Part shown: positions 1-64,000 of the stretch, one piece after another
Layout: each line of letters begins with the position of its first letter
Numbering within the stretch: position 1 is the stretch's first letter
From: Ophelia neglecta
Taxonomy: Eukaryota
Direction of reading: 5' to 3'
Assembly: GCA_965285935.1 (NCBI GenBank)
Contig: OZ260666.1
Span: forward strand, 61,690,001 to 61,754,000
Length of the DNA stretch: 64,000 nucleotides
Notes under the pieces: generated by a model
Databases searched by the model: none
What the model was told of the DNA's origin: nothing
The model's input: the letters and a program-made list of their open reading frames with translations, nothing else
Made by a program: the position numbers and the translations under genes

Positions 1-318
1 TATAATATTCCAAATTAAATAATATACATATTTTGATATAAAATGTAAGAAAAACCTGGAAAGGTCTTATGTTCAATATTTTTTCTTAGAGTGTATAAAA
101 TTAAGTACAGAAGTACACCAAAAAAAAAAACAATATTTATATTTGTTATTAATAATCACATTTGATATTCTCATTTTCTACTTGCACTGTTTTGTTTCTG
201 CTGATGGGTCCTTTATGTCCCCTTTTGCACCTGGGAATATTATGTCCGGACCATTTTGTCCAGGACTGTTATGGTTGGGACCAGTTTGTCCTTAAATCAT
301 CCTGCTTTCATCCATAGT

Positions 319-1010
319 AGTGCATATGCCATGACAAATTATAAGTGTAATATGCCAGGACCATACATCAGTGCATATGCCATGACAACATATAAGTGCA
401 GATGCCATGACAACATATAAGTGCAGATGCCATGACAACATATAAGTGCATATGCCAAGACAATGTATTAGTGCATATGCCATGACAACATATAAGTGTA
501 TATGCCATGACCATATATCAGTGCATATGCCATGACAACATATAAGTGCATATGCCATGACAACATATAAGTGCATATGCCATGACAACATATAAGTGCA
601 TATGCCATGACAACATATAAGTGTATATGCCATGACCATATATCAGTGAATATACCATGACAACATATAAGTGCATATGCCATGAAAACATATAAGTGCA
701 TATGCCATGACAATGTATGAGTGCATATGCCATGACAACATATAAGTGTATATGCCATGACCACATATCAGTGCATATGCCATGACAACATATAAGTGCA
801 TATGCCATGAAAACATATAAGTGCATATGCCATGACAATGTATGAGTGCATATGCCATGACAACATATAAGTGTATATGCCATGACCACATATCAGTGCA
901 TATGCCATGACAACATATAAGTGCATATGCCAGGACCATAAATCAGTGCATATGCCATGACTACATATAAGTGCATATGCCATGACAACATATAAGTGCA
1001 TATGCCATCA
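319..1010. repeat. 25-bp tandem satellite (AGTGCATATGCCATGACAACATATA), ~27 copies
   Basis: Directly visible periodicity; it generates the spurious Cys/His-rich ORFs. Confidence 0.95.
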
Positions 1011-1280
1011 CCATTATATTATACCGCCCTCCTCTGAATGTCTCCCCAATGGCTAGGATCCCAACACGGGTGTATAATTATATTCTCAGCGCGGCGTAAC
1101 TGGTGTTATAATTTCTGTAGACAGGATTCTCTGATAAAAAAATATGAAAATTCTATCCATACCATGGCAAGTTGAGGTCACAGCATAAGGTGTGAGCTGC
1201 CTGTTCAGGATTGTATAAATGGTGAAAGATCTGCTTTAGGGATTTCATTGTGTAATCTGATTATATACAGCTGGTTAAGG

Positions 1281-1314
1281 ATGGTTGAAGGACAGACATC
1301 TGATGTATCCGGAG
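1281..1314 (+). CDS. unc-22: Putative first coding exon (MVEGQTSDVSG); exon 1271-1314
   Basis: tatacag acceptor at 1270, ATG at 1281, phase-1 donor G|GTATTT compatible with the exon at 2811. It could equally be an internal exon or spurious. Confidence 0.35.
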
Positions 1315-4300
1315 GTATTTGGTGGATTTAGTGTTTCATGAAACAAGAGAAACTTCTTATAAAAGTTTTATAGCAGTTTATATTATCTTGTATGAATTTT
1401 TTTCCATACTTGCCTCTAGAGAAGCTGGCTGTAAATATTAAGCTTGCATACAGGAAAATACTGCCTATGAATTACTTATCACTGCTAGGGAACTGTTCTG
1501 TAACACATACCAAATTTAACAGTGAAGGATGTGCATTAGTGATAAAAGACACTAGACCTCCCCTCCTGCACACACACACACTTGTGTGCATTCTCGGGCA
1601 GTTCCTAGCCTCCATTCCTCTATACTCCAGTTTAGAGCCAACATTCAAGAATTTATAATTTTATGCTTTTTTCTCTCCATTTTACCAGGTCCCTTTTTAT
1701 CAGTCTTTTTACTTCAACATCCTATAAAATCTATGTCTCTTATTCCATCTACATTGTATCTTTACCCTACACATTGTTCTCATTCTCTATTTTCTCCAAT
1801 GATTTCATTCATTACAGGTAATTTCCCCAACATAGAAAAAGCAAAAAGTAAGACTATTATCAAGGCAAACGGGCAAGAGCAGGACCGATGATCCCTGATG
1901 AATACTAGTCTCCCATTATACCATTGATTATGAATTTGTTTAACATATAGCTCAAATTGGCTTGCAAGCACATGGCTTCTCATGGACTGAACAAATACTC
2001 TGCATACTCACTTGTGTCACCCTACCTATTGAAATGGACCTCTACATTGATGTACGGTCTTTTAACATTTTGAAAATATTATTGGTCAAAAAATAAAACT
2101 TATTGGGGCTCATAACAAGCTATATCCTCATCATTGCCCTACTGGCCATATGAAAATAGTCTTAAAGAGACTCAGTTTCACACCGCTGTATAACAGGGGT
2201 ACCCCTTTCATGATTAATCCTATCCTGAAATCCTCTAGCTGCACCTTAGATATGTTTTATAACAGCGAGTAAAATTTAATAGCCATCTACTAGTGGCTGG
2301 TTTAAGATATATTCTATGAATAGTTTACTTTAGTACTTATTCTATGTTGTGAAAAAAGGCCTGCAAATCATTTTCAATTTTTGTGACATTCATGTTTCAA
2401 ATAATTAATTTTGATTTGTCATTCATTTTCAGCCAACATCACTATTGTTGATGATTACTGTGGATCTTTTTGCTTTACTTACCCAAATGCCAGTATTTAT
2501 GTAAACTTAATTTTTCATTTGAAAAAAAACATTTATTTTAGTATTTTATATTAAGTAATAATTTTAAGTAAACAACCACTTTACACATGCATATAATAAT
2601 ATTAGGTTACTACTGTATGTAATCCTCCGTCCTTCTGTTGTCTCAATCATATTAGACAGTTTGTTGCTATACCAACAAATGAGAAAAAAAATAGCATCTA
2701 GGAATTTATGCCATGGAAGAAAACACTGTTTTTTGCATAAATATTATGGCAGATCTCTTTGGGTCAGTAGTATAGACAGTGTATTTAACGCTGTGTTGTT
2801 TACTCATTAGACTCGCTGGCACCAGATCAGCCTATTGTTAGGAGAGGCAGTAGAGTACCGGATGATGAAGAAGATGATGAAAGCGCAGTATACTTCAAGG
2901 TCAAACCTAAGAATCAAGTCGTGGTAGAAGGTAGGATAATCATCAAGTCTCTGTGAATACATCTAGTTAATAAACATTAAACAATGGCATAGACAATATA
3001 AAAACATGCTTAATAGTTATATTCTAAAGACTTTCCTACACCTGGTTATTACATTACATTTCAGGACAGCCGTTGTTTGTCGAATGTGTCTTTGCAAAGC
3101 AACCCCCCAAGTTTAACTGGTACCGTGGTATCGGGACAGGCATATTATGTAAAATGGACCCACGTGTGACCCTCACTTACCATGAGGCAGAAATGAATGC
3201 AATCATGGAAATTGCTGCCACAAGGTTTGGAGATGAGGCAAAGTATCAAGTGAAAGTGGAAGAACAAGATGGTCAAATGATTGAATTTGCCGGTTTCTCA
3301 GTCTTTATTAAAGATCCCAAAGATTCTGGTCTGGACTTCAGAGCACTCCTGAGACACAAGTTAGTAGGCACTCCTTCTCAATGAAGCAAAAATAAAAGTT
3401 GTACATGTGATATTTATATGAAGAAATAATCATCTCAAAGAATTTCTTTCCATAGTTTTGCCTGTTTTTTTCAGAGACAAAAGGAAGAGGAAGGGTAAAA
3501 ATGAAGGCCCAGACTGGGGAGACCTACAACACTGTAAGCACAAAGTACATTTATTGTCAGAACAACTTGACACTGTCTATTACACAATAAACCTGAAAAA
3601 ATGTCAAACACCTTTGATGAATGTGAGGCATCCCTCCCAACCTTTTGATTAAGAGGCAAAGGTAGTTAAGAAGTGGGAATAAGGGGTATAAGGTCAAATA
3701 TTTCATTTTGCAAAATGGACATACATGTAGCAGCTACGGGTACATGTGTCAAATACTATATACATAGATTGAGCAAAGTCCTATACATATGTGGTGTAAT
3801 GCAAAATTGAATGATGGCAGGCATTTTATCCCATTTTTCATGCATTTGCCATTTGTAAACTTAACTGTGGAGCATGTTTTTCTTCATGCAGTCTGCCTGA
3901 TGATTTGGGACTGAATTCATGGATTTGTTCTTAATCACAGATTCAGTTTTATTTGACAGGTATCCTTCACCCCCCCCCCCACCCCCCCCCCACCCCCCCC
4001 CCTCCTTCACCCCTATCCCACCCTTTTACCTCTCTGCAAGGAGGCATGTAGTTGGGTTATCCATCAGTATATCAAAAATGGTTTTCATAAATTTCTTTGA
4101 AACTTCATAGGAGGGACATGAGCTGATAAGGTTTTAAGAGAACTGGAAAAAAAGGTGGTTGCCGGAGAGTTTCTGTTAAAGTCGGAATACTTTTGTAACT
4201 TTAAGGGAGTCTAAGATGGGCACTTGTAAAGGACTGATCAAATTTTGGATAAATTCATTAATTTATATTAATTTGAATTAGGGCATATTCAATCTTCTTC

Positions 4301-7300
4301 TTATGCTGACCAGTTACAAACTCTTTGTTTTGGCCCAAATCCAGGCAGACTGTTGTCTACTTCTACAAGGGATATCATTTTTTTTCTGTACAGTGTTATC
4401 TGTTATCTATGGGCTGCTGGGAACTGATATTAGTAGGTTTGCAGCTGACAGTTGCTGAAGAGTTCCGATTGATGGCCACTTCCTGATAAATAATTTGGAT
4501 TGTCTATAAGCTTACATTTTTAAAAAATAAGAATTGACTGATAAATGTTGAGTTTGTCACATGTTTGCATATATTTAATCGATGGTCTATTGTGATGTTA
4601 TGTTGGCCAGAATCCCTTGCCTAAGAGGATGAAATTAAGAAATTCTTATTGAATAGAACATTTATATGAGCCTTGTTTCTCGCCTAAACTAATTTGAATC
4701 CAACAAATGAAGATTCATTCTTTTCTAATCTAGCCCTAATACAGAGGCAAAGTTCATCATTGGGACATATACTGAAATTTGCCCCCAACACTTTTTGCTT
4801 TTCTTGAAATTTCATGCAATTTCCAGTATAAGGAAATAAAATTTTGGGGGGTCTTTGGGGAGGGGGGGGGGGGTTGGTTGGTCTGGAACCCAGTCTTGCT
4901 TTAACTTTGCCAGGAGTGATTAGACTTAGGAGTTTACTTTCACTTTTAATTGGTAGGGTGTTTGCATTTCTTAATGCCTTGTTTACCATTAAAATCCCAT
5001 ACGTTGGGCAGACACCTGCTAACACAGATGTGTTTGTTCAGCTTCATGTAAGAAATTTCCAAAATATGTACATATGCTTGCCTACGTTTAATCTCCTTTG
5101 ACCTGTGCTTTCATGGTAATTTCACGGAGAAATCGAGACAAGTGTATATATAGACTCCAGTAAAGTTCTCATGAAAGATGACTGAGTATGAAGTGTATAT
5201 TAAAGGGAGCCAATCATCTGTTTACAGTGGAGAAGGAGAAGCCAGAATATGAGAGACGTCGTCGTATGTCCTCGATTGATCTGAGTCGAGGAGCCTTTGG
5301 TAAAGGAGGACCCGGAGCACTGGACAGGGTAAGATATGATTTGATGTCCATTTTCTACTGTGATTACTTTAGCAAGTCAATTTTCTGGTGTTGTGTACTC
5401 ACCATGTAACCTTGCTTCCACAATAAGTGTTCCTAATCACTGATTAGTCCATCATATCATATCTCCATCTGCAGTCTGATAACCATACTAGTGTAGAAAC
5501 ATGTAGGTTCTGGCATGTTGATGGCCTTTTATAATCGGTAGTATGGATAATCTGCCCTCTCTTGTTTACCAGTTACTATAGATTGTTAGGGTTTAACAGT
5601 ATGAAGTAAAAGGCTCTGTAAAATCTACTTTTGCAAGATTACTATTCCTTCTACATTGATAGATTAATCAAAGATCATGTAAAAGTGTTAAGGTGTTGGA
5701 TATTTAAGACCCTTGCATTTGATTAAAGTGTTTATCAAATAATTGTACCATTTTTAGCATTTATATATGTGTGATGAAAATAGTTTGCAAAGATACATGC
5801 TCAAGTAACTGATATCCCAAGGAAACAGTACCAAAAATATAATATATCTATAGATTATACACAAGTACATATTTCAGTTCCAAATTAGCTCTACATATTG
5901 TTCGCAAGTATTTCACTGCCAAATTGGAATTTTTCCACCAAATCGGGTAATATGAGTCCTTCAAGTTGGAATTTTCAATTGTGTTCAACCTTGAGCAAGT
6001 ATGTGTTTGTGAGTGCTATTTAGTCTGTGACCACAGCCAAGTGACTTGCCGAGTCCAGAGCCAGTGATATATTCCAACCCGGACCTGTCGCTCTTCCTGT
6101 CACGCCGCATGTCCCAGGGAAGCCTCAAGAGACGTCTCTCATTGGCTGACTGTATACCAGACTTCCCGGAACTTGACTGGATTGAAAAGCATGAGTTTCG
6201 TGTCCCCGAGGTGATGTGGACAAGTGAAATTTACATTCTTTACATGTTGTTGGCATTGTTTAAGATTTAGAATAACCTGCAGATCATAGCTCAAGAAAAT
6301 AAAAGATGTCAGTAATCTGTGTTCTTAATTTGAATATATATTTTTATAATGTTCATGTAAATTTAAAAAGCAATCAGATGTAGTATTATTTGAGAAACTA
6401 TCAATTTGACAAACAAATAGTAGTCTAAAAACGTGAATCATCAAAACAAAGGTTAATGGGTTTAACAATAGTGTTTTGCCTCTTACCCTAATACTACTAA
6501 CATTTCTGTGTGCACACTTCCCAACTGCTGCTTAGGTATCCATATAGAAATCTTTCCATTCATTCAATTAACCCCATTTTAATGATTAGTTCATCCAATA
6601 GCATTATATTATTAAGTTTATTTTGCTGGCATCATCAAGTGTCACATGCTAATTTGACAGTTTGAAGAAGAAAAAAAGATCTTTACATTTGGTCTTGAAA
6701 TTTAATCAGCCTAATAGAATTGGGATAGTGAAGTATCATTTTGATCCAATTGATAATTTAGCAAATCTCAGCTGCACCCGTACATACTGATTATTGATAC
6801 ATTCATCCTTGATATATTTCATGTGGGTGCGACTGACACTCGGTTTTGCCAGCCACATTACAAGGTTTCACCTATGTTGAGTATCCTGTTCACTTGTTGG
6901 GCATTTGCTCCCCCTCCCTTACCAAACTGTAACAACTAATCATTGTGTTCTTTACTCCTGCCCCCATCCTGACATATGTGGTGCACTTGGGTTCAGGATA
7001 CTCTAGATAGGTGCCACTCTCTAGTTGAATCTCATGGAGGGCAAAATGGCAGTAAAATAAAATCCTTTCATAATCTCTGAAAAAACATGAATTTTATATC
7101 CATAGAAAGGACTGGTTTTGAAAATGAAATAACGATCCATTTTGGAGATCCACATTTGCCATACTGCCCATCATAATTTTCCAGACTTGAGAGGAATTGA
7201 GAATTTAGCAGAGAACGAACACTGGAGTCAAGTTGGGCCATGGTTTTTGGCATTTACAGACTGCTCATGGTGGCTGCAATAGGCAAGCAAAAGCGTCTGC

Positions 7301-10300
7301 AGAGTGCTCACCACATGTTCTTTCTTTAGGCAGATATTTCAGTAATCATAGCATACAATAAAAGAGCAAAAAATATTTTGCATTTATAATATTATGAAAA
7401 TGGAGAATTGTCACGTTGCTCGTGATGCACTGACAAGATTAAAGCCTATGAAAGGTTTGCTATTGCTTTGTTGTGCCACTTGTTGCCTTCATGTCCAGCC
7501 ATTTGAATGCAAAGATCATGTGACCAAGCTGAAAAGGAATCCCTTCCAAGAGGACAGTGACAGTGTACAACTCATGACCTCTATCCATCCAGGTCAACAA
7601 CAAATGTCCCAATTTATTTTTCTGCCAAAAATGCAATACTGACTTACACTGCAGTAATTAAATTTAAATGGGTTTTTTTGACTGAAATTTAAAGGATTTT
7701 GTCCATCTTAGTCTGATAATGCATATACTGATTTGTTGTCTGATGTGTTGTGATCCTGATGTGGTTGTCCCATGAAAGTTGTACACTATCATTCCAATCT
7801 GACCAGAGTACATCAGCCACAGACAGTAGTCCACTTTAAACCCATACCAGCATCAACTAATTATATCTCACCAATTCACCTTAAGATAAGCTAATCTGGC
7901 TTTTAAAACACATATCAGTGCGACTGACACCTTGCATTGGTACACAACACTTTTCAAAGTCCAGAGAGAAATGAGTTTCAGGTGGGCTGCTCATCGTAAG
8001 GCACTTGTCTCTGCTCAAATCAACAGAGTAACCTGGTTTGGAGTGGCTGCACTTTTATTATCAATGCACTTGAAAATTAAACAGTATTATTTTATACAAT
8101 TGTGACCTTATAGCAGTTTTTTCACATAAAAAAAGAAGTTATAAGATTGAATGAGTTATCAGTTTGTACAGTAGGTATGACCTGTTACAGATTACCCCAC
8201 AATGTCACAAAATCACTCCTGGTAAAGTTAAAGCAGGATTGGATTTTGTTTGTCCAAATCACAGGAAATCACAAAAAAGCCAAAAAAGCATAAATTAAAA
8301 AAGTTGCAAATTATTCTGGAAAAAAAATTCCCAGACCTCCCCCTACTCCCAAAGACCCACCAAATATTTTATTTTCTTAAAACACTGGAAATCATATGAT
8401 ATGGCGAGAAAAGAAAAAAAGGTGACACATTTTTTGCCAATCGCATTTTCTATCTGGCACCACCTACCTTGAATAATTTTCCCAGGTTTATATACCATAT
8501 ACCTGTGGAATATACTTACTGAGGGGGAACTGTTAACGAGCTATAGCCAAAACAAATGAGGGTGGCAGTGGCGGAGGATATATATATATTTGCTGCCGGT
8601 TGCAGCTGGTGGCAACGGAGGCAGAGGACATGCCCAATACATACCCCCCATTTTTTTTCCAAAAAAGGGTGGGGGCAATAAAGTTTTTTTTAATCAGCCC
8701 AGCCAATTACTTCTCTTTCACTTCCATTCTTATGTGAAAAAGAACTGCTGAAATAAGTTACTTTTTATTTATTTAATTTATTCTGTGCTATATTTTATAA
8801 TAGATCTGCCTGCACAAAACCAGCAAATATGTCCACCCCAGTTCCCTAAACCTAATTTGTATAAATAAATTCAAGATCTGGCATGGAGTTCTGGAAGGTT
8901 GGAGCCTTAAGTTTTTTTACTTGAATCAGTAAATAACAAAGGATTTTGCACACGTTCATGTCCTAGAGTTGAGTCTGAGATAAGAATATGTGCCAAACCC
9001 ATTGTTATTTACTGACTTAAGTAAAAAACTTAGTCTCCAGTCTTCCTGACCTCTATGTCCAGACCTTATCTTCATAAATTACTTTTTCATCAAAGCAATC
9101 CCAAATCCACAATTTTATAAGAATGAGATAATCTATTCCCAAACAAGAAATGGTTCTCTGATGCCATCAATATTTCTCTATAAACATGTTCTGTTATGCT
9201 GTTGAATTTAACCTGCTTTTATATGAGAATTAAGTGTGTTTTCCATATAATTAACATCAATTTGTTTATTTGAATTTGTTTATAATATGAAATAGTACAG
9301 GCAGGTGTTGCTTTAAATATCAAATACCTTAATTAAATGGTTCTTAACAACAACAAATCATTGTTTAAAGTAATGTTTAAGTTTTAAGGCGTCTAAAAAA
9401 TTTGGAAATTTTTTCTCCTTTTTTTTTACTATATCCAATAAAATTAAGATATAAATATACAAATCTAAAGCAATGCCAACATCTAAGAATGTGGTGTTTT
9501 CACCCATCACATTTGTCTCTTAAAAAGGCACACTTCTTTTTTCTCTATAAATACCACCAGAATCTCACATTGTGGAGTTAGTTATCTTAGATCTAGCACT
9601 GTAGACAAACTGTAAACATATATATAACCTCAGGATTATGCTTTGAATGAAATTAATTATATAGAAATATAAATGACTTTTCAATGGTCTTCACTAGGAA
9701 GTTCTGTAAAATTGTGGCTTGGTTATATTAATGAAAGTATCGGTAAGAGCTTACTTGTATGACAGTTATTAAGCAGGATTTTTTATACCCTTTAAAATAT
9801 CTCTATTCATGTGTACGTGGGTGCATTATATGTACAGGATGATTTCAGTAAACTGAGCTATGGATTTATCTTTATATCTGCTAAGGTTTGCTCCTTAAAA
9901 TGACTTTGTATGGAAGACAGTGTGTCTTATTATGATTGCAATAAATGTATAATCCATGTATAATCCAGTAGGAAGTAAGGGTTGGGTTTGGTTATATCAA
10001 AAAATACTATGAAGAACAATATATTCAGGGGAGTTATATTTGAGCTGTTGCTGATAATGTTTTTTGATGGATTTTAAATTGACCATGTCTCTGTATACAA
10101 AGTGATAATGCTGGGAATATAATTTGTTGGAAATTATATTTCGCAATATATGAAATTATCACCAAATGTCAATAATAAAACTGCAGCTATTGTTTAGTAT
10201 GTGGATTTAATAAAAACAGGCAGAAAATAATCCAATTTTAAGATGTCAGTTTTGGGGTGGACAGCCATCTGTATAGGAGACTTTACATGTTTTGTGAACC

Positions 10301-13300
10301 AAATGTATGACATAATTCAAAATGTTTTTACTGTGTAAAATCTTAGGGGTTGTATTTGATTAAATCATGTTTCATATATATTTGAATATTGATAAACACT
10401 TGATAAATACAAATGAATTGACAGCAAAAAGGTGCAGGACAGCAAATTATGTTTAGTTTAAGCTCAGAGACAAGACACCGTAATTTTTAATATATAAATT
10501 ATATAAACTTTTGAAATATCATTCTGATAAAGGGTATTTAGAGAGAGAAAAAATGTTATCAAAATATCTTGTTTCTTGTTTGTTGAAAATGTATTGAATA
10601 ATATATCTATATTTATATATATATACCAGCATATATCATTTAAAGATGTTAATCACAACCTTCTAGTCTCTGGCTTTGAGTCCCCTATTGTGAAGCCTGT
10701 TTATGTTGGTTACCCTTTATGTTACTCTGTTTGTTTGTTAATTATTGAGTGTAATCATTAATGTGATGTGGAAACAACTGTATCTAAATTGATGCTTTAT
10801 TTTTTAATGAAATTTCATATTTTTCTTGCTAGATCAAATTAAACAAATATAATTTATTCATGAAGTACTAGAACTGATCAATTTGTTTGATATTAAAGTT
10901 AAAGCTGGACACTTCCATTAGATATAAATGTACATACATACATAAACATGCCATGTGTTCAGAATACTTGAAACATTACTTCACTTCTTTACCTTGTTTC
11001 AAACAAAGTCCTTGAAAGGATTATGGAACTGACCAACCATTTCTTTGTTAAATTGAATGCTGTGAAAATCCCAATAAGAGTATAAATGTATAAATTTGGA
11101 AAATAGAAATTGTACTTTTAGATTTGGAAAGTGTCTTTAGAGGTGGACTCAGTAGAATTTGATTGGCATCGATGAAGCATAGAATAAGAACTGAAAGAAC
11201 TCAATTTAGTTCATATTTACGAGATATCTCTACAAGTGCTTTTGTGCTCCAACATACCAGGCAGCAATGAATTTTAAGAGTAGTTAATAATCAAAGATGA
11301 ATCATTACTGTGCATTGGGCATAGACAGATCTTCTGTGTAAATACTTGTTGTGCTGTCTACATTTATATGGTAATATTAACATTTTGTACTCTTTTTATT
11401 TCTCATTTTTATAATTTGATGACACTTTGATGGTAAGCTTGTTAATTTATGACTGGGAATGACATCACTGTTATCTATCACTGTGGGAATGACATCACTG
11501 TTATTTATGATTGTGGGAATGACATCACTGTTGGTATTGACAGAACATTGCACTGGTTGTAGAATTGTGTACATTGTCATTTAGATTTAATTTCAGTTAC
11601 ACTGCAAATCAATTACTGTGTTTTAATTTGCTCTTCTATTACAAAATTGAAATGGTTTAGCTTGGGAGTCAAAGCTTTATACTATTATTTTGCTATGTAA
11701 ATTGTTCTTTATTTGCACAGTTCATCTTTTACAATGTCATGTTTTGTGTGACGCTTCTTTTATTTCTTTAAATAATGACACCGTGTGAAGCTTTTTCCTT
11801 GAAGTTGTTTTCACTTTTTACTAACATGAATTATAACTAATCACTAAGTAATGTATTACGGTGATGTTTCACTTACAGCCAGATGTACATGCCTCCATTG
11901 AGTACGATGACCTGTCACACATCATTCCAATTAAACAAGTTGATATTGAAGAGCTCGAGAACCAACAAAAATTGCGCCGCAACTCCTTACAAATGCGCAG
12001 AACCTCACTAGCAGATATTGTCCCTGATTGGCCAATGCTCCAGAAGCGCAAAATGCCGGATAAGGTACACACAAGGCATCTTCCCCATAACAAGCTGGAG
12101 CTCCATATCTGTTATAATGAAAACCTCCAGACAGTAACTTGTTATATCTCTTACTACTGCAAGCTGAGAAAATCACTGTCTATCATGTCACCCCTCTTCT
12201 CCTTTGTTTGTCCAAAAGGTGTGCTATGATTTTGGAAATTCACCCACTGCCCAGTCGCTGACTGCAGTGGCATGAATTTCTAAAATATGGATGATTGCCA
12301 GAACTTATGATTAGTATCCTGATGCATTGAGAAGTTGCAATCTAGACAAAATTGCCCCCTCTCAGAATGCTAGCCTGTAGCAGGTAGAACTCCTACCTCG
12401 ACAATAGAGCAATCTCAATGCTTAGACGCTGCTGTCTGCAGTTGGTTGATGAGCCATCGACTCTGCATGGCATTTTCACAAATGGGAGAAAAGCATGTGT
12501 GTACCTAAAAGCTGGCAGATGCTCAGTTTTTGTACACAAGATTAAACTGGTTCTCATGAAGAATCCTGCATTATCAGACTTAAATCCTAATGCATGTTGT
12601 GATAATCATTCTCATTTACTTTCAGCTCAACACTTCAATCATAGTACTCGACACGAAGGGGCTGATTTTCTTTGTCTTCACATGTTTTATATAACAAACT
12701 GAATTAATGTTAGTTTCTGAGTGATTTTAGGAGCTGTTGTTTGGAATATGGAATATTTAATGGAGAACTGTTCCTTCCCTGTTGTTGTTTTCAGGAATAT
12801 GCCGTCAAATGGCTTAGAGTCCTTGTCATTTCAATCAAATAACCTTGATAATTAACTAGCAAATACAACCAGCTGCCATTATCCTTTGAATAACCTTCTA
12901 CTTCTTCGATCAGACCATTCTCTCCAGTTTTTCAGCAAATCACAGTTAAACAGTCAACATGGAACCCTCGAAACAATACATTAATGTAATCACACAGAAT
13001 TACGTGTAGACCTGAGCCATCTAGTTAAACACAAACTCATAGAAAAGTCTCCTTCCATGTTTTTTTTGGTTTAAGACTATTATGGAAACCTGTGTCAGGT
13101 TGATAATCTCTGGTAGAATACCAATAGATAATGTCATAGCTTGCCAAAAACCACTGCTTGGTATGCAACAGACAATATGAATATGGATGGTGCTATAGCA
13201 GTTTCATTTTTGGTCCAAGAAAAGTTAGTGTGATTGTTGCTATTCAAAAGATTTATTTATGTGGTTTTAGGTCAAGGTCATGTATGTGTCCCATCAGTTT

Positions 13301-16300
13301 TACCAAACAAATGTAACAGGTTAAAACCAATAAAGTTTCCTGAAAAGGCCAGCAAGCTTTTTATAATATGTATGATGAACAGATCATCAAAAACCAAAGA
13401 AAGGGACACGTTAAGTCTTGTTTTATGAATAAACAGTGTGCTTGCTGGAGCCGTGATAATTAAGAGTGGATACCATGCAGAAAAAATCATATATCATAAA
13501 TCTGGAAAATTCCAAAAATTGGTCTGCAGGATGCTAAGGCCCCCCCTGGTGACCATAGGCAGTACATAGTTAGGTATTAAACTTACTAATAATACTGATA
13601 GAAATCGAAAAGCTCTCAAGGATTTAGTATGAAATTGCATGAACAAATAGGTATAAAATGTGTGATGCACTATGACAATCCAGAGACACAGACATAAACT
13701 TCATGTTTTCTATCAGACATATATGCACCAATACTTGTGCTATTTTATAAATACTTGAGCTATTATAAAAAAAGATGTCAATTATACTTATTCCATCAAC
13801 TTTCTTGATATATATTTTTCTTGACTGTGTTGAAAAAATATTGAATGTTTGCTGTCTCAGTGTATCTACATTTGTTATACAGTGTTTCTGTATGTCCAGC
13901 ACTACTACATGTACCTGCCCACACCCCCTTCTATCTATGTCTCTGCTTTCTCTATCTCTATCTCTGTCTCTTTCTCTGTCTCTCTGCCCTCTCCAGGATC
14001 TCTCAGCCTCTCTAAAATATTCTACATTTACTATAAAATGATCTGTCTCACCCCATCCAATATACCCTACATGATCTCTCATTCTTTCTGTCTGTGTGTC
14101 TCTTGGGCCATCTATCAGCTAGGCTCTATCTCTGCTGGTCAACTTCTCAAAATCACTGTCCATCTCTGGTCTGTCTTAATTATATCTACACACCTCTTTG
14201 TCAATTGAAAATTGCAGATTAAAGTAAAATGACATAAAAATGCAGTCATTGCCTGGGTAACACATCATGGGGTTTGCTTACTGATTAATAACTTTCTTTT
14301 TTCTCTCTCTAGCGTGGGAAGGTTGGAGATGCTGAACCAAGGAGTTCGTTATTATGAAAATGTGCATTTTGTAACCATGACCAATATACTTGTATATTTA
14401 TAGTGTGATTGCATTGAATAGTTTGTGCATTGCATGCACTCTTGCTGCTGCTGGTATAAGCTGGTAGCAGGTATACATTTGTTTGCAAAGTCACCAAAAA
14501 GCACAAAAAGCTTCAATTGATTTTGGCGGCACTGTATCTTGGCTTAGCACACAATTTGTTGATTCCATATCATCAGTTAAAATATATCAATATATAAATC
14601 TTCATGGTAGTACTTGGACAGTTGCCTATAATCTGGTTGGTCATATGGTGTTTATACACATTGTGCCTATAATGTATACATGTATTTGTAACTATATTAT
14701 AATTTTATTTGTTGACCATGGTGAAGCATGCCTGTTATATTTTGGTCATTTTTTCAGCAGCATTTAAAGTAAACCAAATATATCAAGACTATTTCCATAA
14801 ATATGTGGGTAAAGTAAGGTCATTGTTCAATGCAAAATGTCATAGAATAGTGGTTACCGGGTAGGTAATTTCAGTTTCTAAAAATAAAATCATAATATAA
14901 AATAAGCCCTTAAAATGTTTTAAATAGTCATAGTGGCCCCAATGTGTCTAGGAGAACGACCTTTGACACCAGGTTTATGCATTTGCCTTTCCTTATCAGC
15001 CTCAGGATTCTTGGCTGGAAGAGCTTCAAGATGTAGAGTGCATGGAGAAGGATGAGAAAGTTATTATGGAGTGTCGTTATTCCAAGCCAAACTGCAGATT
15101 AAGATGGAGCAAAAACAAGTTGGAGATCTTCCAAGGCACCAAATACAGTTTTGTCAATGATGACGGTCTGTTTAAACTGGTGATAAACCGAGTTGGAATG
15201 GAGGATGCTGGCAGGTATACCTGTACTGCAGATGAAAAGCCTACATCAGCTTATCTAGAAGTAGAACGTAAGTCTCAATATGAAAGTCTCTCTTTTTGTA
15301 CAATAAAGAAAAATCTATGAACAAGATAAAAGCTATTTAGTCAGTGCAAATACATTGGGAACTGTCAACTGCAGGCACACCATATATCATATGAGAATGT
15401 GTGTTTTCACATCTGAAAATACTTTCTTCCTGTATATCAGAAATCTTACTCTATGATTCTATACTTTTGTACCTAATTACAACAAAATGTAAGGCATTCT
15501 ACACTTATATCAACTCATCAATAGAAGAATATGCATCACATTTTTCAATTTGCCCTTTGTTCCATTAGCTGTTTCAACTACAACAACAGCCTTTATCAAG
15601 AAATTGATAGAATTAACAAATGAAAATCATATTCTAATAATATTGGCATTTATAGGGTGCCCTTTCCTCCTATAACTTTTGCCCATTTACCATCGTACTA
15701 ATAGGAGAAAAATATGTCACTTTCTACTACAAATCTCCCCTTGGAACAACTCAGTAACAATAGAATTCGACTGCAACAATGACTTTGTATCAGTTTACCA
15801 ACATAAGGATTAAAGTCTCTTACTAGAATGATGTAACAGTCATATTTATATCAACTAAATAACAGCAAGTCACTTTTTACAAAAAAATTATGCAAGGTAT
15901 CATTCTTAATAACAAAGGAAATTAAATTAAAATTTGTTCAACTCTTACAATGCGTCAGTTTTATAATGGTAGAATGCAAGCTGCATTCTTATATTGTTTT
16001 GCTCTGTATCATCTTGTTAACAGGAGACTACCTCTTATAATGTGGTCCTGTAAGAAACCTGCAACAAATTTCCCCTGGTATAAAGTCTGGTGTACCATCT
16101 TCACAATAAAAGACAATGTAATGGCTTAGATTGGTCTACATATTCCCCTCATCCTAGGGATATGGGCAATTGTGCATCTGCTTCATACTAATATAAGCCA
16201 TATAACATCATGTGCGTTGTCATGTTCTGTCACAATAAAAGTGTTTCACCTTATAGATTGAACATTATTTTATGGCACTTTTAATGAGAAATAAACAAGT

Positions 16301-19300
16301 TTTCCTCTTCAGAATGCAAGGACCTTTTTATACTCTGCATTAATCATTTGTTCATTAAGAAAACTTTATCTGTAGCCACACATATGCAAGAGGGCCTCGT
16401 GCACTGTCCTATGCATATCAACTTCATTCAATGTTGACCAAAGATTCATTTGTTTTGTCTTCTGATTCACAGCATGAATTCTGTGAACTACCTATCAATG
16501 CAAGTGGCTGATACCTGTTATTAATTATATAATTATTCAACATCATTCCTTTACAAGCACTGGAAATGAGTTTGATGTTTTATGAGTCTGCATTTGTTGG
16601 TTCCTGATGAATTCTGACTGATAACATGAATTATTCCTGAATAAAGAAGTTGAATTAGCTAGGTAATCCCTTGTGAGTTTTATCTCACTAGCTGGAGGAA
16701 AACAGTTATAGTTGACTATTTCTTAAATAGTTCTGAAACCAACGTTTGATCTTGCAGGCCAGCGGCAAACTTATTTTTTCACACAAAAGTTGCTAAAGAA
16801 TGTCTCTGTTGCAAAGAAGAAGGATATAGTATTGGAATGTATGTTGTCTGATACCAGACCACAAGTCAAATGGTTCAAAGACAATGAACCAATTGAGGTG
16901 AGAGTGACTTAACCTTTGTTTTGATAGATGTATTGAATTATTTTGATCATAATTAAGTTTTGTTACTAAGGTAAAAGTAAGATTAAATTACAAGGATTCA
17001 TTCCTTGTCTTGCAGTATACTCCAAACAAATTTGAAATCTCAAGAAGGGAAGCACGCTGCATTTTGAAGATAAGGAATGCAAAGAATGAAGATGCTGGAA
17101 ATTATAGATGTGAAGTGGAAGGAGACACCACAGAAGCTCATCTTAGTGTCAAAGGTAATCAAAGAGAAGAAAGCTGAGAAAGCTAGGGTTCTGCCTTATT
17201 GCCTTAATGTTTATAACAGGTTTCACCTACTTGGTAAACAGCTATTTTTTCTCCATCAATCTAGCACCTGATTATGACTTTGAGAAGCCTCTTCATGATG
17301 CTGACTCCTACGAGAAGGAGACTGCAGAGTTCCATTGTGAAGTTAATGATGAAGAAGCTCCAGTCAAATGGTACAGAGAAGACAAGGTGGGTCAACACCA
17401 AAAGAATACCTGATCACTAATTATGTTCTCCCTACGGGGAAATATTACTTTTGTCTCTCATCTCATATCTTCAAAGAGTCATGCATCTTTTGGTCAGTTA
17501 ATAATTGAACTGTTTTCCCAATATTCATCACATTGGGATTAAAAAAGGCACTCTCCAAACAAGCCTTTGCTACAATGGCCCTTCCTAGAACTTCATAAAA
17601 GGGCCTTAATCCGAAAAATCATTTGCTAGGAATCCTCTTGGTAGCTTGAAATTTGTCCTTGGCATTCTTTAAGGCTGAATTCATAGACTTGGATTTTTAA
17701 AGCATTTCATATCTTAACAGTGACAGGCATAGCTAAGGATTTGTTCATGAACCATAAAGTCAGATGCAAGGATCTTGTGCTGATCTTGATTCTAACCTTG
17801 ACCTTTTCAAGGTCCGAATGGAAATTCTTGTTTTCAGCATTCCTTGGTCAGAGATGGAAGCATTATTATATCACTTGAGACATCCTTGATTTTGTTAGTG
17901 GACACAACATGATAATATTTAGCTTGCAATTAAAAAAAAGAAAAAAATAGTCTGGCATAACTCTGTTAATCAAAAGATTTACTGGCTTAATAGTGGATGA
18001 TAGTCATATAAAATTTGTTGAATACGCTAAGGGCTTTATATACTAGAAATCTACTGGAGACCACAGATTTGAACTTGACCTTTTTACAAGGTAAATGCAA
18101 AACACAGAAATTTTACCAATGCAAATTTGACCTACCACATATATCAATTACTATTACAAAGTGATTAAATTCTAAAGTACCTTATGATGTGCCTAATTTT
18201 GTCATTTGGCTTTTTGGCAGTGATCTTTATTGTTAGTACCTTCTTTACAGTACAAGATCAGTTTATGGAAAACTAACAACTTTTCTAAGAATTTAGTTAC
18301 ATGAAACTTGTTTTGACCTTGGAAAGGTGGTCATGGCCTTATTGACATGGTCAAACTGAGACATCTTGCTCCTTTTCGTGTGCTGTTCATACACCTGTAG
18401 TTTTCAATTTAATCGGCAGGGAGACATCCCACATTGTCTCACCCGTCTAGTTTGTGTAAGATCAGACACTGTTTCAAAAAATAATCAAGAAATGTTGTTG
18501 ACAATTTTATTGCATCTTTAAATACATAATTATTGTATTTCATCCCGATGTCTCTGTGTTTTAGGAGATAGATATAAATGACCCTAAGTTCATGTTTATA
18601 ATGGATGGTAAGAAAAGGATATTGAAGATTAACAATGTGATGGGCCGAGATGAGGGCATGTACAGCTGTAAGGTGCAGGACAAAGTGACAAGTGCTAAAC
18701 TATACGTGGCTCGTAAGTAACTTACCCCGGTAACCTCATGTAATCTATACAGGTATAGCAATAGAGCTTTGAAATGATAACAAAATGAATTTCTTTCTTA
18801 CAAAACCACATTATCCCACTTAATGAAGGCCAACAAGACATGATAAGGCACTGTATATCTTGTTTCACCAGTGCATCTGACATTGGGGCTGTTTAAAATT
18901 CTGTCAATCTCATGCTGTGTTGTTTAAATAAGTCTTTTGTATGTGGGACAATAACTTGCTATTTAGTTTTCACATTGTACCAGATAAGAATTAGATATAA
19001 TGTTTTGTGTATCCTTGCAGCTGATGTTGTAATCCAACAGCAACTAGAGAACATGAAGAAGGTAGAAGGAGAAATGGTCAAATTCCAATGTAAGGTGAAG
19101 AACCCAAAAAAGATGCCAGTCAAATGGTTCAAAGATGGCGAGGAAATTAAAGTCCCCTGTGATGAGTATGTTATATGCTTCTAATGAATCTTGATAGGAG
19201 AAATACTAAAAACATAGGCACCAATAAGTATATCAATGCATATAGCAGACACAGATAACTTTAAAACATGTCTGCAGTAAAAGAAGGGAACAAACTGGCT

Positions 19301-22300
19301 CCTAATAATGCTGTTAGACAAATGGGGTGGCCATAGAGGAGAACCCTGACTGGATTCCACAGTGAATTAAGGCACTGCAAGGCAGCAGAAGACCAGCAGC
19401 ACTGCTCGCCTTACTCAACTTTGATTATGACAACATAGTCCTGCTGTTGGATGAATATATATAAGCCACTGTGTATATCAAGTTATCTGTCATATTTATA
19501 TATTATATGGAGTACAAGAATGGGACCAACTGTCTTTCAAATGTGAAGTTTTAAATTCCTTGTTTATTCTCAGCCAGCGAATTGACATTTTGTCAAGACT
19601 GGTCACTAACTAAGTATGCTTTCTTGGGTTGGCAATCAGACTTGTTGGATTTGGGATAGGACTGTGCAAGTCCTTGAATGGTGTGCAGCAACTCCCAGTG
19701 GGATACAAGCAGCCGACCTTTAAGAGATTAGTGAGATGACAGTACTCCACAAACCATTGATATTTTAAAACATGTCTCAATGCACTATTAAACTTACCAA
19801 GGACTTTTTATTTTTCAAAAGGAGAATGTCATGGGATCATTTTAACAGCCGCTTACTCCTGGTATCGGTATTTCCAGGAAAGCTCTGATTGCCAGAATAA
19901 TTCAGGCCTTAACCCTTACACCAATTCCCATCATCACAACACACCCCTGGCCCAAACCATGACTAAAACCCCTTACCATTGTACTTGATCACCAAACCTA
20001 CCAACCAAACCAACCTGGCAAGCTTAAAATGTGACAATATAGTTTCCTAGCCAATCTGCCTCTTCTACATTACTCAACTGCAATCTTTTTCGTTTGAAGC
20101 AAACTGGTCAAGGTGCAATTGTGGCCAGTTTCCCGAATGCAATGAGTGACAGGAAGATGCAAAGCAGTATGTCAATTTGAACTTGGAAACAGTATTTCAT
20201 CTTGACAATAACCATCTCCCTAGCTTCCCATTACCATCTCGGTTTTGAATTTGAAATCTGGCAAGGGTGGACTTAGTATGACCTGCACTCAGTAATATTG
20301 AAGAACCACTTGCATAGCTGGGAAGAACCTGGCAATGTAATTGTGCTAAAAAGTTGCAACTTGCCGTTACTGAGCTCAGCCGTGAGGGAGTGTCCCTGCC
20401 CTGTCAAAACAACACCGCTCTTCCCCTGACTCCTGAAAAATTGCCCGAAAAAATGTTGTGTATGCCAGCTTATGGAAAGCGGGTGACCTCCCCATACGGA
20501 GCCTGAGGATTGAAGATGCAATTATATTCTCGGCATGAATGAAAGTATTTATGATGACAAGCAATAAACTGGAAACAAAAAACCAAACCATTAACTTCTG
20601 TGGTTCTTATTACTAATATGTGAAAGCCCACTTTTCGTAAGTTTAATAAACCAACATGTTGCTATTTTCAGATATGATATCAAAGTTGAGGATGGAAAAG
20701 AAACATTGATAGTGAACAAATTAAAAATGTCTGATGCTGGTCAATATTCTTGTAAGATAGGATCAAGAGAGACTAGTTGTAAACTAGATGTTACAGAGGG
20801 TAGGTGTTCAGAATAAAGTCAGAATGGACAGTGATATGCTATGCAGATTAAATTGATAATGTTCACACCCTTCATGATTGAGTGTACATTTATTATACAT
20901 TCACATGGGGGGTACACTCAACAGGAATATCAATTAAAACAATGGCCGGAAATCAACTTGGATTTCATTTCACAGTGTATCTTATTAAATCTAATTAAAA
21001 GTGTTAAATAGTTGTGCATATCATGATGTATGTTTAAACTTCATTGTCTATTCTTTTCTGTAGCCCGCAGAGCTCCCAAGATAGACAAAGAGACTATCCC
21101 CAGGGAGATCACAGTACATGCAGGGCAACCCATTGAAGTTGATATCCCATATATAGGTCAGTAGGCTTAAATATACATACATCTATATAAAACAGTTCAT
21201 CTCAATAAATCTAACAAGAACATCAAATAATAAAAACTGACTTACAGGCAGTCCTCTGCCAAAGATGAATTGGAAGAAGAATGGTAAAGATCTGAAGCCA
21301 GCGGCTGCTTTGTGCCTGGAGATGACTCCTGAGTTCTGTAGGATTGCCCTTAAGAAGTCCAAGCGTGATGATGCCGGAGATTATGAGCTGGTGCTGGATA
21401 ATGAGGTTGGCGTTGAGACGGTCCCTATCACAATCAAGGTCTTAGGTCAGTCTGTGCCGTCTGCTAAGCATCCTGGAAAATAACATCATGTTATTTCATA
21501 TTATAAATAGGGCAACTAAGGCCACTTGCCGTAGCAAAACATGGACTAATTGACTGTTTTTTCATGGGTAACTTGAGTTCAAAAAATAAGTTCAGTTCAA
21601 TAAGTTGGTGTCGCAGAATGACATTGGTAACCCTAGAAGAGAAAATGCTGCAGCAATACACAAATGAACAATGTACACATGATTCAAATTGCATTCTTGT
21701 TAAAAGTGGGTTGAATTTACAAATTGTTAGACTTCTATAATAAAGATTGAACATTTGCATTCTCAATGTAAGGTTTATTAAAGTTGAAAAAGCATTACAA
21801 CATGTATATACATTGTATATTAAAATATATATCGACTCACCATTATGCTATTGTTACCAATAATTAGTATAACTATATATAATTATTATTGCCTTGCAGA
21901 CAAACCCACAAAGCCATTAGGCCCTCTGGAGGTGTTAGATGTTTTCAAGGACAGATGCCGTCTGCAGTGGAGGACTCCAAAGGATGATGGCGGTATGCCC
22001 ATCACTCATTACATTGTGGAGGCCATGGATGTGCAGGCTGGGGAATGGTTCAATGTAGGCACTGTGTATGATGACACCCAGTGTGGTGTGCCTGGCCTTA
22101 CCCCAGGCACCAAGTACAAGTTCAGAGTCAAAGCAGTGAACAAGGAGGGAGAGAGTGAACCGCTCGAATCTATAAAAGATACTCTAGCTAAGGACCCATG
22201 GGGTGAGAATATAATATGACCAAATAAACTGTTTCATAATGTTGTCAAACCCATATCCTGTAGACAAACTCTTATGACAGGTTATTGCTTGTACTAAAAG

Positions 22301-25300
22301 TTGTATTGTTGCACAGATCCACCTGGTCAACCTGGGAAACCAAAAGTCACAGATTATGACAAGGACCATGTTAGTATTGTATGGACTCCCCCCAAAACGG
22401 ATGGAGGAAATCCAATCCAAAAGTATATAGTGGAGAAGAGACCTAAGTTTGGAGAGTGGGAAAAGGTCAGATTTTATTTAGGAGAGAACAATAAACATGT
22501 ATAAGCTTTTTGTATTATTTCCCTCAACCACATGAAACAAAAGTCAGGTTTGTCATTTGTCTGCAACCTATTCGTTAGAAAAATGGTGGTGGAAATATGG
22601 CAGACAAAAGCAAATTCATGACTGGGGATAAACTGATCAGATTAAAATAAGTTAAGCAGGAATAGCTAACTGCAGGCACACACTGATGACCACGATCATG
22701 GGAAGTAGTCCATGAGAAATTGATGAGTTAAATGATACACCATGTGGGAACCTGGGCACAGACAGGGTATATTGTCGATATTGTAGATATTGTAGATCAT
22801 CTTGGTAGTTTATTTGTAGCATTCATGCAGAAAAGTCATCAGACACCAGAAATTAGCCACTAAAGATAGGAATGAGAATCTGTTCCTTTCTGTCAGTCCT
22901 GGTGTCCAGGAAAAGTATTAACCAGCTTACCAGTATACATTGCACTGCAGCACTGACTCCATACTGTTTTCATCTTGAACCATAGTTAGTAAACAAGCTT
23001 ACCCTGTTCCAAACTACTTTTGCGTCACTTTTTTGTCAATCAGCGGATAAACTCTGGCCTTTGAATTAATAACAAATCAGTGACATCCTTATAAACAGCA
23101 GCACCCTATAACTGGTTGTTTCACCATCAGTGATTGGCTGTAAGCTCCAAATATGTGCCACATTCTGCGGTGCAGAAGGTGCTAACCACGGGCCAATGGA
23201 AACATGCGTCATGTGCACATGTAGGATTGCACTCAGTAAAAATAATAGTATAAATCAGAGAAATTGTGGGGGAGATGTAGGCTTCTGCTCAGTATAAATA
23301 ATAGTACGTATCAGAGAAGTGAACATGTGATGTGTGTAACAAATTTTTTTTAATTACTGGACTGGTGAAAAAGCAGCTGCACCAGTGAAATGAGTAGATC
23401 TTATACTGGTCCAATGTCCAGTAGTGTTTTACAGACTTTTCTGCAAGACTGTGGTAGGCCTGTTTCATGGTCATAATGGCATAGAACACTTTACAAAATG
23501 GCTAAAACCACTGCATAGCAGTTTGCTGTATGCTGTTGTTAGTATTGTTTTCTGAGTTTTAGTGCCAATTGAAAGGCTAAATGACGCATCATGTTGTGGA
23601 GAATGGGTTATCACAATTTGTATGATAAAATGTAGTAAATAGGATGCTCATTTAAATCTGATTGACCAGTTGGCTGTCAAACTTGCAACCTTATTTGCAG
23701 AATTTGATCACACAGGGGCAAATTAATGATGGGTCAAAGTTCCATGTTGTCTGGTCTGTGCAGATCAGTGCATTGGAGACCTTTAACAAGTATAAAGTTT
23801 CAGTATCTTAATAGTATTGGTATCATTTCCCTGGTACCTGTACCATTTAAACTGCAAAACTAAAAAGCGATAATATTGATCAAATACCTAAACTCAAGAT
23901 TTAACTTGCAACGAAGAAAACTAGCGCACTAGAAACATCTAGGTGTACTCCTACAATCACCACCACACACTAGGTCAGTAAATTAGGTAGTAAAACAAAA
24001 TATATTATTATTAATCTGCCCACTGAGGCAGCTGTAAGCTCCATCTGTAAAGTTATATAGAACTGTGTAAGCATTGGGCACTTGTATTTATTAGTAGTTT
24101 TGGCCGTCTCCATTTGACCGTCGTTTCGTAAAATTTGCATCGCAAATCTTGGTGCAACCCAGAGCTTATCATGGTTATCACAATACCCCCAGGGGCATGG
24201 CATGAATAAATCACGACAACCCAGGTGACAGCGTGGTGAATCCAAAGACAGTACCTAGTGTAGCATGGGTTGTGTTCTGTGCAGGCTACTGAGCATGATC
24301 TTTGACATGTTACAGGTTGGTATGGTACCAGCAGGTGAGGAGTTATGTGCTGACGTCCCTGATCTGGAGGAAAACCAAGAGTACGAGTTCCGTGTCATCC
24401 CTGTTAATGAGGCTGGCCCAGGAGTACCTTCAGATCCCACAGCCCCACAGCTCACCAAAAATAGAAAGGGTAAGTATGCATACCTCAAAATAATAAGAGG
24501 GAAGTAAATGTATACTCACTACAATTCACATGCTGTCTACCAGCAGCTAGCACATAAAAAACACTCCAAACTGGGGCAATACATTACTAACCATATTGTG
24601 TACGGAATGTTGAATTGTATACTACTGCTTGTGTAATGTCTGATTGTAGTGAAGCCGAGAATTGACCGTACCAGTTTTGAGCCGACTATGCAACTGAAGA
24701 AAGGAAAATCCTTTACGATAGAGGTCAAGTTTCTTGGTGAGCCCCCACCGACAGCCACGTGGGCATTTGGAGGAAAGGTGGGTGCATACTGTATTTACTA
24801 GTAATGGGATGTTAAGTTGTGTTTTGATTCATATACATTACAGCATGTAAGCTTCACATTTCAGAATGGTCACCAGTTGCAGATAATTGGGGTCTTGCTA
24901 TCATGCTTCACAATGGGGAGTAAATCAGGGGAAATAGATTTTCAGGTTTTTTAACTATACTGTTAAACAGTGCTACACTTAGATTAGGGCTCTCGTTTAG
25001 TGCATAAATGTCTGATGACAACTACTTCTGTTGCAAACTTTCCTGTTGACATAAGGGGTATATTTCAGCTTTAATCAATAACTTTCCATTGTCACCCCCC
25101 TTCTGTTGGATATTAACTTCCATGACACTTGTAAGATGTGTTGTAATGTTCATACTGAGTACCTTCCAATAAGATTAGCCTGACCAACATGACTTAAGAT
25201 GTGGCCCTGGTTTGTGCCATGTAGCCACGCTGCTCTGCTATAAACCTACTGTCGACTGATCTTTGTTTTGTGTGTTTTCTCCCTCCACCTAGCCGTTTAA

Positions 25301-28300
25301 GGGAGTTCCAGGGCATATCACCATAGAGAAGGTGGTGAAGATAGAACCACCTCCTGTTGATCCAGATCAGGTGACCTGTGTACAAAAACACAAAAGAAAC
25401 AAAATACTGACCTTCGCATGTGGACATGACTTGTCAACCCTAGCTACCTCGTTAGATATAGAATACAGTCATTCTGCAGGCAGCACAGCATAGAGTCTAA
25501 CATATAAAACCAAAAGAAGATTTTTTTCTGCAAATAAATATATTTGCTGTAGGCTTGTGTTTAGATCTGCAGGATGGCTGTTGATTCAGGGTGAGGTCTA
25601 TGAGTGGGTAACTTACTGACAATGTAAATGTACCCCACTGACATAGTCTTGACCCATATTGATTACAATTTATCTTTACAGATTCTATATATGTATAAAT
25701 GCTATGGGGCCTGAGCTTCTCTCCTATGGAGCTAGCAGTGGCCATGATGACATTCTAGCATGGTGGCTGTCTATCATGATCCTCCCATAATCATTTTCTT
25801 GGCTACAACATGGCATAACTTCCTGAAGCCACAAGAAACCAAGAAAACCCCAGCGAACTAGTACTATCTTGACAACACCTATCTGCATGTTTAACTCCAT
25901 TTTGGATTGTATTTCAGGAGTATATAGCTCTCAGTTGGGTTAATGTGTGTCGAATACTGTACAAGTCTTAAAACCCAAAGTTTCACCATCCCACATGTGA
26001 ATGGTACACCCACATAATTGCCTTAGTTCAGATTATACAACATGCTTGCAGTTAAGTTTATGACAATTCTATAAAATTAAATTTTCCTGGCTAATTTTTT
26101 CATTGATTTGAAATTTTCATTGGAACTGAGAAAAAAATTATCACTTGTTAAACCCTCCGCCTTACAACCAGGAGAGGTATTGTTTCAACTGTGCTTTATA
26201 AATGGGTGTTATATGGGTGTTACGCGGTACCCCTGCTTTGCAGCCTTTTTCTTCAAATCATTGCCATTCACACAATAGGGGTACCTCAAACGTAAAGACT
26301 TGTATTGTTACTGTGGCACAAATTAAACTTATAGATAATATGCTATTATTAATGATACCTCTGAATGTAAATGTTCTCAATGTCAATTAAGTCACTTGTT
26401 CTGTAGTAAAAAGCTTTAAATACATAACAGTGTAGCTTACCTAGTTGTGTTCTGTAGACAACCTGTAGATCACTTATATAATATATGAATATGGCTGCTA
26501 ACATGTCCCAGATTTAAATAAATAAATATATGATTGTGTACTTGTCATGGTTCAGCAGAATCTAGTACTATATGCACAATCAACATTTAAAACCCATTAT
26601 TTTGTTGTCCACACTTCTCTGCTTTTTGGGATATGCTTATTCTATAATTATTGCAGGTGTTTACACTACTTTGCTACAAATACTTGCCTTCAATTACTTT
26701 TCATAACTGATATTTCAGATAAAGCTGGCACAAGTTAAAATATCTTATGTATCTAGCTACAGTGTTAAACTAAACAAAACCAGCTGCTGACTAATTTGCA
26801 TCTAGATATTACAATTAAAGTTTTCATACTGCTTGTCCATCAAATGGTCAAATTCCTTACACATATATTTCAATCAGTGAATTAAAAGATATAAAGCATG
26901 GACTAGTTGTGACCTTGAGTGACCTAAAATCAAGAGATAAGATGTACATGTACAGCCTGAGTGACAGTTTTATATGTTGATTTCAGCCCCTGAAGGAGTC
27001 CAAAAACGTAGTTATGACCAACCCGGACTACCAGGCTACTCTCAAGTACAAAGACTCTGTGCGCAAAGACACAGGAGTGTACACCATCACTGCCACCAAT
27101 GAGTATGGTAGTGACTTTGCAGACATTGAGGTTATCGTTTTAGGTACTGCATAGCACCTCTTATATGTTCAACCATTTACAGGAGCTAACTTGTTTTACG
27201 AGCACTCTTATCTAGATTCACGATACATATGGATGCCAACTCATTGTTTAGTGTTATTTCAAATGGCTCGTTCATGTATGGCATAAATAAGGGAATGCAA
27301 ACTTGCATCTAATTTAAAGTACTTAGCTATAATATACATACAAAAAGCTTTTGCTTATACCTGCCTTCTACTTGATCAGTAATATGTCTTGTTTAAAGGT
27401 CCACCTAGTCGACCAAAAGGACCTCTAGAGGTGTCAGATGTGACTGCAAACAGTGCCAAGATCTCTTGGGACAAGTCAGAGGATGATGGTGGCCAACCTA
27501 TAACGTATGTTATCCATTAAACAGTCTTACTTGAAAATTATTTTAAATACATTTTGGCGGGAATTTAAGTATACTTGAAAACAAAGTTTCCTCATTGAAT
27601 TATTTTGAGTGTATTATTTCTGATGTTCCAGTGCTTACACCATTGAGAAATTAAACCCTGCAACTGGCAAGTGGGACAAAGTAACATCCTTTGCTCCTAA
27701 AGATGCAGTAGAATACGAGGTGCCCAAATTGAAGGAAGGTGAAGATTACAAATTCCGTGTGATGGCTGAAAATGCTCAAGGACTCAGTGAACCGCTTGAA
27801 ACAGACAAAGCCACCAAGGCCAAGAATCCTTTCAGTAAGTTCTTCAAAGTTGCCTGTGGACAAAATTGGTTAGTAAAAGAATTAATGTTTTCTTCTCCTG
27901 AATATTGGACGTGAAGGGGAATTATTCCTTGTTTGCCTTACAGCCAACCCAAACAAACCTGGAGCCCCAGAGGTAGAGGACAGCGATAAGAAGTTTATCA
28001 AGGTCAAATGGGAGCCACCAACAAAGGATGGCGGTGCCCCAATCAAAGGCTATCATATCGAAAGGAAGCAACCTAATGCCCGATCATGGACCAGACTCAA
28101 TAAAACTCTTCTCGATGTAAGTCTGCCACACATGATTATAACATTTCACAGCACAATACTGTAATCAACCATATCATTTATAAGAGTGGTGAATTTTACA
28201 CTTATGGCTTCTGACCCTATTTCTGTCACTTCAATATTTCCTTGTCACTTAAAACAAGCTGCAAAGCAGTTCACCAAAATTTTACATCATTTAGTTTGAT

Positions 28301-31300
28301 GTCCCTTATATTCCAACCATATTCAGTTCATTTTATTAGGCCTATGTCTTATTTCATTGCATGTAGATTTACACATTGGCAAAACAAGGATAGTCAAGCC
28401 ATATTAAAGGCAAGAATAATTAAGTAAATACACAAAACATACTAGTATTGAGGACAAGAATCTGCTCATGTGTCCTCTTGAAACTCAACAAAATAACAGA
28501 GAATCACTCTGAACCAAAAGAAATCATTTAAGTTTAACTTACAACTGAAAAAAATGGTGCAATTAATTATTAAATGCAGTGTTAGTGATTTATCTTTCAT
28601 ATGATGATAATTTCAAAATACCTAAAAATTATTTTATGATGGGACTTGTATTGAGGGACCATTTCATAAAATGATGAAGAGTTAAGTGCATGCTCACAAA
28701 GCCCGAGGAGAGAGCTAATGTAAGTAGTTTGTTGGCTGTAATGCACTCATCCATAGTCCCTAGGACCTGCCTGTAGGAGCCACCCTATTTCTGCGCAGAA
28801 TAATGGCATCCTAATTTTCACTTGTAAACAAACTCATTAAATATCATGGTGGGACAAAAACATGTTAGAATGGTACAGGGTAAAGACTGTTTTGTGGCTG
28901 CAAATTTTTGTAAAAAAGGCCAGGGACTCTCTAATGATGGCAGGAAGGAGGTACGAATAGGCACATACAGTAGCAATTACCCGACATGATACTTAGTAAT
29001 TGATATTTACTGGACAATTTTTATCCCTGACCGCCGTCATGTTACTAACCCGCTGTAAACTGCGACTCACACGTACAAATTGGATGACATGAAGTCATTG
29101 GATGACATGAAGTGAATCAGCATACTGGAAAGAATTTATTGTTCACCCTCAGCCATGATGTGGCGCCAGTAGTATTAGTAAAACACTGTTCTATTACAAG
29201 ATAAAGCTGCCTGATAACATGTGCTTCTGTACATATTGCAGTATGAGGTAAAGATAAGTTAGTGGATTGTCACATTTCAAAAATATAAATCATGATTGCT
29301 TATTATGAAAATCCCTGTACAGTCTGCCATATCTGAGTTCATGTTTCTTGTTGCAGTCTTCATTGAAAGGATTATGTTTGTGATGTTACTTGCAGGAGCC
29401 AGAGTTTAAGGATGAGCACGTCCAGCCTAACCAGGTATACGAGTACCGTGCTGTAGCCGAGAATGCTGGCGGAGAGTCAGAACCTAGTGATGCTTCCAAG
29501 CCAATCAAGGCCCGACCACTAAAACGTCAGTCTACTCCCAACACCCACAAGCTTGATTTACAACTAAGATAATAGGACATTGTCTTGTTTTACATTCTTG
29601 ACAACTCGGTAAACTCGTCCTATACTAAGCTCATGGTTTGTTACTTTATTTGTACAATTAACGGTCGATTTCATCTGACAATTTTATCACTTTTGACAGA
29701 GGCTCCCAAAGCTGACCTTGCCAACATGCTGGGAGGCAAAGACATCAGGGTGAGAGCTGGACAACCATTAAAGATTGACGTCCCCATTGAGGGATCCCCA
29801 GTACCTCTGGTCTCATGGAAAAAGGATGGCAAAGATGTACCTGAATCGTCCAGGGTAAGACTTACAGTTTAGTTTCTTTTTTATCTTGCTCTGTAGGAAA
29901 GAAGTCCTTGCTACTTGAACAATTACAATTCATAAGCCTTTACTTGTTTGCAAATTCTAGGGGTGGGGGTGGGGGAGACAGTTGAGATTGAAGTGGGGGG
30001 GGGGCTACTTAATTTGAAATATTAAAATATAATTTTTGAGAAATTGGCTCTGATTTCAGTGTACCCAGAAAAGCGATGATGACAAGGCAGTACTAGACAT
30101 ACCAATATCACGAAGAGATGACACTGGAAAGTACACTGTCAAACTCAAGAATGACTATGGAGAAGCCGAGGGGGACATCAATGTCATTGTTTTGGGTAAG
30201 TAGCTCGTCTTACATTTGATTGTACTATAGTATTTATTACTTTTAAACACCCTGCTTACCTCCACAACTTGACTGCATTCCCTAAACCTGCTGACATTAT
30301 TAAGAGGGCAGTATTGAAGCTTTACAGTGCTATGTTGGTTTACTCAGAAATTGCTGTCTGTAATAATAATATCAATCTTTTATTTTAAACCTTTGATTTT
30401 TCTACTGAATAGGTATAGTTATCATATTGTGTTATTTTTTCTCTTGTTTTGATTGTTTTATGCTCATGAAATTATAATTTACAAAAAGTGAAATACTGAG
30501 TTTAGCATTTCCTTACCACTTTTGCATTCACTTTATTTTGTTCATTGTTTTTATTTGGTCTAACCACTTTTAAGTTAACATTAAGATTAGTTTACTGCAC
30601 AAATATTTACTAAATAAACACTAAAATGCAGCTTAGAATAAAGCCTCTGGAGCTAGATTACTTAGTTAATATACTGGTTCTTAATCTAGATGCATAATAT
30701 TGCAAAATTCGGAAGTACTTGTATTTTAAAAGCCTGATGGTGTGAGAGTATTGGTATGCCACTTGAGAGCATTTCTCGGCAAACCACATTTTTGTCTCCT
30801 GTTCCAAGGACCCTGCTTACATCTTGAAAGGCTATTGTTGGGTGGTTAATGCCATGATTTGTATAAGTTGAGTTTTCTTTTTATCCAGACAAACCAGCTC
30901 CACCTGAGAATGTGAAAGCTAAGGATGTGTTTGAAGACCACTGTACCATTGCCTGGGAGCCTCCCAGTGATGATGGTGGTGGGGAAATCTCAGACTATCT
31001 GGTGGAGAAATGCCAGGAGGGTTACACTTTCTGGGAAAAATGTCCTGGTCTGGTAAAAGACAACACACTCAATGTGAAAGGTTTAGAGAAAGGCAAAAAG
31101 TACAAATTCCGTGTGAAGGCTGAGAATATGTATGGTATAAGTGAGCCAGGGGAGACAGATAAGGCTGTTTTGGCTAAGAACCCATATGGTGAGTACACCG
31201 GTAAAACCTTGCATACCATTTAACTGCATTCATAAGCCAATCTTTCATATCTTTGTACCATATGGTGTCTTCACCTTGATACTAACACTCACCCTGGTTT

Positions 31301-34300
31301 ATTCCGTTTCCAGAGGCGCCCACCGAACCACGTGATTGTGCAATAAGTGATTATGACAAGGAGTCGGTCACACTTAAATGGAAACCACCCAAAGATGATG
31401 GAGGCAATCCCATCAAAGGTAAGTAAAATACAGGATTATGGACCATATAACATACAGTGAAACATGTGAATTAACACCACCCAAGGGACTGGCAAATGGT
31501 TATCAGATTTTGGAGGTGGTCTCTCTTTAGACAGGTTATCTAACATTGAAAGTATACATCATGGTCCTCCTATTAGTGGTCTGGATTGGCAGGTGGTCTG
31601 ATATTAGAGGTGGTCTTTAAGGCAGATTTGACTGTATGTCTCAAGAAAATTATAATCAGTCAAAATTAAACTGTAGATAGTATAGTATATTTATAGTAGT
31701 TATAAGTTTGTGGTTGGTTTCTCAGGCTATCAACTGGAGAAGAAGCCAAAGAGAGGAGGACACTGGACCAAGGCCACACCACACCTAACCAAGCCAACAG
31801 ATACCTCTGCCAAGATTGACAACCTTCTCGAGGGAGATGAGTTAGAATTTCGTGTGGTAGCTGTGAATGAAGCTGGCCCTGGCAAACCCAGCCAGTCTAC
31901 TGGACCACATCGTGTTCGTGATCCCATTTGTAAGTCTCCCCATCATTCATAATACAAACCACTTAGACAATGGAATTTAAAATTCCACAGTTTTTTTTTC
32001 CTTTTTTACCTCTTGAAATATTGCAAAATAGAATTTTGGGCCAATTTTGAGTTTCTATACAATTCCTGTTCAGTATCAGACATCTGGTAATTTTTGTTAT
32101 CTAAAATTTATAATATTGCTATTAACAGTCCAGGCAGGCCCTCCTGGCCAACCCAATCTGGATGAGGTCACCCCCAAACACATCAAGTTGTCCTGGGACA
32201 ACCCTACTGATACTGGGGGTGGAGAAATCAAGGGATATATTGTGGAGAAAAAGACCAAAGATGGAGACTGGGAGGAAGTGCCAGGAATGGTTAAAACACC
32301 CGAGGCTACCGTCCCTACTAAGGAAGGGGAGGAGTACCAGTTCAGAGTGAAGGCTGTCAACGAAGTAGGTCCTGGTAAACCTAGCCGTCCAACAGCCCCA
32401 AAAGTGGCTGAAACACAACCAGAGAAACCATCTATTGATCTGTCTGGTATTAAGGACATTGTAGTGAAAAGAGGACAGGATATAAAGATCAAATTGCCTG
32501 TAAAAGGCTTCCCAGTTCCTACTGCGACATGGAAGCATGGTGACAAGGACCTCAAGGATTCTCCAAGGACAAAGGCAGATGTGAAGCCTGATGAAGTACT
32601 CCTCACCACAACTAAGGCTGAGAGAGGAGATACTGGCAAATACACAGTCAAGCTGAGCAATGACTCAGGCACATGTGAAGGCACAGTCAATGTCACTGTC
32701 CTTGCCCCGCCTGCTGCCCCTCAAGGACCACTTGAGGCTACAGATGTTGGACCTAACCATGTCACGCTCCAATGGAAACCACCAGCGGATGACGGCGGGA
32801 GAAAGCTTGAAAAATATGTCTTGGAGAAAAAGCCAAAAGGCGCCAAAAATTGGCAGAAGGTACCTGGTATAATTCGTCCAAATGAAACTGAAGCCACAGC
32901 CAAAAATCTGGAGAAGGGTGAAGAATACGACTTCCGTGTTGTCGCTGTCAATGAGGAAGGCGAGAGTGAGCCTCTTGAAACTAAGGCTGCAATCAAAGCT
33001 AAGCATCCTTTTGGTAAGTGAAGGATTTACAAGTTATACTAATGGATCTTCATCAGCAAGCCTGTCTTATATATTCATATAAAATAGTTAACTAGTGTTT
33101 TACCTGTATTTTGTAACCCCCAGATCCTCCTGGTAAACCAGGAGAACCTGAATGTGAAGCTACCACTGTGGATTCTATCACCTTGACATGGGACAAACCT
33201 CTCAAGGATGGAGGTAAACCAATCAAGGGATACATTGTGGAGAAAAGAGAAAAGGGATCCAAGAAATGGACCAAGTAGGTTACAAGTCTGATAACATTCA
33301 ATGTGGCAAACATTATCAAACAATACAAACTCTTATTTATGACCCATATAAATAAATCAAACCACAAAGTGAAAGCAAAAACAAAATTCTATTGAGTTAA
33401 ATATATATATTGTGTTTGGAAATGCAAGTAACAAACTTGTCTGATTTCTGCCAAATGTTTATCAGCTCATGCTCAGCCTATAACACTTCCTCCCTGTCAA
33501 TTTCACCCTCCCAGCCCCATTAGATGTTGTTAAGGGGTTAAGTCACCATATTGTTGTACAGCAAGTGTTATAGGTACTAGGGTAGTGCCACTTATCCTAA
33601 ACAAATTTCCCACACCTATAAAGTTTATATACGAAATATAGTATCTGTGACCCTATGGTTGCAAAGCAACAGCCACATGATGGCCACGGTGGTATACGTA
33701 CCCTACTTTTCTTTTTTCAATAAGTGTAAATACACAAGGCATGACTTAGTGTTCACTGCTTGTAGAGCCACTCCAAGGGAGGTACCTGATGAGGAGTGTA
33801 CTGTGAAGGGGCTGATAGAAGGCAAGCCGTACGAGTTCCGTGTGGCGGCTGTCAATGATGCCGGGCCGGGTGAATGGGCCGAAGGAGAAAAAGCATTTAA
33901 ACCTGCACCACCACCTAGTATGTATTTCTGAAGCTATGCACTATATGGTTATCGATTTAGGTCTAAGTGGGAAGAACTGTGAAATAATGAGTAATGACAT
34001 TAACAAGTCTCATCTTAGTGTAATAACAAACAACAGGCAAAAAAGCCAATAATAATTGTTGTATGACTCTACATACTTTTTCCTTTCAAATCTTTTAGGT
34101 GCTCCTAAGATTGTGATGGATCCATTTGGACAAACTGTCAAGGCACATGTGGGTGAACCATTCAGAGTGAAGATCCCATTCAAGGGCAGCCCCATTCCTG
34201 ATTCAACCTGGTTCAATGTGAGCAAAAACCATTTGAATAAATAATCACACAGTTTCTCACAATGAGGCACCTTATATGTAGGGTTTTTTATCTGGTATTT

Positions 34301-37300
34301 CGGTATATCTTTTTATATTTCCAGGGAGGTAAAGAAATCACTCCAGATAGCCGTATATCTTTCGAGACAAACCCTGGTGATCCTCTTGGGGAGGTTGTGA
34401 TGGTCTGCAAATCTGCGGTGAGAGATGATGAAGGAAAATACAGCATCACCCTAAAGAACCCTAAAGGCCAGGACACCGTATCTGTCAACGTGGCGGTATT
34501 AGGTACATGATCACTTTGTTTAGTACATGGATGTGACAGTATGGCTTGTACGCTCTTATACTTACCACATTATCTGGTATCTAGTCAGTCCAAACTTCGG
34601 GGTAGGGGGTACTTATGAATCACTGTGAACATCTGTCCATCCATTCATCCTTGGTCTTGGGGTAGTACATGTACTTGTTTCTCACAGCAATATTGGATTT
34701 CTCTGAAATTTGAAGAAAATGTTGTGTAGATGTGCATAGATTTAGGAAATTATGCTTTGCCAATTTGTTCAGGTCTAAATATGGTCATTCATACTTATAA
34801 TATTTTAAAAATATTATGATGAGAATAGAATATTTAATAATTTTATGTGATTTTCATAAGTACATCACCTATCCCAATATTTGACAGATTATATTGAAAG
34901 TGGGCAGTGAAAGAACATGTCTGTTATTGGGCATGAGAAAAAGGAGTTGTGTTCCTCACGGCTTTTGAGGCCAATGACGAGTGAAATGTTGGGCATTTTT
35001 CTTTTTTGAGGGGCTCCACTCATTAAGTGGGATATGTCATTTGTTAATCTTATCATGATGTTATATTTTGTTTTGGCAGACAAGCCAGGTGTTCCTGGGG
35101 GACCTCTCGAGGCGTCTAAGGTCACACCCGAGTCTTGTAAGCTGGCCTGGCACCCACCAAAAGATGATGGAGGCTCCCCTATCAGTCACTATGTAGTAGA
35201 GAAGAAGGACAAGTCTTCTGGAAGGTGGACACCAGTCAACAAGTTCTGCCGCACTCCGGAATGTGATGTAGGAGATTTAGATGAGGGAGAAGAATATGAA
35301 TTTCGTGTGGCTGCTGTCAATGACAATGGTACAAGTGAACCACTGGTTACAGATACACCAATTACAGCCAAACATCCATTTGGTAAGACACTTTTATCAA
35401 GGTAGACAACTTCAAATCCACTGAGGGACTTATTGAAAGATGAGCATTATCCTGTGTTAATTGAGACCATTACACTTTGAATGTTCTTGATTTAAATTTA
35501 TTTATTGGATTGACCAATTGAAAATTCTTTTTATACAGACACACCCGATTCTCCGGGAACTCCTGAAATTGACGATGTTGATGAGGACTTTGTCAAGCTC
35601 TCCTGGACTAAACCTAAGAAAGATGGTGGAGATAAAATCATTGGTTATGTAGTGGAAAAGAAGGAGAAGGGTGCTAAAAAATGGACCCCAGTCAATGAAA
35701 GGTTCCCATGTAAGGACACCAAAATAGTGGTCAATGATGTCGAGCCAAACAAGGACTATGAGTTCCGAGTGAGAGCCAAGAACAGGGCTGGTCTTGGTAA
35801 ACCAAGTGAAGAGTCGAAGATGGTCACCACCAAACCAAAACCAAGTAAACAGATTTGGCACTTCAATATTATTGCTTAACACAGCATTTTGTTAAAAACA
35901 ATGCAGTGAGCTCAGATAATTACATGTACATTTTATATTGACCAGAGAAAGCTGGCATGCCTGGAACTCCAACAGTGGAAGATGTCAACAAGAACTCCGT
36001 GGACCTGGCATGGTCAAAACCTAGGAATGATGGTGGAAGTCCCATTAAAGGTATAGTTGTGACAAGGTCAACAAACCTAAAATGGCTGCTCTCAAATGCT
36101 ACATGTTTAATACATGCAGGCAATGTTTTTTTGGAATAAAGACACAAAGTATAATTGTTATTTAATCAACAGGATATCAAATAGAAAAGAAAAAGATTGG
36201 TCAAGACTGGGAGAAGGTCAATGACCGACCAATTCCTACAGAGAGTTTCACAATACCAGATCTTGAAGAGAATGAGGAATATGAATTCCGTGTAGCTGCC
36301 ATCACAGATGCTGGAGTGGGAGAAGAAAGTCTAGCTACTGCTCCAGTCAAAGTCAAGAAAAAAATACGTAAGCTAACAGTTTGCTACAGCTCTGTCAAGA
36401 AAAGAACATGTCAGCTAGCAAATATTATGTCAGATTATATCTTAAATATGGACAGTGATGAAATTTATCTTCAAGAATTTATAACTTAAAAAAACTACCT
36501 CAGAATCATATGGGACCGTCCAGGCGATGTTCATTTTCTATTGGCTACCAGGCATTTTTTATTTTATTTTATTTTTTTAAAGCTGTCACAGTGTCTGTCA
36601 CTAGCAGCAAAATCCTTTCCCTAACCATGTGGCTAAAGTGGGTGTAAAATTCCAGCCAAATATATTAACAAGCCAATTTTTCCACAACCTATATGTTTAA
36701 TACAATGTTTCTGTTTAACTTGGGAAGTTTAAATGTCAGTCGATTAAGGTTTTGGACCCCTACATATATTCTATTACTTTAAACAGCCGAAACAGTCCCA
36801 GAGTTTGACTCCAAACTTCGCAATGCCACTGCTAAGCTAGGCGATGATGCTGTTTTTGAGGTGGAACCAAATGGACATCCTAAACCCACGGTTAAATGGT
36901 AAGCAAATTTAAAACTTATAGTACCTTAACTTGCATGTTTGTTTTAAGTTTGAAAAGATATTAAATATGTCATCAGTTTACCAAGACAACCAATTGTGTA
37001 TAAAGGTACAAGGACGGAGTGCCTATCATTCCTGGTTCCAAGTACCGCATCAAGGAGGATGGAGACAAGGTTCAGCTCATTGTGAAGGATGTAGATGAGG
37101 ATGATGATGGAGAGATCACCTGTGAACTGGTGAACTCCAAGGGACGTGATGAGAGCAAAGCCAAACTCAAAGTCCAAAGTAAGTTTCAATAAAGCAAAAC
37201 TTAAAATAACGAAATGTACAATCTCTTGCAGCTAAGTTTTCTAACTTTGCAGCCTTCACACCTCTCTGTGACCACTCAGACTATAAACGCCTTAATGTTT

Positions 37301-40300
37301 GTTACAGAGCCACCAGAAGAGCCTAAAGATGTGGTCATTGCTGACTTTGACAAGGGCTCTGTCACACTCAAGTGGAAACATCCCACAGATGATGGAGGCT
37401 CTCCAATCACAGGTGGGTTCAAAGTTCATCAAGAATTGGTTCTATAAATAATGATTTGTGATAAAATTTAAGCAATCTCACTTTTGTGTTTTCATATCAT
37501 GACTTTGCTTGACCTTACCAGGATACCAACTGGAAAAGAAGCCTGCCAGAGGAGGCTCCTGGCAAAAGGCTAGCCCAAAACTAATAGATCCCAGCAAATC
37601 AACTGGAAAGATCGAGGGTCTGACAGAGGGAGACAACTTGGAGTTCCGTGTGGTGCCTGTTAATGATGTAGGACCTGGTAAACCTAGCAAGTCCACAGGG
37701 CCACACAAAGTCAGGGACCCAGTCCGTGAGTAGTTTGTACCCCTTCACAGTCAAATCACTTGGTATATACTACTCAACATCCGTCTGGCATATTAATGTA
37801 ACACAATATGGTATGTTTTAGATTCAGCTGGATCTCCTGGTCAACCTAAGTTGGATGAGATCACCCCCAACCACATCAAGCTGTCCTGGGACAAACCCAT
37901 TGAAGATGGAGGAGCACCAATTGAGGGTTACATTGTAGAGAAAAAGACCAAAGACGGAGACTGGGAGGACGTTCCCGGAATGGTGAAGGGTAATGATGTC
38001 AGTGTACCTGTCAAGGAAGGGGAGGAGTACCAGTTCAGGGTGAAGGCTGTCAACTCTGCAGGGGAAGGAAACCCCAGCAGACCTACAGCCCCTGTCAAGG
38101 CTGAGAAACAGCCAGAGAAACCCTCCATCGATCTATCAGGTATCAAGGACATTACTGTGAAGGCAGGACAGGATATCAAAATAGCTCTGCCTATTAAAGG
38201 GTTCCCAACTCCGAAGGCTGTGTGGAAAAAGGATGATGACGATGTGCAGGACTCCCTGAGAACTTCAACTGATGTAAAAAAAATTTGCAATGTCATCGAA
38301 AATTTGAAATTCCGTATGGTATCATACCGTTATTGATTCAGTTTATAGTATTGGCTTAATAGTTGATAGAAATATCTGGATAACATCAAAAAAAGCAAAA
38401 GTGACAAGCAGAGTTAACTCTGGGCTATTTCAAATTGTTAGTGACAGATCTTGTGTTATAAAACTAACACTTTAAACCAAAGAAGTTAACAATTTATTTG
38501 CTTAAGTACTAGGAGAAATCTCAGAAGCTGGAGTAAGTAGATAATCAAGACAAAATTAATGAGACAACTATATATCATCTCCTGTAACTTACTGGCTCAT
38601 CAGTACTTTCTTATAAACTAACCATTGTGTTTATTAAATAGGTTAAACCAGATCAAGTTACCCTGACCACATCCAAAGCCAAACGGGGAGACACTGGAAA
38701 GTACAAGGTACGTCTTACCAACGATTCTGGAACAGTGGAGGCTGAAGTCAATGTTATTGTACTGGACAAACCTGCCTCCCCAGGAGGTCCTTTGGAACCA
38801 GTGAAAGTTAGTCCAAATGCTATCACGGTTGCTTGGAAACCCCCCAAGGATGATGGTGGTGCTAAGATTGACAAATATGTCTTGGAGAAGAAGCCCAAGG
38901 GAGCAAAAAGATGGCAAAAAGTACCTGGACATATAGGTCCGAATGACACAGAAGCAACAGCTGGTAATCTGGAAAAGGGAGAGGAATATGACTTCCGTGT
39001 GATGGCCGTAAACGAGAATGGAGAGAGTGAGCCCCTGGAGACAGAGGAAGCCATCAAGGCTAAGCACCCTTTTGGTAAGTGTGATATGCATATTAGAGTG
39101 TACTGCTGGTTATTGTGCAAACAGAGTCCCACAATACCTCAATATATAAGGTATCAAATAAAAATGATTTTTTATTGAGGCATGAATTAATGTTAACATT
39201 GTAGATCCTCCTGGAAAGCCTGGAGAACCAGAATGTGCTGGAACAACTCCAGATTCTATTACATTGACCTGGGATAAACCTCTGAAGGATGGTGGCAAAC
39301 CCATTACTGGTTATGTTGTAGAGAAAAGAGAGAAGGGTTCCAAGAGATGGACAAAGTAAGCAAACCGATAATGGAACATTTCTGCAATGTCATGCTCATC
39401 ATTTGAAATAAAGAATATATTATGTTTTTCTGTTTTTCTCATAAGAGCTGTACATGGAGAAGTACCTGATGAGGAGTGTACTGTGAAGGGACTGATAGAA
39501 GGCAAGCCGTATGAGTTCCGTGTGGCCGCTGTCAATGAGGCCGGACCAGGTGAATGGGCTGAGGCAGATAAGCCATTCACCCCAGCAAAACCTCCAAGTA
39601 AGAAACACTACTTTACTCATCTTCCATATTAAAGAGACTCAATATTAAAATTTATTTAAAAATAAAGGAAACAGCAGTATGCTTTATTATCTTTTATTGC
39701 AGTAGTTCCATCTAATATTTCTTTTTGTTTCAAGGTGCTCCAAAAGTTGTCCTAGATCCATTTGGTAACGACATTAAGGTCAATGCTGGAGAACCATTTA
39801 GAGTTAAAATCCCTTTCAAGGGAAGTCCACTACCTGAGTCCACTTGGTTCAATGTAAGCTATTATGTTTTATCTTGCGCTCAATATGTAAATCAGAGTTT
39901 GCTATAGGATTTGTTTGTGCATTTTCCCAAAAGTATTTAAGAATACCCCCTGTATTTTACAGGAGGGTACAGAAATTAAGCCAGATGATCGTATCAGTTT
40001 TGATACTGTTGCTGGTGATCCCCTTGGTGAGGTGACAATGATCTGTAAATCAGCAAAGAAAGATGACCAAGGAAAATACACAATAACACTAAAGAACCCA
40101 AAAGGATCAGACACCGTTGCTGTTAAAGTAACAGTCATAGGTAGGTTGAAAATATCTCAACATGCCCTTATATATATTTTATGAGAGTCGCTATACATGT
40201 ATTCAGTCTACAATAGTTAACATACCAAAGGTGTAAACTATATATTTACCTTGATACAGACAAGCCAGGAGTGCCTGGTGGCCCTCTGGAGGCGTCCAAC

Positions 40301-43300
40301 ATCAGGCCAGACTCCTTAAAACTAGCGTGGAACCCACCTAAAGATGATGGAGGCTCCCCCGTAAGCCATTATGTAGTAGAGAAGAAGGACAAGTCTTCTG
40401 GCAGGTGGACTCCTGTCAGTAAGTTCTGTCGTCATCCAGAGTGCGACGTGGGAGACCTGGATGAAGGAGAGGACTACGAGTTCCGGGTGTCTGCTGTTAA
40501 TGACAATGGTCAGAGTGAGCCTCTGACTACAACAGGGCCCATCACAGCTAAATATCCTTTTGGTAGGCCTTTATTTACCCAGTTCAATCTGAGTTTGATA
40601 CAAAATATATAAATCTTTCTCCAACCAAGGTGTGGGGCAAAAGTTATAGTTTCCCATAATTCAGAAAAAAATGAAGTATGAATAAATGAAAAGTAATATA
40701 TATTTCTTGGCATTCCTTCTTTAAAACAATCTGAAACTGGTTTCTATGCCGCAATCATAATGAGTCTACTGTGGTCCTTTTTGTAATAGATGTAAATTTG
40801 GTCCTTTCATAGATACTCCCGGATCTCCTGGAGCTCCGGAAATTGATGATGTTGATGAGGACTTTGTCAAACTGTCCTGGACCAAGCCTAGGAAGGATGG
40901 AGGAGACCCTGTCACTGGTTATGTTATAGAGATGAAGGAGGTAGGAGAGAAAAAATGGAAGCCAGTGAATTCCAGGTTTCCTTGCCGAGACACCAAGATG
41001 GTGGTTGGTGATGTCGAGCCAAACAAGGACTACGAGTTCCGTGTCAAGGCTGTAAACAGAGCAGGTCAAGGTTCACCCAGTGATGAGTCGAAGGTGGTCA
41101 CCACTAAACCAAAGCCAAGTTAGTGTTTATACACAAGCTAGATTTAGCTAAATATGTTATTGAGCAGCTGATGTCAATGCTGATAGATAAAAAGACAGAT
41201 AAGGTGTAATATATGTACTTGCTAGTTTGAATAAATTGCACATTGCAGAGAAAGCTGGAATGCCCAGTACACCAAGGGTTGATGATGTGGGTAAAAACAA
41301 TGTTGCCCTGTCATGGGACAAACCAAAAGATGATGGTGGAAGCCCAATAAAAGGTATGATCTCTTTTAAATTGGAAAAGATATGGTGGTTCTGATTTCGT
41401 GTGAATGTATATATTTATGACTATGATCTTATTGAGATGGTTTTGTCAACATTCCCATTTAATTTTCCTAGGATACCAAGTAGAGAAGAAAAAGCCAGGT
41501 GGTGGCTGGGAGAAAGTCAATGACCGTCCAATTCCAGGGGAGAGTTTCACAGTGCCGGATTTAGATGAGGGTGAGGAATATGAATTCCGAGTGGCTGCTG
41601 TCACAGATGCTGGTACCGGAGACCCAAGCTTTGCTACCGCTCCGGTCAAAGTCAAGCAAAAAATACGTGAGCAAATCATATTGTACCCTACAGCAAAGAC
41701 ATTTATTTTAGTAAGCTTCATTTTCATAAATTTCCAATGCAGATCTACCAATATTCCATGATCCTTTTCACTTACAAACAGCTGAGACAGTACCTGAGTT
41801 CAACGCGAAACCTCGTAATGCCACTGCCAAGTTGGGAGAAGACGCAGTGTTTGAGGTAGAGCCAAATGGACATCCCAAGCCAGAAGTCAAGTGGTAAGTA
41901 GTTCTTATTTGAGAATGGTCAGAAGTACTAAAAGTGTGCAGGTAATGCGGGCTACAGTGTGAACATAACACGTTTTCAGTTTACGTGAACAAACTACAAA
42001 TGGACCCAGTAAACTGGCATTGATGCAACATAAACCTAACTGGCTGATTTATGTAGAAAGATGTATAACTTTCTAATTCTTAAAGTATATTAAAGAGCTG
42101 AGGAGGTACATGTATTTATCATTACAATTGACCCAACATGCAATACCATTCGCCATCTGGTGGGCATCGCAGAACTAAGGTTTTGGACTTCCTGGTCGAC
42201 CACTTTTCGCGAGTTACTGCGCAGCCTGCCGCGCAGTTTAAACAGGTGTAGCTTTCTCAGGGCTGACACCGCTCATGGCCTGACAGGCTGTCCCCAGTTA
42301 TTCCACGCGAAGTATTTGGGATCTCCGATGGCAACTCCTCGATAATTGTTCAATTGTTCTGGGTCAAAGTATCTTGAACACAGTGTAGATCTTTTGTTTA
42401 TATTTAATTTGTCCACGATCATGCTGTTTTCCTTCAACGATTTGCCTTCTCTTCGTACCAGGCGCCGCCATCTTGCCACGGCCGCCGGGTCGTCTCGGGG
42501 CCATTTAACCCAAGATATTTCTGCCATCCAAGGATACTTGTCCAGATGGTTAATTTTTCTGCTATGCGAGAAGCACTCTGCTGCCTCGCAGATAAAAACC
42601 ATCTAATGATCTTCCTTTCATTCGTTTGTAACCTCAAAATAACGTTAGACCGCGACGATCTCAGCAGACCATGTAAGACGCCATGCAATGTTTATGAGAG
42701 CTTGGGTACGCCTACTGTTTTGGTCGACTTTTTTCCGCAATGCATTGCGCGATCGTAGTTCTGCGATGCCCACCAGATGGCGAATTGTATTGCAGGTTGG
42801 GTGAATAGGAAGCCTTGTAGTTTTGTACTGCTCACCATATAGTTATTTCTCAACAGGTACAAGGATGGAGTGCCTATCATTCCTGGTGCCAAGTACCGCA
42901 TCAAGGAGGATGGAGACAAGGTTCAGCTCATTGTGAAGGATGTAGATGAGGATGATGATGGAGAGATCACCTGTGAACTGGTCAACTCCAAGGGACGCGA
43001 TGAGACCAAGGCAAAACTCAAAGTCCAAAGTAAGTTTCAATAAAGTGTTGAAAATGCATGCCACCTAAATTAAAAGGAAAGTAGATATGAATCAGTGGAA
43101 TGACCCCTGAAGAAGTCAAAGCAAGGGACACCTGAGAACTTGATAGCCTAGGCCTTCTAACCATGCTGTTGACGGTTGTATCTCAATTTTGCTCAAGGCT
43201 GTAGCTGAGATGTCAAATCTGTCAACTTGGTGTGACGCACCCACCACCCTCCCCCTGCCCAAATACCCTACCACTTCCTTTCAGCCTTCTACTGCTACCC

Positions 43301-46300
43301 CCCCCCCCATTCCTCCCTCCTACTTACAAATGTAAATAACAGCTGTCAGCTGAACCAGTGCAGACATCCCACTATCCCCGTCACTTGAACTCACCCTTCC
43401 CCAGGTTAACTTCGATAATGAAATACAAAATAGTTTTTAGTACTTGTACACACCTCCAACTACCCTATTATGCCCCTTACCCACAACTAGCTCTCCCCTC
43501 ATATCAATCCCATCATCCCCCCCCCCCCCCCCCAATGCCTTCGGTTCCCTCTAGCCACTCCTATCATGGCTGAGCAGTGTCTAGACCTGAGTGGGAATTA
43601 CAAGGTTAGCCAGAGTCATCACAGCCGAGAGGAAGGTTAATTTGCTGATCTGGAGAATATTATTAAGTGAACTTGTGCTTTTTGGGTTGACAGTATGATA
43701 AAGGCATGGCAAGGAAAACCATAAGTGATCTTAGCCTTTGTGCTCCCAGTATTCTACTTAACTCTTACTTCTATAAATATTAACTAGGTGACATTGCCTT
43801 GGGAGATATCAATTCTCAAGAGTCAGGTAGTTGTTGCTTATATAAGGCATTCATCCTTGTCAGTCGCGGACACACTGTTATGTTAGCTTCTGCACCAGTA
43901 TGTTTATGAGCTTCAGTGTCCAACGCAATGAGTGTATGTGGCAGTCTTGAGAAATTCTTCAGAAGCCATGATTAAGGGCATGAGTATAAATTAAAAATGT
44001 GAAATGGGTTAGACTTTTATGACTACTCAAACAAATATAATTGCAAGAATATATAAAATATTGATGCCAGAGAATCCTAGGTATTGATAATGCTGCGGGT
44101 TGTGAGCATTCTTCTCACCTTCTTATATTTTACAGAGCCTCCAGAAGAGCCTAAAGATGTGGTCATTGCTGACTTTGACAAGGGCTCTGTCACACTCAAG
44201 TGGAAACATCCCACAGATGATGGAGGCTCTCCAATCACAGGTGGGTTCAAAGTTCATCAAGAATTGGTTCTCTTAATAATGATTTGTGATAAATATTTGA
44301 GAAGCCTAGGTTTTATGTATGTCATATCTTGACTTTGCTTGACCTTACCAGGATACCAACTGGAAAAGAAGCCTGCCAGAGGAGGCTCCTGGCAAAAGGC
44401 TAGCCCAAAACTGATAGATCCCAGCAAATCAACTGGAAAGATTGAGGGTCTGACAGAGGGAGACAACTTGGAGTTCCGTGTGGTGCCTGTTAATGATGTA
44501 GGACCCGGTAAACCTAGCAAGTCCACAGGGCCACACAAAGTCAGGGACCCAGTCCGTGAGTAGTTTGTACCCCTTCACAGTCAAATAACTTGGAATATAC
44601 TACTAAACATCCGTCTGGCATATTAATGGAACACAATATGGTATGTTTTAGATTCAGCTGGATCTCCTGGTCAACCTAAGTTGGATGAGATCACCCCAAA
44701 CCACATCAAGCTGTCCTGGGACAAACCCATTGAAGATGGAGGAGCACCAATTGAGGGTTACATTGTAGAGAAAAAGACCAAAGACGGAGACTGGGAGGAC
44801 GTTCCCGGAATGGTGAAGGGTAATGATGTCAGTGTACCTGTCAAGGAAGGGGAGGAGTACCAGTTCAGGGTGAAGGCTGTCAACTCTGCAGGGGAAGGAA
44901 ACCCCAGCAGACCTACAGCCCCTGTCAAGGCTGAGAAACAGCCAGAGAAACCCTCCATGGACCTATCAGGTATCAAGGACATCAAAGTCAGAGCCGGACA
45001 GGATATCAAAATAGCAATCCCAATAAAGGGCTATCCAACACCAAAGGCCGCTTGGAAACATGATGACGATGATGTCAAGGACTCTCCGAGAACTTCCACT
45101 GAGGTCTGTTCACCACTTCTTTCTTAACTAAATACTTGCAATGTGTTCACACTTAAAGTGCAAACTAAGCTATATTTTATCCTGCAGGTGAAGCCAGACA
45201 AAGTGTTGCTGACCACGACTAAGGCAAAGAGGGGCGACACTGGAAAGTATAAAGTGCGCCTTACCAATGATTCTGGCACAATTGAGGGTGAAGTCAATGT
45301 TATTGTACTGGACAAACCTGGGTCCCCAGGAGGTCCTTTGGAACCAGTGAAAGTTAGTCCAAATGCTATCACGGTTGCTTGGAAACCCCCCAAGGATGAT
45401 GGTGGTGCCAAGATTGACAAATATGTCTTGGAGAAGAAGCCTAAAGGGGCCAAGAGATGGCAAAAAGTGCCAGGGCACATTGGTCCAAATGACACAGAAG
45501 CAACGGCTGGTAATCTGGATGAAGGTGAAGACTACGACTTCCGTGTGATGGCTGTGAACGAGCATGGAGAGAGTGAGCCTCTGGAGACAGAAAATAGCAT
45601 CAGGGCTAAACATCCATTTGGTGAGTAAATACCCCACAGAGGAGTAAACAGTTTTAAGACTTTCTTTGTAGTGCTTGAAGGAAAAGAAGAAATGATGAGC
45701 CACCTTTGTTAATCACTTATAAGGGAGATTTTGCCAGATTTTCCTCTCTTGTGATTAGTTAGCATGATTTTAGGTATTTCAATAGATGAATAACCCCAAT
45801 CTCTCCCTAGAATGTAGCAAATGTATTGTACACTCATAAGAGGCCATGTAAAGAGAGGGCTGACCATAACATTGTACCATAATAGTAGTAAGAATACTAA
45901 TCATCAAAACTATAATCTCCAAAGTAGATCCTCTCTATCTATATTTCTTGTTTCTTTGCTGACTGGTCATGCTATGTCTGTATGAGACATTATGATACCT
46001 GGGACTGAGGTGGACTTGTTGATACACCTTCACTTCTCATGCCCAAGGTCCACTGGCCAATCCTCAGCGTGGTACTTAAGGTCGTTTTAAGACTTGCACC
46101 ACAGGTTGGTAACACACGCCCCTTGAAGAAAAGAGTGTATGTGTAGTATGTAGTATGCAGGGAGAGTCAAACCCTGACATGCTAAAAACCTCAAAGGGGC
46201 AACCCCAACGCCCTGGCTCCCAGATTTAACAAGATGTGTTGACTATGCCACAGTCCCAGCTCCAACAAGTGTGATGAAATAAAATTAATATTTCTTGGGG

Positions 46301-49300
46301 TATTGTGGTAGTATTATAGACATGATTTTTGAGAATGGATGGACAGCAGGGCATACTAATTGCATCATGATGGCCATCTTTTTGGTTGAAAAATTATCTC
46401 CGCCACGAAAAAATATTGACCAACACACTGTGGTTGGCCGTCTTGTTTTTGCAACTGAAAATTTGGATGGCATGATTTGACCTTCAAGCAGAAGTCAATG
46501 TCAAGTTGGTAGCCATAAAAAGGTTCCCTGTACATGACTTGCTATTAGTTTTGTACCCATCAAAAACCTCTCTGTATATCACATCATATAAGTGGTCAAC
46601 ACATTTTATATGCCTATCTTGCACCATTAAGCCAGATGAGCTGGACGGACCGACAGAGAAATGAGCAAAAAAGTATCATGACTGAATGCATTACCATCCT
46701 TGATGTTGGCACTCTTAGGGGCAAGTCAAGTTAGATAACCATATCTGAAATTGTTTTTGTTAAATCCACCAGACAAGTGGGACAGAAGGACGGACCAACC
46801 CTAAACTACAATGTAATAGCCCCCATTCATCTCTATGAGTGGCAGGGGACTAAAAAGTGCTCAGCCTAATAAGCAACACCACTGAGGTCCACCTTGATGC
46901 ATGCAACATATAAGGGTACTCTTATATTGGATTTAAAATAATGTCCATATTGCAAATGATATGGTATCTCTAATAATGCAATACACTGATAGTTAAATTT
47001 GCTTTTTTGTCAGATAAATGATTAACTCCTTTTATGTAGATCCTCCTGGAAAACCAGGAGAACCAGAGTGTGAGGGAACTACGCCAGACTCCATCACCTT
47101 GAAATGGGACAAACCCAGAAAAGATGGCGGAAAGCCCGTCAAGGGATACATTGTAGAAAAGAGGGAGAAAGGCACCCGTAGGTGGACCAAGTAAGGCTGA
47201 CAGGTTTTAACTGTCCACAGTTTGCTTAAGGAAGTCAGCATTCTAGCTTTGTACGCAGTGATACTTTATGTGAAGTTGAATAAGTTGCCTCAACTACTTG
47301 TAAAAAGTAAATAAGTTTAGTATTCTGACCTATATAGTTTTATTTGATTAGAGCTGTACCTGGAGAAGTACCTGATGAGGAGTGTACTGTGAAGGGGCTG
47401 ATAGAGGGCAGGCCGTATGAGTTCCGTGTGGCTGCTGTCAATGATGCCGGGCCGGGTGAATGGGCCGAGGGAGAAAAGGCTTTCACACCTGCTGCTCCAG
47501 CAAGTCAGTAAACAAAATTATTTAATTATTTTCTTCTTCAGTAATTTACATTTAAACAAGAAGAATTAACTGCAATAAACATAAACATTAACAACCGTTT
47601 CTTTCTTTTTTAGGTGCCCCAAAAGCTGTGATGGACCCATTTGGACAAGACATCAAGGTCAATGCCGGAGAGCCATTTAGAGTCAAAATTCCCTTCAAAG
47701 GCAGTCCACTACCAGAGTCCACATGGTTAAATGTGAGCAGATTAGACGAGTCTTTATCATTTTTTTAAGCCTTGAATGAAACACCTGAGGTCTATCAAAT
47801 GAACCGGAGTTATTTAATTTTCTCTCTTACAGGAGGGCAAAGAAATTTTCCCAGATAGCCGCATCAGCTTTGAAACCAACCCCGGTGTACCGCTTGGAGA
47901 AGTTGTAATGATCTGTAAATCTGCCAAAAAAGATGACCAGGGCAGGTATAGCATCACACTGAAAAATCCCAAAGGCTCTGACACTGTCAGTGTCAATGTC
48001 ACAGTACTAGGTAAGACCAAAGGGGTTTGCTCTTTCTGAACAATCATTTAAACCAACAATAAGATAGGAACATTCCACAATATCCAATTTTCATTTTTAT
48101 TGGTGTGGATATTTTTTATTTTAGATTGGTACATACTTTTCCCTTTGCAGACAAGCCAGGAGCCCCCGAGGGACCTCTTACGGCGTCGGATGTCACCCCC
48201 GAGAGCCTGACACTGTCCTGGAAGCCTCCTGCAGACACTGGCGGCTCTCCCATCAGCCACTATACAGTAGAGAAGAAGGACAGGTCTGGCAACTGGACTC
48301 CAGTCAGCAAGTTCTGTCGCCAACCCAAGTACGAGGTTGGTGGCCTAGATGATGGTGAAAAATATGATTTCCGAGTGTGTGCAGTCAACGAGCAGGGAAA
48401 GAGTGAACCTCTCACAACTACCAAACCTATCACAGCCAAATATGACTTTGGTAGGTGTAACTAATAATTACTATTTACATAATTGTTGTCACTCAACATA
48501 GGCTTCCTGGCACAATTTTTTCCCTGTGTAATCCCTCCTTTACATTGTCCACCACAGACACCCCTGATGCACCTGGTCAGCCTTCCATTGATGATGTAGA
48601 CGAGGACTCTGTGACATTGTCCTGGACCAAGCCTCGCAGTGACGGAGGGGACAAGATCAAGGGGTATGTGGTAGAAGTCAAGGAGAAGGGTGGAAAGTGG
48701 AAACCCATCAATGACAGATTCCCATGCAAGGACACAAAAATGACTGGTATGGTATCATTGGGGTACTTTCAGTGTTAGCTAGTGTGTTGCAGATAATAAA
48801 TTATTGAATGACACTTTAATTATATAGATAAGCAGCAGTAAAGTATTCTCATATATATCTAAAATTCAAAGAGATGTTTTCCCCTTCAGTTGGTGACCTC
48901 GACAGGGGCACAGAATATCAGTTCAGAGTTCGTGCCAAGAACCGTGCTGGCAATGGAGAACCCAGTGATTCTTCAGATGCTGTCACTCCCAAGCCAAAAG
49001 CCAGTAAGTCATTATATGACCAAAGCACAATTGATATCTTTTCCTCCTACATTAATTACATCTTTGTTATTTTATGGATACAATTCATATATCTACTTGT
49101 TTCCCAATACAGAGAAAGCAGGCATGCCTGGTGTACCAAATGTGGACCGTGTAGACAGGAACAGTGTAGACCTGAGCTGGACTAAGCCCAGGAACGATGG
49201 TGGTAGTCCAATCAAGGGTTATCAGGTCCAGAAGAGGAAGCCAGGAGGAGACTGGGAGAAGGTCAATGAGCGCCCCGTATTGGGAGAAAACTTTACTGTT

Positions 49301-52300
49301 CCCGACCTAGATACAGGAGACGAATATGAATTCCGCGTGGCCGCCATCACTGATGCCGGAGTTGGAGATCCTAGCTTCGCCACCGCTCCTGTCAGGGTGG
49401 AGGACAAGAAAGGTTACAACTTCTACAACCAGAAACTATAATATTTAGTTAAAAAACAACTTAAGACCAGGTTAAATTAGGCCTACTACATATAGTATTC
49501 ATGTGTGTAATGATGTGACTGTATTTCAGCTCTCAAGAAGCCTGAATTCCTCAAAAAGCCAGAAAACACTTCAGTCCCAGTAGGAGGTGATGCTGTGTTT
49601 GAGATTGAGGCATTTGGCTTTCCCACCCCTACTGTTAACTGGTACGAACTCATCTTATTAATGTAAAATGATATCTTTAAATATGAAAAAGTAGAACAAA
49701 TGGCTTTGGCCTGTTGAATGTGTTAAATTATGTCATATAAATAAGGGATATGATATATTGTGATTTGCATTTGCAGGTACAAGGATGGTATTCCCATTTC
49801 CCCTGGTGCCAAATACAGAGTGAAAGTGGATGGGGACAAGGTACAGTTGACTGTGAAGGATGTCAGTCCAGGAGATGCTGGTGATGTCACATGTGAACTT
49901 GTCAATCCAAAAGGAAAAGAGACAGCTACAGCTAAAATGGGAGTCATAAGTGAGCCTCATTAAATACACCAGTCCATCTGAATCTATGTCATCCCTTAAT
50001 GAATTATGCCATTACCTCGATATAGAAAAAATGTTTATAACATGAACGTTCCTCTCTTTCAGAGCCACCATCATTTGATGGTATCGTTGGTGATCAGAGT
50101 GTAGACAAGGGAGATACACTGAAACTGAAGATCCCCATTAGTGGAGATGGACCATTCAACTTCAAGGTGAAGAAAGACAACAAAGAGATCCCCTTAGAGG
50201 GAGGCAGGATCAAATTCATGCCGTTTGATGACTACATTGTGTTCCAGATTCCAAGTAAGTCACACTGATTATGATTATTTTATGAATAATTTATAATGAC
50301 ACTAATCCCACTGGAAACATTCATTAGACAATAGCAACCCGTCTGGTGACTTTCACTTGACAACACCAACCCCTCTGGTGGCATTCATTAGATAACACCA
50401 ACCTCTCTGGTGACATTCATTAGATAACACCAACCTCTCTGGTGACATTCATTAGATAACACCAACCTCTCTGGTGACATTCACTAGATAACACCAATCC
50501 ATCTGGTGACATTCACTACATAACACCAACCTTTCAGGTGACATTCAGTAGATAACACCAACCCATCTGGTGACATTCACTTCATAACACCAACCTTTCT
50601 GGTGACATTCATTAGATAACACCTACCTCTCATTACCTAGACAACAGCGACCCCTCTACTAGCATTCATTAGACAACATCAACCCCTTATTGACATTCAT
50701 AAGACAAACCCCTGTGGTGACCATCATTAGCCAACACCAACCCCTCAGTCGACACTCACTAGATAACACCAACCCCTCTGGTGGCATTCACTAGACAACC
50801 CCAACCCCTCTGGTGGCATTCACTAGACAACCCCAACCCCTCTGGTGGCATTCACTAGACAACACCAACCCCTCAGGTGACATTCATCAGTCATCACCAA
50901 CCCCTTTGGTGACATTCATTATACAATACCAACACCCCAGTTGCCATTCACTAGTCATGTCCAATGTATCTGGTGATATTAATTAGGCATTTCGTGACAT
51001 TCATTAGACAAAACTAACCCCTGACATTTTGACATTCTATCTGGAAAGTACCATCGCAATCTTGTCCTCAATGATGTTACAATAGTTTTCCCTTTATCAT
51101 TGAAATAAAACCCCATACTCAACAACTATCTTCCGCTGTAAGACAGTCCTCTCAATCATTACACCCTTTCAGATGCTGATCCCGCTGACTCCGGTAAATA
51201 TAAAATTGAAGTGTCCAATGACAGTGGCACAACAGGCTGTGACTTTGGAGTTTCCGTCAAATGTAAGTTACAATATATGTAACCACTAGCTTCATGTAAA
51301 CATTGCAATTCATTAGTCATGTAGCATAGAATAAAAGAATAAAGATCTGATGGTTTGAAATCAAGTCCTATATGAGATGAGTCCAGATTGGTCTGATCTC
51401 TTGCAGCGCCCCCTGGTAAGTGCAGAGGACCTCTAGATGTGTCTGACATCTTCAAGAACTCCTGTAAACTGCGCTGGAAGCCACCAGAGGATGACGGTGG
51501 TTCCAGAGTCCAGAGCTACGTGGTAGAGAGAAGGGAGAAGGGCAAGCCCTGGTGGACCACTGTGTCATCCTTCTGTAAGGTAAACACAGTAATCTTCTAT
51601 TGCGAGGATAAAACTTCCATCATTGGTTGATAAGATGCCTTTTACAGACTAATACAGGTAATCAACATCAGTTGAGCTTAGCCTGATCCAACACATAGTT
51701 CAGTATTTGTGAATCATTGGCTGTCTAACAAGCAGTAAACTTGTTTTAATGTTGTGATGATTCAGGACCCAGAGTGTGATGTACAAGGCCTGTATGAGAA
51801 CAAGGAGTATGAGTTCAGAGTGGCCGCCACCAATGCTAACGGCACTGGCGACTGGCTAGAGATGGATAACTCTATTGTGGCAAAAATGCCATTTGGTAAG
51901 TTCTGTGAAAATGTGTATTTCAAAGGAAATTATAAAATAAAGTGCAAAGCAGTCAAAACTCCTCAGCCATATATTGTTAATGCATTTGATGCACCTGACC
52001 TTGAGACTGAGTTTAAAGTCAAATAAATGATAAAAGTAGATTCCCTGCATATTTGACTTATCTCACTGTCATTGTTCAGCCACAAGGAGGCATTGAACAT
52101 TTGGTGTTCTCTACATGACTTATGATAAAAGAGGTTATTATTTTCACATTTTCGTGCATCTGTCATTTTATCACTAGTAAATATTTTTGATGTACACTGT
52201 GAAAACAGCATTGAGGTATCATGACACACAATCAAAGTTAATAGGATGACCTCGTTAATAGGTCAAACTCCAAAAGTCCTGTAAAGGCAGTTAAAGTGTA

Positions 52301-55300
52301 GTCAGCATAATCTTTTCTGTGATAATGAATCTTTTCTCATGTTTTTGAGATTTCACCTTTTCCATTGTTGACCTTTGAGAAGTTGCTAAAAAAGTCAATG
52401 TCAGCCATTTCAGAACTCATTCAAGCCCCAGTCACTGATAAGTATGGGAAATGCTAGTTAGGATAGACTGACTATGTTTTATATCAAAATATTTTGCACT
52501 GACAAGCAAATCATATTGATACTTCTTTGAATCAAAAAACAGTCAAGTTGATGTCCTACTTTTATCATAACAACATGTTTGAGGGCTTCCTAGTGTTCAA
52601 ATAAATTGTTGAGGAAAACTCTTCTGAAGCTGAGATCATACCCAGAATCCCATAGTTGATATATACAACTTTGGGTTAAAGATGGTATTGAAGACACAGT
52701 TTGAATAGCGATATGCCCAGTGAGTAAATTTTTTCTATTTTTTATAGACCCGCCTGGTCCCCCTGGGGAGCCCAACGTGGAGAGTGTGGGTGGAGACTTT
52801 GTCAGTCTTACCTGGGACAAGCCTACCAGTGATGGCGGTGGTGGTATCAGAGGCTACTACATTGAGAAAAAAGATAAGAACTCTGACAACTGGTCCAGAG
52901 TTAACCACAAACCCACTGTGGCCACCATATTCAATGTACCTCACCTCATAGAAGACCGGGAATATGAGTTCCGCGTTTTCGCAATGAATGAGGCTGGGGA
53001 GAGTAAGCCTTCAATGGGAACCAGGCCTATCAAGGTGAAGGACCCTGCCGCTGCCACAGTACCAGAGTTCATGAAGGGACTACGTCCTGTCACGGCTATA
53101 CAGGGCAGGTCTGCCAAGTTTGAGGTGCAGGTGCATGCCCAACCATCCCCCAGAATAACATGGTAGGTCCATTTCATAACAATAACAACTGAGTGTTCAA
53201 CTTCTTGAGCATAGATTTATTTTGCCCCTTTAGTTATATAGTGCCTTGACTGTGGTGTCCTGTTTAACTGTGGTGCCAGAGGAGTACACATAATTGTTGG
53301 ATAAGTCTATTGTAGATGTCAATGTTACCATAATAAAGTGAGGGATTTAACAAGGAACCTAGTATCCTCTCAGTTTTTCATGGTGAAGTTGACATGTACA
53401 CTAGTCTTTATCCACCAGAGTCTGGCAGTATATAAAAACCCGGAGTGGACACCGGCTTTTATTTCATGGGTTAAGAACTTGGTCATTTTTCCACCTGACT
53501 GGCCAAGAGCCACTAGCCTTTATAAGATATGGATGTATGGTATCTTTATTTCTTTGGCCTCTGATTTGGAGGTCAAACTGAGTAACACACGCAAATTTAA
53601 ATAGAGATTCCTGACAGGCTAGGGGTTAAGCAAGAGATGTATGAATCTGAGTGTGTGTTTAGGTTTAAGGGAACCAGAGAGCTGGTAGACAGTGACAAGT
53701 TTGAGATGTCCCAGGATGGAGAGTATTACTATCTCACTGTCAGTGATGTGTTTGGCGAGGACGCTGATGAGTATGTGTGTAAAGCCACCACCAGTGCTGG
53801 ATCAAGGTCATCACGGGCAGAACTTACCATCAAAAGTAAGTACTCAGTGGTTAACTACATGTATATCTAGCTCAAACCAATCTTAACATTTCTGAATCAT
53901 GGTTGACTTAACTGTTATAGTCAGGTGAGGAGAACGACAAAATTATGAGAGACAGTAAATTGATTCTAAATTTGTCCTTGGAAAGAAGCTGTTTGTGATT
54001 AGTGGTGACAAGTGAGACTGCCTTTTTACCAGATTGTTCCTCCTCTTTCAGCACCCCCCAAGATCAATGTTCCTCAGCGTTTCCAGGACACCGCCGTCTT
54101 TGACAAGGGTGAGGATGTTGTGTTCAAAATTCCCTTCAAGGGGAACCCCCGCCCCACAGTGAAGTGGATCCGTGATGGGGAGGAACTCAAGAATGACAAG
54201 AAGTACAGGATGGAGGAGGGAGAGCGCCATGCCTTCCTTTATATCAAAAATGCAGACAAGGCTGATGACGGACCGTACCGACTACAATTGGAGAATGACC
54301 TGGGAGAGGATCATGCCATACTCAAAATACAGGTCAATGGTAAGATACAAAATATTCCCACACTTTACTTTGATCATAGACCTGAGTTGTGTTCATACAG
54401 CATTAAACAATCAGACAAACTTAATTCAAACATTTGCAAGCAGTGTCAAGAGCTTGACATTTTGCTTTAAATTCAAGCACTTAAGGGCTTCCAAGCTCTG
54501 TAACAAACCCTCTATTAAATGGAAGTCTTTTTTTATTGGATCCCCCTTGTTCCTAACCCCATCTGATCTAAATCTAAGACACAAATAGCCTCAGAAAAGA
54601 CATTGTACGCGTGTATATATTACTACAGAAGTTTACAACCCTGTTTATCATTATTAATGTTTTTTATCACTGAGTATTGATTGTTTGTAGATGTTCCTGG
54701 TGAACCCAAGTACCTGACAGTAGAGAACATCTACCATAACTCTTGTATGCTGACATGGAAGCCACCCACCAATGACGGCGGTGGCTTTATCACTCAGTAC
54801 CACATAGAGAGACTGGAGCCAGGAATGACCAACTGGGTGAAATGTGGCACCTCCAGGTCAGTCCCCTTCTTACCAGATATCCTCAGCTTCAATTGATCCT
54901 CTCTATCAGCTTGTTAAGTAGTTAATTAATATAATACACACCTCCATAGTATGATTCATGGGGAACACAATTTTTCAATTTGCATTATTACATTTGACAT
55001 TAGCTCTTCTATTCTTGTGGGTTAGGGGAAGCCAATGGCACAATGCTGAAGACATGTCCTATTAGTGAACATGAACTTGTTTTATAGTTTGGAATCTCTT
55101 ATGGATATTTGAGCACATTGAATGTAGGGAGGGAACCAACACGAGACTGAAAGTCTGGCATTGCTCTTGTCTTCTATGTTCCTATGTGTGTGTGGGGGGG
55201 GGGGGGGGGGAGGGGCATGAACATTTTCATTACCTTCATCTTCTCATTTCTCATTCAAGCATAATCATTATATTACACACACAGAAAAAAATCCATGGTC

Positions 55301-58300
55301 ACCAGCACACATTTCAGCATTTTCTACTTATCTATATGTTTCATAATAATACTGCACTCCCCATGTTAAATCTACTGACAGAGGTTGCACTGTGCCCCGA
55401 AATCGACAGTCCATCCAGGGCCAGTAGAATTTAGATACTGCTTACCCAGCAAGGAGCAGAGAACACATCACATTCCATTGCTCAGTGCACACACAGACAC
55501 AAATCATTGGACGTAATTTACAATAAGACATGTATTTACTTGGTCAAATGTACACTGTTACTTCCTCAGAATGGGTTATTATAACGTGGAGGGTCTGAGT
55601 CCCAGCAAGGACTACCAGTTCCGTGTGACAGCTGAGAACTTGTATGGCAAGGGAGAGCCTTGCGAGCCAACCGACATGATCAAGACAGAGGACAGTGCTG
55701 AAGGCAGGCGTAAGAAGGGACTTGGACTGGAAGGTATGTACCTTACAACAACTCCTACCGGGCCAAAGGCAGCAGAAACACCCACACTCAACATTGTATT
55801 ACAGAAAATCATCAGATACATTTCAATTTATTTATCTATTTCAGATGAGACAGGGAGAAGAAAAAGAGGAAAATATGATGGTCCAAAACCAGCTGATTAT
55901 GATAGATTATGTAAGTGAATTAGCCTGCAAAATTATACCTGTTCTTATCTCTATGTACATAGAAGAATATATACTGTCTATGTCTGTTCATATGGTTACC
56001 CATCTCTTCACTCAGCATAAACTATCATTTTTGCAGACACCAATCTTTGGGATACAAAGTATAAACCTACTCCAGTAGAGATCAAATCTGGAAATGTTCA
56101 TGATTATTATGACATCTATGAGGAGCTGGGAACGTAAGTAGTATAGTTTTATAGATTATGAATGTCATTCGAAAATAGTTTCCCTGCTTGATACTTTTCT
56201 CAAGTGGCAACAATTTAAAACTGTATTTTCTGTATTTTTCTAGCGGAGCCTTTGGTGCAGTTCACAGGGCTGTGGAGAAAGCAACAGGACATACATTTGT
56301 GGCCAAATTTGTCAACACCCCGACGCCCAATGATAAAAATATAGTAAAGAATGAAATTGGAGTGATGAATCAACTTCATCATAACAAACTACTACAACTC
56401 TATGATGCTTTTGAAGATAAACATGAAGTTGTTCTAATCTTGGAATAGTAAGTATGATTGTGTATTATAATAACAGACCACACTTTTTAAGAATGTGGAA
56501 TGTATAAAGACTGTGGGTCAGTTGAGACAATGTTACGGTTGAAGTCGGTTTTCTCTTTTAGGGTATGTTGGAGACATTATGTTCTGTTTAAGACAAGTGA
56601 CCGTGTCATAATTTGTCTAAGATCAGGTTACTCTGTTTTGTCCTGTCTGTTATTGGTAACTCAGGTATCCTTTATGTCAATGGTTACTGTGATCTGTTTT
56701 GTCTGACATCAAGTAACTGTGTTATGTTCTGTCTGATATCTGGTAACTGTGGTATTTTCTGTCTGACATCTGGTTACTGTGATATGATCTGTCTGACACC
56801 AGGTTACTGTTTCAAGTCATGTCTTACATCATATTACTGTGATATGATCTGTCTGACACCAGGTTACTGGTTAAAGTTATGTCTGACATCTGGTTACTGT
56901 GTTATGTAACATCAAGTTACTCTAATTATTAGTTCAAGCAGTTCCTTTATGTCAGTCTAACATCTTGTCCAGTGGATTGACAAAACTGTTATCAAAATTG
57001 GCTTGCCTCTCATCAGTTGACAATAGCTTGGATGCTGCTGTATTTCAGGTAAATCCAAAAAACCACAGTCTGATAAGTGCACTGTTGGCATGCATTTTAG
57101 CTGACAAAAGTCCAGATGGTATTGTATTTTAGTTGTATTTGAAAAACGTGATAGATACCATGATGCACTGTGTGCCTTCCTGAACTTTGTTTGGTGGATT
57201 AAACAAAAACCATTTAACAGAACATAACAAATTTTGCTTGCACCTGAAGGAGGAAAGTAGCTCAGATGTATTTTACATTAATCTATAAGAACAAGATGGC
57301 TGTCATGGCCCAATTTGTGTTAAGTTCAGATTCACATGAAAAGAATGTTGTCCACCTTATAGCAGCTAGGTGTCAAGGCTGATTGGCCGCCCTGGTCAAC
57401 TTTTAATTTTGTTCTGTTTGACATCTCTACTGGGATATGTTCCGTATGTCACCTGCTTTCTGTGTTCTGACATTGGGTTACCAAATGTACAGATTGCTGC
57501 ATACCATTGTTCTGTGTTTATGTTCATTCTGATGTCAGTTTTCTGTGTTGTGGTGTGGTGGAGCCCAGGCTAGGGTCTTATGGTCTGTCTGACGTCACCT
57601 CAGTTTATATATGTTCAGGTTGATAACCTAGTATGTTTGTTTGACAGTACTTAACTGTTTGTATCTACTATCTACATGTATTTTATCTTTTATGTCTGTT
57701 AACTGTGTTTATGTTGTTTGACAGTTTGTCCGGCGGAGAGCTGTTTGACCGCGTGGCTGATGAAGATTATAAGATGACAGAGTCGGAGGTTATTAACTAT
57801 GTCAGACAAGTCTGTGATGGTTTACAACACATGCATGAAAATAACATTGTTCATCTGGATATCAAGGTACACCAGCTTTCACACTTACAAATGAATAATT
57901 ATCAATAGTTAATCAGGATAGCTAACAAAATCAAATTGCACAAGGAAATGCTACTTGTTCTCTCTATTTGGGTTAATACTTACTGTTTGGGAGACCTGAT
58001 GTTAACATCATGGTGATACACCTGTGAGGCACTTTACCCAGTTTATCTGCTTACCTTTCAGCCTGAGAACATTCTGTGTCAGACCAAGAAGAGTCGTGAT
58101 GTCAAGGTCATTGATTTTGGTCTTGCCGCCAAATTGGACCCCCAGCAGATTGTCAAGGTCACCACGACGACAGCAGACTTTGCTGCGCCTGAGGTAGTAG
58201 ACCAAGAGGCTGTCGGATTCTATACCGACATGTGGGCAGTGGGTGTGCTGTCCTATGTTCTGTAAGTAAACCGCCTATTGTGAAACTCCTTTTTAATGAT

Positions 58301-61300
58301 CAGATATGTTACGATATGTTACATATAATAATTACGGATAACATGTCACTTTAACAAGACACATTTGGTCGATGAAATAAATATTTTATCAACAGATATT
58401 TTCAACCTTAATAAAACAAGGCCATTTGGAAAATATGTGAAAAGTAGTATAGATTAGTTTTAATATATATGAGGTGTACATGTGTCTTTGACTCTTATAG
58501 GTTGAGTGGTCTCTCACCCTTCGCTGGTGAAGATGACATGGACACATTAGCTAATGTGAGGAAATGTGACTGGGACTTTGACTCTGACGGTTTCAAAGGA
58601 ATCTCAGATCTAGGAAAAGATTTCATCAGGAAACTCCTTGTCAAAAACCCTCAGTATGTCCCCTTCAGAATATATTGTGGTGTCTAGTAATGTACTATAC
58701 CTTATTTGATCATGATTAGTTAATGCTGCCCAATGGCTTCTGATGGTTTAATGTTTTGCGTGACAGGAGGAGAATGACTTCTGACGAGGCCATCTCACAT
58801 GCCTGGCTGTCTGGTGACCAGGAGTACACCTACAGAATACCCTCTAGCAGATACAACAAAATCAGAGAAAGAATCAAGCAGAAATATGTAAGTACACACA
58901 CACACAAACATTGTCAATCTATGCCAGTAAGAAGTTCTATGTGGAGAAGTAAAATAATAATGCTTTCTGTTTTAAGGCTGATTGGCCAATGCCCATGCCA
59001 GCTATTGGAAGGATTGCCAACTTTAGTTCTCTCAGGAAGACACGTCCAAAGGAACATCAAATATATGACACCTATTTTGGTAAGGCCTTATTTGTTTTCA
59101 GCTTAACAACCGAAGCCACAGATAAATCTTAAAACATGAATTTCATTACCACAATCACAATTTCCCAATTTTAATGTACACTCTGATTACTTCAGACCGA
59201 AGAGAGGCAATGCCTCGTTTTGTCAGAAAGCCCCACAGCTGTATCGTACAAGAAGGAAATGTTGCTAACTTCAAGTGTAAAGTGCTGGCTGCCTCGCCTC
59301 CTATTATCACATGGTAAGGCTCCTGTTAACCTCCTGCTCTACAATACCAGCCTTTTGTCACTAAGTAGACTTGTTGTTTATTCTATAACGCACTAGGTAT
59401 TTATATGGGTATATTTCAGAACCACAGTATTTCACACTAGGTCTTTACAGGTCTATTTCAGAACCATTATAATTCCCACAGGGTATTTATGGGTATATTT
59501 TAGAGCCATTCTTTATCACATTAGGTATTTATGGTTATATTTCAGAACCATTCCATTTCACACTTGGAATTTATGATTATATATCTGAACCATTCCATTG
59601 CACACTAGGTATTGATGGGTATACTTCAGAACCTGAGGGGTTAAAGTAGAATTTTGACTTGTGTTATTAGCAAATGACAGGCATTAGTTGTTTTTTCTTG
59701 CAGGTATTTCAGTAACACTGCCATCTCTCCCAGTCTTAAATACATGCCTAAATATTCTGGCAATAACTATGAGCTGAGGATAGGCAGGTGTAAAATGGAG
59801 GACAAGGGGGAATACATTGTCAAGGCCGAGAACTCTTATGGAGCCAGAGAAGAGTCTGCTCTGCTCAACGTGGAACGTAAGTGACATCCTTGTTGAACAT
59901 GTAAAACTCAACGTGAAATTCTTAACAACAAAAGTACACCTTAGAAGTAGAATAATTTCATTTGACATTAAAATATTTACTAGTTGACTAAATGAGATGT
60001 TTTCTACAAACAGCGGCACCACAGATGCCAGTAAGACGTTCCACAAGCATGGAGCCTACACAAAGAAGGAGGTAGGTACAACTTAGGTCAAACACTATAA
60101 TAAACTCTACAGTAACAGTGACATGTAAGCAGTGTGGTATGAGAATATTAAATTTTCAACTCTGATGTTTTCACATGTTTCATTCTGGGAGTTTTGCTAG
60201 TATCATGTTATAAACAAGCAGGTAATAATGAATAAAGATTGTTAAAGATTGTTAATTCCAACCTGTTATTAAATTGGTCCAGACTTAAGTAGTCCTTGCA
60301 GTGATTTGACTTGGTGCTTATACATTTTGTATTTTGCAGGAGACTTCTGGAAGAGGTTGAAGGCTACAAGGAGGAACCTGACTGTAAACCAAGCTTCTCC
60401 TTCCCACTGCGTGACAGATTCTTACAGGAAGGAGTTGGCTTCAAACTTATCTGCTCAAACAAGGCCAAGCCACAACCAAGGGTATGGCTTATCTCCCATG
60501 CTTTCTCAGTTTTCTGCAATTTTCATAAGATAACAATGTAGTCCGGGGATTTAGAACAGCTGTCAAATGTTTGAAATGTTCACAACATTGCAATTATGTA
60601 GAGATGGCTTCTATTTTATCTGCAATAAGGCATCAGGCTATTTTAAAACCCGTGGCAAAGATGGTGACCTTGATATCAAACACAAAATAGGGAGTGTGCA
60701 CTTATGATATGGGAGCAATAGATTGATTTATCTAGAATTGTTGATTGAAAAGGTTTGGTTATGATATCAAAAGTTACCATAGTAGTTTACTTAATTATAA
60801 AGAGCCATATTAATTTAGCTCAATATAAAGTAAAAAGATTGTCTTCTTATAGGTGAGCTGGCTGAAGGACGGCCATGAGCTTCGCCACGGAGGAAAATAC
60901 GAGATTATCTTCTCACTGGGCATCTGCTCGCTGGAGACCTCAGCGTGTGATTTGGAGGATGCTGGAAGATACACCTGCCGTGCTGAGAACGAAAAGGGAG
61001 AGGATGAGACGACATGTAGAGTCACCGTCAATGGTATGCACAGTGTAAACATCGTCATCAGTGGTAGGCTAGGGTAGTGTAAACATCAATATCAGTGGTA
61101 GGCTAGGGTAGTGTAAACATCAACATCACTGGTAGGCTAGGGTAGTGTAAACAGTCAACATCAGTGGTAGGCTAGGGTAGTGTAAACAGTCAACATCACT
61201 GGTAGGCTAGGGTAGTGTAAACAGTCAATATCACTGGTAGGCTAGGGTAGTGTAAACATCAACATCAGTGGTAGGCTAGGGTAGTGTAAACAGTCAACAT

Positions 61301-62136
61301 CACTGGTAGGCTAGGGCAGTGTAAACAGTCAATATCACTGGTAGGCTAGGGTAGTGTAAACATCAACGTCAGTTGTAGGCTAGGGCAGTGTAAACATCAA
61401 CATCAGTGGTTGGCTAGGGAAGTGTAAACATCAACATCAATTGTAGGCTAGAATTTGTAAACAAACACTGTCAATGGTAGGCTAGCATAGAGTAAAAAAT
61501 TGGATATCAATGGTAGGCTAGCATAGTGTAAACAATTGGATGTCAATGGTAGGCTAGCATAGTGTAAACAATTGGATGTCAATGGTAGGCTAGCAAAGTG
61601 TAAACAATATTATAGTAAATGGTATGCTAGCATAATGCAAACAATCAACATCAATGGTAGGCTAGCATTGTATAAACAATGGTAGACTATAGCACAGTGC
61701 AAATAATGGTAGGTTAACATAGTGTAAACAATTACTGTTAATGATATTAAAGCCACGTGTACACTGATAGTTCGAAACTAATCTTTATCCCCAAGTCCAT
61801 TTACATTTATTCTTTTATTCAAAATAACAGTTTGATATTCTACTTAGTGATATATACTTCATATATATTTTTCAATTTTACTACACACATTGCATTAATT
61901 TGAAGTGAGTTTATATAAATTATTGTCCAGAAGATTAATGTAAATTGGGATTATATTGTTGACATTGTCTATTTTTTTGTGTAGAAAAAGTGGTGATAAA
62001 GCCAGCAGGACTATCATCATCGTCATACTCGTTCTCCTCCTCGTCCTACTCCTCTGGTGGCCGCTCCTACCGACGAACAGAACAGTCATCATCATTTACA
62101 AGCAGTAGTTCAAGTAGATACAGAGAAAGTAAGTAA
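1281..62136 (+). CDS. unc-22: Twitchin (UNC-22/projectin-family giant Ig/FN3 muscle kinase), multi-exon gene, ~92 coding exons, ~5700 aa
   Basis: Manually chained GT-AG exons keep one reading frame (sum 17103 nt including stop). They encode Ig and FN3 repeats (W.PP.DDGG.PI.GY.VEK, YEFRV.AVN..G), an MLCK-like kinase, D1/D2-like RRxS linkers and DFRxxL. The 5' end is uncertain and the gene may continue upstream of the window. Confidence 0.93.
2811..3533 (+). CDS. unc-22: Twitchin N-terminal exons: RRGS linker, Ig domain, DFRALL motif
   Basis: Exons 2811-2930 (SLAPDQPIVRRGSRVPDDEEDDESAVYFKVKPKNQVVVEG), 3065-3359 (Ig ...DSGLDFRALLRH) and 3475-3533 (DKRKRKGKNEGPDWGDLQH); splice phases are compatible. 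Confidence 0.85.
5228..5328 (+). CDS. unc-22: Twitchin linker exon with PKA site (EKEKPEYERRRRMSSIDLSRGAFGKGGPGALDR)
   Basis: tttacag acceptor, AGG|GTAAGA donor, phase 1 to 0, in frame with its neighbours. Confidence 0.8.
6037..6210 (+). CDS. unc-22: D1-like cassette exon a (RRMSQGSLKRRLSLADCIPDFP)
   Basis: 174 nt, phase 0/0, ccacag acceptor, GAG|GTGATG donor; RRxSL.D.IPD[FW]P motif. Confidence 0.75.
11454..11532. repeat. 30-bp tandem repeat x~2.6
   Basis: TGGGAATGACATCACTGTT recurs at 30-bp spacing. Confidence 0.85.
11879..12064 (+). CDS. unc-22: D1-like cassette exon b (RRNSLQMRRTSLADIVPDWPMLQKR)
   Basis: 186 nt, phase 0/0, cttacag acceptor with TACTAAC at 11819, AAG|GTACAC donor. Resembles the molluscan twitchin D1 peptide (RRPSLVDVIPDWP type, recalled). 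Confidence 0.85.
13928..14190. repeat. CT/TCTA-rich low-complexity tract
   Basis: Degenerate (TC)n/(TCTA)n. Confidence 0.7.
15000..21445 (+). CDS. unc-22: Five tandem Ig domains
   Basis: Exons 15000-15267, 16758-16897, 17016-17154, 17265-17386, 18565-18712, 19021-19165, 20672-20799, 21064-21156, 21248-21445; I-set signatures (W.K, D.G.Y.C). Confidence 0.9.
17420..18452 (-). mobile_element. Degenerate HINE/Helentron-associated-type non-autonomous element
   Basis: Subterminal inverted ATGT(T)CTCCC / GGGAGACAT, short terminal hairpin, internal TTGACCTT repeats, CTAGTT end. Pattern-based call only. Confidence 0.45.
21900..31188 (+). CDS. unc-22: Fn2-Ig-Fn2-Ig-Fn segment
   Basis: Exons 21900-22202, 22317-22465, 24316-24469, 24650-24777, 26987-27143, 27399-27504, 27632-27834, 27944-28116, 29396-29525, 29700-29854, 30060-30195, 30889-31188. 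Confidence 0.9.
31314..37178 (+). CDS. unc-22: Super-repeat copy A (Fn2-Ig-Fn2-Ig-Fn3-Ig), 13 exons, 2988 nt
   Basis: Exons 31314-31418, 31726-31929, 32129-33013, 33124-33274, 33766-33917, 34099-34217, 34325-34502, 35080-35382, 35539-35844, 35946-36050, 36173-36367, 36787-36898, 37006-37178. Confidence 0.92.
31455..31634. mobile_element. ~180-bp MITE (Tc1/pogo-Tigger-like)
   Basis: TA|CAGTGAAACATG ... CAGATTTGACTG|TA imperfect TIRs with TA flanks; internal AGGTGGTC repeats. Confidence 0.6.
37308..43029 (+). CDS. unc-22: Super-repeat copy B, 14 exons, 2988 nt
   Basis: Exons 37308-37412, 37522-37725, 37822-38273, 38642-39074, 39205-39355, 39446-39597, 39735-39853, 39963-40140, 40260-40562, 40813-41118, 41249-41353, 41472-41666, 41782-41893, 42857-43029. 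Confidence 0.92.
42132..42801 (-). mobile_element. 670-bp non-autonomous TIR DNA transposon carrying a THAP-like ORF
   Basis: 46-bp TIRs (42132-42177 and 42756-42801, 2 mismatches), TGA direct repeat on both flanks (42129-42131, 42802-42804), CpG-rich inside an AT-rich intron. Confidence 0.88.
42273..42602 (-). pseudogene. THAP zinc-finger-like ORF (109 aa), probably a degenerate transposon-derived fragment
   Basis: M..C-x4-C...WP...W...R...LCSRYF...PKYF follows THAP spacing, but the fourth Zn ligand His is Tyr (TAC, 42369-42371 on the minus strand). Confidence 0.7.
44136..49949 (+). CDS. unc-22: Super-repeat copy C, 14 exons, 2982 nt
   Basis: Exons 44136-44240, 44352-44555, 44652-45103, 45188-45620, 47040-47190, 47352-47503, 47614-47732, 47833-48010, 48151-48450, 48558-48746, 48890-49003, 49113-49412, 49530-49641, 49777-49949. 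Confidence 0.92.
46228..46856 (+). mobile_element. Degenerate HINE/Helentron-associated-type element
   Basis: AACAAG start, TTGACC motifs, GGACGGAC-type microsatellite, CCCC...GGGG terminal hairpin followed by an A-tract. Pattern-based call only. Confidence 0.4.
50063..55910 (+). CDS. unc-22: Ig-Fn2-Ig2-Fn plus N-terminal kinase linker
   Basis: Exons 50063-50254, 51173-51262, 51407-51579, 51766-51895, 52748-53162, 53663-53835, 54052-54339, 54691-54856, 55570-55733, 55845-55910. Confidence 0.9.
50311..51023. repeat. 32-bp intronic minisatellite (TGGTGACATTCATTAGATAACACCAACCTCTC), ~22 copies
   Basis: Visible periodicity, degenerate toward the ends. Confidence 0.92.
56037..59079 (+). CDS. unc-22: Twitchin Ser/Thr kinase domain and C-terminal regulatory tail
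   Basis: Exons 56037-56133, 56244-56447, 57725-57866, 58062-58261, 58501-58653, 58767-58887, 58977-59079. Motifs ELGTGAFGAVH, VAKFV, HLDIKPEN, DFG, APE, DMWAVGV, and tail IPSSRYNKIR...PAIGRIANFSSLRK. Confidence 0.96.
56570..56920. repeat. 30-bp intronic minisatellite (TGTCTGACATCTGGTTACTGTGATATGATC)
   Basis: Visible periodicity within a kinase intron. Confidence 0.88.
59196..62136 (+). CDS. unc-22: C-terminal Ig - D2-like linker (RRSTSMEP) - Ig - Ser-rich tail
   Basis: Exons 59196-59313, 59704-59876, 60014-60071, 60340-60481, 60853-61033, 61985-62136 (ends SSSSSRYRESK*). Confidence 0.85.
59391..59632. repeat. ~42-bp degenerate tandem repeat x6
   Basis: CACTAGGTATTTATGGGTATATTTCAGAACC recurs. 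Confidence 0.8.
61043..61735. repeat. 34-35-bp minisatellite (GTGTAAACATCAACATCAGTGGTAGGCTAGGGTA), ~20 copies
   Basis: Visible periodicity; starts ~10 nt after the splice donor at 61034. Confidence 0.93.
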
Positions 62137-63270
62137 CCCCAAAAACAGACGCTCAATATCAAGTTATCATATGCTATTGACAAGCAGCCACATGAAAAAG
62201 TTGGTCGTAAGAAACCACAACGAAAGTTAATGTTAAAAGTTGACACACAGCATACCACAAAGCATACAATACAACTAGTACATAGTTGAATAACTCCGTA
62301 CCAAAGAGAAAGCAAGAAGAAGCATATTACAGAAACAACCTAAATAGCATTTTATCACAGAACGAAAAATTCTTGCTGTAGAAATTTCTTAATAGTTCTT
62401 GTTTGTAGTGTTATTTTCTCATGATGTCAATAGTAAATGTTCGTCTTATAATTTCAGTGAAAATGCCAAAAAAAGTCATGCATTACCAATTTTCTTTGTT
62501 GAGAATAGAAAATGTTTTGTCATATAACTGTCTCGCAATTTTACAAAAAAAGTATTCACAAACCTGTATTAAATCGCTCACTTTATTATTTCATGAAATA
62601 ATTATTTAAAGCTTAAAAAAATTACATTGCCCACCAACATTTTTTGAGACAGCACATAGCAGAAAAAGCAGCTTTTTTATTTAAAACAAAAAGACAAGTG
62701 AAGCAATAAATTTTGTGCCAAGTTAGCTGCATATTTCAGCACAAAACTACTCAATATTTTCTTGGAAGGAAAAAAGCCAAATAAGAACATGTATCCATTT
62801 AATTTTCTTATATGACAAAGAACGTTTTAGAAAAATTAGAAAAAGCAGAAATTTAATGAAAAACATCTTCAACTAGAAATCAAATTTCTGTGTCTAAACA
62901 TTACTATAAATAAGAAGCCACTTAGCACACACACACACACACATACACACAGCAAACACACCTAATAAACTGTCACTAAGAAGCTAGACACAATTTTCAA
63001 TAGAAAAAAATGTACATAATTTTTATATTAGAAACATCATTTCAAGGTTCCTTTGAACGTTAATCAAGTTTTCAAGTTGTATTTCTATTGTGGACATATA
63101 CAAGTCTCTCTTTATATTTCAGTTGTATGACCATTGTAAAAAGAAGGCCCATTTTCACTCATTTCATGACCAGAACTCAAGAAGGAGTGTAATCCTCATT
63201 TCATCGCCCCACTGGCGGTAGCTGCCAGCCGCCTAGTGTCATGCGCCTAGCATTCTCTCAGTGACTGTAC

Positions 63271-63276
63271 AATAAA
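63271..63276 (+). promoter_or_regulatory. Candidate polyadenylation signal (others near 62705 and 62964)
   Basis: AATAAA preceded by TGTA and followed by a GT/T-rich tract, downstream of the twitchin stop. Confidence 0.45.
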
Positions 63277-63295
63277 GTGACATGATATGTGTTCA

Positions 63296-63465
63296 TTTGT
63301 CTGGGGTCAGCAGCCAGCTGTAGCTGTACCCTCGTGTTAATCAGGGGTCAGCGGTCGGCTGTGGCTGACCCCTCATGTGTTTGTCTGAGGTGAGGCAGCC
63401 GGCTGTAGCTGACTCATGTGTTTGTCACGGGTCAGCAGCCAGCTGTAGCTGACCCCTCATGTGTT
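63296..63465. repeat. ~42-bp tandem repeat x4 with internal palindrome GGGGTCAGC...GCTGACCCC
   Basis: Directly visible. Confidence 0.8.
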
Positions 63466-64000
63466 CTGGTGTGTAGATATCCCACCACTATCTGTATAAA
63501 CTGCTGCCATCTGTCTGTTATGTTATGTTATGTCTACCAAGGGCCTGGGTACCTGTCAGCCCACCACCCCACCTGACACTCAGCCCTACACAGTGATGCA
63601 TGCTCAGGGAAGGCTTTATGATGGGCCCCATAGGGGCTGGGGTTGGCTTAGGGCAACCACCTTCAAGACAAGATGCTAAATTACAATCTAAAATAAAGAC
63701 AAGATGTAAGAACAATTACCATCAGTTGTGACAAGATGCTTCATTATGTGGTTACTCTTGGCCAGCCTCGTGTGTGTGGAATAGTTTTATTGTGGGGTAA
63801 GTGTCATGTAGGGTTAGTGCACTCCTGCTGACTGGTACCAGGTGGCGCTGGCAGAAAAGGTTTGAAATGTGACATGGTGTCATGTGACCCCACAATGTCC
63901 TGTCTACGGGTGATGAGAGCAAATCAGTGTAGCTCGCCACCTATGTCCTTGTGCCGTGCACTGAGGAATTGTCAACAACCATCTGTACATATTGAAAGTA

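What the first reader, a model, noticed from the sequence alone, without database searches (positions are those of the whole stretch)
31314..49949. Triplicated 10-domain super-repeat lengthens twitchin by ~2000 aa
Seen: three colinear copies of Fn2-Ig-Fn2-Ig-Fn3-Ig (2988, 2988 and 2982 coding nt) with matching exon sizes and no frameshifts or stops, giving 29 FN3 domains in total. Removing two copies leaves (IgFn2)2-Ig-Fn3-Ig-Fn2-Ig-Fn3-Ig2-Fn2-Ig2-Fn-kinase with 15 FN3, which is the mussel twitchin arrangement as I recall it. Inference: a lineage-specific, titin-like super-repeat expansion. At roughly 4 nm per domain, ten domains span about 40-45 nm, close to the 43-nm myosin helical repeat that titin's 11-domain C-zone repeat matches.
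Basis: partly seen in the sequence, partly recalled or inferred. Interest (0 to 1): 0.78.

Follow-up and report, generated by a model that had tools for sequence, protein, structure and literature searches.

The report
Annelid twitchin with tripled ten-domain block
A worm's gene for the giant muscle protein twitchin carries three tandem copies of a ten-domain block where molluscs and several other worms have one; blocks of the same length were multiplied separately in at least two, probably three, animal lineages, which hints (unproven) that this length fits the muscle's thick filament.

Summary
On the + strand lie three colinear units: A 31314-37178, B 37308-43029 and C 44136-49949. They hold 2988, 2988 and 2982 coding nt, every intron is GT-AG, and there are no stops. 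Each unit encodes Fn-Fn-Ig-Fn-Fn-Ig-Fn-Fn-Fn-Ig, and the window holds 29 Fn3 before a twitchin-type kinase. The single-unit, 15-Fn3 layout is shared by all sampled molluscs (Mytilus included), nemerteans, a brachiopod, a bryozoan, rotifers and the annelids Owenia and Paralvinella, so the expansion is derived. It arose in two steps. An old duplication (A, C) is shared with one distant relative, an ENA metagenome contig with two units. Later an unequal crossover made B, which has a C-like head and an A-like tail. Recent gene conversion followed. All units are under purifying selection (dN/dS 0.06-0.14). New here: clitellate annelids and parasitic flatworms multiplied a block of the same length, ten domains, but with borders shifted by one domain (F0-F7, no Ig between copies). 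That makes at least two, probably three, separate origins. No RNA data were available, so joint inclusion of the units in one mRNA and the 43-nm fit remain inferences. Other first-stage notes on this same stretch proposed the chimera and the intron differences; both hold.

The parts
31314..37178 (+). Unit A: Fn1 Fn2 Ig1 Fn3 Fn4 Ig2 Fn5 Fn6 Fn7 Ig3; 13 exons, 2988 nt. Exons: 31314-31418, 31726-31929, 32129-33013, 33124-33274, 33766-33917, 34099-34217, 34325-34502, 35080-35382, 35539-35844, 35946-36050, 36173-36367, 36787-36898, 37006-37178.
   Evidence: Orthologous to unit 1 of the ENA contig by the tail tree and by shared intron positions.
37308..43029 (+). Unit B, a chimera with a C-like head and an A-like tail; 14 exons, 2988 nt. 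Exons: 37308-37412, 37522-37725, 37822-38273, 38642-39074, 39205-39355, 39446-39597, 39735-39853, 39963-40140, 40260-40562, 40813-41118, 41249-41353, 41472-41666, 41782-41893, 42857-43029.
   Evidence: In the head tree B groups with C (100); in the tail tree B groups with A (98). dS profile. Outside the window, unit B's DNA matches nothing else in the genome apart from the transposon in its intron.
44136..49949 (+). Unit C; 14 exons, 2982 nt. Exons: 44136-44240, 44352-44555, 44652-45103, 45188-45620, 47040-47190, 47352-47503, 47614-47732, 47833-48010, 48151-48450, 48558-48746, 48890-49003, 49113-49412, 49530-49641, 49777-49949.
   Evidence: Orthologous to unit 2 of the ENA contig: both have the split Fn6 and the unsplit Fn7, and they group in the trees.
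21905..31188 (+). Upstream part of the thick-filament rod: Fn Fn Ig, Fn Fn Ig, Fn (a1 a2 aI b1 b2 bI F0). F0 (30894-31154) is the domain that clitellates and flatworms include in their repeated block and this gene does not.
51163..55666 (+). Conserved module before the kinase: Ig, Fn Fn, Ig Ig, Fn (I4 G1 G2 I5 I6 G3).
56179..58262 (+). Protein kinase exons (Pkinase profile positions 9-189 seen in three exons).
   Evidence: These three exons average 78% identity to Paralvinella and 67-72% to molluscan twitchins.
37302..38275 (+). Recent gene-conversion tract between B and C (partner 44130-45105): 94% nt identity over 976 nt, introns included. Coding dS is 0.04 over codons 1-200.
   Evidence: Short-read unitigs show about double depth here.
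42855..43045 (+). Recent conversion tract between the last Ig exon of B and that of A (partner 37004-37194): 96% nt identity.
39597..40260 (+). Approximate crossover zone in B (Ig2 exons, codons about 500-600), where similarity switches from C-like to A-like.
   Evidence: Also the intron pattern: the Ig1 intron is C-like and the Fn6/Fn7 introns are A-like.
42125..42806 (.). Short transposon with inverted ends of about 50 nt, inside the intron that splits Ig3 of unit B. That intron is 963 nt, against 107 nt in A and 135 nt in C.
   Evidence: at least 40 copies genome-wide at 80-96% identity. Depth of about 1200-1400 in the unitigs.

Best explanation
This is the twitchin gene (the thick-filament-bound member of the titin family, with a kinase) of an annelid. 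Its thick-filament-binding rod holds three tandem copies of a ten-domain block, Fn2-Ig-Fn2-Ig-Fn3-Ig, about 995 aa each. The ancestral spiralian gene has one.

History (shown): the block F1..I3, bounded by phase-1 introns, was duplicated in an ancestor shared with at least one other distant annelid, giving units A and C. Later, in the window's lineage, misaligned units C and A crossed over inside or near the second Ig. This produced A-B-C, where B has a C head and an A tail. Gene conversion has since homogenised the first ~1 kb of B and C and the last Ig exon of A and B. All three units stay under strong purifying selection.

Function (inferred): all three units are spliced into one mRNA, adding about 1,990 aa and 20 domains, or roughly 80-87 nm of extended chain. 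In-register positions are far more alike than out-of-register ones, so each position probably contacts a fixed feature of the myosin/paramyosin filament, as in titin's C-zone. The protein can therefore only be lengthened in whole blocks. Clitellates and parasitic flatworms independently multiplied a block of the same length with different borders, which supports a ten-domain quantum, about three myosin crowns.
For: Gene identity. Pfam finds fn3, I-set and Pkinase on the exons. The layout Ig Fn2 Ig2 Fn kinase Ig is identical to that of annotated twitchins. The three kinase exons are 78% identical to Paralvinella and 67-72% to molluscs.

Units. Amino-acid identity is A-B 78%, B-C 81% and A-C 72%.

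Ancestral state. The 15-Fn3 single-unit layout is found in 30 proteins from molluscs, nemerteans, Lingula, Watersipora, rotifers, Owenia and Paralvinella and in acanthocephalans.

Relative with two units. ENA contig ERZ25069296 ctg20925.

Trees. The window and contig units form a clade (100) that excludes Paralvinella's unit and the clitellate units. In the head, B groups with C (100), joined by ctg2 (94). In the tail, A groups with B (98), joined by ctg1 (96), and C groups with ctg2 (89). AU tests reject a duplication shared with clitellates (p 0.011) and an A+ctg1 clade that excludes B (p 0.003).

Divergence. B-C dS is 0.04 (codons 1-200), 0.83 (201-500) and 2.4 (501-996). A-B dS is 1.17 (601-900). 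A-C dS is 1.9. dN/dS is 0.06-0.14 throughout.

Shifted block elsewhere. Labelling domains against Paralvinella gives F0..F7 repeated in Helobdella, two JGI contigs with uninterrupted ORFs, Schistosoma and Echinococcus.

Position-specific conservation. Identity is 59-64% in register and 37-40% out of register.

Co-inclusion elsewhere. The 2-unit and 3-unit clitellate-like forms lie as single uninterrupted ORFs on intronless JGI contigs.

Assembly. Outside the window, unit B's DNA matches nothing else in the genome apart from the transposon. Unitig depth is single over the B-specific part and about double over the head shared by B and C.
Against: No RNA run of this organism was available. Joint inclusion of A, B and C in one transcript is therefore untested. 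Because every unit border is phase 1, skipping a unit would stay in frame.

The only reads were short-read unitigs from one sample, probably the assembly's own. Long-range contiguity of A-B-C rests on the assembly.

Only one relative with the same unit borders was found, and it is distant: 59-87% identity in single-copy parts. How far the two-unit and three-unit states spread among annelids is unknown.

Gene conversion is active here and can distort trees.

The AU hypotheses were framed after the tree had been seen.

The 43-nm fit is not measured. At titin's 3.9 nm per domain the block would span about 39 nm.
Confidence: 0.75

Rival explanations
1. The three units are alternative cassettes, optional or mutually exclusive. 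Most isoforms would then keep the ancestral 15-Fn3 length and differ only in which unit they carry. On this reading the tandem copies diversify the protein and do not lengthen it.
For: Every unit begins and ends in phase 1, so any unit can be skipped in frame. The units have diverged to 72-81% amino-acid identity while staying under selection, which could reflect specialisation. Molluscan and insect twitchin/projectin records list many isoforms (names). No RNA data exist for this organism.
Against: In clitellate-like relatives the 2-unit and 3-unit forms occur as single uninterrupted ORFs on intronless contigs (L004, L008). The Schistosoma and Helobdella models also join all units. Nothing in the searches made here gave a precedent for mutually exclusive use of 13-14-exon, 6-kb cassettes. 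The A-B intron is an ordinary 129-nt GT-AG intron.
Confidence: 0.18
2. Three or more units are ancestral for annelids or Spiralia, and single-unit species lost copies by unequal crossover. The window would then simply keep an old state.
For: Unequal crossover removes tandem units as easily as it adds them, and it restores a clean single-unit layout. Multi-unit forms exist in two annelid lineages and in flatworms. Gene conversion can make old paralogues look young.
Against: It needs eight or more separate reversions to exactly one unit across phyla. The window block (F1..I3) and the clitellate/flatworm block (F0..F7) have different borders and cannot be turned into each other by crossover between units. 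Units cluster by lineage with support of 100, and single-unit Paralvinella and Macrostomum sit beside the multi-unit clades. The AU test rejects a shared duplication (p 0.011). B is younger than the split from the two-unit relative.
Confidence: 0.04
3. Unit B is an assembly artefact, such as a false join or a haplotype duplication, and the true gene has two units like the relative.
For: B's head is 94-100% like C's head and its last exon is 96% like A's, which is the kind of similarity that can confuse assemblers. The only reads come from one sample.
Against: The middle 3.5 kb of B differs from both A and C by 20-35% in nucleotides, with dS 0.8-1.2, far beyond allelic divergence. B-specific unitigs are present at single-copy depth in all three runs, and the head shared by B and C sits at about twice that depth. 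The unique 129-nt A-B intron is covered. There is no second copy elsewhere in the 762-Mb assembly.
Confidence: 0.03

Closest known systems
Molluscan twitchin (Mytilus galloprovincialis, Funabara et al. 2003 as cited in PMC12040844; Mytilus edulis twitchin-like X18, P0457)
   Same: Same gene family and probably the orthologue. The layout is identical outside the extra units: Ig array, FFI FFI FFFI FFI FFFI, Ig, Fn2, Ig2, Fn, kinase, Ig. The kinase exons are 71% identical and the block is 49% identical in register.
   Different: It has one ten-domain block and 15 Fn3, against three blocks and 29 Fn3 here. It has five Ig after the kinase, against two seen in annelids.
Vertebrate titin A-band super-repeats (D-zone 7 domains x6, C-zone 11 domains x11; PMC10665226)
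   Same: Tandem multi-domain Ig/Fn3 blocks with position-specific conservation. The Fn2-Ig and Fn3-Ig sub-modules are the same building blocks.
   Different: The block here has 10 domains (Fn2-Ig-Fn2-Ig-Fn3-Ig) and titin's have 11 or 7. There are three copies here, against 11 (C-zone) or 6 (D-zone) in titin. It arose inside annelids, independently of titin's repeats. No ruler role is known for twitchin.
C. elegans twitchin (P0401) and arthropod projectin/twitchin (for example P0003, P0321)
   Same: Twitchins lengthened to 31-39 Fn3, with the same module around the kinase.
   Different: They were lengthened by many copies of the three-domain Fn-Fn-Ig unit (10-14 of them) and not by a ten-domain block.
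Clitellate and neodermatan flatworm twitchins (Helobdella HELRODRAFT_191869 P0352; JGI contigs P0345 and P0416; Schistosoma mansoni P0427; Echinococcus P0490)
   Same: Two or three tandem copies of a ten-domain, roughly 1000-aa block covering the same nine core domains. In Helobdella and JGI1 the middle copy is also a last-head/first-tail chimera.
   Different: Their block runs F0..F7, giving six Fn3 in a row and no Ig between copies. Here it runs F1..I3. Their units form separate clades. Clitellates also carry an extra Fn-Fn-Ig upstream.

Membership tests
Twitchin / projectin (thick-filament titin-family kinase) | Array of I-set Ig and Fn3 domains in an Fn-Fn-Ig / Fn-Fn-Fn-Ig pattern | tested here: met
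   Pfam fn3 and I-set on the exons; HMM domain map of the window.
Twitchin / projectin (thick-filament titin-family kinase) | Conserved module Ig-Ig-Fn-Fn-Ig-Ig-Fn-kinase-Ig near the C-terminus | tested here: met
   Window map 49553-61032. The same string occurs in more than 60 annotated twitchins.
Twitchin / projectin (thick-filament titin-family kinase) | Ser/Thr kinase domain closest to twitchin kinases | tested here: met
   Pkinase hits on three exons. Identity is 78% to Paralvinella, 67-72% to molluscan twitchins and about 40% to vertebrate titin kinase. Catalytic residues were not inspected.
Twitchin / projectin (thick-filament titin-family kinase) | Orthology of the rod: colinear, in-register match to annotated twitchins | tested here: met
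   Each unit aligns end to end with the F1..I3 region of 26 twitchins at 36-64% identity, and the tree broadly follows phyla.
Twitchin / projectin (thick-filament titin-family kinase) | Location on the thick filament; PKA-regulated D1/D2 sites (molluscan catch function) | not tested
   No protein or RNA data. The D1 cassette note (s1-745812) was not examined.
Titin-type A-band super-repeat | Tandem copies of a multi-domain block, in register | tested here: met
   Three colinear units of 995, 995 and 993 aa.
Titin-type A-band super-repeat | Equivalent positions more alike than different positions | tested here: met
   Identity is 72-81% between units in register. Against relatives it is 59-64% in register and 37-40% out of register.
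Titin-type A-band super-repeat | Block composition Ig-Fn2-Ig-Fn3 (7 domains) or Ig-Fn2-Ig-Fn3-Ig-Fn3 (11 domains) | tested here: not met
   The block is Fn2-Ig-Fn2-Ig-Fn3-Ig, ten domains. Titin's composition is given in PMC10665226.
Titin-type A-band super-repeat | Common descent with titin's super-repeat copies | tested here: not met
   The copies arose within annelids from a single ancestral block.
Titin-type A-band super-repeat | Block length equals the filament's ~43-nm repeat | not testable with these tools
   Arithmetic only: 39 nm at titin's 3.9 nm per domain, and 43 nm would need 4.3 nm per domain.

The most novel reading that the evidence does not exclude
Ten domains is the unit in which spiralian twitchin can be lengthened. 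A block of exactly ten domains was multiplied separately in the window's annelid lineage (F1..I3), in clitellates (F0..F7) and in neodermatan flatworms (F0..F7). In three cases a third copy was made by the same unequal crossover between two existing copies. Breakpoints differ but length is the same. This would mean that the thick filament imposes a register of about three myosin crowns on twitchin binding, as it does for titin's C-zone, and that species tune the footprint of each twitchin molecule in whole-repeat steps.
Probability: 0.3. Interest if true: 0.75.

Novelty: new variant of a known kind. Interest (0 to 1): 0.55.

Why it matters
Titin's 11-domain super-repeat is the textbook case of a protein whose internal period matches a filament. 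Twitchin and projectin are usually described as simple Fn-Fn-Ig arrays. Here a ten-domain block behaves as a copy-number unit in the spiralian twitchins sampled. There are one, two or three copies in different lineages, at least two kinds of breakpoint, and repeated gain of a third copy by the same crossover. That is a set of natural length variants of one thick-filament protein. If block number tracks thick-filament geometry, for example in obliquely striated or paramyosin-rich muscles, the variants offer a direct test of whether invertebrate A-band titins read the myosin repeat. They also make a clean case study of exon-block duplication, unequal crossover and gene conversion inside one gene. 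On its own, without expression or structural data, the window's gene is a well-documented but modest evolutionary variant.

Tried and rejected
1. The search of protein representatives with the 329-aa exon. Whole-protein scores add up over the many Fn/Ig domains, so long titins and arthropod forms filled the top 150 and no close relative appeared. It was useful only as a source of long proteins.

2. The search for homologous proteins with crinoid P0007, region 3400-4640. Again dominated by long arthropod and nematode forms. The kinase-only region of P0345 gave the spiralian set.

3. The search for related loci with the single exon found nothing. The alignment version found only clitellate-like or single-unit contigs, none with an I3>F1 junction.

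Its contig was reached as L008 through.

5. RNA evidence: no RNA run is listed. Read laying gave only short unitigs from one sample, so neither splicing nor long-range contiguity could be tested. A 'skips 942' joint (39529>40472, side 20) was set aside as a match between paralogous Fn3 sequences.

6. The careful IQ-TREE search did not finish in 300 s, so quick trees (SH-aLRT only) were used.

7. L002 (ERZ26859052) was considered as a second relative of the window type. It was rejected because its pattern F I FFI FFI FFFI FF also fits the clitellate upstream region, and the contig is too short to decide.

8. Considered and rejected: that the six Fn3 in a row in Helobdella, JGI and Schistosoma were missed Ig domains. 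The domains abut with 13-15-residue linkers, and the extra one labels as F0.

Searches used single exons by reference or database proteins. Joined units were used only in local scripts for alignment, dS and trees.


Full report
WHAT IS THERE

The window carries most of a large + strand gene. Its exons give Pfam fn3 and I-set hits across 15-61 kb and Pkinase hits at 56179-58262. Fn3 and Ig profile HMMs were built from those exons and run on all stop-free segments. The resulting domain order is: at least five Ig; Fn Fn Ig; Fn Fn Ig; Fn; three times (Fn Fn Ig Fn Fn Ig Fn Fn Fn Ig); Ig; Fn Fn; Ig Ig; Fn; kinase; Ig Ig. That makes 29 Fn3.

blastn of the region against itself shows three colinear genomic copies. 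Most of their length is 67-78% identical. Patches reach 94-96%.

Exon models were derived from reading frame, GT-AG sites and domain continuity.
- Unit A: 31314-37178, 13 exons, 2988 nt.
- Unit B: 37308-43029, 14 exons, 2988 nt.
- Unit C: 44136-49949, 14 exons, 2982 nt.

All introns are GT-AG, there are no stops, and all unit borders are in phase 1. The one correction is that exon sizes match only after three intron presence/absence differences. The Ig1 intron is in B and C only. The Fn6 intron is in C only. The Fn7 intron is in A and B only.

WHAT GENE AND WHAT ORGANISM

The string Ig Fn2 Ig2 Fn kinase Ig, preceded by FFI/FFFI modules, is that of annotated twitchins. The three kinase exons are 78% identical to a Paralvinella palmiformis protein (an annelid). 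They are 67-72% identical to molluscan twitchins, 60-65% to ecdysozoan twitchin/projectin and about 40% to vertebrate titin.

In a tree of the block, the window's units sit in a clade with support 100 together with Paralvinella and Helobdella. Owenia, nemerteans and molluscs lie outside. This agrees with earlier agents' guess that the genome is an annelid's. The assembly has 762 Mb in 223 contigs, and the window is C9:61,690,001-61,754,000.

IS THE EXPANSION DERIVED?

Architectures were computed with the same HMMs for about 70 twitchin-family proteins fetched.

The layout FFI FFI FFFI FFI FFFI Ig FF IgIg F kinase, with 15 Fn3, is found in:
- every mollusc sampled (Octopus, nine gastropods and bivalves including Mytilus edulis);
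- two nemerteans, Lingula and Watersipora;
- rotifers and acanthocephalans;
- the annelids Owenia and Paralvinella.

A review gives 24 Ig + 15 Fn3 for the cloned M. galloprovincialis twitchin (PMC12040844).

Echinoderms and hemichordates have 18 Fn3. Nematodes, tardigrades and arthropods have 27-39 Fn3, reached through many Fn-Fn-Ig triplets.

A RELATIVE WITH TWO UNITS

The exon search led to an ENA metagenome contig, ERZ25069296 ctg20925 (L001 + L003). It carries the same gene with the same unit borders but only two units, of 2991 and 2988 nt. It is a distant relative: single-copy parts are 59-87% identical to the window, only a little closer than Paralvinella.

Intron positions pair its unit 1 with A, since both have an unsplit Ig1 and a split Fn7. 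They pair its unit 2 with C, since both have a split Ig1, a split Fn6 and an unsplit Fn7.

HOW B AROSE

The identity and synonymous-divergence profiles show a mosaic.
- B against C: dS 0.04 (codons 1-200), 0.83 (201-500) and 2.4 (501-996).
- B against A: dS 1.7 (1-500), 1.17 (601-900) and 0.64 (901-996).
- A against C, and each against its orthologue in the contig: dS 1.9-2.2, which is saturated.

Segment trees agree. In the head, B groups with C (100) and then with contig unit 2 (94). In the tail, A groups with B (98) and then with contig unit 1 (96), and C groups with contig unit 2 (89). An AU test rejects an A + contig-unit-1 clade that excludes B (p 0.003). Note that this hypothesis was framed after the tree had been seen.

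B's introns are C-like in the head and A-like in the tail. This is the product expected from an unequal crossover between a misaligned C and A in a two-unit gene. The exchange point lies near the second Ig, at about 39.6-40.3 kb. The crossover happened after the split from the contig's lineage.

The near-identity of the first ~1 kb of B and C extends through introns (94% over 976 nt). The last Ig exon of A and B is also nearly identical (96%). Both are younger than the rest of the mosaic and are best read as later gene conversion.

dN/dS is 0.06-0.14 in every comparison, so all three units have been kept as coding sequence.

TEN-DOMAIN BLOCKS ELSEWHERE

The following proteins show six Fn3 in a row and an exact period of about 1000 aa:
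- Helobdella robusta (P0352);
- two JGI contigs with uninterrupted ORFs (P0345 on L008, P0416 on L004);
- Schistosoma, Echinococcus and Paragonimus.

Each window unit aligns at 59-64% identity to two or three places in the clitellate-like proteins, and at 41-45% to two or three places in the flatworm proteins. Every domain was then labelled by its best match among Paralvinella's domains. The repeated block in these proteins is F0 F1 F2 I1 F3 F4 I2 F5 F6 F7, and Ig3 appears only after the last copy. In the window and the ENA contig the block is F1 .. F7 I3. Both blocks have ten domains, but their borders differ by one domain.

In the tree, the clitellate-like units form their own clade (100). 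The neodermatan flatworm units form another, with the single unit of Macrostomum as its neighbour. An AU test rejects a duplication shared between the window's lineage and clitellates (p 0.011).

A JGI contig with the clitellate-type extra FFI has only one unit (L007). Genomic contigs L017 and L036 show the F7>F0 junction. No contig shows I3>F1.

The middle units of JGI1 and Helobdella are also chimeras with the head of the last unit and the tail of the first. The step from two to three units by unequal crossover therefore seems to have recurred.

Two origins within annelids are robust, because the borders differ. A third origin in flatworms rests on the tree and on parsimony.

ASSEMBLY AND EXPRESSION

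Outside the window, unit B's DNA matches nothing else in the genome, apart from a short transposon in its Ig3 intron.

Only three runs hold the stretch. All come from one sample, none is RNA, and they are kept as short unitigs. When laid on 36301-42300, B-specific sequence is present at single-copy depth (about 27-37 in X1). The head shared by B and C sits at about 52. The unique A-B intron is covered. This fits the assembly but does not prove long-range order, and splicing could not be tested.

FUNCTION (INFERRED)

In molluscs twitchin lies on the thick filament (PMC12040844). In C. elegans it decorates the whole myosin filament and is too short to act as a ruler (PMC12063666).

Two extra units add about 1,990 aa and 20 domains. 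Identity is much higher in register than out of register, which argues for position-specific contacts like those of titin's C-zone.

Titin's 11-domain unit spans about 43 nm (PMC10665226), or 3.9 nm per domain. At that figure ten domains give about 39 nm, and 43 nm would need 4.3 nm per domain.

The argument for a structural quantum rests on the same length recurring with different borders. If breakpoints fell at random on the borders of the 23 rod domains, about 5% of possible blocks would be ten domains long (my estimate).

LITERATURE

Searches on twitchin with super-repeat, annelid, lophotrochozoa and Fn3 found general statements on A-band titins and a titin family overview. None describes ten-domain block multiplication in spiralian twitchins. 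Subscription papers are not covered, so novelty is provisional.

PROCEDURE NOTE

Joined units were used only in local scripts.

Noticed in passing
window 42125-42806: A short element of about 680 nt with inverted ends of about 50 nt sits in the intron that splits Ig3 of unit B. At least 40 copies are scattered over the genome at 80-96% identity, so it is a young non-autonomous transposon family. Another first-stage note calls it a THAP mini-transposon; the THAP part was not checked.
   Followed up: partly
window 50299-50954: A tandem array of a 32-nt unit, about 21 copies with 79% matches, lies in the 1.2-kb intron that follows unit C.
   Followed up: partly
G000:C9:31,963,700-31,966,000 (L045 about 3538-5669, minus strand): A dispersed partial copy of twitchin unit exons lies 30 Mb away on the same chromosome. 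It holds pieces labelled Ig3, Ig1, Fn3, Fn4 and Fn7. It is 77% identical in nucleotides to exon 4 of unit B, and the frame shifts inside Fn3. It is probably a decayed fragment and not a second gene.
   Followed up: partly
window 45621-47039 and 43030-44135: The 1419-nt intron of unit C, where A has 110 nt and B has 130 nt, contains fragments of old dispersed repeats at 70-89% identity to many loci. The 1106-nt intron between B and C, where the A-B intron has 129 nt, is unique in the genome.
   Followed up: yes
L004, L008, P0352 (clitellate-like twitchins): The middle units of the three-unit clitellate-like proteins are also chimeras with the head of the last unit and the tail of the first. These proteins carry an extra Fn-Fn-Ig upstream. 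Unit number runs from 1 (L007) through 2 (P0416) to 3 (P0345, Helobdella).
   Followed up: partly
P0353 (Owenia 'Titin', 6412 aa) and P0356 (Elysia marginata 'titin', 7507 aa): Different giant proteins: (Fn3 x3, Ig x2) repeated about ten times and followed by long Fn3-only runs. In Elysia there are about 45 Fn3 in a row before Ig-Ig-Fn-kinase. These were not examined further.
   Followed up: no
window 36301-36889: Unitigs of run X2 differ from the assembly here by 9 substitutions and a 7-nt insertion, and run X1 has no unitig at 97% identity or above. This is probably a second haplotype of the A-unit intron.
   Followed up: no

Follow-up and report, generated by a model that had tools for sequence, protein, structure and literature searches.

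A twitchin gene of Ophelia neglecta contains three open ten-domain Ig/Fn3 units, and the middle one, unit B, follows the downstream unit C in front and the upstream unit A behind. We consider it probable that B is a hybrid made when an array of two units, A and C, underwent unequal crossing-over long ago, with short conversions near the junctions added later. The gene lies in a window of 64,000 nucleotides (contig OZ260666.1, positions 61,690,001 to 61,754,000 of the forward strand), and all positions given here are those of the window.

30888..31189, + strand: single Fn3 exon 5' of unit A, mapped against relatives
31314..37178, + strand: unit A, 13 exons, 995 aa
37308..43029, + strand: unit B, chimeric, with a C-like front and an A-like back, 14 exons, 995 aa
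42126..42806, strand unassigned: MITE-like insertion with terminal inverted repeats of about 51 bases, in the last intron of B
44136..49949, + strand: unit C, 14 exons, 993 aa
56037..58887, + strand: twitchin kinase domain exons, in the same gene as the units (PDB, Pfam and splicing)

Every exon of the three units is open and bounded by AG/GT, each unit boundary is in phase 1, and Pfam fn3 or I-set domains were found on all five unit B exons scanned. Alignment to relatives indicates the order Fn-Fn-Ig-Fn-Fn-Ig-Fn-Fn-Fn-Ig for the domains of unit A. On the 3' side of unit C, 22 exons splice into an open stretch of 1195 aa that includes the kinase, for which the best PDB match is twitchin 1KOB (E 6.5e-30 over 66 aa); twitchin provides the best three of eight matches. 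An Ig I-set/Fn3 array with a C-terminal twitchin-type kinase in frame identifies the gene as twitchin, a member of the titin-like kinase family, and it is presumably expressed in its three-unit form. Its product would be predicted to share the muscle expression, thick-filament binding and PKA regulation that mark the family. Exon mapping to relatives places five Fn3 domains before the units, seven in each unit and three after them, for a total of 15 with one unit and 29 with three. The Fn3 exon 5' of unit A is outside the repeated unit here and inside it in contig L010, from another animal. All 40 scored copies of the MITE-like insertion (of 336 candidates) match in this genome, at 80–96% when the insertion itself is excluded.

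The initial annotation had proposed three units in which the middle one changes allegiance, and the motifs it quoted (DIKVNAG..SPLPES, ICKSAKKDDQ, KKDKSSGRWTP and ETVPEF..K.RNATAKLG) are all present in the translations. Informative nucleotide sites, counted as B=C:B=A, are 32:0, 70:2, 109:13 and 94:20 in exons 1–4, then 11:20, 14:6, 20:8 and 20:19 in exons 5–8, and 29:44, 22:65, 6:12, 20:36, 9:32 and 4:53 in exons 9–14. Exon 5 (39205–39355) is mixed, as had been claimed, and exon 8 is a tie between C and A. Shared derived characters (B+C:A+B) run 10:0, 14:0, 6:3, 5:1, 2:1 and 2:0 through domains 1–6 and 2:2, 2:6, 1:1 and 0:10 through domains 7–10. Identity along B is very uneven, with 86–99% to C in exons 1–4 (99% of exon sequence in exons 1–2), 96% to A in exon 14 and 71–86% to the nearer copy in the rest. 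Over exons 5–8, A and C match at 167 of 200 aa, exactly as do B and C. Against both A and C, synonymous sites over most of B have come close to saturation, and most introns are unalignable.

Segment trees with outgroups switch as predicted. For aa 201–397, B+C is recovered at 98/96 and A+B is rejected (p = 0.023); for aa 598–938, from exon 9 onward, A+B is recovered at 100/99 and B+C is rejected (p-AU = 0.0009), the cut at aa 598 being the prior guess of the initial annotation. The outcome that would have refuted the initial annotation, trees in which B shows no consistent change of clade, was thus not observed, and the switch persists without the young tracts described below; after their exclusion the 5' part still gives B+C at 92/97, with A+B and A+C each rejected at p = 0.032. 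Among 393 informative sites in exons 5–13, the maximum chi-square was 23.2 (permutation p = 0.001), and positions within 4 units of that maximum define the interval of the switch.

40057..40556, + strand: interval in which B changes from C-like to A-like (old switch), with about 40,070 as the best point

The intron at 40141–40259, near which the switch had been proposed, falls inside this interval. The introns of B located there align with neither copy, and no old intron homology is left at the breakpoint. A tree of exons 5–8 alone gives B+C at 81/85 (A+B, p = 0.057; A+C, p = 0.148), or 69/62 once a conserved stretch of exon 6 is removed; as these exons alone fail to resolve B+C, any point between about exon 5 and exon 9 could be the site of the switch. 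Among windows of 100 aa, aa 403–502 favors A+C and aa 607–707 (Fn5) leans slightly to B+C.

Intron positions add a shared derived character, the loss at aa 763 of an intron that is absent from both A and B and retained by C and by both outgroup loci checked. The other structural markers that had been put forward proved less useful. Exon sizes are as reported (303/306 in A and B; 300 and 189+114=303 in C), but the shorter exon 10 of C is a deletion in C only and the intron at aa 834, which A and B share and which is present in both outgroup loci, is ancestral; of the intron pattern attributed to A and B, the aa 763 loss stands. The intron within the first Ig is indeed present in B and C and absent from A, but it occurs in all three outgroup loci checked (L046, L049 and L067), so it was lost by A and does not group B with C. 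An indel in exon 9 is ambiguous, since L011–L013 match C and L010 and P0070 match A and B.

With the young tracts removed, both halves of B are about equally old, in a test made weak by synonymous sites that are near saturation. Substitutions per site are 0.22 in the B-C half and 0.26 in the A-B half (identity 167/200 and 275/341; Fisher p = 0.42). Synonymous codons differ at 102/214 (0.48) between B and C in the old 5' part and at 114/265 (0.43) between A and B in the old 3' part; the other pairs give 0.53–0.58. Equal age of the halves is what one old unequal crossover is expected to leave. Identity between A and C is 0.835 in aa 398–597 and 0.702 in the flanks (p = 0.0001), and such a mid-unit peak was seen in none of six control pairs (p = 0.24–0.93). 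This is homology that a two-unit stage would retain and a crossover would use.

Superimposed on this old pattern are short stretches of much higher identity.

37302..38128, + strand: young B-C tract, matching C 44130–44958 and spanning two introns, with 23 mismatches overall and 5 within its 616 exon bases
38743..38895, + strand: second young tract, in which B matches exon 4 of C and 3 of 153 bases differ (run test p = 0.0005)
39462..39559, + strand: exon 6 stretch similar in all three copies; 6–7 differences in 98 bases
42855..43045, + strand: young B-A tract, matching A 37004–37194, comprising the last exon plus 16 bases of intron, with 7 of 191 bases differing

Among 1084 polymorphic sites, the run test (p = 0.0005) identified five B-C runs and one A-B run. 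It was not significant for the exon 6 stretch, which is possibly an older conversion. Introns 1–2 align between B and C. The young tracts are sharp-edged, and the junction introns that separate them share just 16 bases. The high identity of the first exons and of the last exon is a later overlay on the old crossover, made up of separate young tracts with unalignable introns between them, and gene conversion is the best reading of these tracts.

A history that fits these layers would begin with a one-unit twitchin that duplicated its ten-domain block to give A and C, which would have remained most similar in mid-unit. Next, unit C of one chromosome would have crossed over with unit A of its partner, within exons 8–9 or close to them, to yield A-[C/A]-C and add about 995 aa in frame. 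Synonymous sites and introns would subsequently have diverged almost to saturation. Finally, copies that lie one unit apart would have undergone recent conversions anchored in exons, which re-homogenized the A end with the B end and the B start with the C start. The misaligned recombination suggested previously agrees with the tree switch, though as an old crossover with conversions overlaid, not as a single fresh event.

Unequal crossing-over is not separable from two long old conversions using three sequences alone. We also weighed a plain triplication with no crossover, in which long old conversions or gain-loss cycles kept the inner parts alike and the outer edges (the front of A and the back of C) diverged, with an identical pattern as the outcome. 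Conversion is evidently active at this array; identity at an offset of one unit is highest at the junctions and declines outward, and among the B=C and A=B matches many retain the ancestral state, the edge copy having changed (7 ancestral to 2 derived in Ig2; 9:2 in Fn5). Conversion can also yield look-alike chimeras without a change of copy number, according to PMC4041002. Such a history would, however, need a pair of complementary conversions, each about 3 kb long and similar in age, that meet in one interval, whereas the observed young tracts are just 150–830 bases long, and conversion itself does not account for the mid-unit peak between A and C. We rate it unlikely, while still giving it real weight. 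Position-specific selection or convergence, in which context drives the junction-facing domains of A/B and B/C to the same residues, is improbable. The last Ig of A and of B precedes an Fn domain and that of C an Ig, and the A+B signal is strongest in the last Ig and Fn6; but the grouping also appears in synonymous sites, a shared intron loss and intron sequence, none of which protein-level selection would copy.

The high identity of B to C at one end and to A at the other might suggest that B stems from just one unequal crossover of recent date. In that case B should be near-identical to a parent throughout, yet 11 of its 13 introns align with neither A nor C, 24–64% of synonymous codons differ in exons 5–13 and the junction introns share so little; divergence of exons, introns and synonymous sites rules this origin out for practical purposes. 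Scarcely more credible is an assembly error that joined reads or haplotypes from A and C. Near-identical stretches do exist and the animal looks heterozygous, but B is 15–35% different from both copies over most of its length. Contigs from all three sequencing runs cover its exons and introns with few differences and at the depth seen over A and C, and read depth approximately doubles in the shared tracts; these runs come from one sample that may be the source of the assembly, so they are not independent of it. The near-identical exons are real here and would collapse in short-read assemblies. The old crossover with later conversions remains our preferred explanation.

The number of units of this twitchin segment varies among related animals, from one through at least two to three. 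Only one unit is present in the related contigs L011, L012 and L067. L010 has three in a different register and shows the same switch in its middle copy, and the twitchin of this second animal appears to have undergone the same process. The registers of the two three-unit cases differ by one domain, while the number of domains added is equal. In a tree of the single-copy C-terminus, no one-unit animal falls between L010 and the present genome (70/80), so that register is the single argument for independent triplications; the alternative would be a shared duplication of eleven domains followed by the loss of a different single domain in each lineage. At least two units are present in a 44,256-base ENA contig (P0121, P0146 and P0163), and trees neither support nor reject their orthology to A and to B/C (p = 0.14 and 0.12); their 3' halves were absent from the 120 of 545 matches listed, among which generic twitchin fragments dominate. 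The Ig intron pattern suggests that P0121 is an orthologue of A and P0163 of B/C. A homologue search (516–2000 aa) gave one orthologue-grade match, P0070, among the best 120 of 393.

No clean two-unit relative was found among the one-unit and three-unit relatives and the ENA contig compared, and no allele with two or four units was seen in the collapsed contigs from the runs of one sample. Exon-to-exon joints at 39529–40472 and 40494–47415, taken from the joints listed (52 more exist), were not counted as copy-number alleles: their sides of 20–23 bases lie in conserved Fn3 motifs. A decayed relic 30 Mb away, which speaks for the preferred history, consists of exons 13–14 of A/B type, then 3–5 of B/C type, then 11–12 leaning to A/B, with a modest assignment for exon 12 (126, 129 and 115 of 194 match A, B and C).

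A close parallel is with the anti-Lepore HBB/HBD fusion duplications known from the beta-globin clusters of mammals (PMC4041002). There, a crossover between misaligned tandem paralogues produces a hybrid with a downstream-type front and an upstream-type back between intact parents, as proposed for B, and the event recurs in separate lineages with conversion overlaid, a further apparent likeness. The twitchin units differ in being exon blocks of one gene; the protein is longer by about 995 aa, no gene is added and all three units are in frame. In humans, the segmental duplication of TTN and the triplicate regions of NEB are likewise repeated exon blocks within giant sarcomeric proteins and are prone to copy-number change (PMC9142044). 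Those vary among living people, whereas the copies here, of Ig/Fn3 type, are mostly old and diverged. Concerted evolution among the domain repeats of metazoans, according to PMC5100051, is rare and enriched in host-parasite functions; recombination among repeat units of one protein is common to both cases, but here it concerns a muscle structural protein and a 3-kb coding unit. Neither unit-number variation nor chimeric units of twitchin appeared in the literature searched, whose coverage left out most subscription journals. The crossover mechanism is already known, and the parallel expansion of twitchin is the mildly new part.

The array is a worked example, within one giant gene, of layers of different age that can be read side by side. 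Mussel catch-muscle twitchin (PMC12040844) has 24 Ig and 15 Fn3 domains plus a kinase (530 kDa), thus an Ig/Fn3 array with a C-terminal kinase and the same Fn3 number as the one-unit form of this gene, to which two extra ten-domain units have been added here. Speculatively, a 15-Fn3 twitchin may have grown longer on two or more independent occasions by one route, in which a block of ten domains and roughly 1,000 aa was duplicated and then tripled by unequal crossing-over with a chimeric middle. The equal number of domains added would suggest that selection favored length steps of a fixed size, for example one thick-filament repeat, and twitchin would be a tunable length ruler in these animals. 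The naturally short and long forms (about 15 and 29 Fn3) offer a way to ask whether the length of invertebrate twitchin is tied to thick-filament or sarcomere geometry.

The window (G000:C9:61,690,001–61,754,000) belongs to a 762-Mb genome. Its + strand carries a gene rich in introns, whose exons encode Ig and Fn3 domains and, at ~56,037–58,887, a kinase. The best solved-structure match of one kinase exon is twitchin (1KOB, E = 6.5e-30), twitchins being the top three of eight matches, and Pfam assigned fn3, I-set and Pkinase domains across the seven exons scanned. Self-comparison of the window revealed one block present as three copies, the ten-domain units A, B and C.

Units of the twitchin gene, with exon boundaries set at AG/GT (window positions)
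Unit A, 31314–37178, + strand, 995 aa, no stop
Unit B, 37308–43029, + strand, 995 aa, no stop
Unit C, 44136–49949, + strand, 993 aa, no stop

With exons fixed in this way, exon sizes, intron patterns and motifs matched the initial annotation, which had proposed that B is a C/A chimera produced by unequal crossing-over, with a switch near intron 40141–40259. Informative sites favored B = C in exons 1–4, 6 and 7 and B = A in exons 9–14, and were mixed in exons 5 and 8. The change point fell at 40,070 (permutation p = 0.001; 393 informative sites, exons 5–13), and the positions within 4 chi-square units of the maximum (40,057–40,556) enclose that intron. Segment trees (LG+G4, with the outgroups described below) moved B from C to A, as the predicted switch demands. 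B grouped with C at aa 1–200 (98/96), aa 201–397 (98/96; A+B rejected, p = 0.023) and aa 398–597 (81/85; A+B p = 0.057, A+C p = 0.148), and with A at aa 598–938 (100/99; B+C rejected, p = 0.0009) and in the last exon (93/94; alternatives p = 0.09).

The Ig intron common to B and C (aa 254) is indeed present in both, but it is ancestral (3/3 outgroup loci) and was lost in A, and so fails as a grouping mark. The intron at aa 834 is also ancestral (2/2 outgroup loci) and was lost in C; that at aa 763, again ancestral (2/2), was kept in C and lost in A and B. By this polarity, the loss at aa 763 is the only shared derived mark among the three introns. The exon 10 deletion is private to C and the exon 9 indel is ambiguous in polarity. 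Shared derived residues pass from B+C to A+B around Fn5–Fn6, with small counts in the middle domains.

Identity among the units is very uneven along their length. The B stretch 37302–38128, whose two introns can be aligned, has 23 differences from C (5 within 616 exon bases); 38743–38895 differs from C at 3 positions, and 42855–43045 shows 7 differences from A in 191 bases. Outside these tracts synonymous codons differ at 0.43–0.58, and 11 of 13 B introns align to neither neighbor. Run tests gave p = 0.0005 for five B–C runs and one A–B run. Since the two junction introns have only their first 16 bases in common, the flanking stretches are separate tracts and not one duplicated piece. In contigs from three runs of one sample, depth approximately doubles over the tracts (52 versus 27–37; 51–53 versus 22–34; 23 versus 10–15), although contig depth does not measure copy number directly and the assembly may itself derive from this sample; loose contig ends lie at 37004, 37194 and 37302. 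In a neighboring intron, 9 of 138 bases distinguish a second haplotype. This level is close to the B–C intron difference within the tract, and standing alleles are therefore probably at least as old as the tracts. The second haplotype, seen at 31200–31341 and 38419–38556, differs at ~6% of sites, which is high heterozygosity.

After removal of the young tracts, together with the part of exon 6 that is alike in all copies (39462–39559), the 5′ part, cut at 570 after the change-point result, still gave B+C (92/97; both alternatives rejected, p = 0.032). Old-part distances are 0.22 (B–C) and 0.26 (A–B) substitutions per site. A–C identity peaks mid-unit (0.835 versus 0.702, p = 0.0001), a peak seen in none of six control pairs. 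The simplest history would be a duplication yielding A–C, homogenization of A and C mid-unit, one old crossover in this best-matched region, from which A–[C/A]–C resulted, a long period of divergence, and finally short conversions between copies one unit apart. The main rival is a pair of long, old conversions, or else repeated turnover that left the outer edges untouched; we regard it as unlikely, although it predicts the same trees for the three sequences. B is most likely an old unequal-crossover chimera overlaid by young conversion: the proposed chimera is real and correctly located, but the crossover would be old and the conversion a later layer.

A decayed, dispersed relic (L009:4037–6168, that is G000:C9:31.963–31.965 Mb, minus strand) contains a unit junction and B-like exons, 67–78% like B. 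Its order, A/B-type exons 13–14, B/C-type exons 3–5, then exons 11–12 leaning A/B, would fit duplication from a region that was chimeric by then, although the assignment of exon 12 has modest support. Among other repeats, a MITE-like element with terminal inverted repeats (42126–42806) has many copies in two subfamilies (~91–96% and 80%), and, by contig depth, introns of units A and C hold interspersed repeats of high copy number (~31450–31640 and 46340–46760). Minisatellite-like arrays lie at 313–1019 (25-base period, 85–92% identity), 50289–51022, 56580–56906, 59380–59633, 61020–61733 and 63296–63465. Within the Ig that spans 24649 to 27145, a short open stretch bounded by AG/GT (25293–25374) may represent a minor exon or one used alternatively; locus L011 also has an insert there. 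Two more Fn3-rich giant-protein loci lie on the same chromosome (37.25–37.34 and 45.13–45.14 Mb), the former with long exons, among them one for a kinase that is 48% like its counterpart in the window.

The metagenome scan gave 78 loci from the best 80 of 126 matches, and those with at least 250 aligned residues at 50% identity were inspected. A single unit lies between the preceding Fn3 and the following block in L011, L012 and L067; the first two are intronless, and L067 has introns. L013 and P0070 start inside the last unit and L078 stops inside the first, so that all three are uninformative on unit number. One extra Fn-Fn-Ig block, a second and smaller length variant, precedes the unit in L010 (ORF 1, aa 682–978) and L078 (aa 1537–1837), and is lacking in the window gene, L011 and L012.

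L010, an intronless contig from another animal (17 kb covered, with two frameshifts), carries three units of the same segment ~3.0 kb apart (2935–11935). Its middle unit groups with the third at aa 1–530 (100/100; alternative p = 0.0008) and with the first at aa 540–899 (100/100; alternative p = 1e-8), the cut being picked after the change-point result was seen. A mis-join in its assembly is possible, because the second and third units are 89–99% identical across ~1 kb. The L010 unit takes in the preceding Fn3 and omits the last Ig, a shift of one domain relative to the window gene (junctions Fn-Fn-Fn versus Fn-Ig-Fn); L046 has the L010 register and at least two units. This difference in register suggests that the two triplications arose independently. 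A common eleven-domain duplication followed by different losses is also possible, because the C-terminal tree pairs the two, weakly (70/80). The JGI protein P0122 (unit aa 113–538) groups with the second and third L010 units at aa 103–254 (74/60) and with the first at aa 297–530 (100/99), and may be a further chimeric unit whose switch lies elsewhere.

The type of event proposed for B, unequal crossover with conversion, is already known. The anti-Lepore β-globins are described as showing the same pattern (PMC4041002), whereas the twitchin case lies inside one gene. Mussel twitchin is reported with 15 Fn3 domains (PMC12040844), the count of a one-unit form (5 + 7 + 3 = 15), whereas the present gene has 29. 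This mussel-like domain count suggests that the window comes from a spiralian invertebrate. No unit-number variation in twitchin was found in the literature searched. The titin C-zone repeat comprises eleven domains and spans ~43 nm; by analogy with it, one may speculate that twitchin could act as a length ruler.

What the first reader, a model, noticed from the sequence alone, without database searches (positions are those of the whole stretch)
42129..42804. Compact THAP-only mini-transposon inside an Ig-splitting intron
Seen: 670 bp, 46-bp TIRs beginning CCCAAC, TGA duplication, high CpG content (young insertion), absent from the equivalent short introns of copies A and C. It carries an antisense 109-aa THAP-like ORF with its own ATG and no catalytic domain. 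The His ligand reads TAC (one C>T from CAC). The stop TGA could be a deaminated CGA, since the frame stays open after it (AVSALRKLHLFKLRGRL...). Knowledge: a 3-bp TNA duplication suggests the PIF/Harbinger group and does not fit THAP-bearing P (8 bp) or Kolobok (TTAA) elements, while CCCA ends look more like animal CMC/EnSpm. Inference: a possibly undescribed family, or a KP-like deletion derivative that encodes only a DNA-binding repressor.
Basis: partly seen in the sequence, partly recalled or inferred. Interest (0 to 1): 0.75.

Follow-up and report, generated by a model that had tools for sequence, protein, structure and literature searches.

The report
Broken ISL2EU transposon in Ig-gene intron
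This is an ordinary, defective short copy of a known kind of cut-and-paste jumping gene (the ISL2EU group) sitting in an intron, and the small DNA-binding gene it carries is a broken leftover of the transposase gene.

Summary
The element is real, but the TGA duplication is not. It spans window 42129-42804 (676 bp). An allele without the element, found in public contigs, reads ttacAATAgg. The insertion therefore added 676 bp plus a 2-bp AT duplication inside an AAT(T/A) target, which is the ISL2EU signature. The genome holds about 34 copies of this subfamily and about 260 of an 80%-identical one. One 3,444-bp copy with the same ends shows that the short copies are independent internal deletions (15 junction classes). 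That long copy keeps a SAP/SWIM/YqaJ-exonuclease gene convergent with the THAP exon. Public relatives of the THAP ORF are THAP-HTH-DDE_Tnp_4 transposases. Sister copies read CAC (His) where the window reads TAC, and CGA where it reads TGA. The ORF evolved under selection between subfamilies (dN/dS 0.14) but decays neutrally within copies. The youngest lineage spread with a lost zinc ligand and a premature stop, so a KP-like repressor role is unsupported. No copy with a DDE domain was found for this family. Verdict: a non-autonomous member of a known group, of low interest.

The parts
42127..42128 (.). Left copy of the 2-bp target-site duplication (AT), preceded by A at 42126 (target c-A|AT|A-g).
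   Evidence: The empty allele joins 42125 to 42804 and skips 678 = 676 + 2. AT sits on the left in 22 of 23 subfamily-1 copies.
42129..42804 (-). Non-autonomous ISL2EU-group element, 676 bp, TGACCC...GGGTGA. Strand is given by the THAP gene, which is antisense to the host gene.
42129..42177 (+). Left terminal inverted repeat, 49 nt. Base 2 is G against C in the right arm, and 42138 carries a private A.
42129..42246 (+). Left arm. It matches the first ~116 nt of the 3,444-bp copy (L031:1001-1116), which lie upstream of the SAP/SWIM/YqaJ gene. The internal deletion junction is at about 42246/42247.
   Evidence: The junction class 116|2896 is shared by 9 of 24 subfamily-1 copies.
42273..42602 (-). 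Relic of the first (THAP) exon of the transposase gene, 109 codons. Zinc ligands are C5, C10, C75 and Y78 (was His).
42369..42371 (-). Codon 78, TAC (Tyr). Sister copies have CAC or CAT (His, the fourth zinc ligand).
42270..42272 (-). TGA stop. It reads CGA in 22 of 27 other subfamily-1 rows, so it is a CpG transition.
42756..42804 (-). Right terminal inverted repeat, 49 nt.
42805..42806 (.). Right copy of the 2-bp duplication (AT), followed here by A (42807) where most copies have T.
   Evidence: Contigs from other copies diverge just after 42806 (table 7).
41896..42857 (+). Host intron that splits an I-set Ig domain. It is about 962 bp with the element. The equivalent introns of the paralogous units are about 106 and 135 bp.

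Best explanation
Window 42129-42804 is a defective, non-autonomous internal-deletion copy of an ISL2EU-group DNA transposon (PHIS / Harbinger-like superfamily).

A full element of this group carries two convergent genes between inverted ends: a THAP-HTH-DDE transposase and a SAP/SWIM/YqaJ-exonuclease protein. Here everything between about 116 nt of the left end and about 550 nt of the right end was lost, most likely by abortive gap repair (inferred). What remains is the two ends and the first exon (THAP) of the transposase gene.

The copy can only move, or have moved, if a related DDE transposase is supplied in trans (inferred). It entered an AAT(A) site with a 2-bp AT duplication (shown). The insertion is still polymorphic in the one sample available (shown). 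Its THAP ORF is a dead relic with His78 changed to Tyr and CGA changed to TGA (shown).
For: (1) Ends and target.
- In 23 of 23 subfamily-1 copies the element starts TGA.
- AT lies on both sides in 21 of 23. A is at -3 in 22 of 23, and T is at +3 in 20 of 23.
- Subfamily 2 reads TGACC...GGTCA in 12 of 12, with AT on both sides in 9 of 12.

(2) Empty allele.
- A 221-nt contig in each of 3 runs of one sample joins 42125 to 42804. It skips 678 nt, with 3 letters ambiguous.
- The filled-junction contig is also present.
- The left flank is unique in the assembly, 1 of 1 candidate.

(3) The long copy.
- L031:1001-4444 has the same ends. All 24 subfamily-1 short copies map to it as left arm plus right arm, in 15 junction classes.

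(4) Gene content of L031.
- It carries a THAP ORF with CSRHF (28.4 bits against the 23.9 cut-off) and a YqaJ exon (30.8 bits against 22).
- Its plus-strand gene is colinear with the SAP and SWIM/YqaJ ORFs of a complete ISL2EU copy in the same genome, L055. The tblastn E-values are 4e-21, 2e-17 and 4e-22.
- L055 has THAP, HTH_Tnp_4, DDE_Tnp_4, YqaJ and SAP. Its flanks read cAAT|...|ATTg.

(5) Public relatives of the THAP ORF.
- P0025 (605 aa, 53% identity, E 9e-13) and P0042 (586 aa) carry THAP + HTH_Tnp_4 + DDE_Tnp_4. P0003 (62% identity) and P0018 carry HTH_Tnp_4.

(6) Published definition of ISL2EU.
- AT duplication in A|AT|T, a THAP-HTH-DDE transposase plus a YqaJ protein, animals only (passages of PMC4482050, PMC4122938 and PMC9179366).

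(7) Selection pattern.
- dN/dS is 0.14 between subfamilies and about 0.87 within subfamily 1.
Against: - No copy of this family with an HTH or DDE part was found in the assembly.
  - L031 has no DDE remnant.
  - Its interior occurs only in L031 and in the partial copy L034.
  - None of the 108 scored matches (of 554 candidates) to P0003 reaches its HTH region.
  - The best DDE match to P0025 is the unrelated L055 family, at 47%.
  - These searches score only the best candidates, so they are not exhaustive.
- The inverted repeats start TG, not the 'usually GG' stated for ISL2EU.
- The choice of a 2-bp rather than a 4-bp duplication rests on one empty allele plus the symmetry of the ends.
- Three subfamily-2 copies have AATT on both sides.
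- Every derivative keeps the whole THAP domain while the left arm is much shorter. Passive loss does not predict this.
Confidence: 0.88

Rival explanations
1. The short THAP-only elements are kept because their product acts as a KP-like repressor or competitor of the family's transposase. In that case the ORF is functional in many copies, though not in this one.
For: - All 24 subfamily-1 derivatives, plus subfamilies 2 and 3, keep the complete THAP domain. Right-hand breakpoints cluster just past it (2717-3001 of 3444), while left arms are only 101-292 nt.
- dN/dS is 0.14 between subfamilies.
- 16 of 27 subfamily-1 rows keep an ORF of at least 109 aa.
- Most public relatives are short THAP-only predicted proteins.
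Against: - Within subfamily 1, dN/dS is about 0.87.
- 11 of 27 subfamily-1 rows are broken.
- In subfamily 2, 6 of 11 share a stop at codon 44 and 5 of 11 share C5F (a lost zinc ligand). The 98-99% identical, youngest copies carry both.
- The window copy lacks His78.
- The low dN/dS between subfamilies is expected if they diverged as autonomous elements.
- No RNA data were available.
Confidence: 0.07
2. The 3.4-kb form is a complete, DDE-less autonomous element that moves with its THAP protein and the YqaJ-type nuclease.
For: - No DDE was found for this family in the assembly.
- Every short copy derives from sequence present in L031.
- The family was active recently. Subfamily-2 copies reach 99% identity, and the window insertion is polymorphic.
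Against: - The closest long public relatives of the THAP ORF are fused to HTH_Tnp_4 and DDE_Tnp_4.
- The AT duplication and AATT target match those of DDE-bearing ISL2EU copies in the same genome.
- L031 is a single copy with a premature stop in its THAP ORF.
- ISL2EU autonomous elements average about 4.8 kb, so L031 is about the size expected after loss of the HTH-DDE part.
Confidence: 0.03
3. One reading: a PIF/Harbinger-like or new-superfamily element with a 3-bp TNA (TGA) duplication.
For: TGA appears on both sides of CCCAAC...GTTGGG in 22 of 23 subfamily-1 copies.
Against: - TGA is always in the same orientation relative to the element, which a symmetric target choice would not give.
- Subfamily 2 has TGA...TCA in 12 of 12.
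- The empty allele AATA has no TGA.
- The second gene is YqaJ, not Myb/SANT.
Confidence: 0.01

Closest known systems
ISL2EU group of the PHIS (PIF/Harbinger-ISL2EU-Spy) superfamily
   Same: - AT duplication in an A|AT|T target.
- THAP at the N-terminus of the transposase.
- A convergent second gene with a YqaJ exonuclease domain.
- Inverted-repeat length within the stated 6-259 bp.
- An animal host.

   Different: - No HTH or DDE part in any copy of this family in this assembly.
- The inverted repeats start TG, not GG.
- The family consists almost entirely of 0.62-0.86-kb derivatives that keep the THAP exon.
- I could not check whether this family is already in Repbase or Dfam.
The complete ISL2EU family in the same genome (L055:812-6935; copies in L054, L056 and C3:289714)
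   Same: Same gene order and convergent orientation, the same AAT|...|ATT flanks, and homologous THAP, SAP/SWIM and YqaJ parts.
   Different: - Only 25-43% protein identity.
- Different inverted repeats (AGCGCG...).
- It carries the HTH_Tnp_4 + DDE_Tnp_4 ORF that the window's family lacks.
PIF/Harbinger sensu stricto and its MITEs (Tourist, mPing)
   Same: Same superfamily. Short derivatives are mobilised in trans, and the target is palindromic and AT-rich.
   Different: PIF/Harbinger makes a 3-bp TWA duplication and has a Myb/SANT second gene. Here the duplication is 2-bp AT and the second gene is YqaJ.
KP elements of the Drosophila P element (recalled, not from a call)
   Same: An internal deletion leaves the THAP-bearing N-terminus of the transposase as the only ORF.
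   Different: P elements make 8-bp duplications and have a different catalytic domain. KP repressor activity has been demonstrated, whereas here the ORFs decay.

Membership tests
ISL2EU (PHIS superfamily) | 2-bp AT target-site duplication within target A|AT|T | tested here: met
   The empty allele ttacAATAgg against the filled AAT|TGACCC...GGGTGA|ATA gives 678 = 676 + 2. AT lies on both sides in 21 of 23 subfamily-1 copies and 9 of 12 subfamily-2 copies. The definition is from passages of PMC4482050.
ISL2EU (PHIS superfamily) | Transposase with an N-terminal THAP domain | tested here: met
   Pfam THAP is above the cut-off in 6 of 6 sister ORFs and in L031. The window copy scores 17.5 bits, below the cut-off, because His78 is Tyr.
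ISL2EU (PHIS superfamily) | HTH + DDE (DDE_Tnp_4) catalytic part in the same protein | tested here: inconclusive
   Absent from every copy of this family found in the assembly. Present in the closest long public relatives of the THAP ORF: P0025, P0042, and P0003 and P0018 with the HTH only. A non-autonomous copy is not expected to have it.
ISL2EU (PHIS superfamily) | Second ORF with a YqaJ exonuclease domain | tested here: met
   L031:2331-2807 scores 30.8 bits for YqaJ against a cut-off of 22. It is colinear with the L055 second gene. This gene is not present in the window copy itself.
ISL2EU (PHIS superfamily) | Inverted repeats of 6-259 bp, usually starting GG | tested here: inconclusive
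   The 49-nt inverted repeats are within range, but they start TG. The paper says 'usually'.
PIF/Harbinger sensu stricto | 3-bp TWA duplication and a Myb/SANT second ORF | tested here: not met
   The duplication is 2-bp AT and the second gene is YqaJ.
Spy | No duplication; insertion within AAATTT | tested here: not met
   The empty allele shows a net gain of 2 bp beyond the symmetric element. The target is AATT or AATA.
P element / KP | 7-8-bp duplication and a P-type transposase | tested here: not met
   The flanks show only AT. Long relatives carry DDE_Tnp_4. The 8-bp figure is recalled.
Kolobok / piggyBac | TTAA duplication | tested here: not met
   The flanks are AAT...ATT, never TTAA, in 35 of 35 copies. 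The TTAA rule is recalled.

The most novel reading that the evidence does not exclude
The family persists as THAP-only mini-elements because a THAP-only product is useful, as a repressor of the family's transposase or as a host-level benefit. That would explain three observations: 15 or more independent deletions all stop just past the THAP domain; three diverged subfamilies share this architecture; and the ORF shows dN/dS of 0.14 between subfamilies even though no DDE-bearing master is left in the assembly.
Probability: 0.07. Interest if true: 0.5.

Novelty: new member of a known kind. Interest (0 to 1): 0.2.

Why it matters
The main value is for annotation. It corrects a mis-parsed duplication and places roughly 300 copies in this genome in a known but little-studied group. 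It also shows that the insertion in the Ig-repeat gene is a segregating polymorphism with a recoverable empty site.

For transposon specialists there are two modest points of interest:
- An ISL2EU family appears to have been active recently, yet no DDE-bearing master is visible in the assembly.
- All of its deletion derivatives keep the THAP exon.

Tried and rejected
- **3-bp TGA duplication.** Rejected.
- **4-bp AATT duplication with an element GACC...GGTC.** I held this. I dropped it because the empty allele is AATA while the left flank reads AATT.
- **Site-specific recombinase with a TGA core.** I considered this because TGA always has the same orientation. I dropped it once subfamily 2 showed TGA...TCA and no recombinase gene appeared.
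- **No-duplication, Spy-like reading.** Rejected.
- **Search for an autonomous partner.**
  - Orphan ends were fetched. They gave one long copy (L031), one partial copy (L034), truncated copies, and a relative interrupted by a hAT-like ORF (L036).
  - Searches of the genome with the YqaJ exon, the interior DNA, P0003 and P0025 found no DDE for this family.
  - The P0003 search was swamped by THAP-only copies, with 108 of 554 candidates scored.
- **Paralogous introns as an empty site.** They were not alignable.
- **Post-THAP tail of L031 against P0003.** No alignment.
- **Earlier findings of this scan.** The word look-up was blank.
- **Not done.**
  - No Repbase or Dfam check, because no tool offers it.
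  - No RNA evidence, because no RNA run was listed.
  - The supplements of PMC4482050 (family tables, duplication logos, empty sites) were closed. They may list a related family.
  - Exons of the L031 second gene were searched one by one and never joined.
  - No consensus of the family was built.
- **Rows dropped from the codon counts.** L001 (the window itself); L023 and L025 (the same places as L011 and L031); and the partial matches L029, L033, L035, L036, L037, L040 and L043.
Full report
**What is at the coordinates.**
- The stretch 42129-42804 is bounded by inverted repeats. The repeat finder gives arms 42122-42177 and 42756-42811, 56 nt, 91% complementary.
- It contains the antisense 109-codon ORF 42273-42602.
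- It lies in the intron between two halves of an I-set Ig domain. The downstream exon 42858-43034 matches I-set profile positions 35-90 at 41.8 bits.
- The equivalent introns of the two paralogous units are about 106 and 135 bp and have no element. I confirmed only the Ig exon.
- CpG observed/expected is 1.0 in the element, 0.38 and 0.20 in the 2-kb flanks, and 0.28 over the whole window.

**It is a repeat family.**
- A search of the window's own genome (762 Mb) with the 670-bp core gave 105 matches, with 40 of 336 candidates scored. Full-length copies fall at 89-96% identity, and a second set at about 80%.
- A 29-nt end pattern with up to 3 mismatches hits 68 places (35 forward, 33 reverse; reversed control 0). 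That means about 34 copies of subfamily 1.
- The subfamily-2 end pattern hits 518 places (261 and 257; control 0), or about 260 copies.
- The 11 other subfamily-2 copies compared are 95.7-99.1% identical to L030.

**The TGA 'duplication' is the element's own ends.**
- In subfamily 1 every copy is flanked (c)AAT TGA CCCAAC ... GTTGGG TGA ATT (g/a).
- TGA always has the same orientation relative to the element, which a symmetric target choice would not give.
- In subfamily 2 all 12 of 12 copies read AAT TGACC ... GGTCA ATT, so the three bases are inverted and not direct. TGA/TGA in subfamily 1 is a G/C mismatch at base 2 of the inverted repeat.
- With the element defined as TGACC...GGT(G/C)A, the 23 subfamily-1 copies give these counts:
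  - AT immediately to the left in 22, and to the right in 22.
  - AT on both sides in 21.
  - A at -3 in 22, T at +3 in 20, and C at -4 in 18.
- In subfamily 2, AT lies on both sides in 9 of 12.

**An empty allele settles the matter.**
- Only three runs, all from one sample, hold this stretch. They are kept as contigs.
- When these were laid on 41700-43100, each run gave a 221-nt contig that joins 42125 to 42804. It skips 678 nt, with 3 letters that fit either side.
- That contig differs from the window at 5 letters in its 106 left-flank letters and at none in its 115 right-flank letters.
- A separate 137-nt contig spans the filled left junction without any difference.
- The left flank occurs once in the assembly, so the joined contig is an allele and not a paralogue.
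- The empty site reads ttac-AATA-gg. The filled site reads ttacAAT|TGACCC...GGGTGA|ATAgg.
- The only end-symmetric solution is a 676-bp element plus a 2-bp AT duplication in the target A|AT|A.
  - A TGA duplication is excluded because the empty site has no TGA.
  - A 4-bp AATT duplication would need the left copy to read AATA.
- I cannot tell whether the empty allele never had the element or lost it by precise excision. I also cannot tell whether the sample is the one the assembly came from.

**The short copies are deletion derivatives.**
- One pair of ends lies 3,444 bp apart (L031:1001-4444).
- All 24 subfamily-1 short copies map onto it as a left arm plus a right arm. The arms are 89-100% identical to L031, and 94% or more in every copy except L028 (89% left arm).
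- They fall into 15 junction classes. Left breakpoints lie at 101-292 and right breakpoints at 2717-3001.
- The window's class (116|2896) is shared by 9 of the 24.
- One junction (153|2926, at a 4-nt TGGC microhomology) occurs both in L014 and in subfamily 2.

**Gene content of the long copy and of a complete relative.**
- L031 carries on the minus strand the THAP ORF with CSRHF (28.4 bits against the cut-off of 23.9).
- On the plus strand it carries a multi-exon gene whose third ORF is a YqaJ-like exonuclease (30.8 bits against 22).
- That gene is colinear with the SAP and SWIM/YqaJ ORFs of L055 in the same genome. The tblastn E-values are 4e-21, 2e-17 and 4e-22.
- L055:812-6935 is a complete element. 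It has THAP (49.5 bits), HTH_Tnp_4 (37), DDE_Tnp_4 (145.6), and convergent YqaJ (63.7) and SAP (30). Its flanks read cAAT|AGCGCG...CGCGCT|ATTg.
- I searched the exons one by one and did not join them.

**What kind it is.**
- Passages of Han et al. 2015 (PMC4482050) define the ISL2EU group as follows:
  - AT duplications with a conserved A before and T after (target A|AT|T).
  - Two ORFs: a DDE-HTH-THAP transposase and a YqaJ-domain protein.
  - Inverted repeats of 6-259 bp, usually starting GG.
  - Autonomous length of about 4.84 kb.
  - Animals only.
- Passages of PMC4122938 and PMC9179366 say the same.
- A search of 1.84 billion representative proteins with the first 119 residues of an intact sister ORF gave 84 hits at E up to 0.001. 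Most are short.
- I scanned 10 of these 84 with Pfam, taking mainly the longest.
  - P0025 (605 aa, 53% identity, E 9e-13) and P0042 (586 aa) have THAP + HTH_Tnp_4 + DDE_Tnp_4.
  - P0018 has THAP + HTH_Tnp_4, and P0003 (62% identity) has HTH_Tnp_4.
  - P0037 has a sub-threshold HTH_Tnp_4 match (24.4 bits against a cut-off of 27).
  - Three have THAP alone.
  - Two are unrelated TPR proteins.
- The ORF is therefore the N-terminal exon of an ISL2EU-type transposase.

- Among 27 other subfamily-1 rows, the Tyr78 codon reads CAC in 25 and is gapped in 2. In subfamily 2 it is CAT in 11 of 11.
- The stop codon reads CGA in 22 subfamily-1 rows, TGA in 1, CGC in 1, and is gapped in 3. In subfamily 2 it is TGA in 11 of 11.
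- The window's Pfam THAP score (17.5 bits, E 0.007, below the cut-off) rises to 25.2-30.6 bits in 6 of 6 sister ORFs.
- The open frame after the stop crosses the deletion junction into the antisense of the left arm. In short copies it means nothing.

**Is the THAP-only ORF functional?**
- Between subfamilies, dN/dS is 0.14 with dS of about 0.6, over 24 pairs of real copies. Within subfamily 1, dN and dS are 0.026 and 0.030.
- In subfamily 1, 16 of 27 rows keep at least 109 codons and 11 are broken.
- In subfamily 2, 6 of 11 share a stop at codon 44 and 5 of 11 share C5F. The youngest copies carry both.
- This is the usual picture for transposons. Selection acts on the coding master lineages, and copies decay neutrally once inserted.
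- One observation remains unexplained by passive loss. Every derivative keeps the whole THAP domain while the left arms are much shorter. I give the repressor idea about 7%.

**What is missing.**
- No HTH or DDE part belongs to this family in the assembly.
  - L031 has no DDE remnant.
  - Its YqaJ exon has no close second copy; the next best match is 33%.
  - Its interior DNA occurs only in L031 and the partial copy L034.
  - No match to P0003 reaches its HTH region (108 of 554 candidates scored).
  - The best DDE match to P0025 is the L055 family at 47% (72 of 652 candidates scored).
- The genome does hold many other DDE_Tnp_4 loci, at least 105 matches.
- The source of transposase for the recent activity is therefore unknown. 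The master may be absent from this haplotype, it may be lost, or a related family may cross-mobilise these copies.

**Verdict.** This is a real element of a known kind. The family may or may not be catalogued; I could not search Repbase or Dfam. A paper search for ISL2EU together with THAP, non-autonomous, MITE or deletion derivative returned 73 papers holding at least 3 of the 5 terms. Among the 15 listed, only the Spy paper mentions ISL2EU.

Noticed in passing
L055:812-6935 (also L054, L056 and G000:C3:289714-290898): A complete 6.1-kb ISL2EU family with open THAP, HTH+DDE_Tnp_4, SAP and SWIM/YqaJ frames. Its 395-codon DDE frame is open in all three copies, which are 96-100% identical at the protein level. 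It may still be active.
   Followed up: partly
G000 genome-wide: At least 105 matches to an ISL2EU DDE ORF (336 candidates), in many distinct identity classes. Several are paired with convergent YqaJ hits. The genome is rich in ISL2EU / PHIS families.
   Followed up: no
L047:493-1168, L049:490-1165, L050:490-1165: Three subfamily-2 copies are flanked on both sides by 16-30 nt fragments of the family's own inverted repeat in tail-to-head order, with AATT on each side (GGTC-AATT-[element]-AATT-GACC). This does not fit a simple AT duplication and is unexplained.
   Followed up: partly
L014:1501-2167 and subfamily 2 (L030, L048): The same deletion junction (153|2926 of the long copy, at a TGGC microhomology) occurs in a subfamily-1 copy that is 98-99% identical to L031 and in the 80%-identical subfamily 2. 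It is either a recurrent deletion or exchange between subfamilies.
   Followed up: partly
L036:3864-5597: A diverged relative of the element is interrupted by a 578-codon ORF that looks like a hAT-type transposase. This is judged by eye from BED-like and C-terminal motifs and was not scanned.
   Followed up: no
L011:914-2129: Two partial copies of the element lie head to tail, one base apart. Both carry the same internal deletion across the His codon.
   Followed up: no
window 42020-42125 vs 42804-42918: The empty-allele contig differs from the assembly at 5 of 106 letters left of the insertion and at 0 of 115 letters to the right. The two haplotypes are unusually divergent on one side.
   Followed up: no
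window 36781-37194 vs 41776-43045: Between paralogous units A and B the exon downstream of the intron is 96% identical, but the upstream exon is only 77% identical. This fits an exchange boundary near this intron.
   Followed up: no
L035:2-4107: A third, roughly 75%-identical short subfamily copy lies next to two long reverse-strand open frames (609 and 792 codons) that look retroelement-like by eye. They were not scanned.
   Followed up: no
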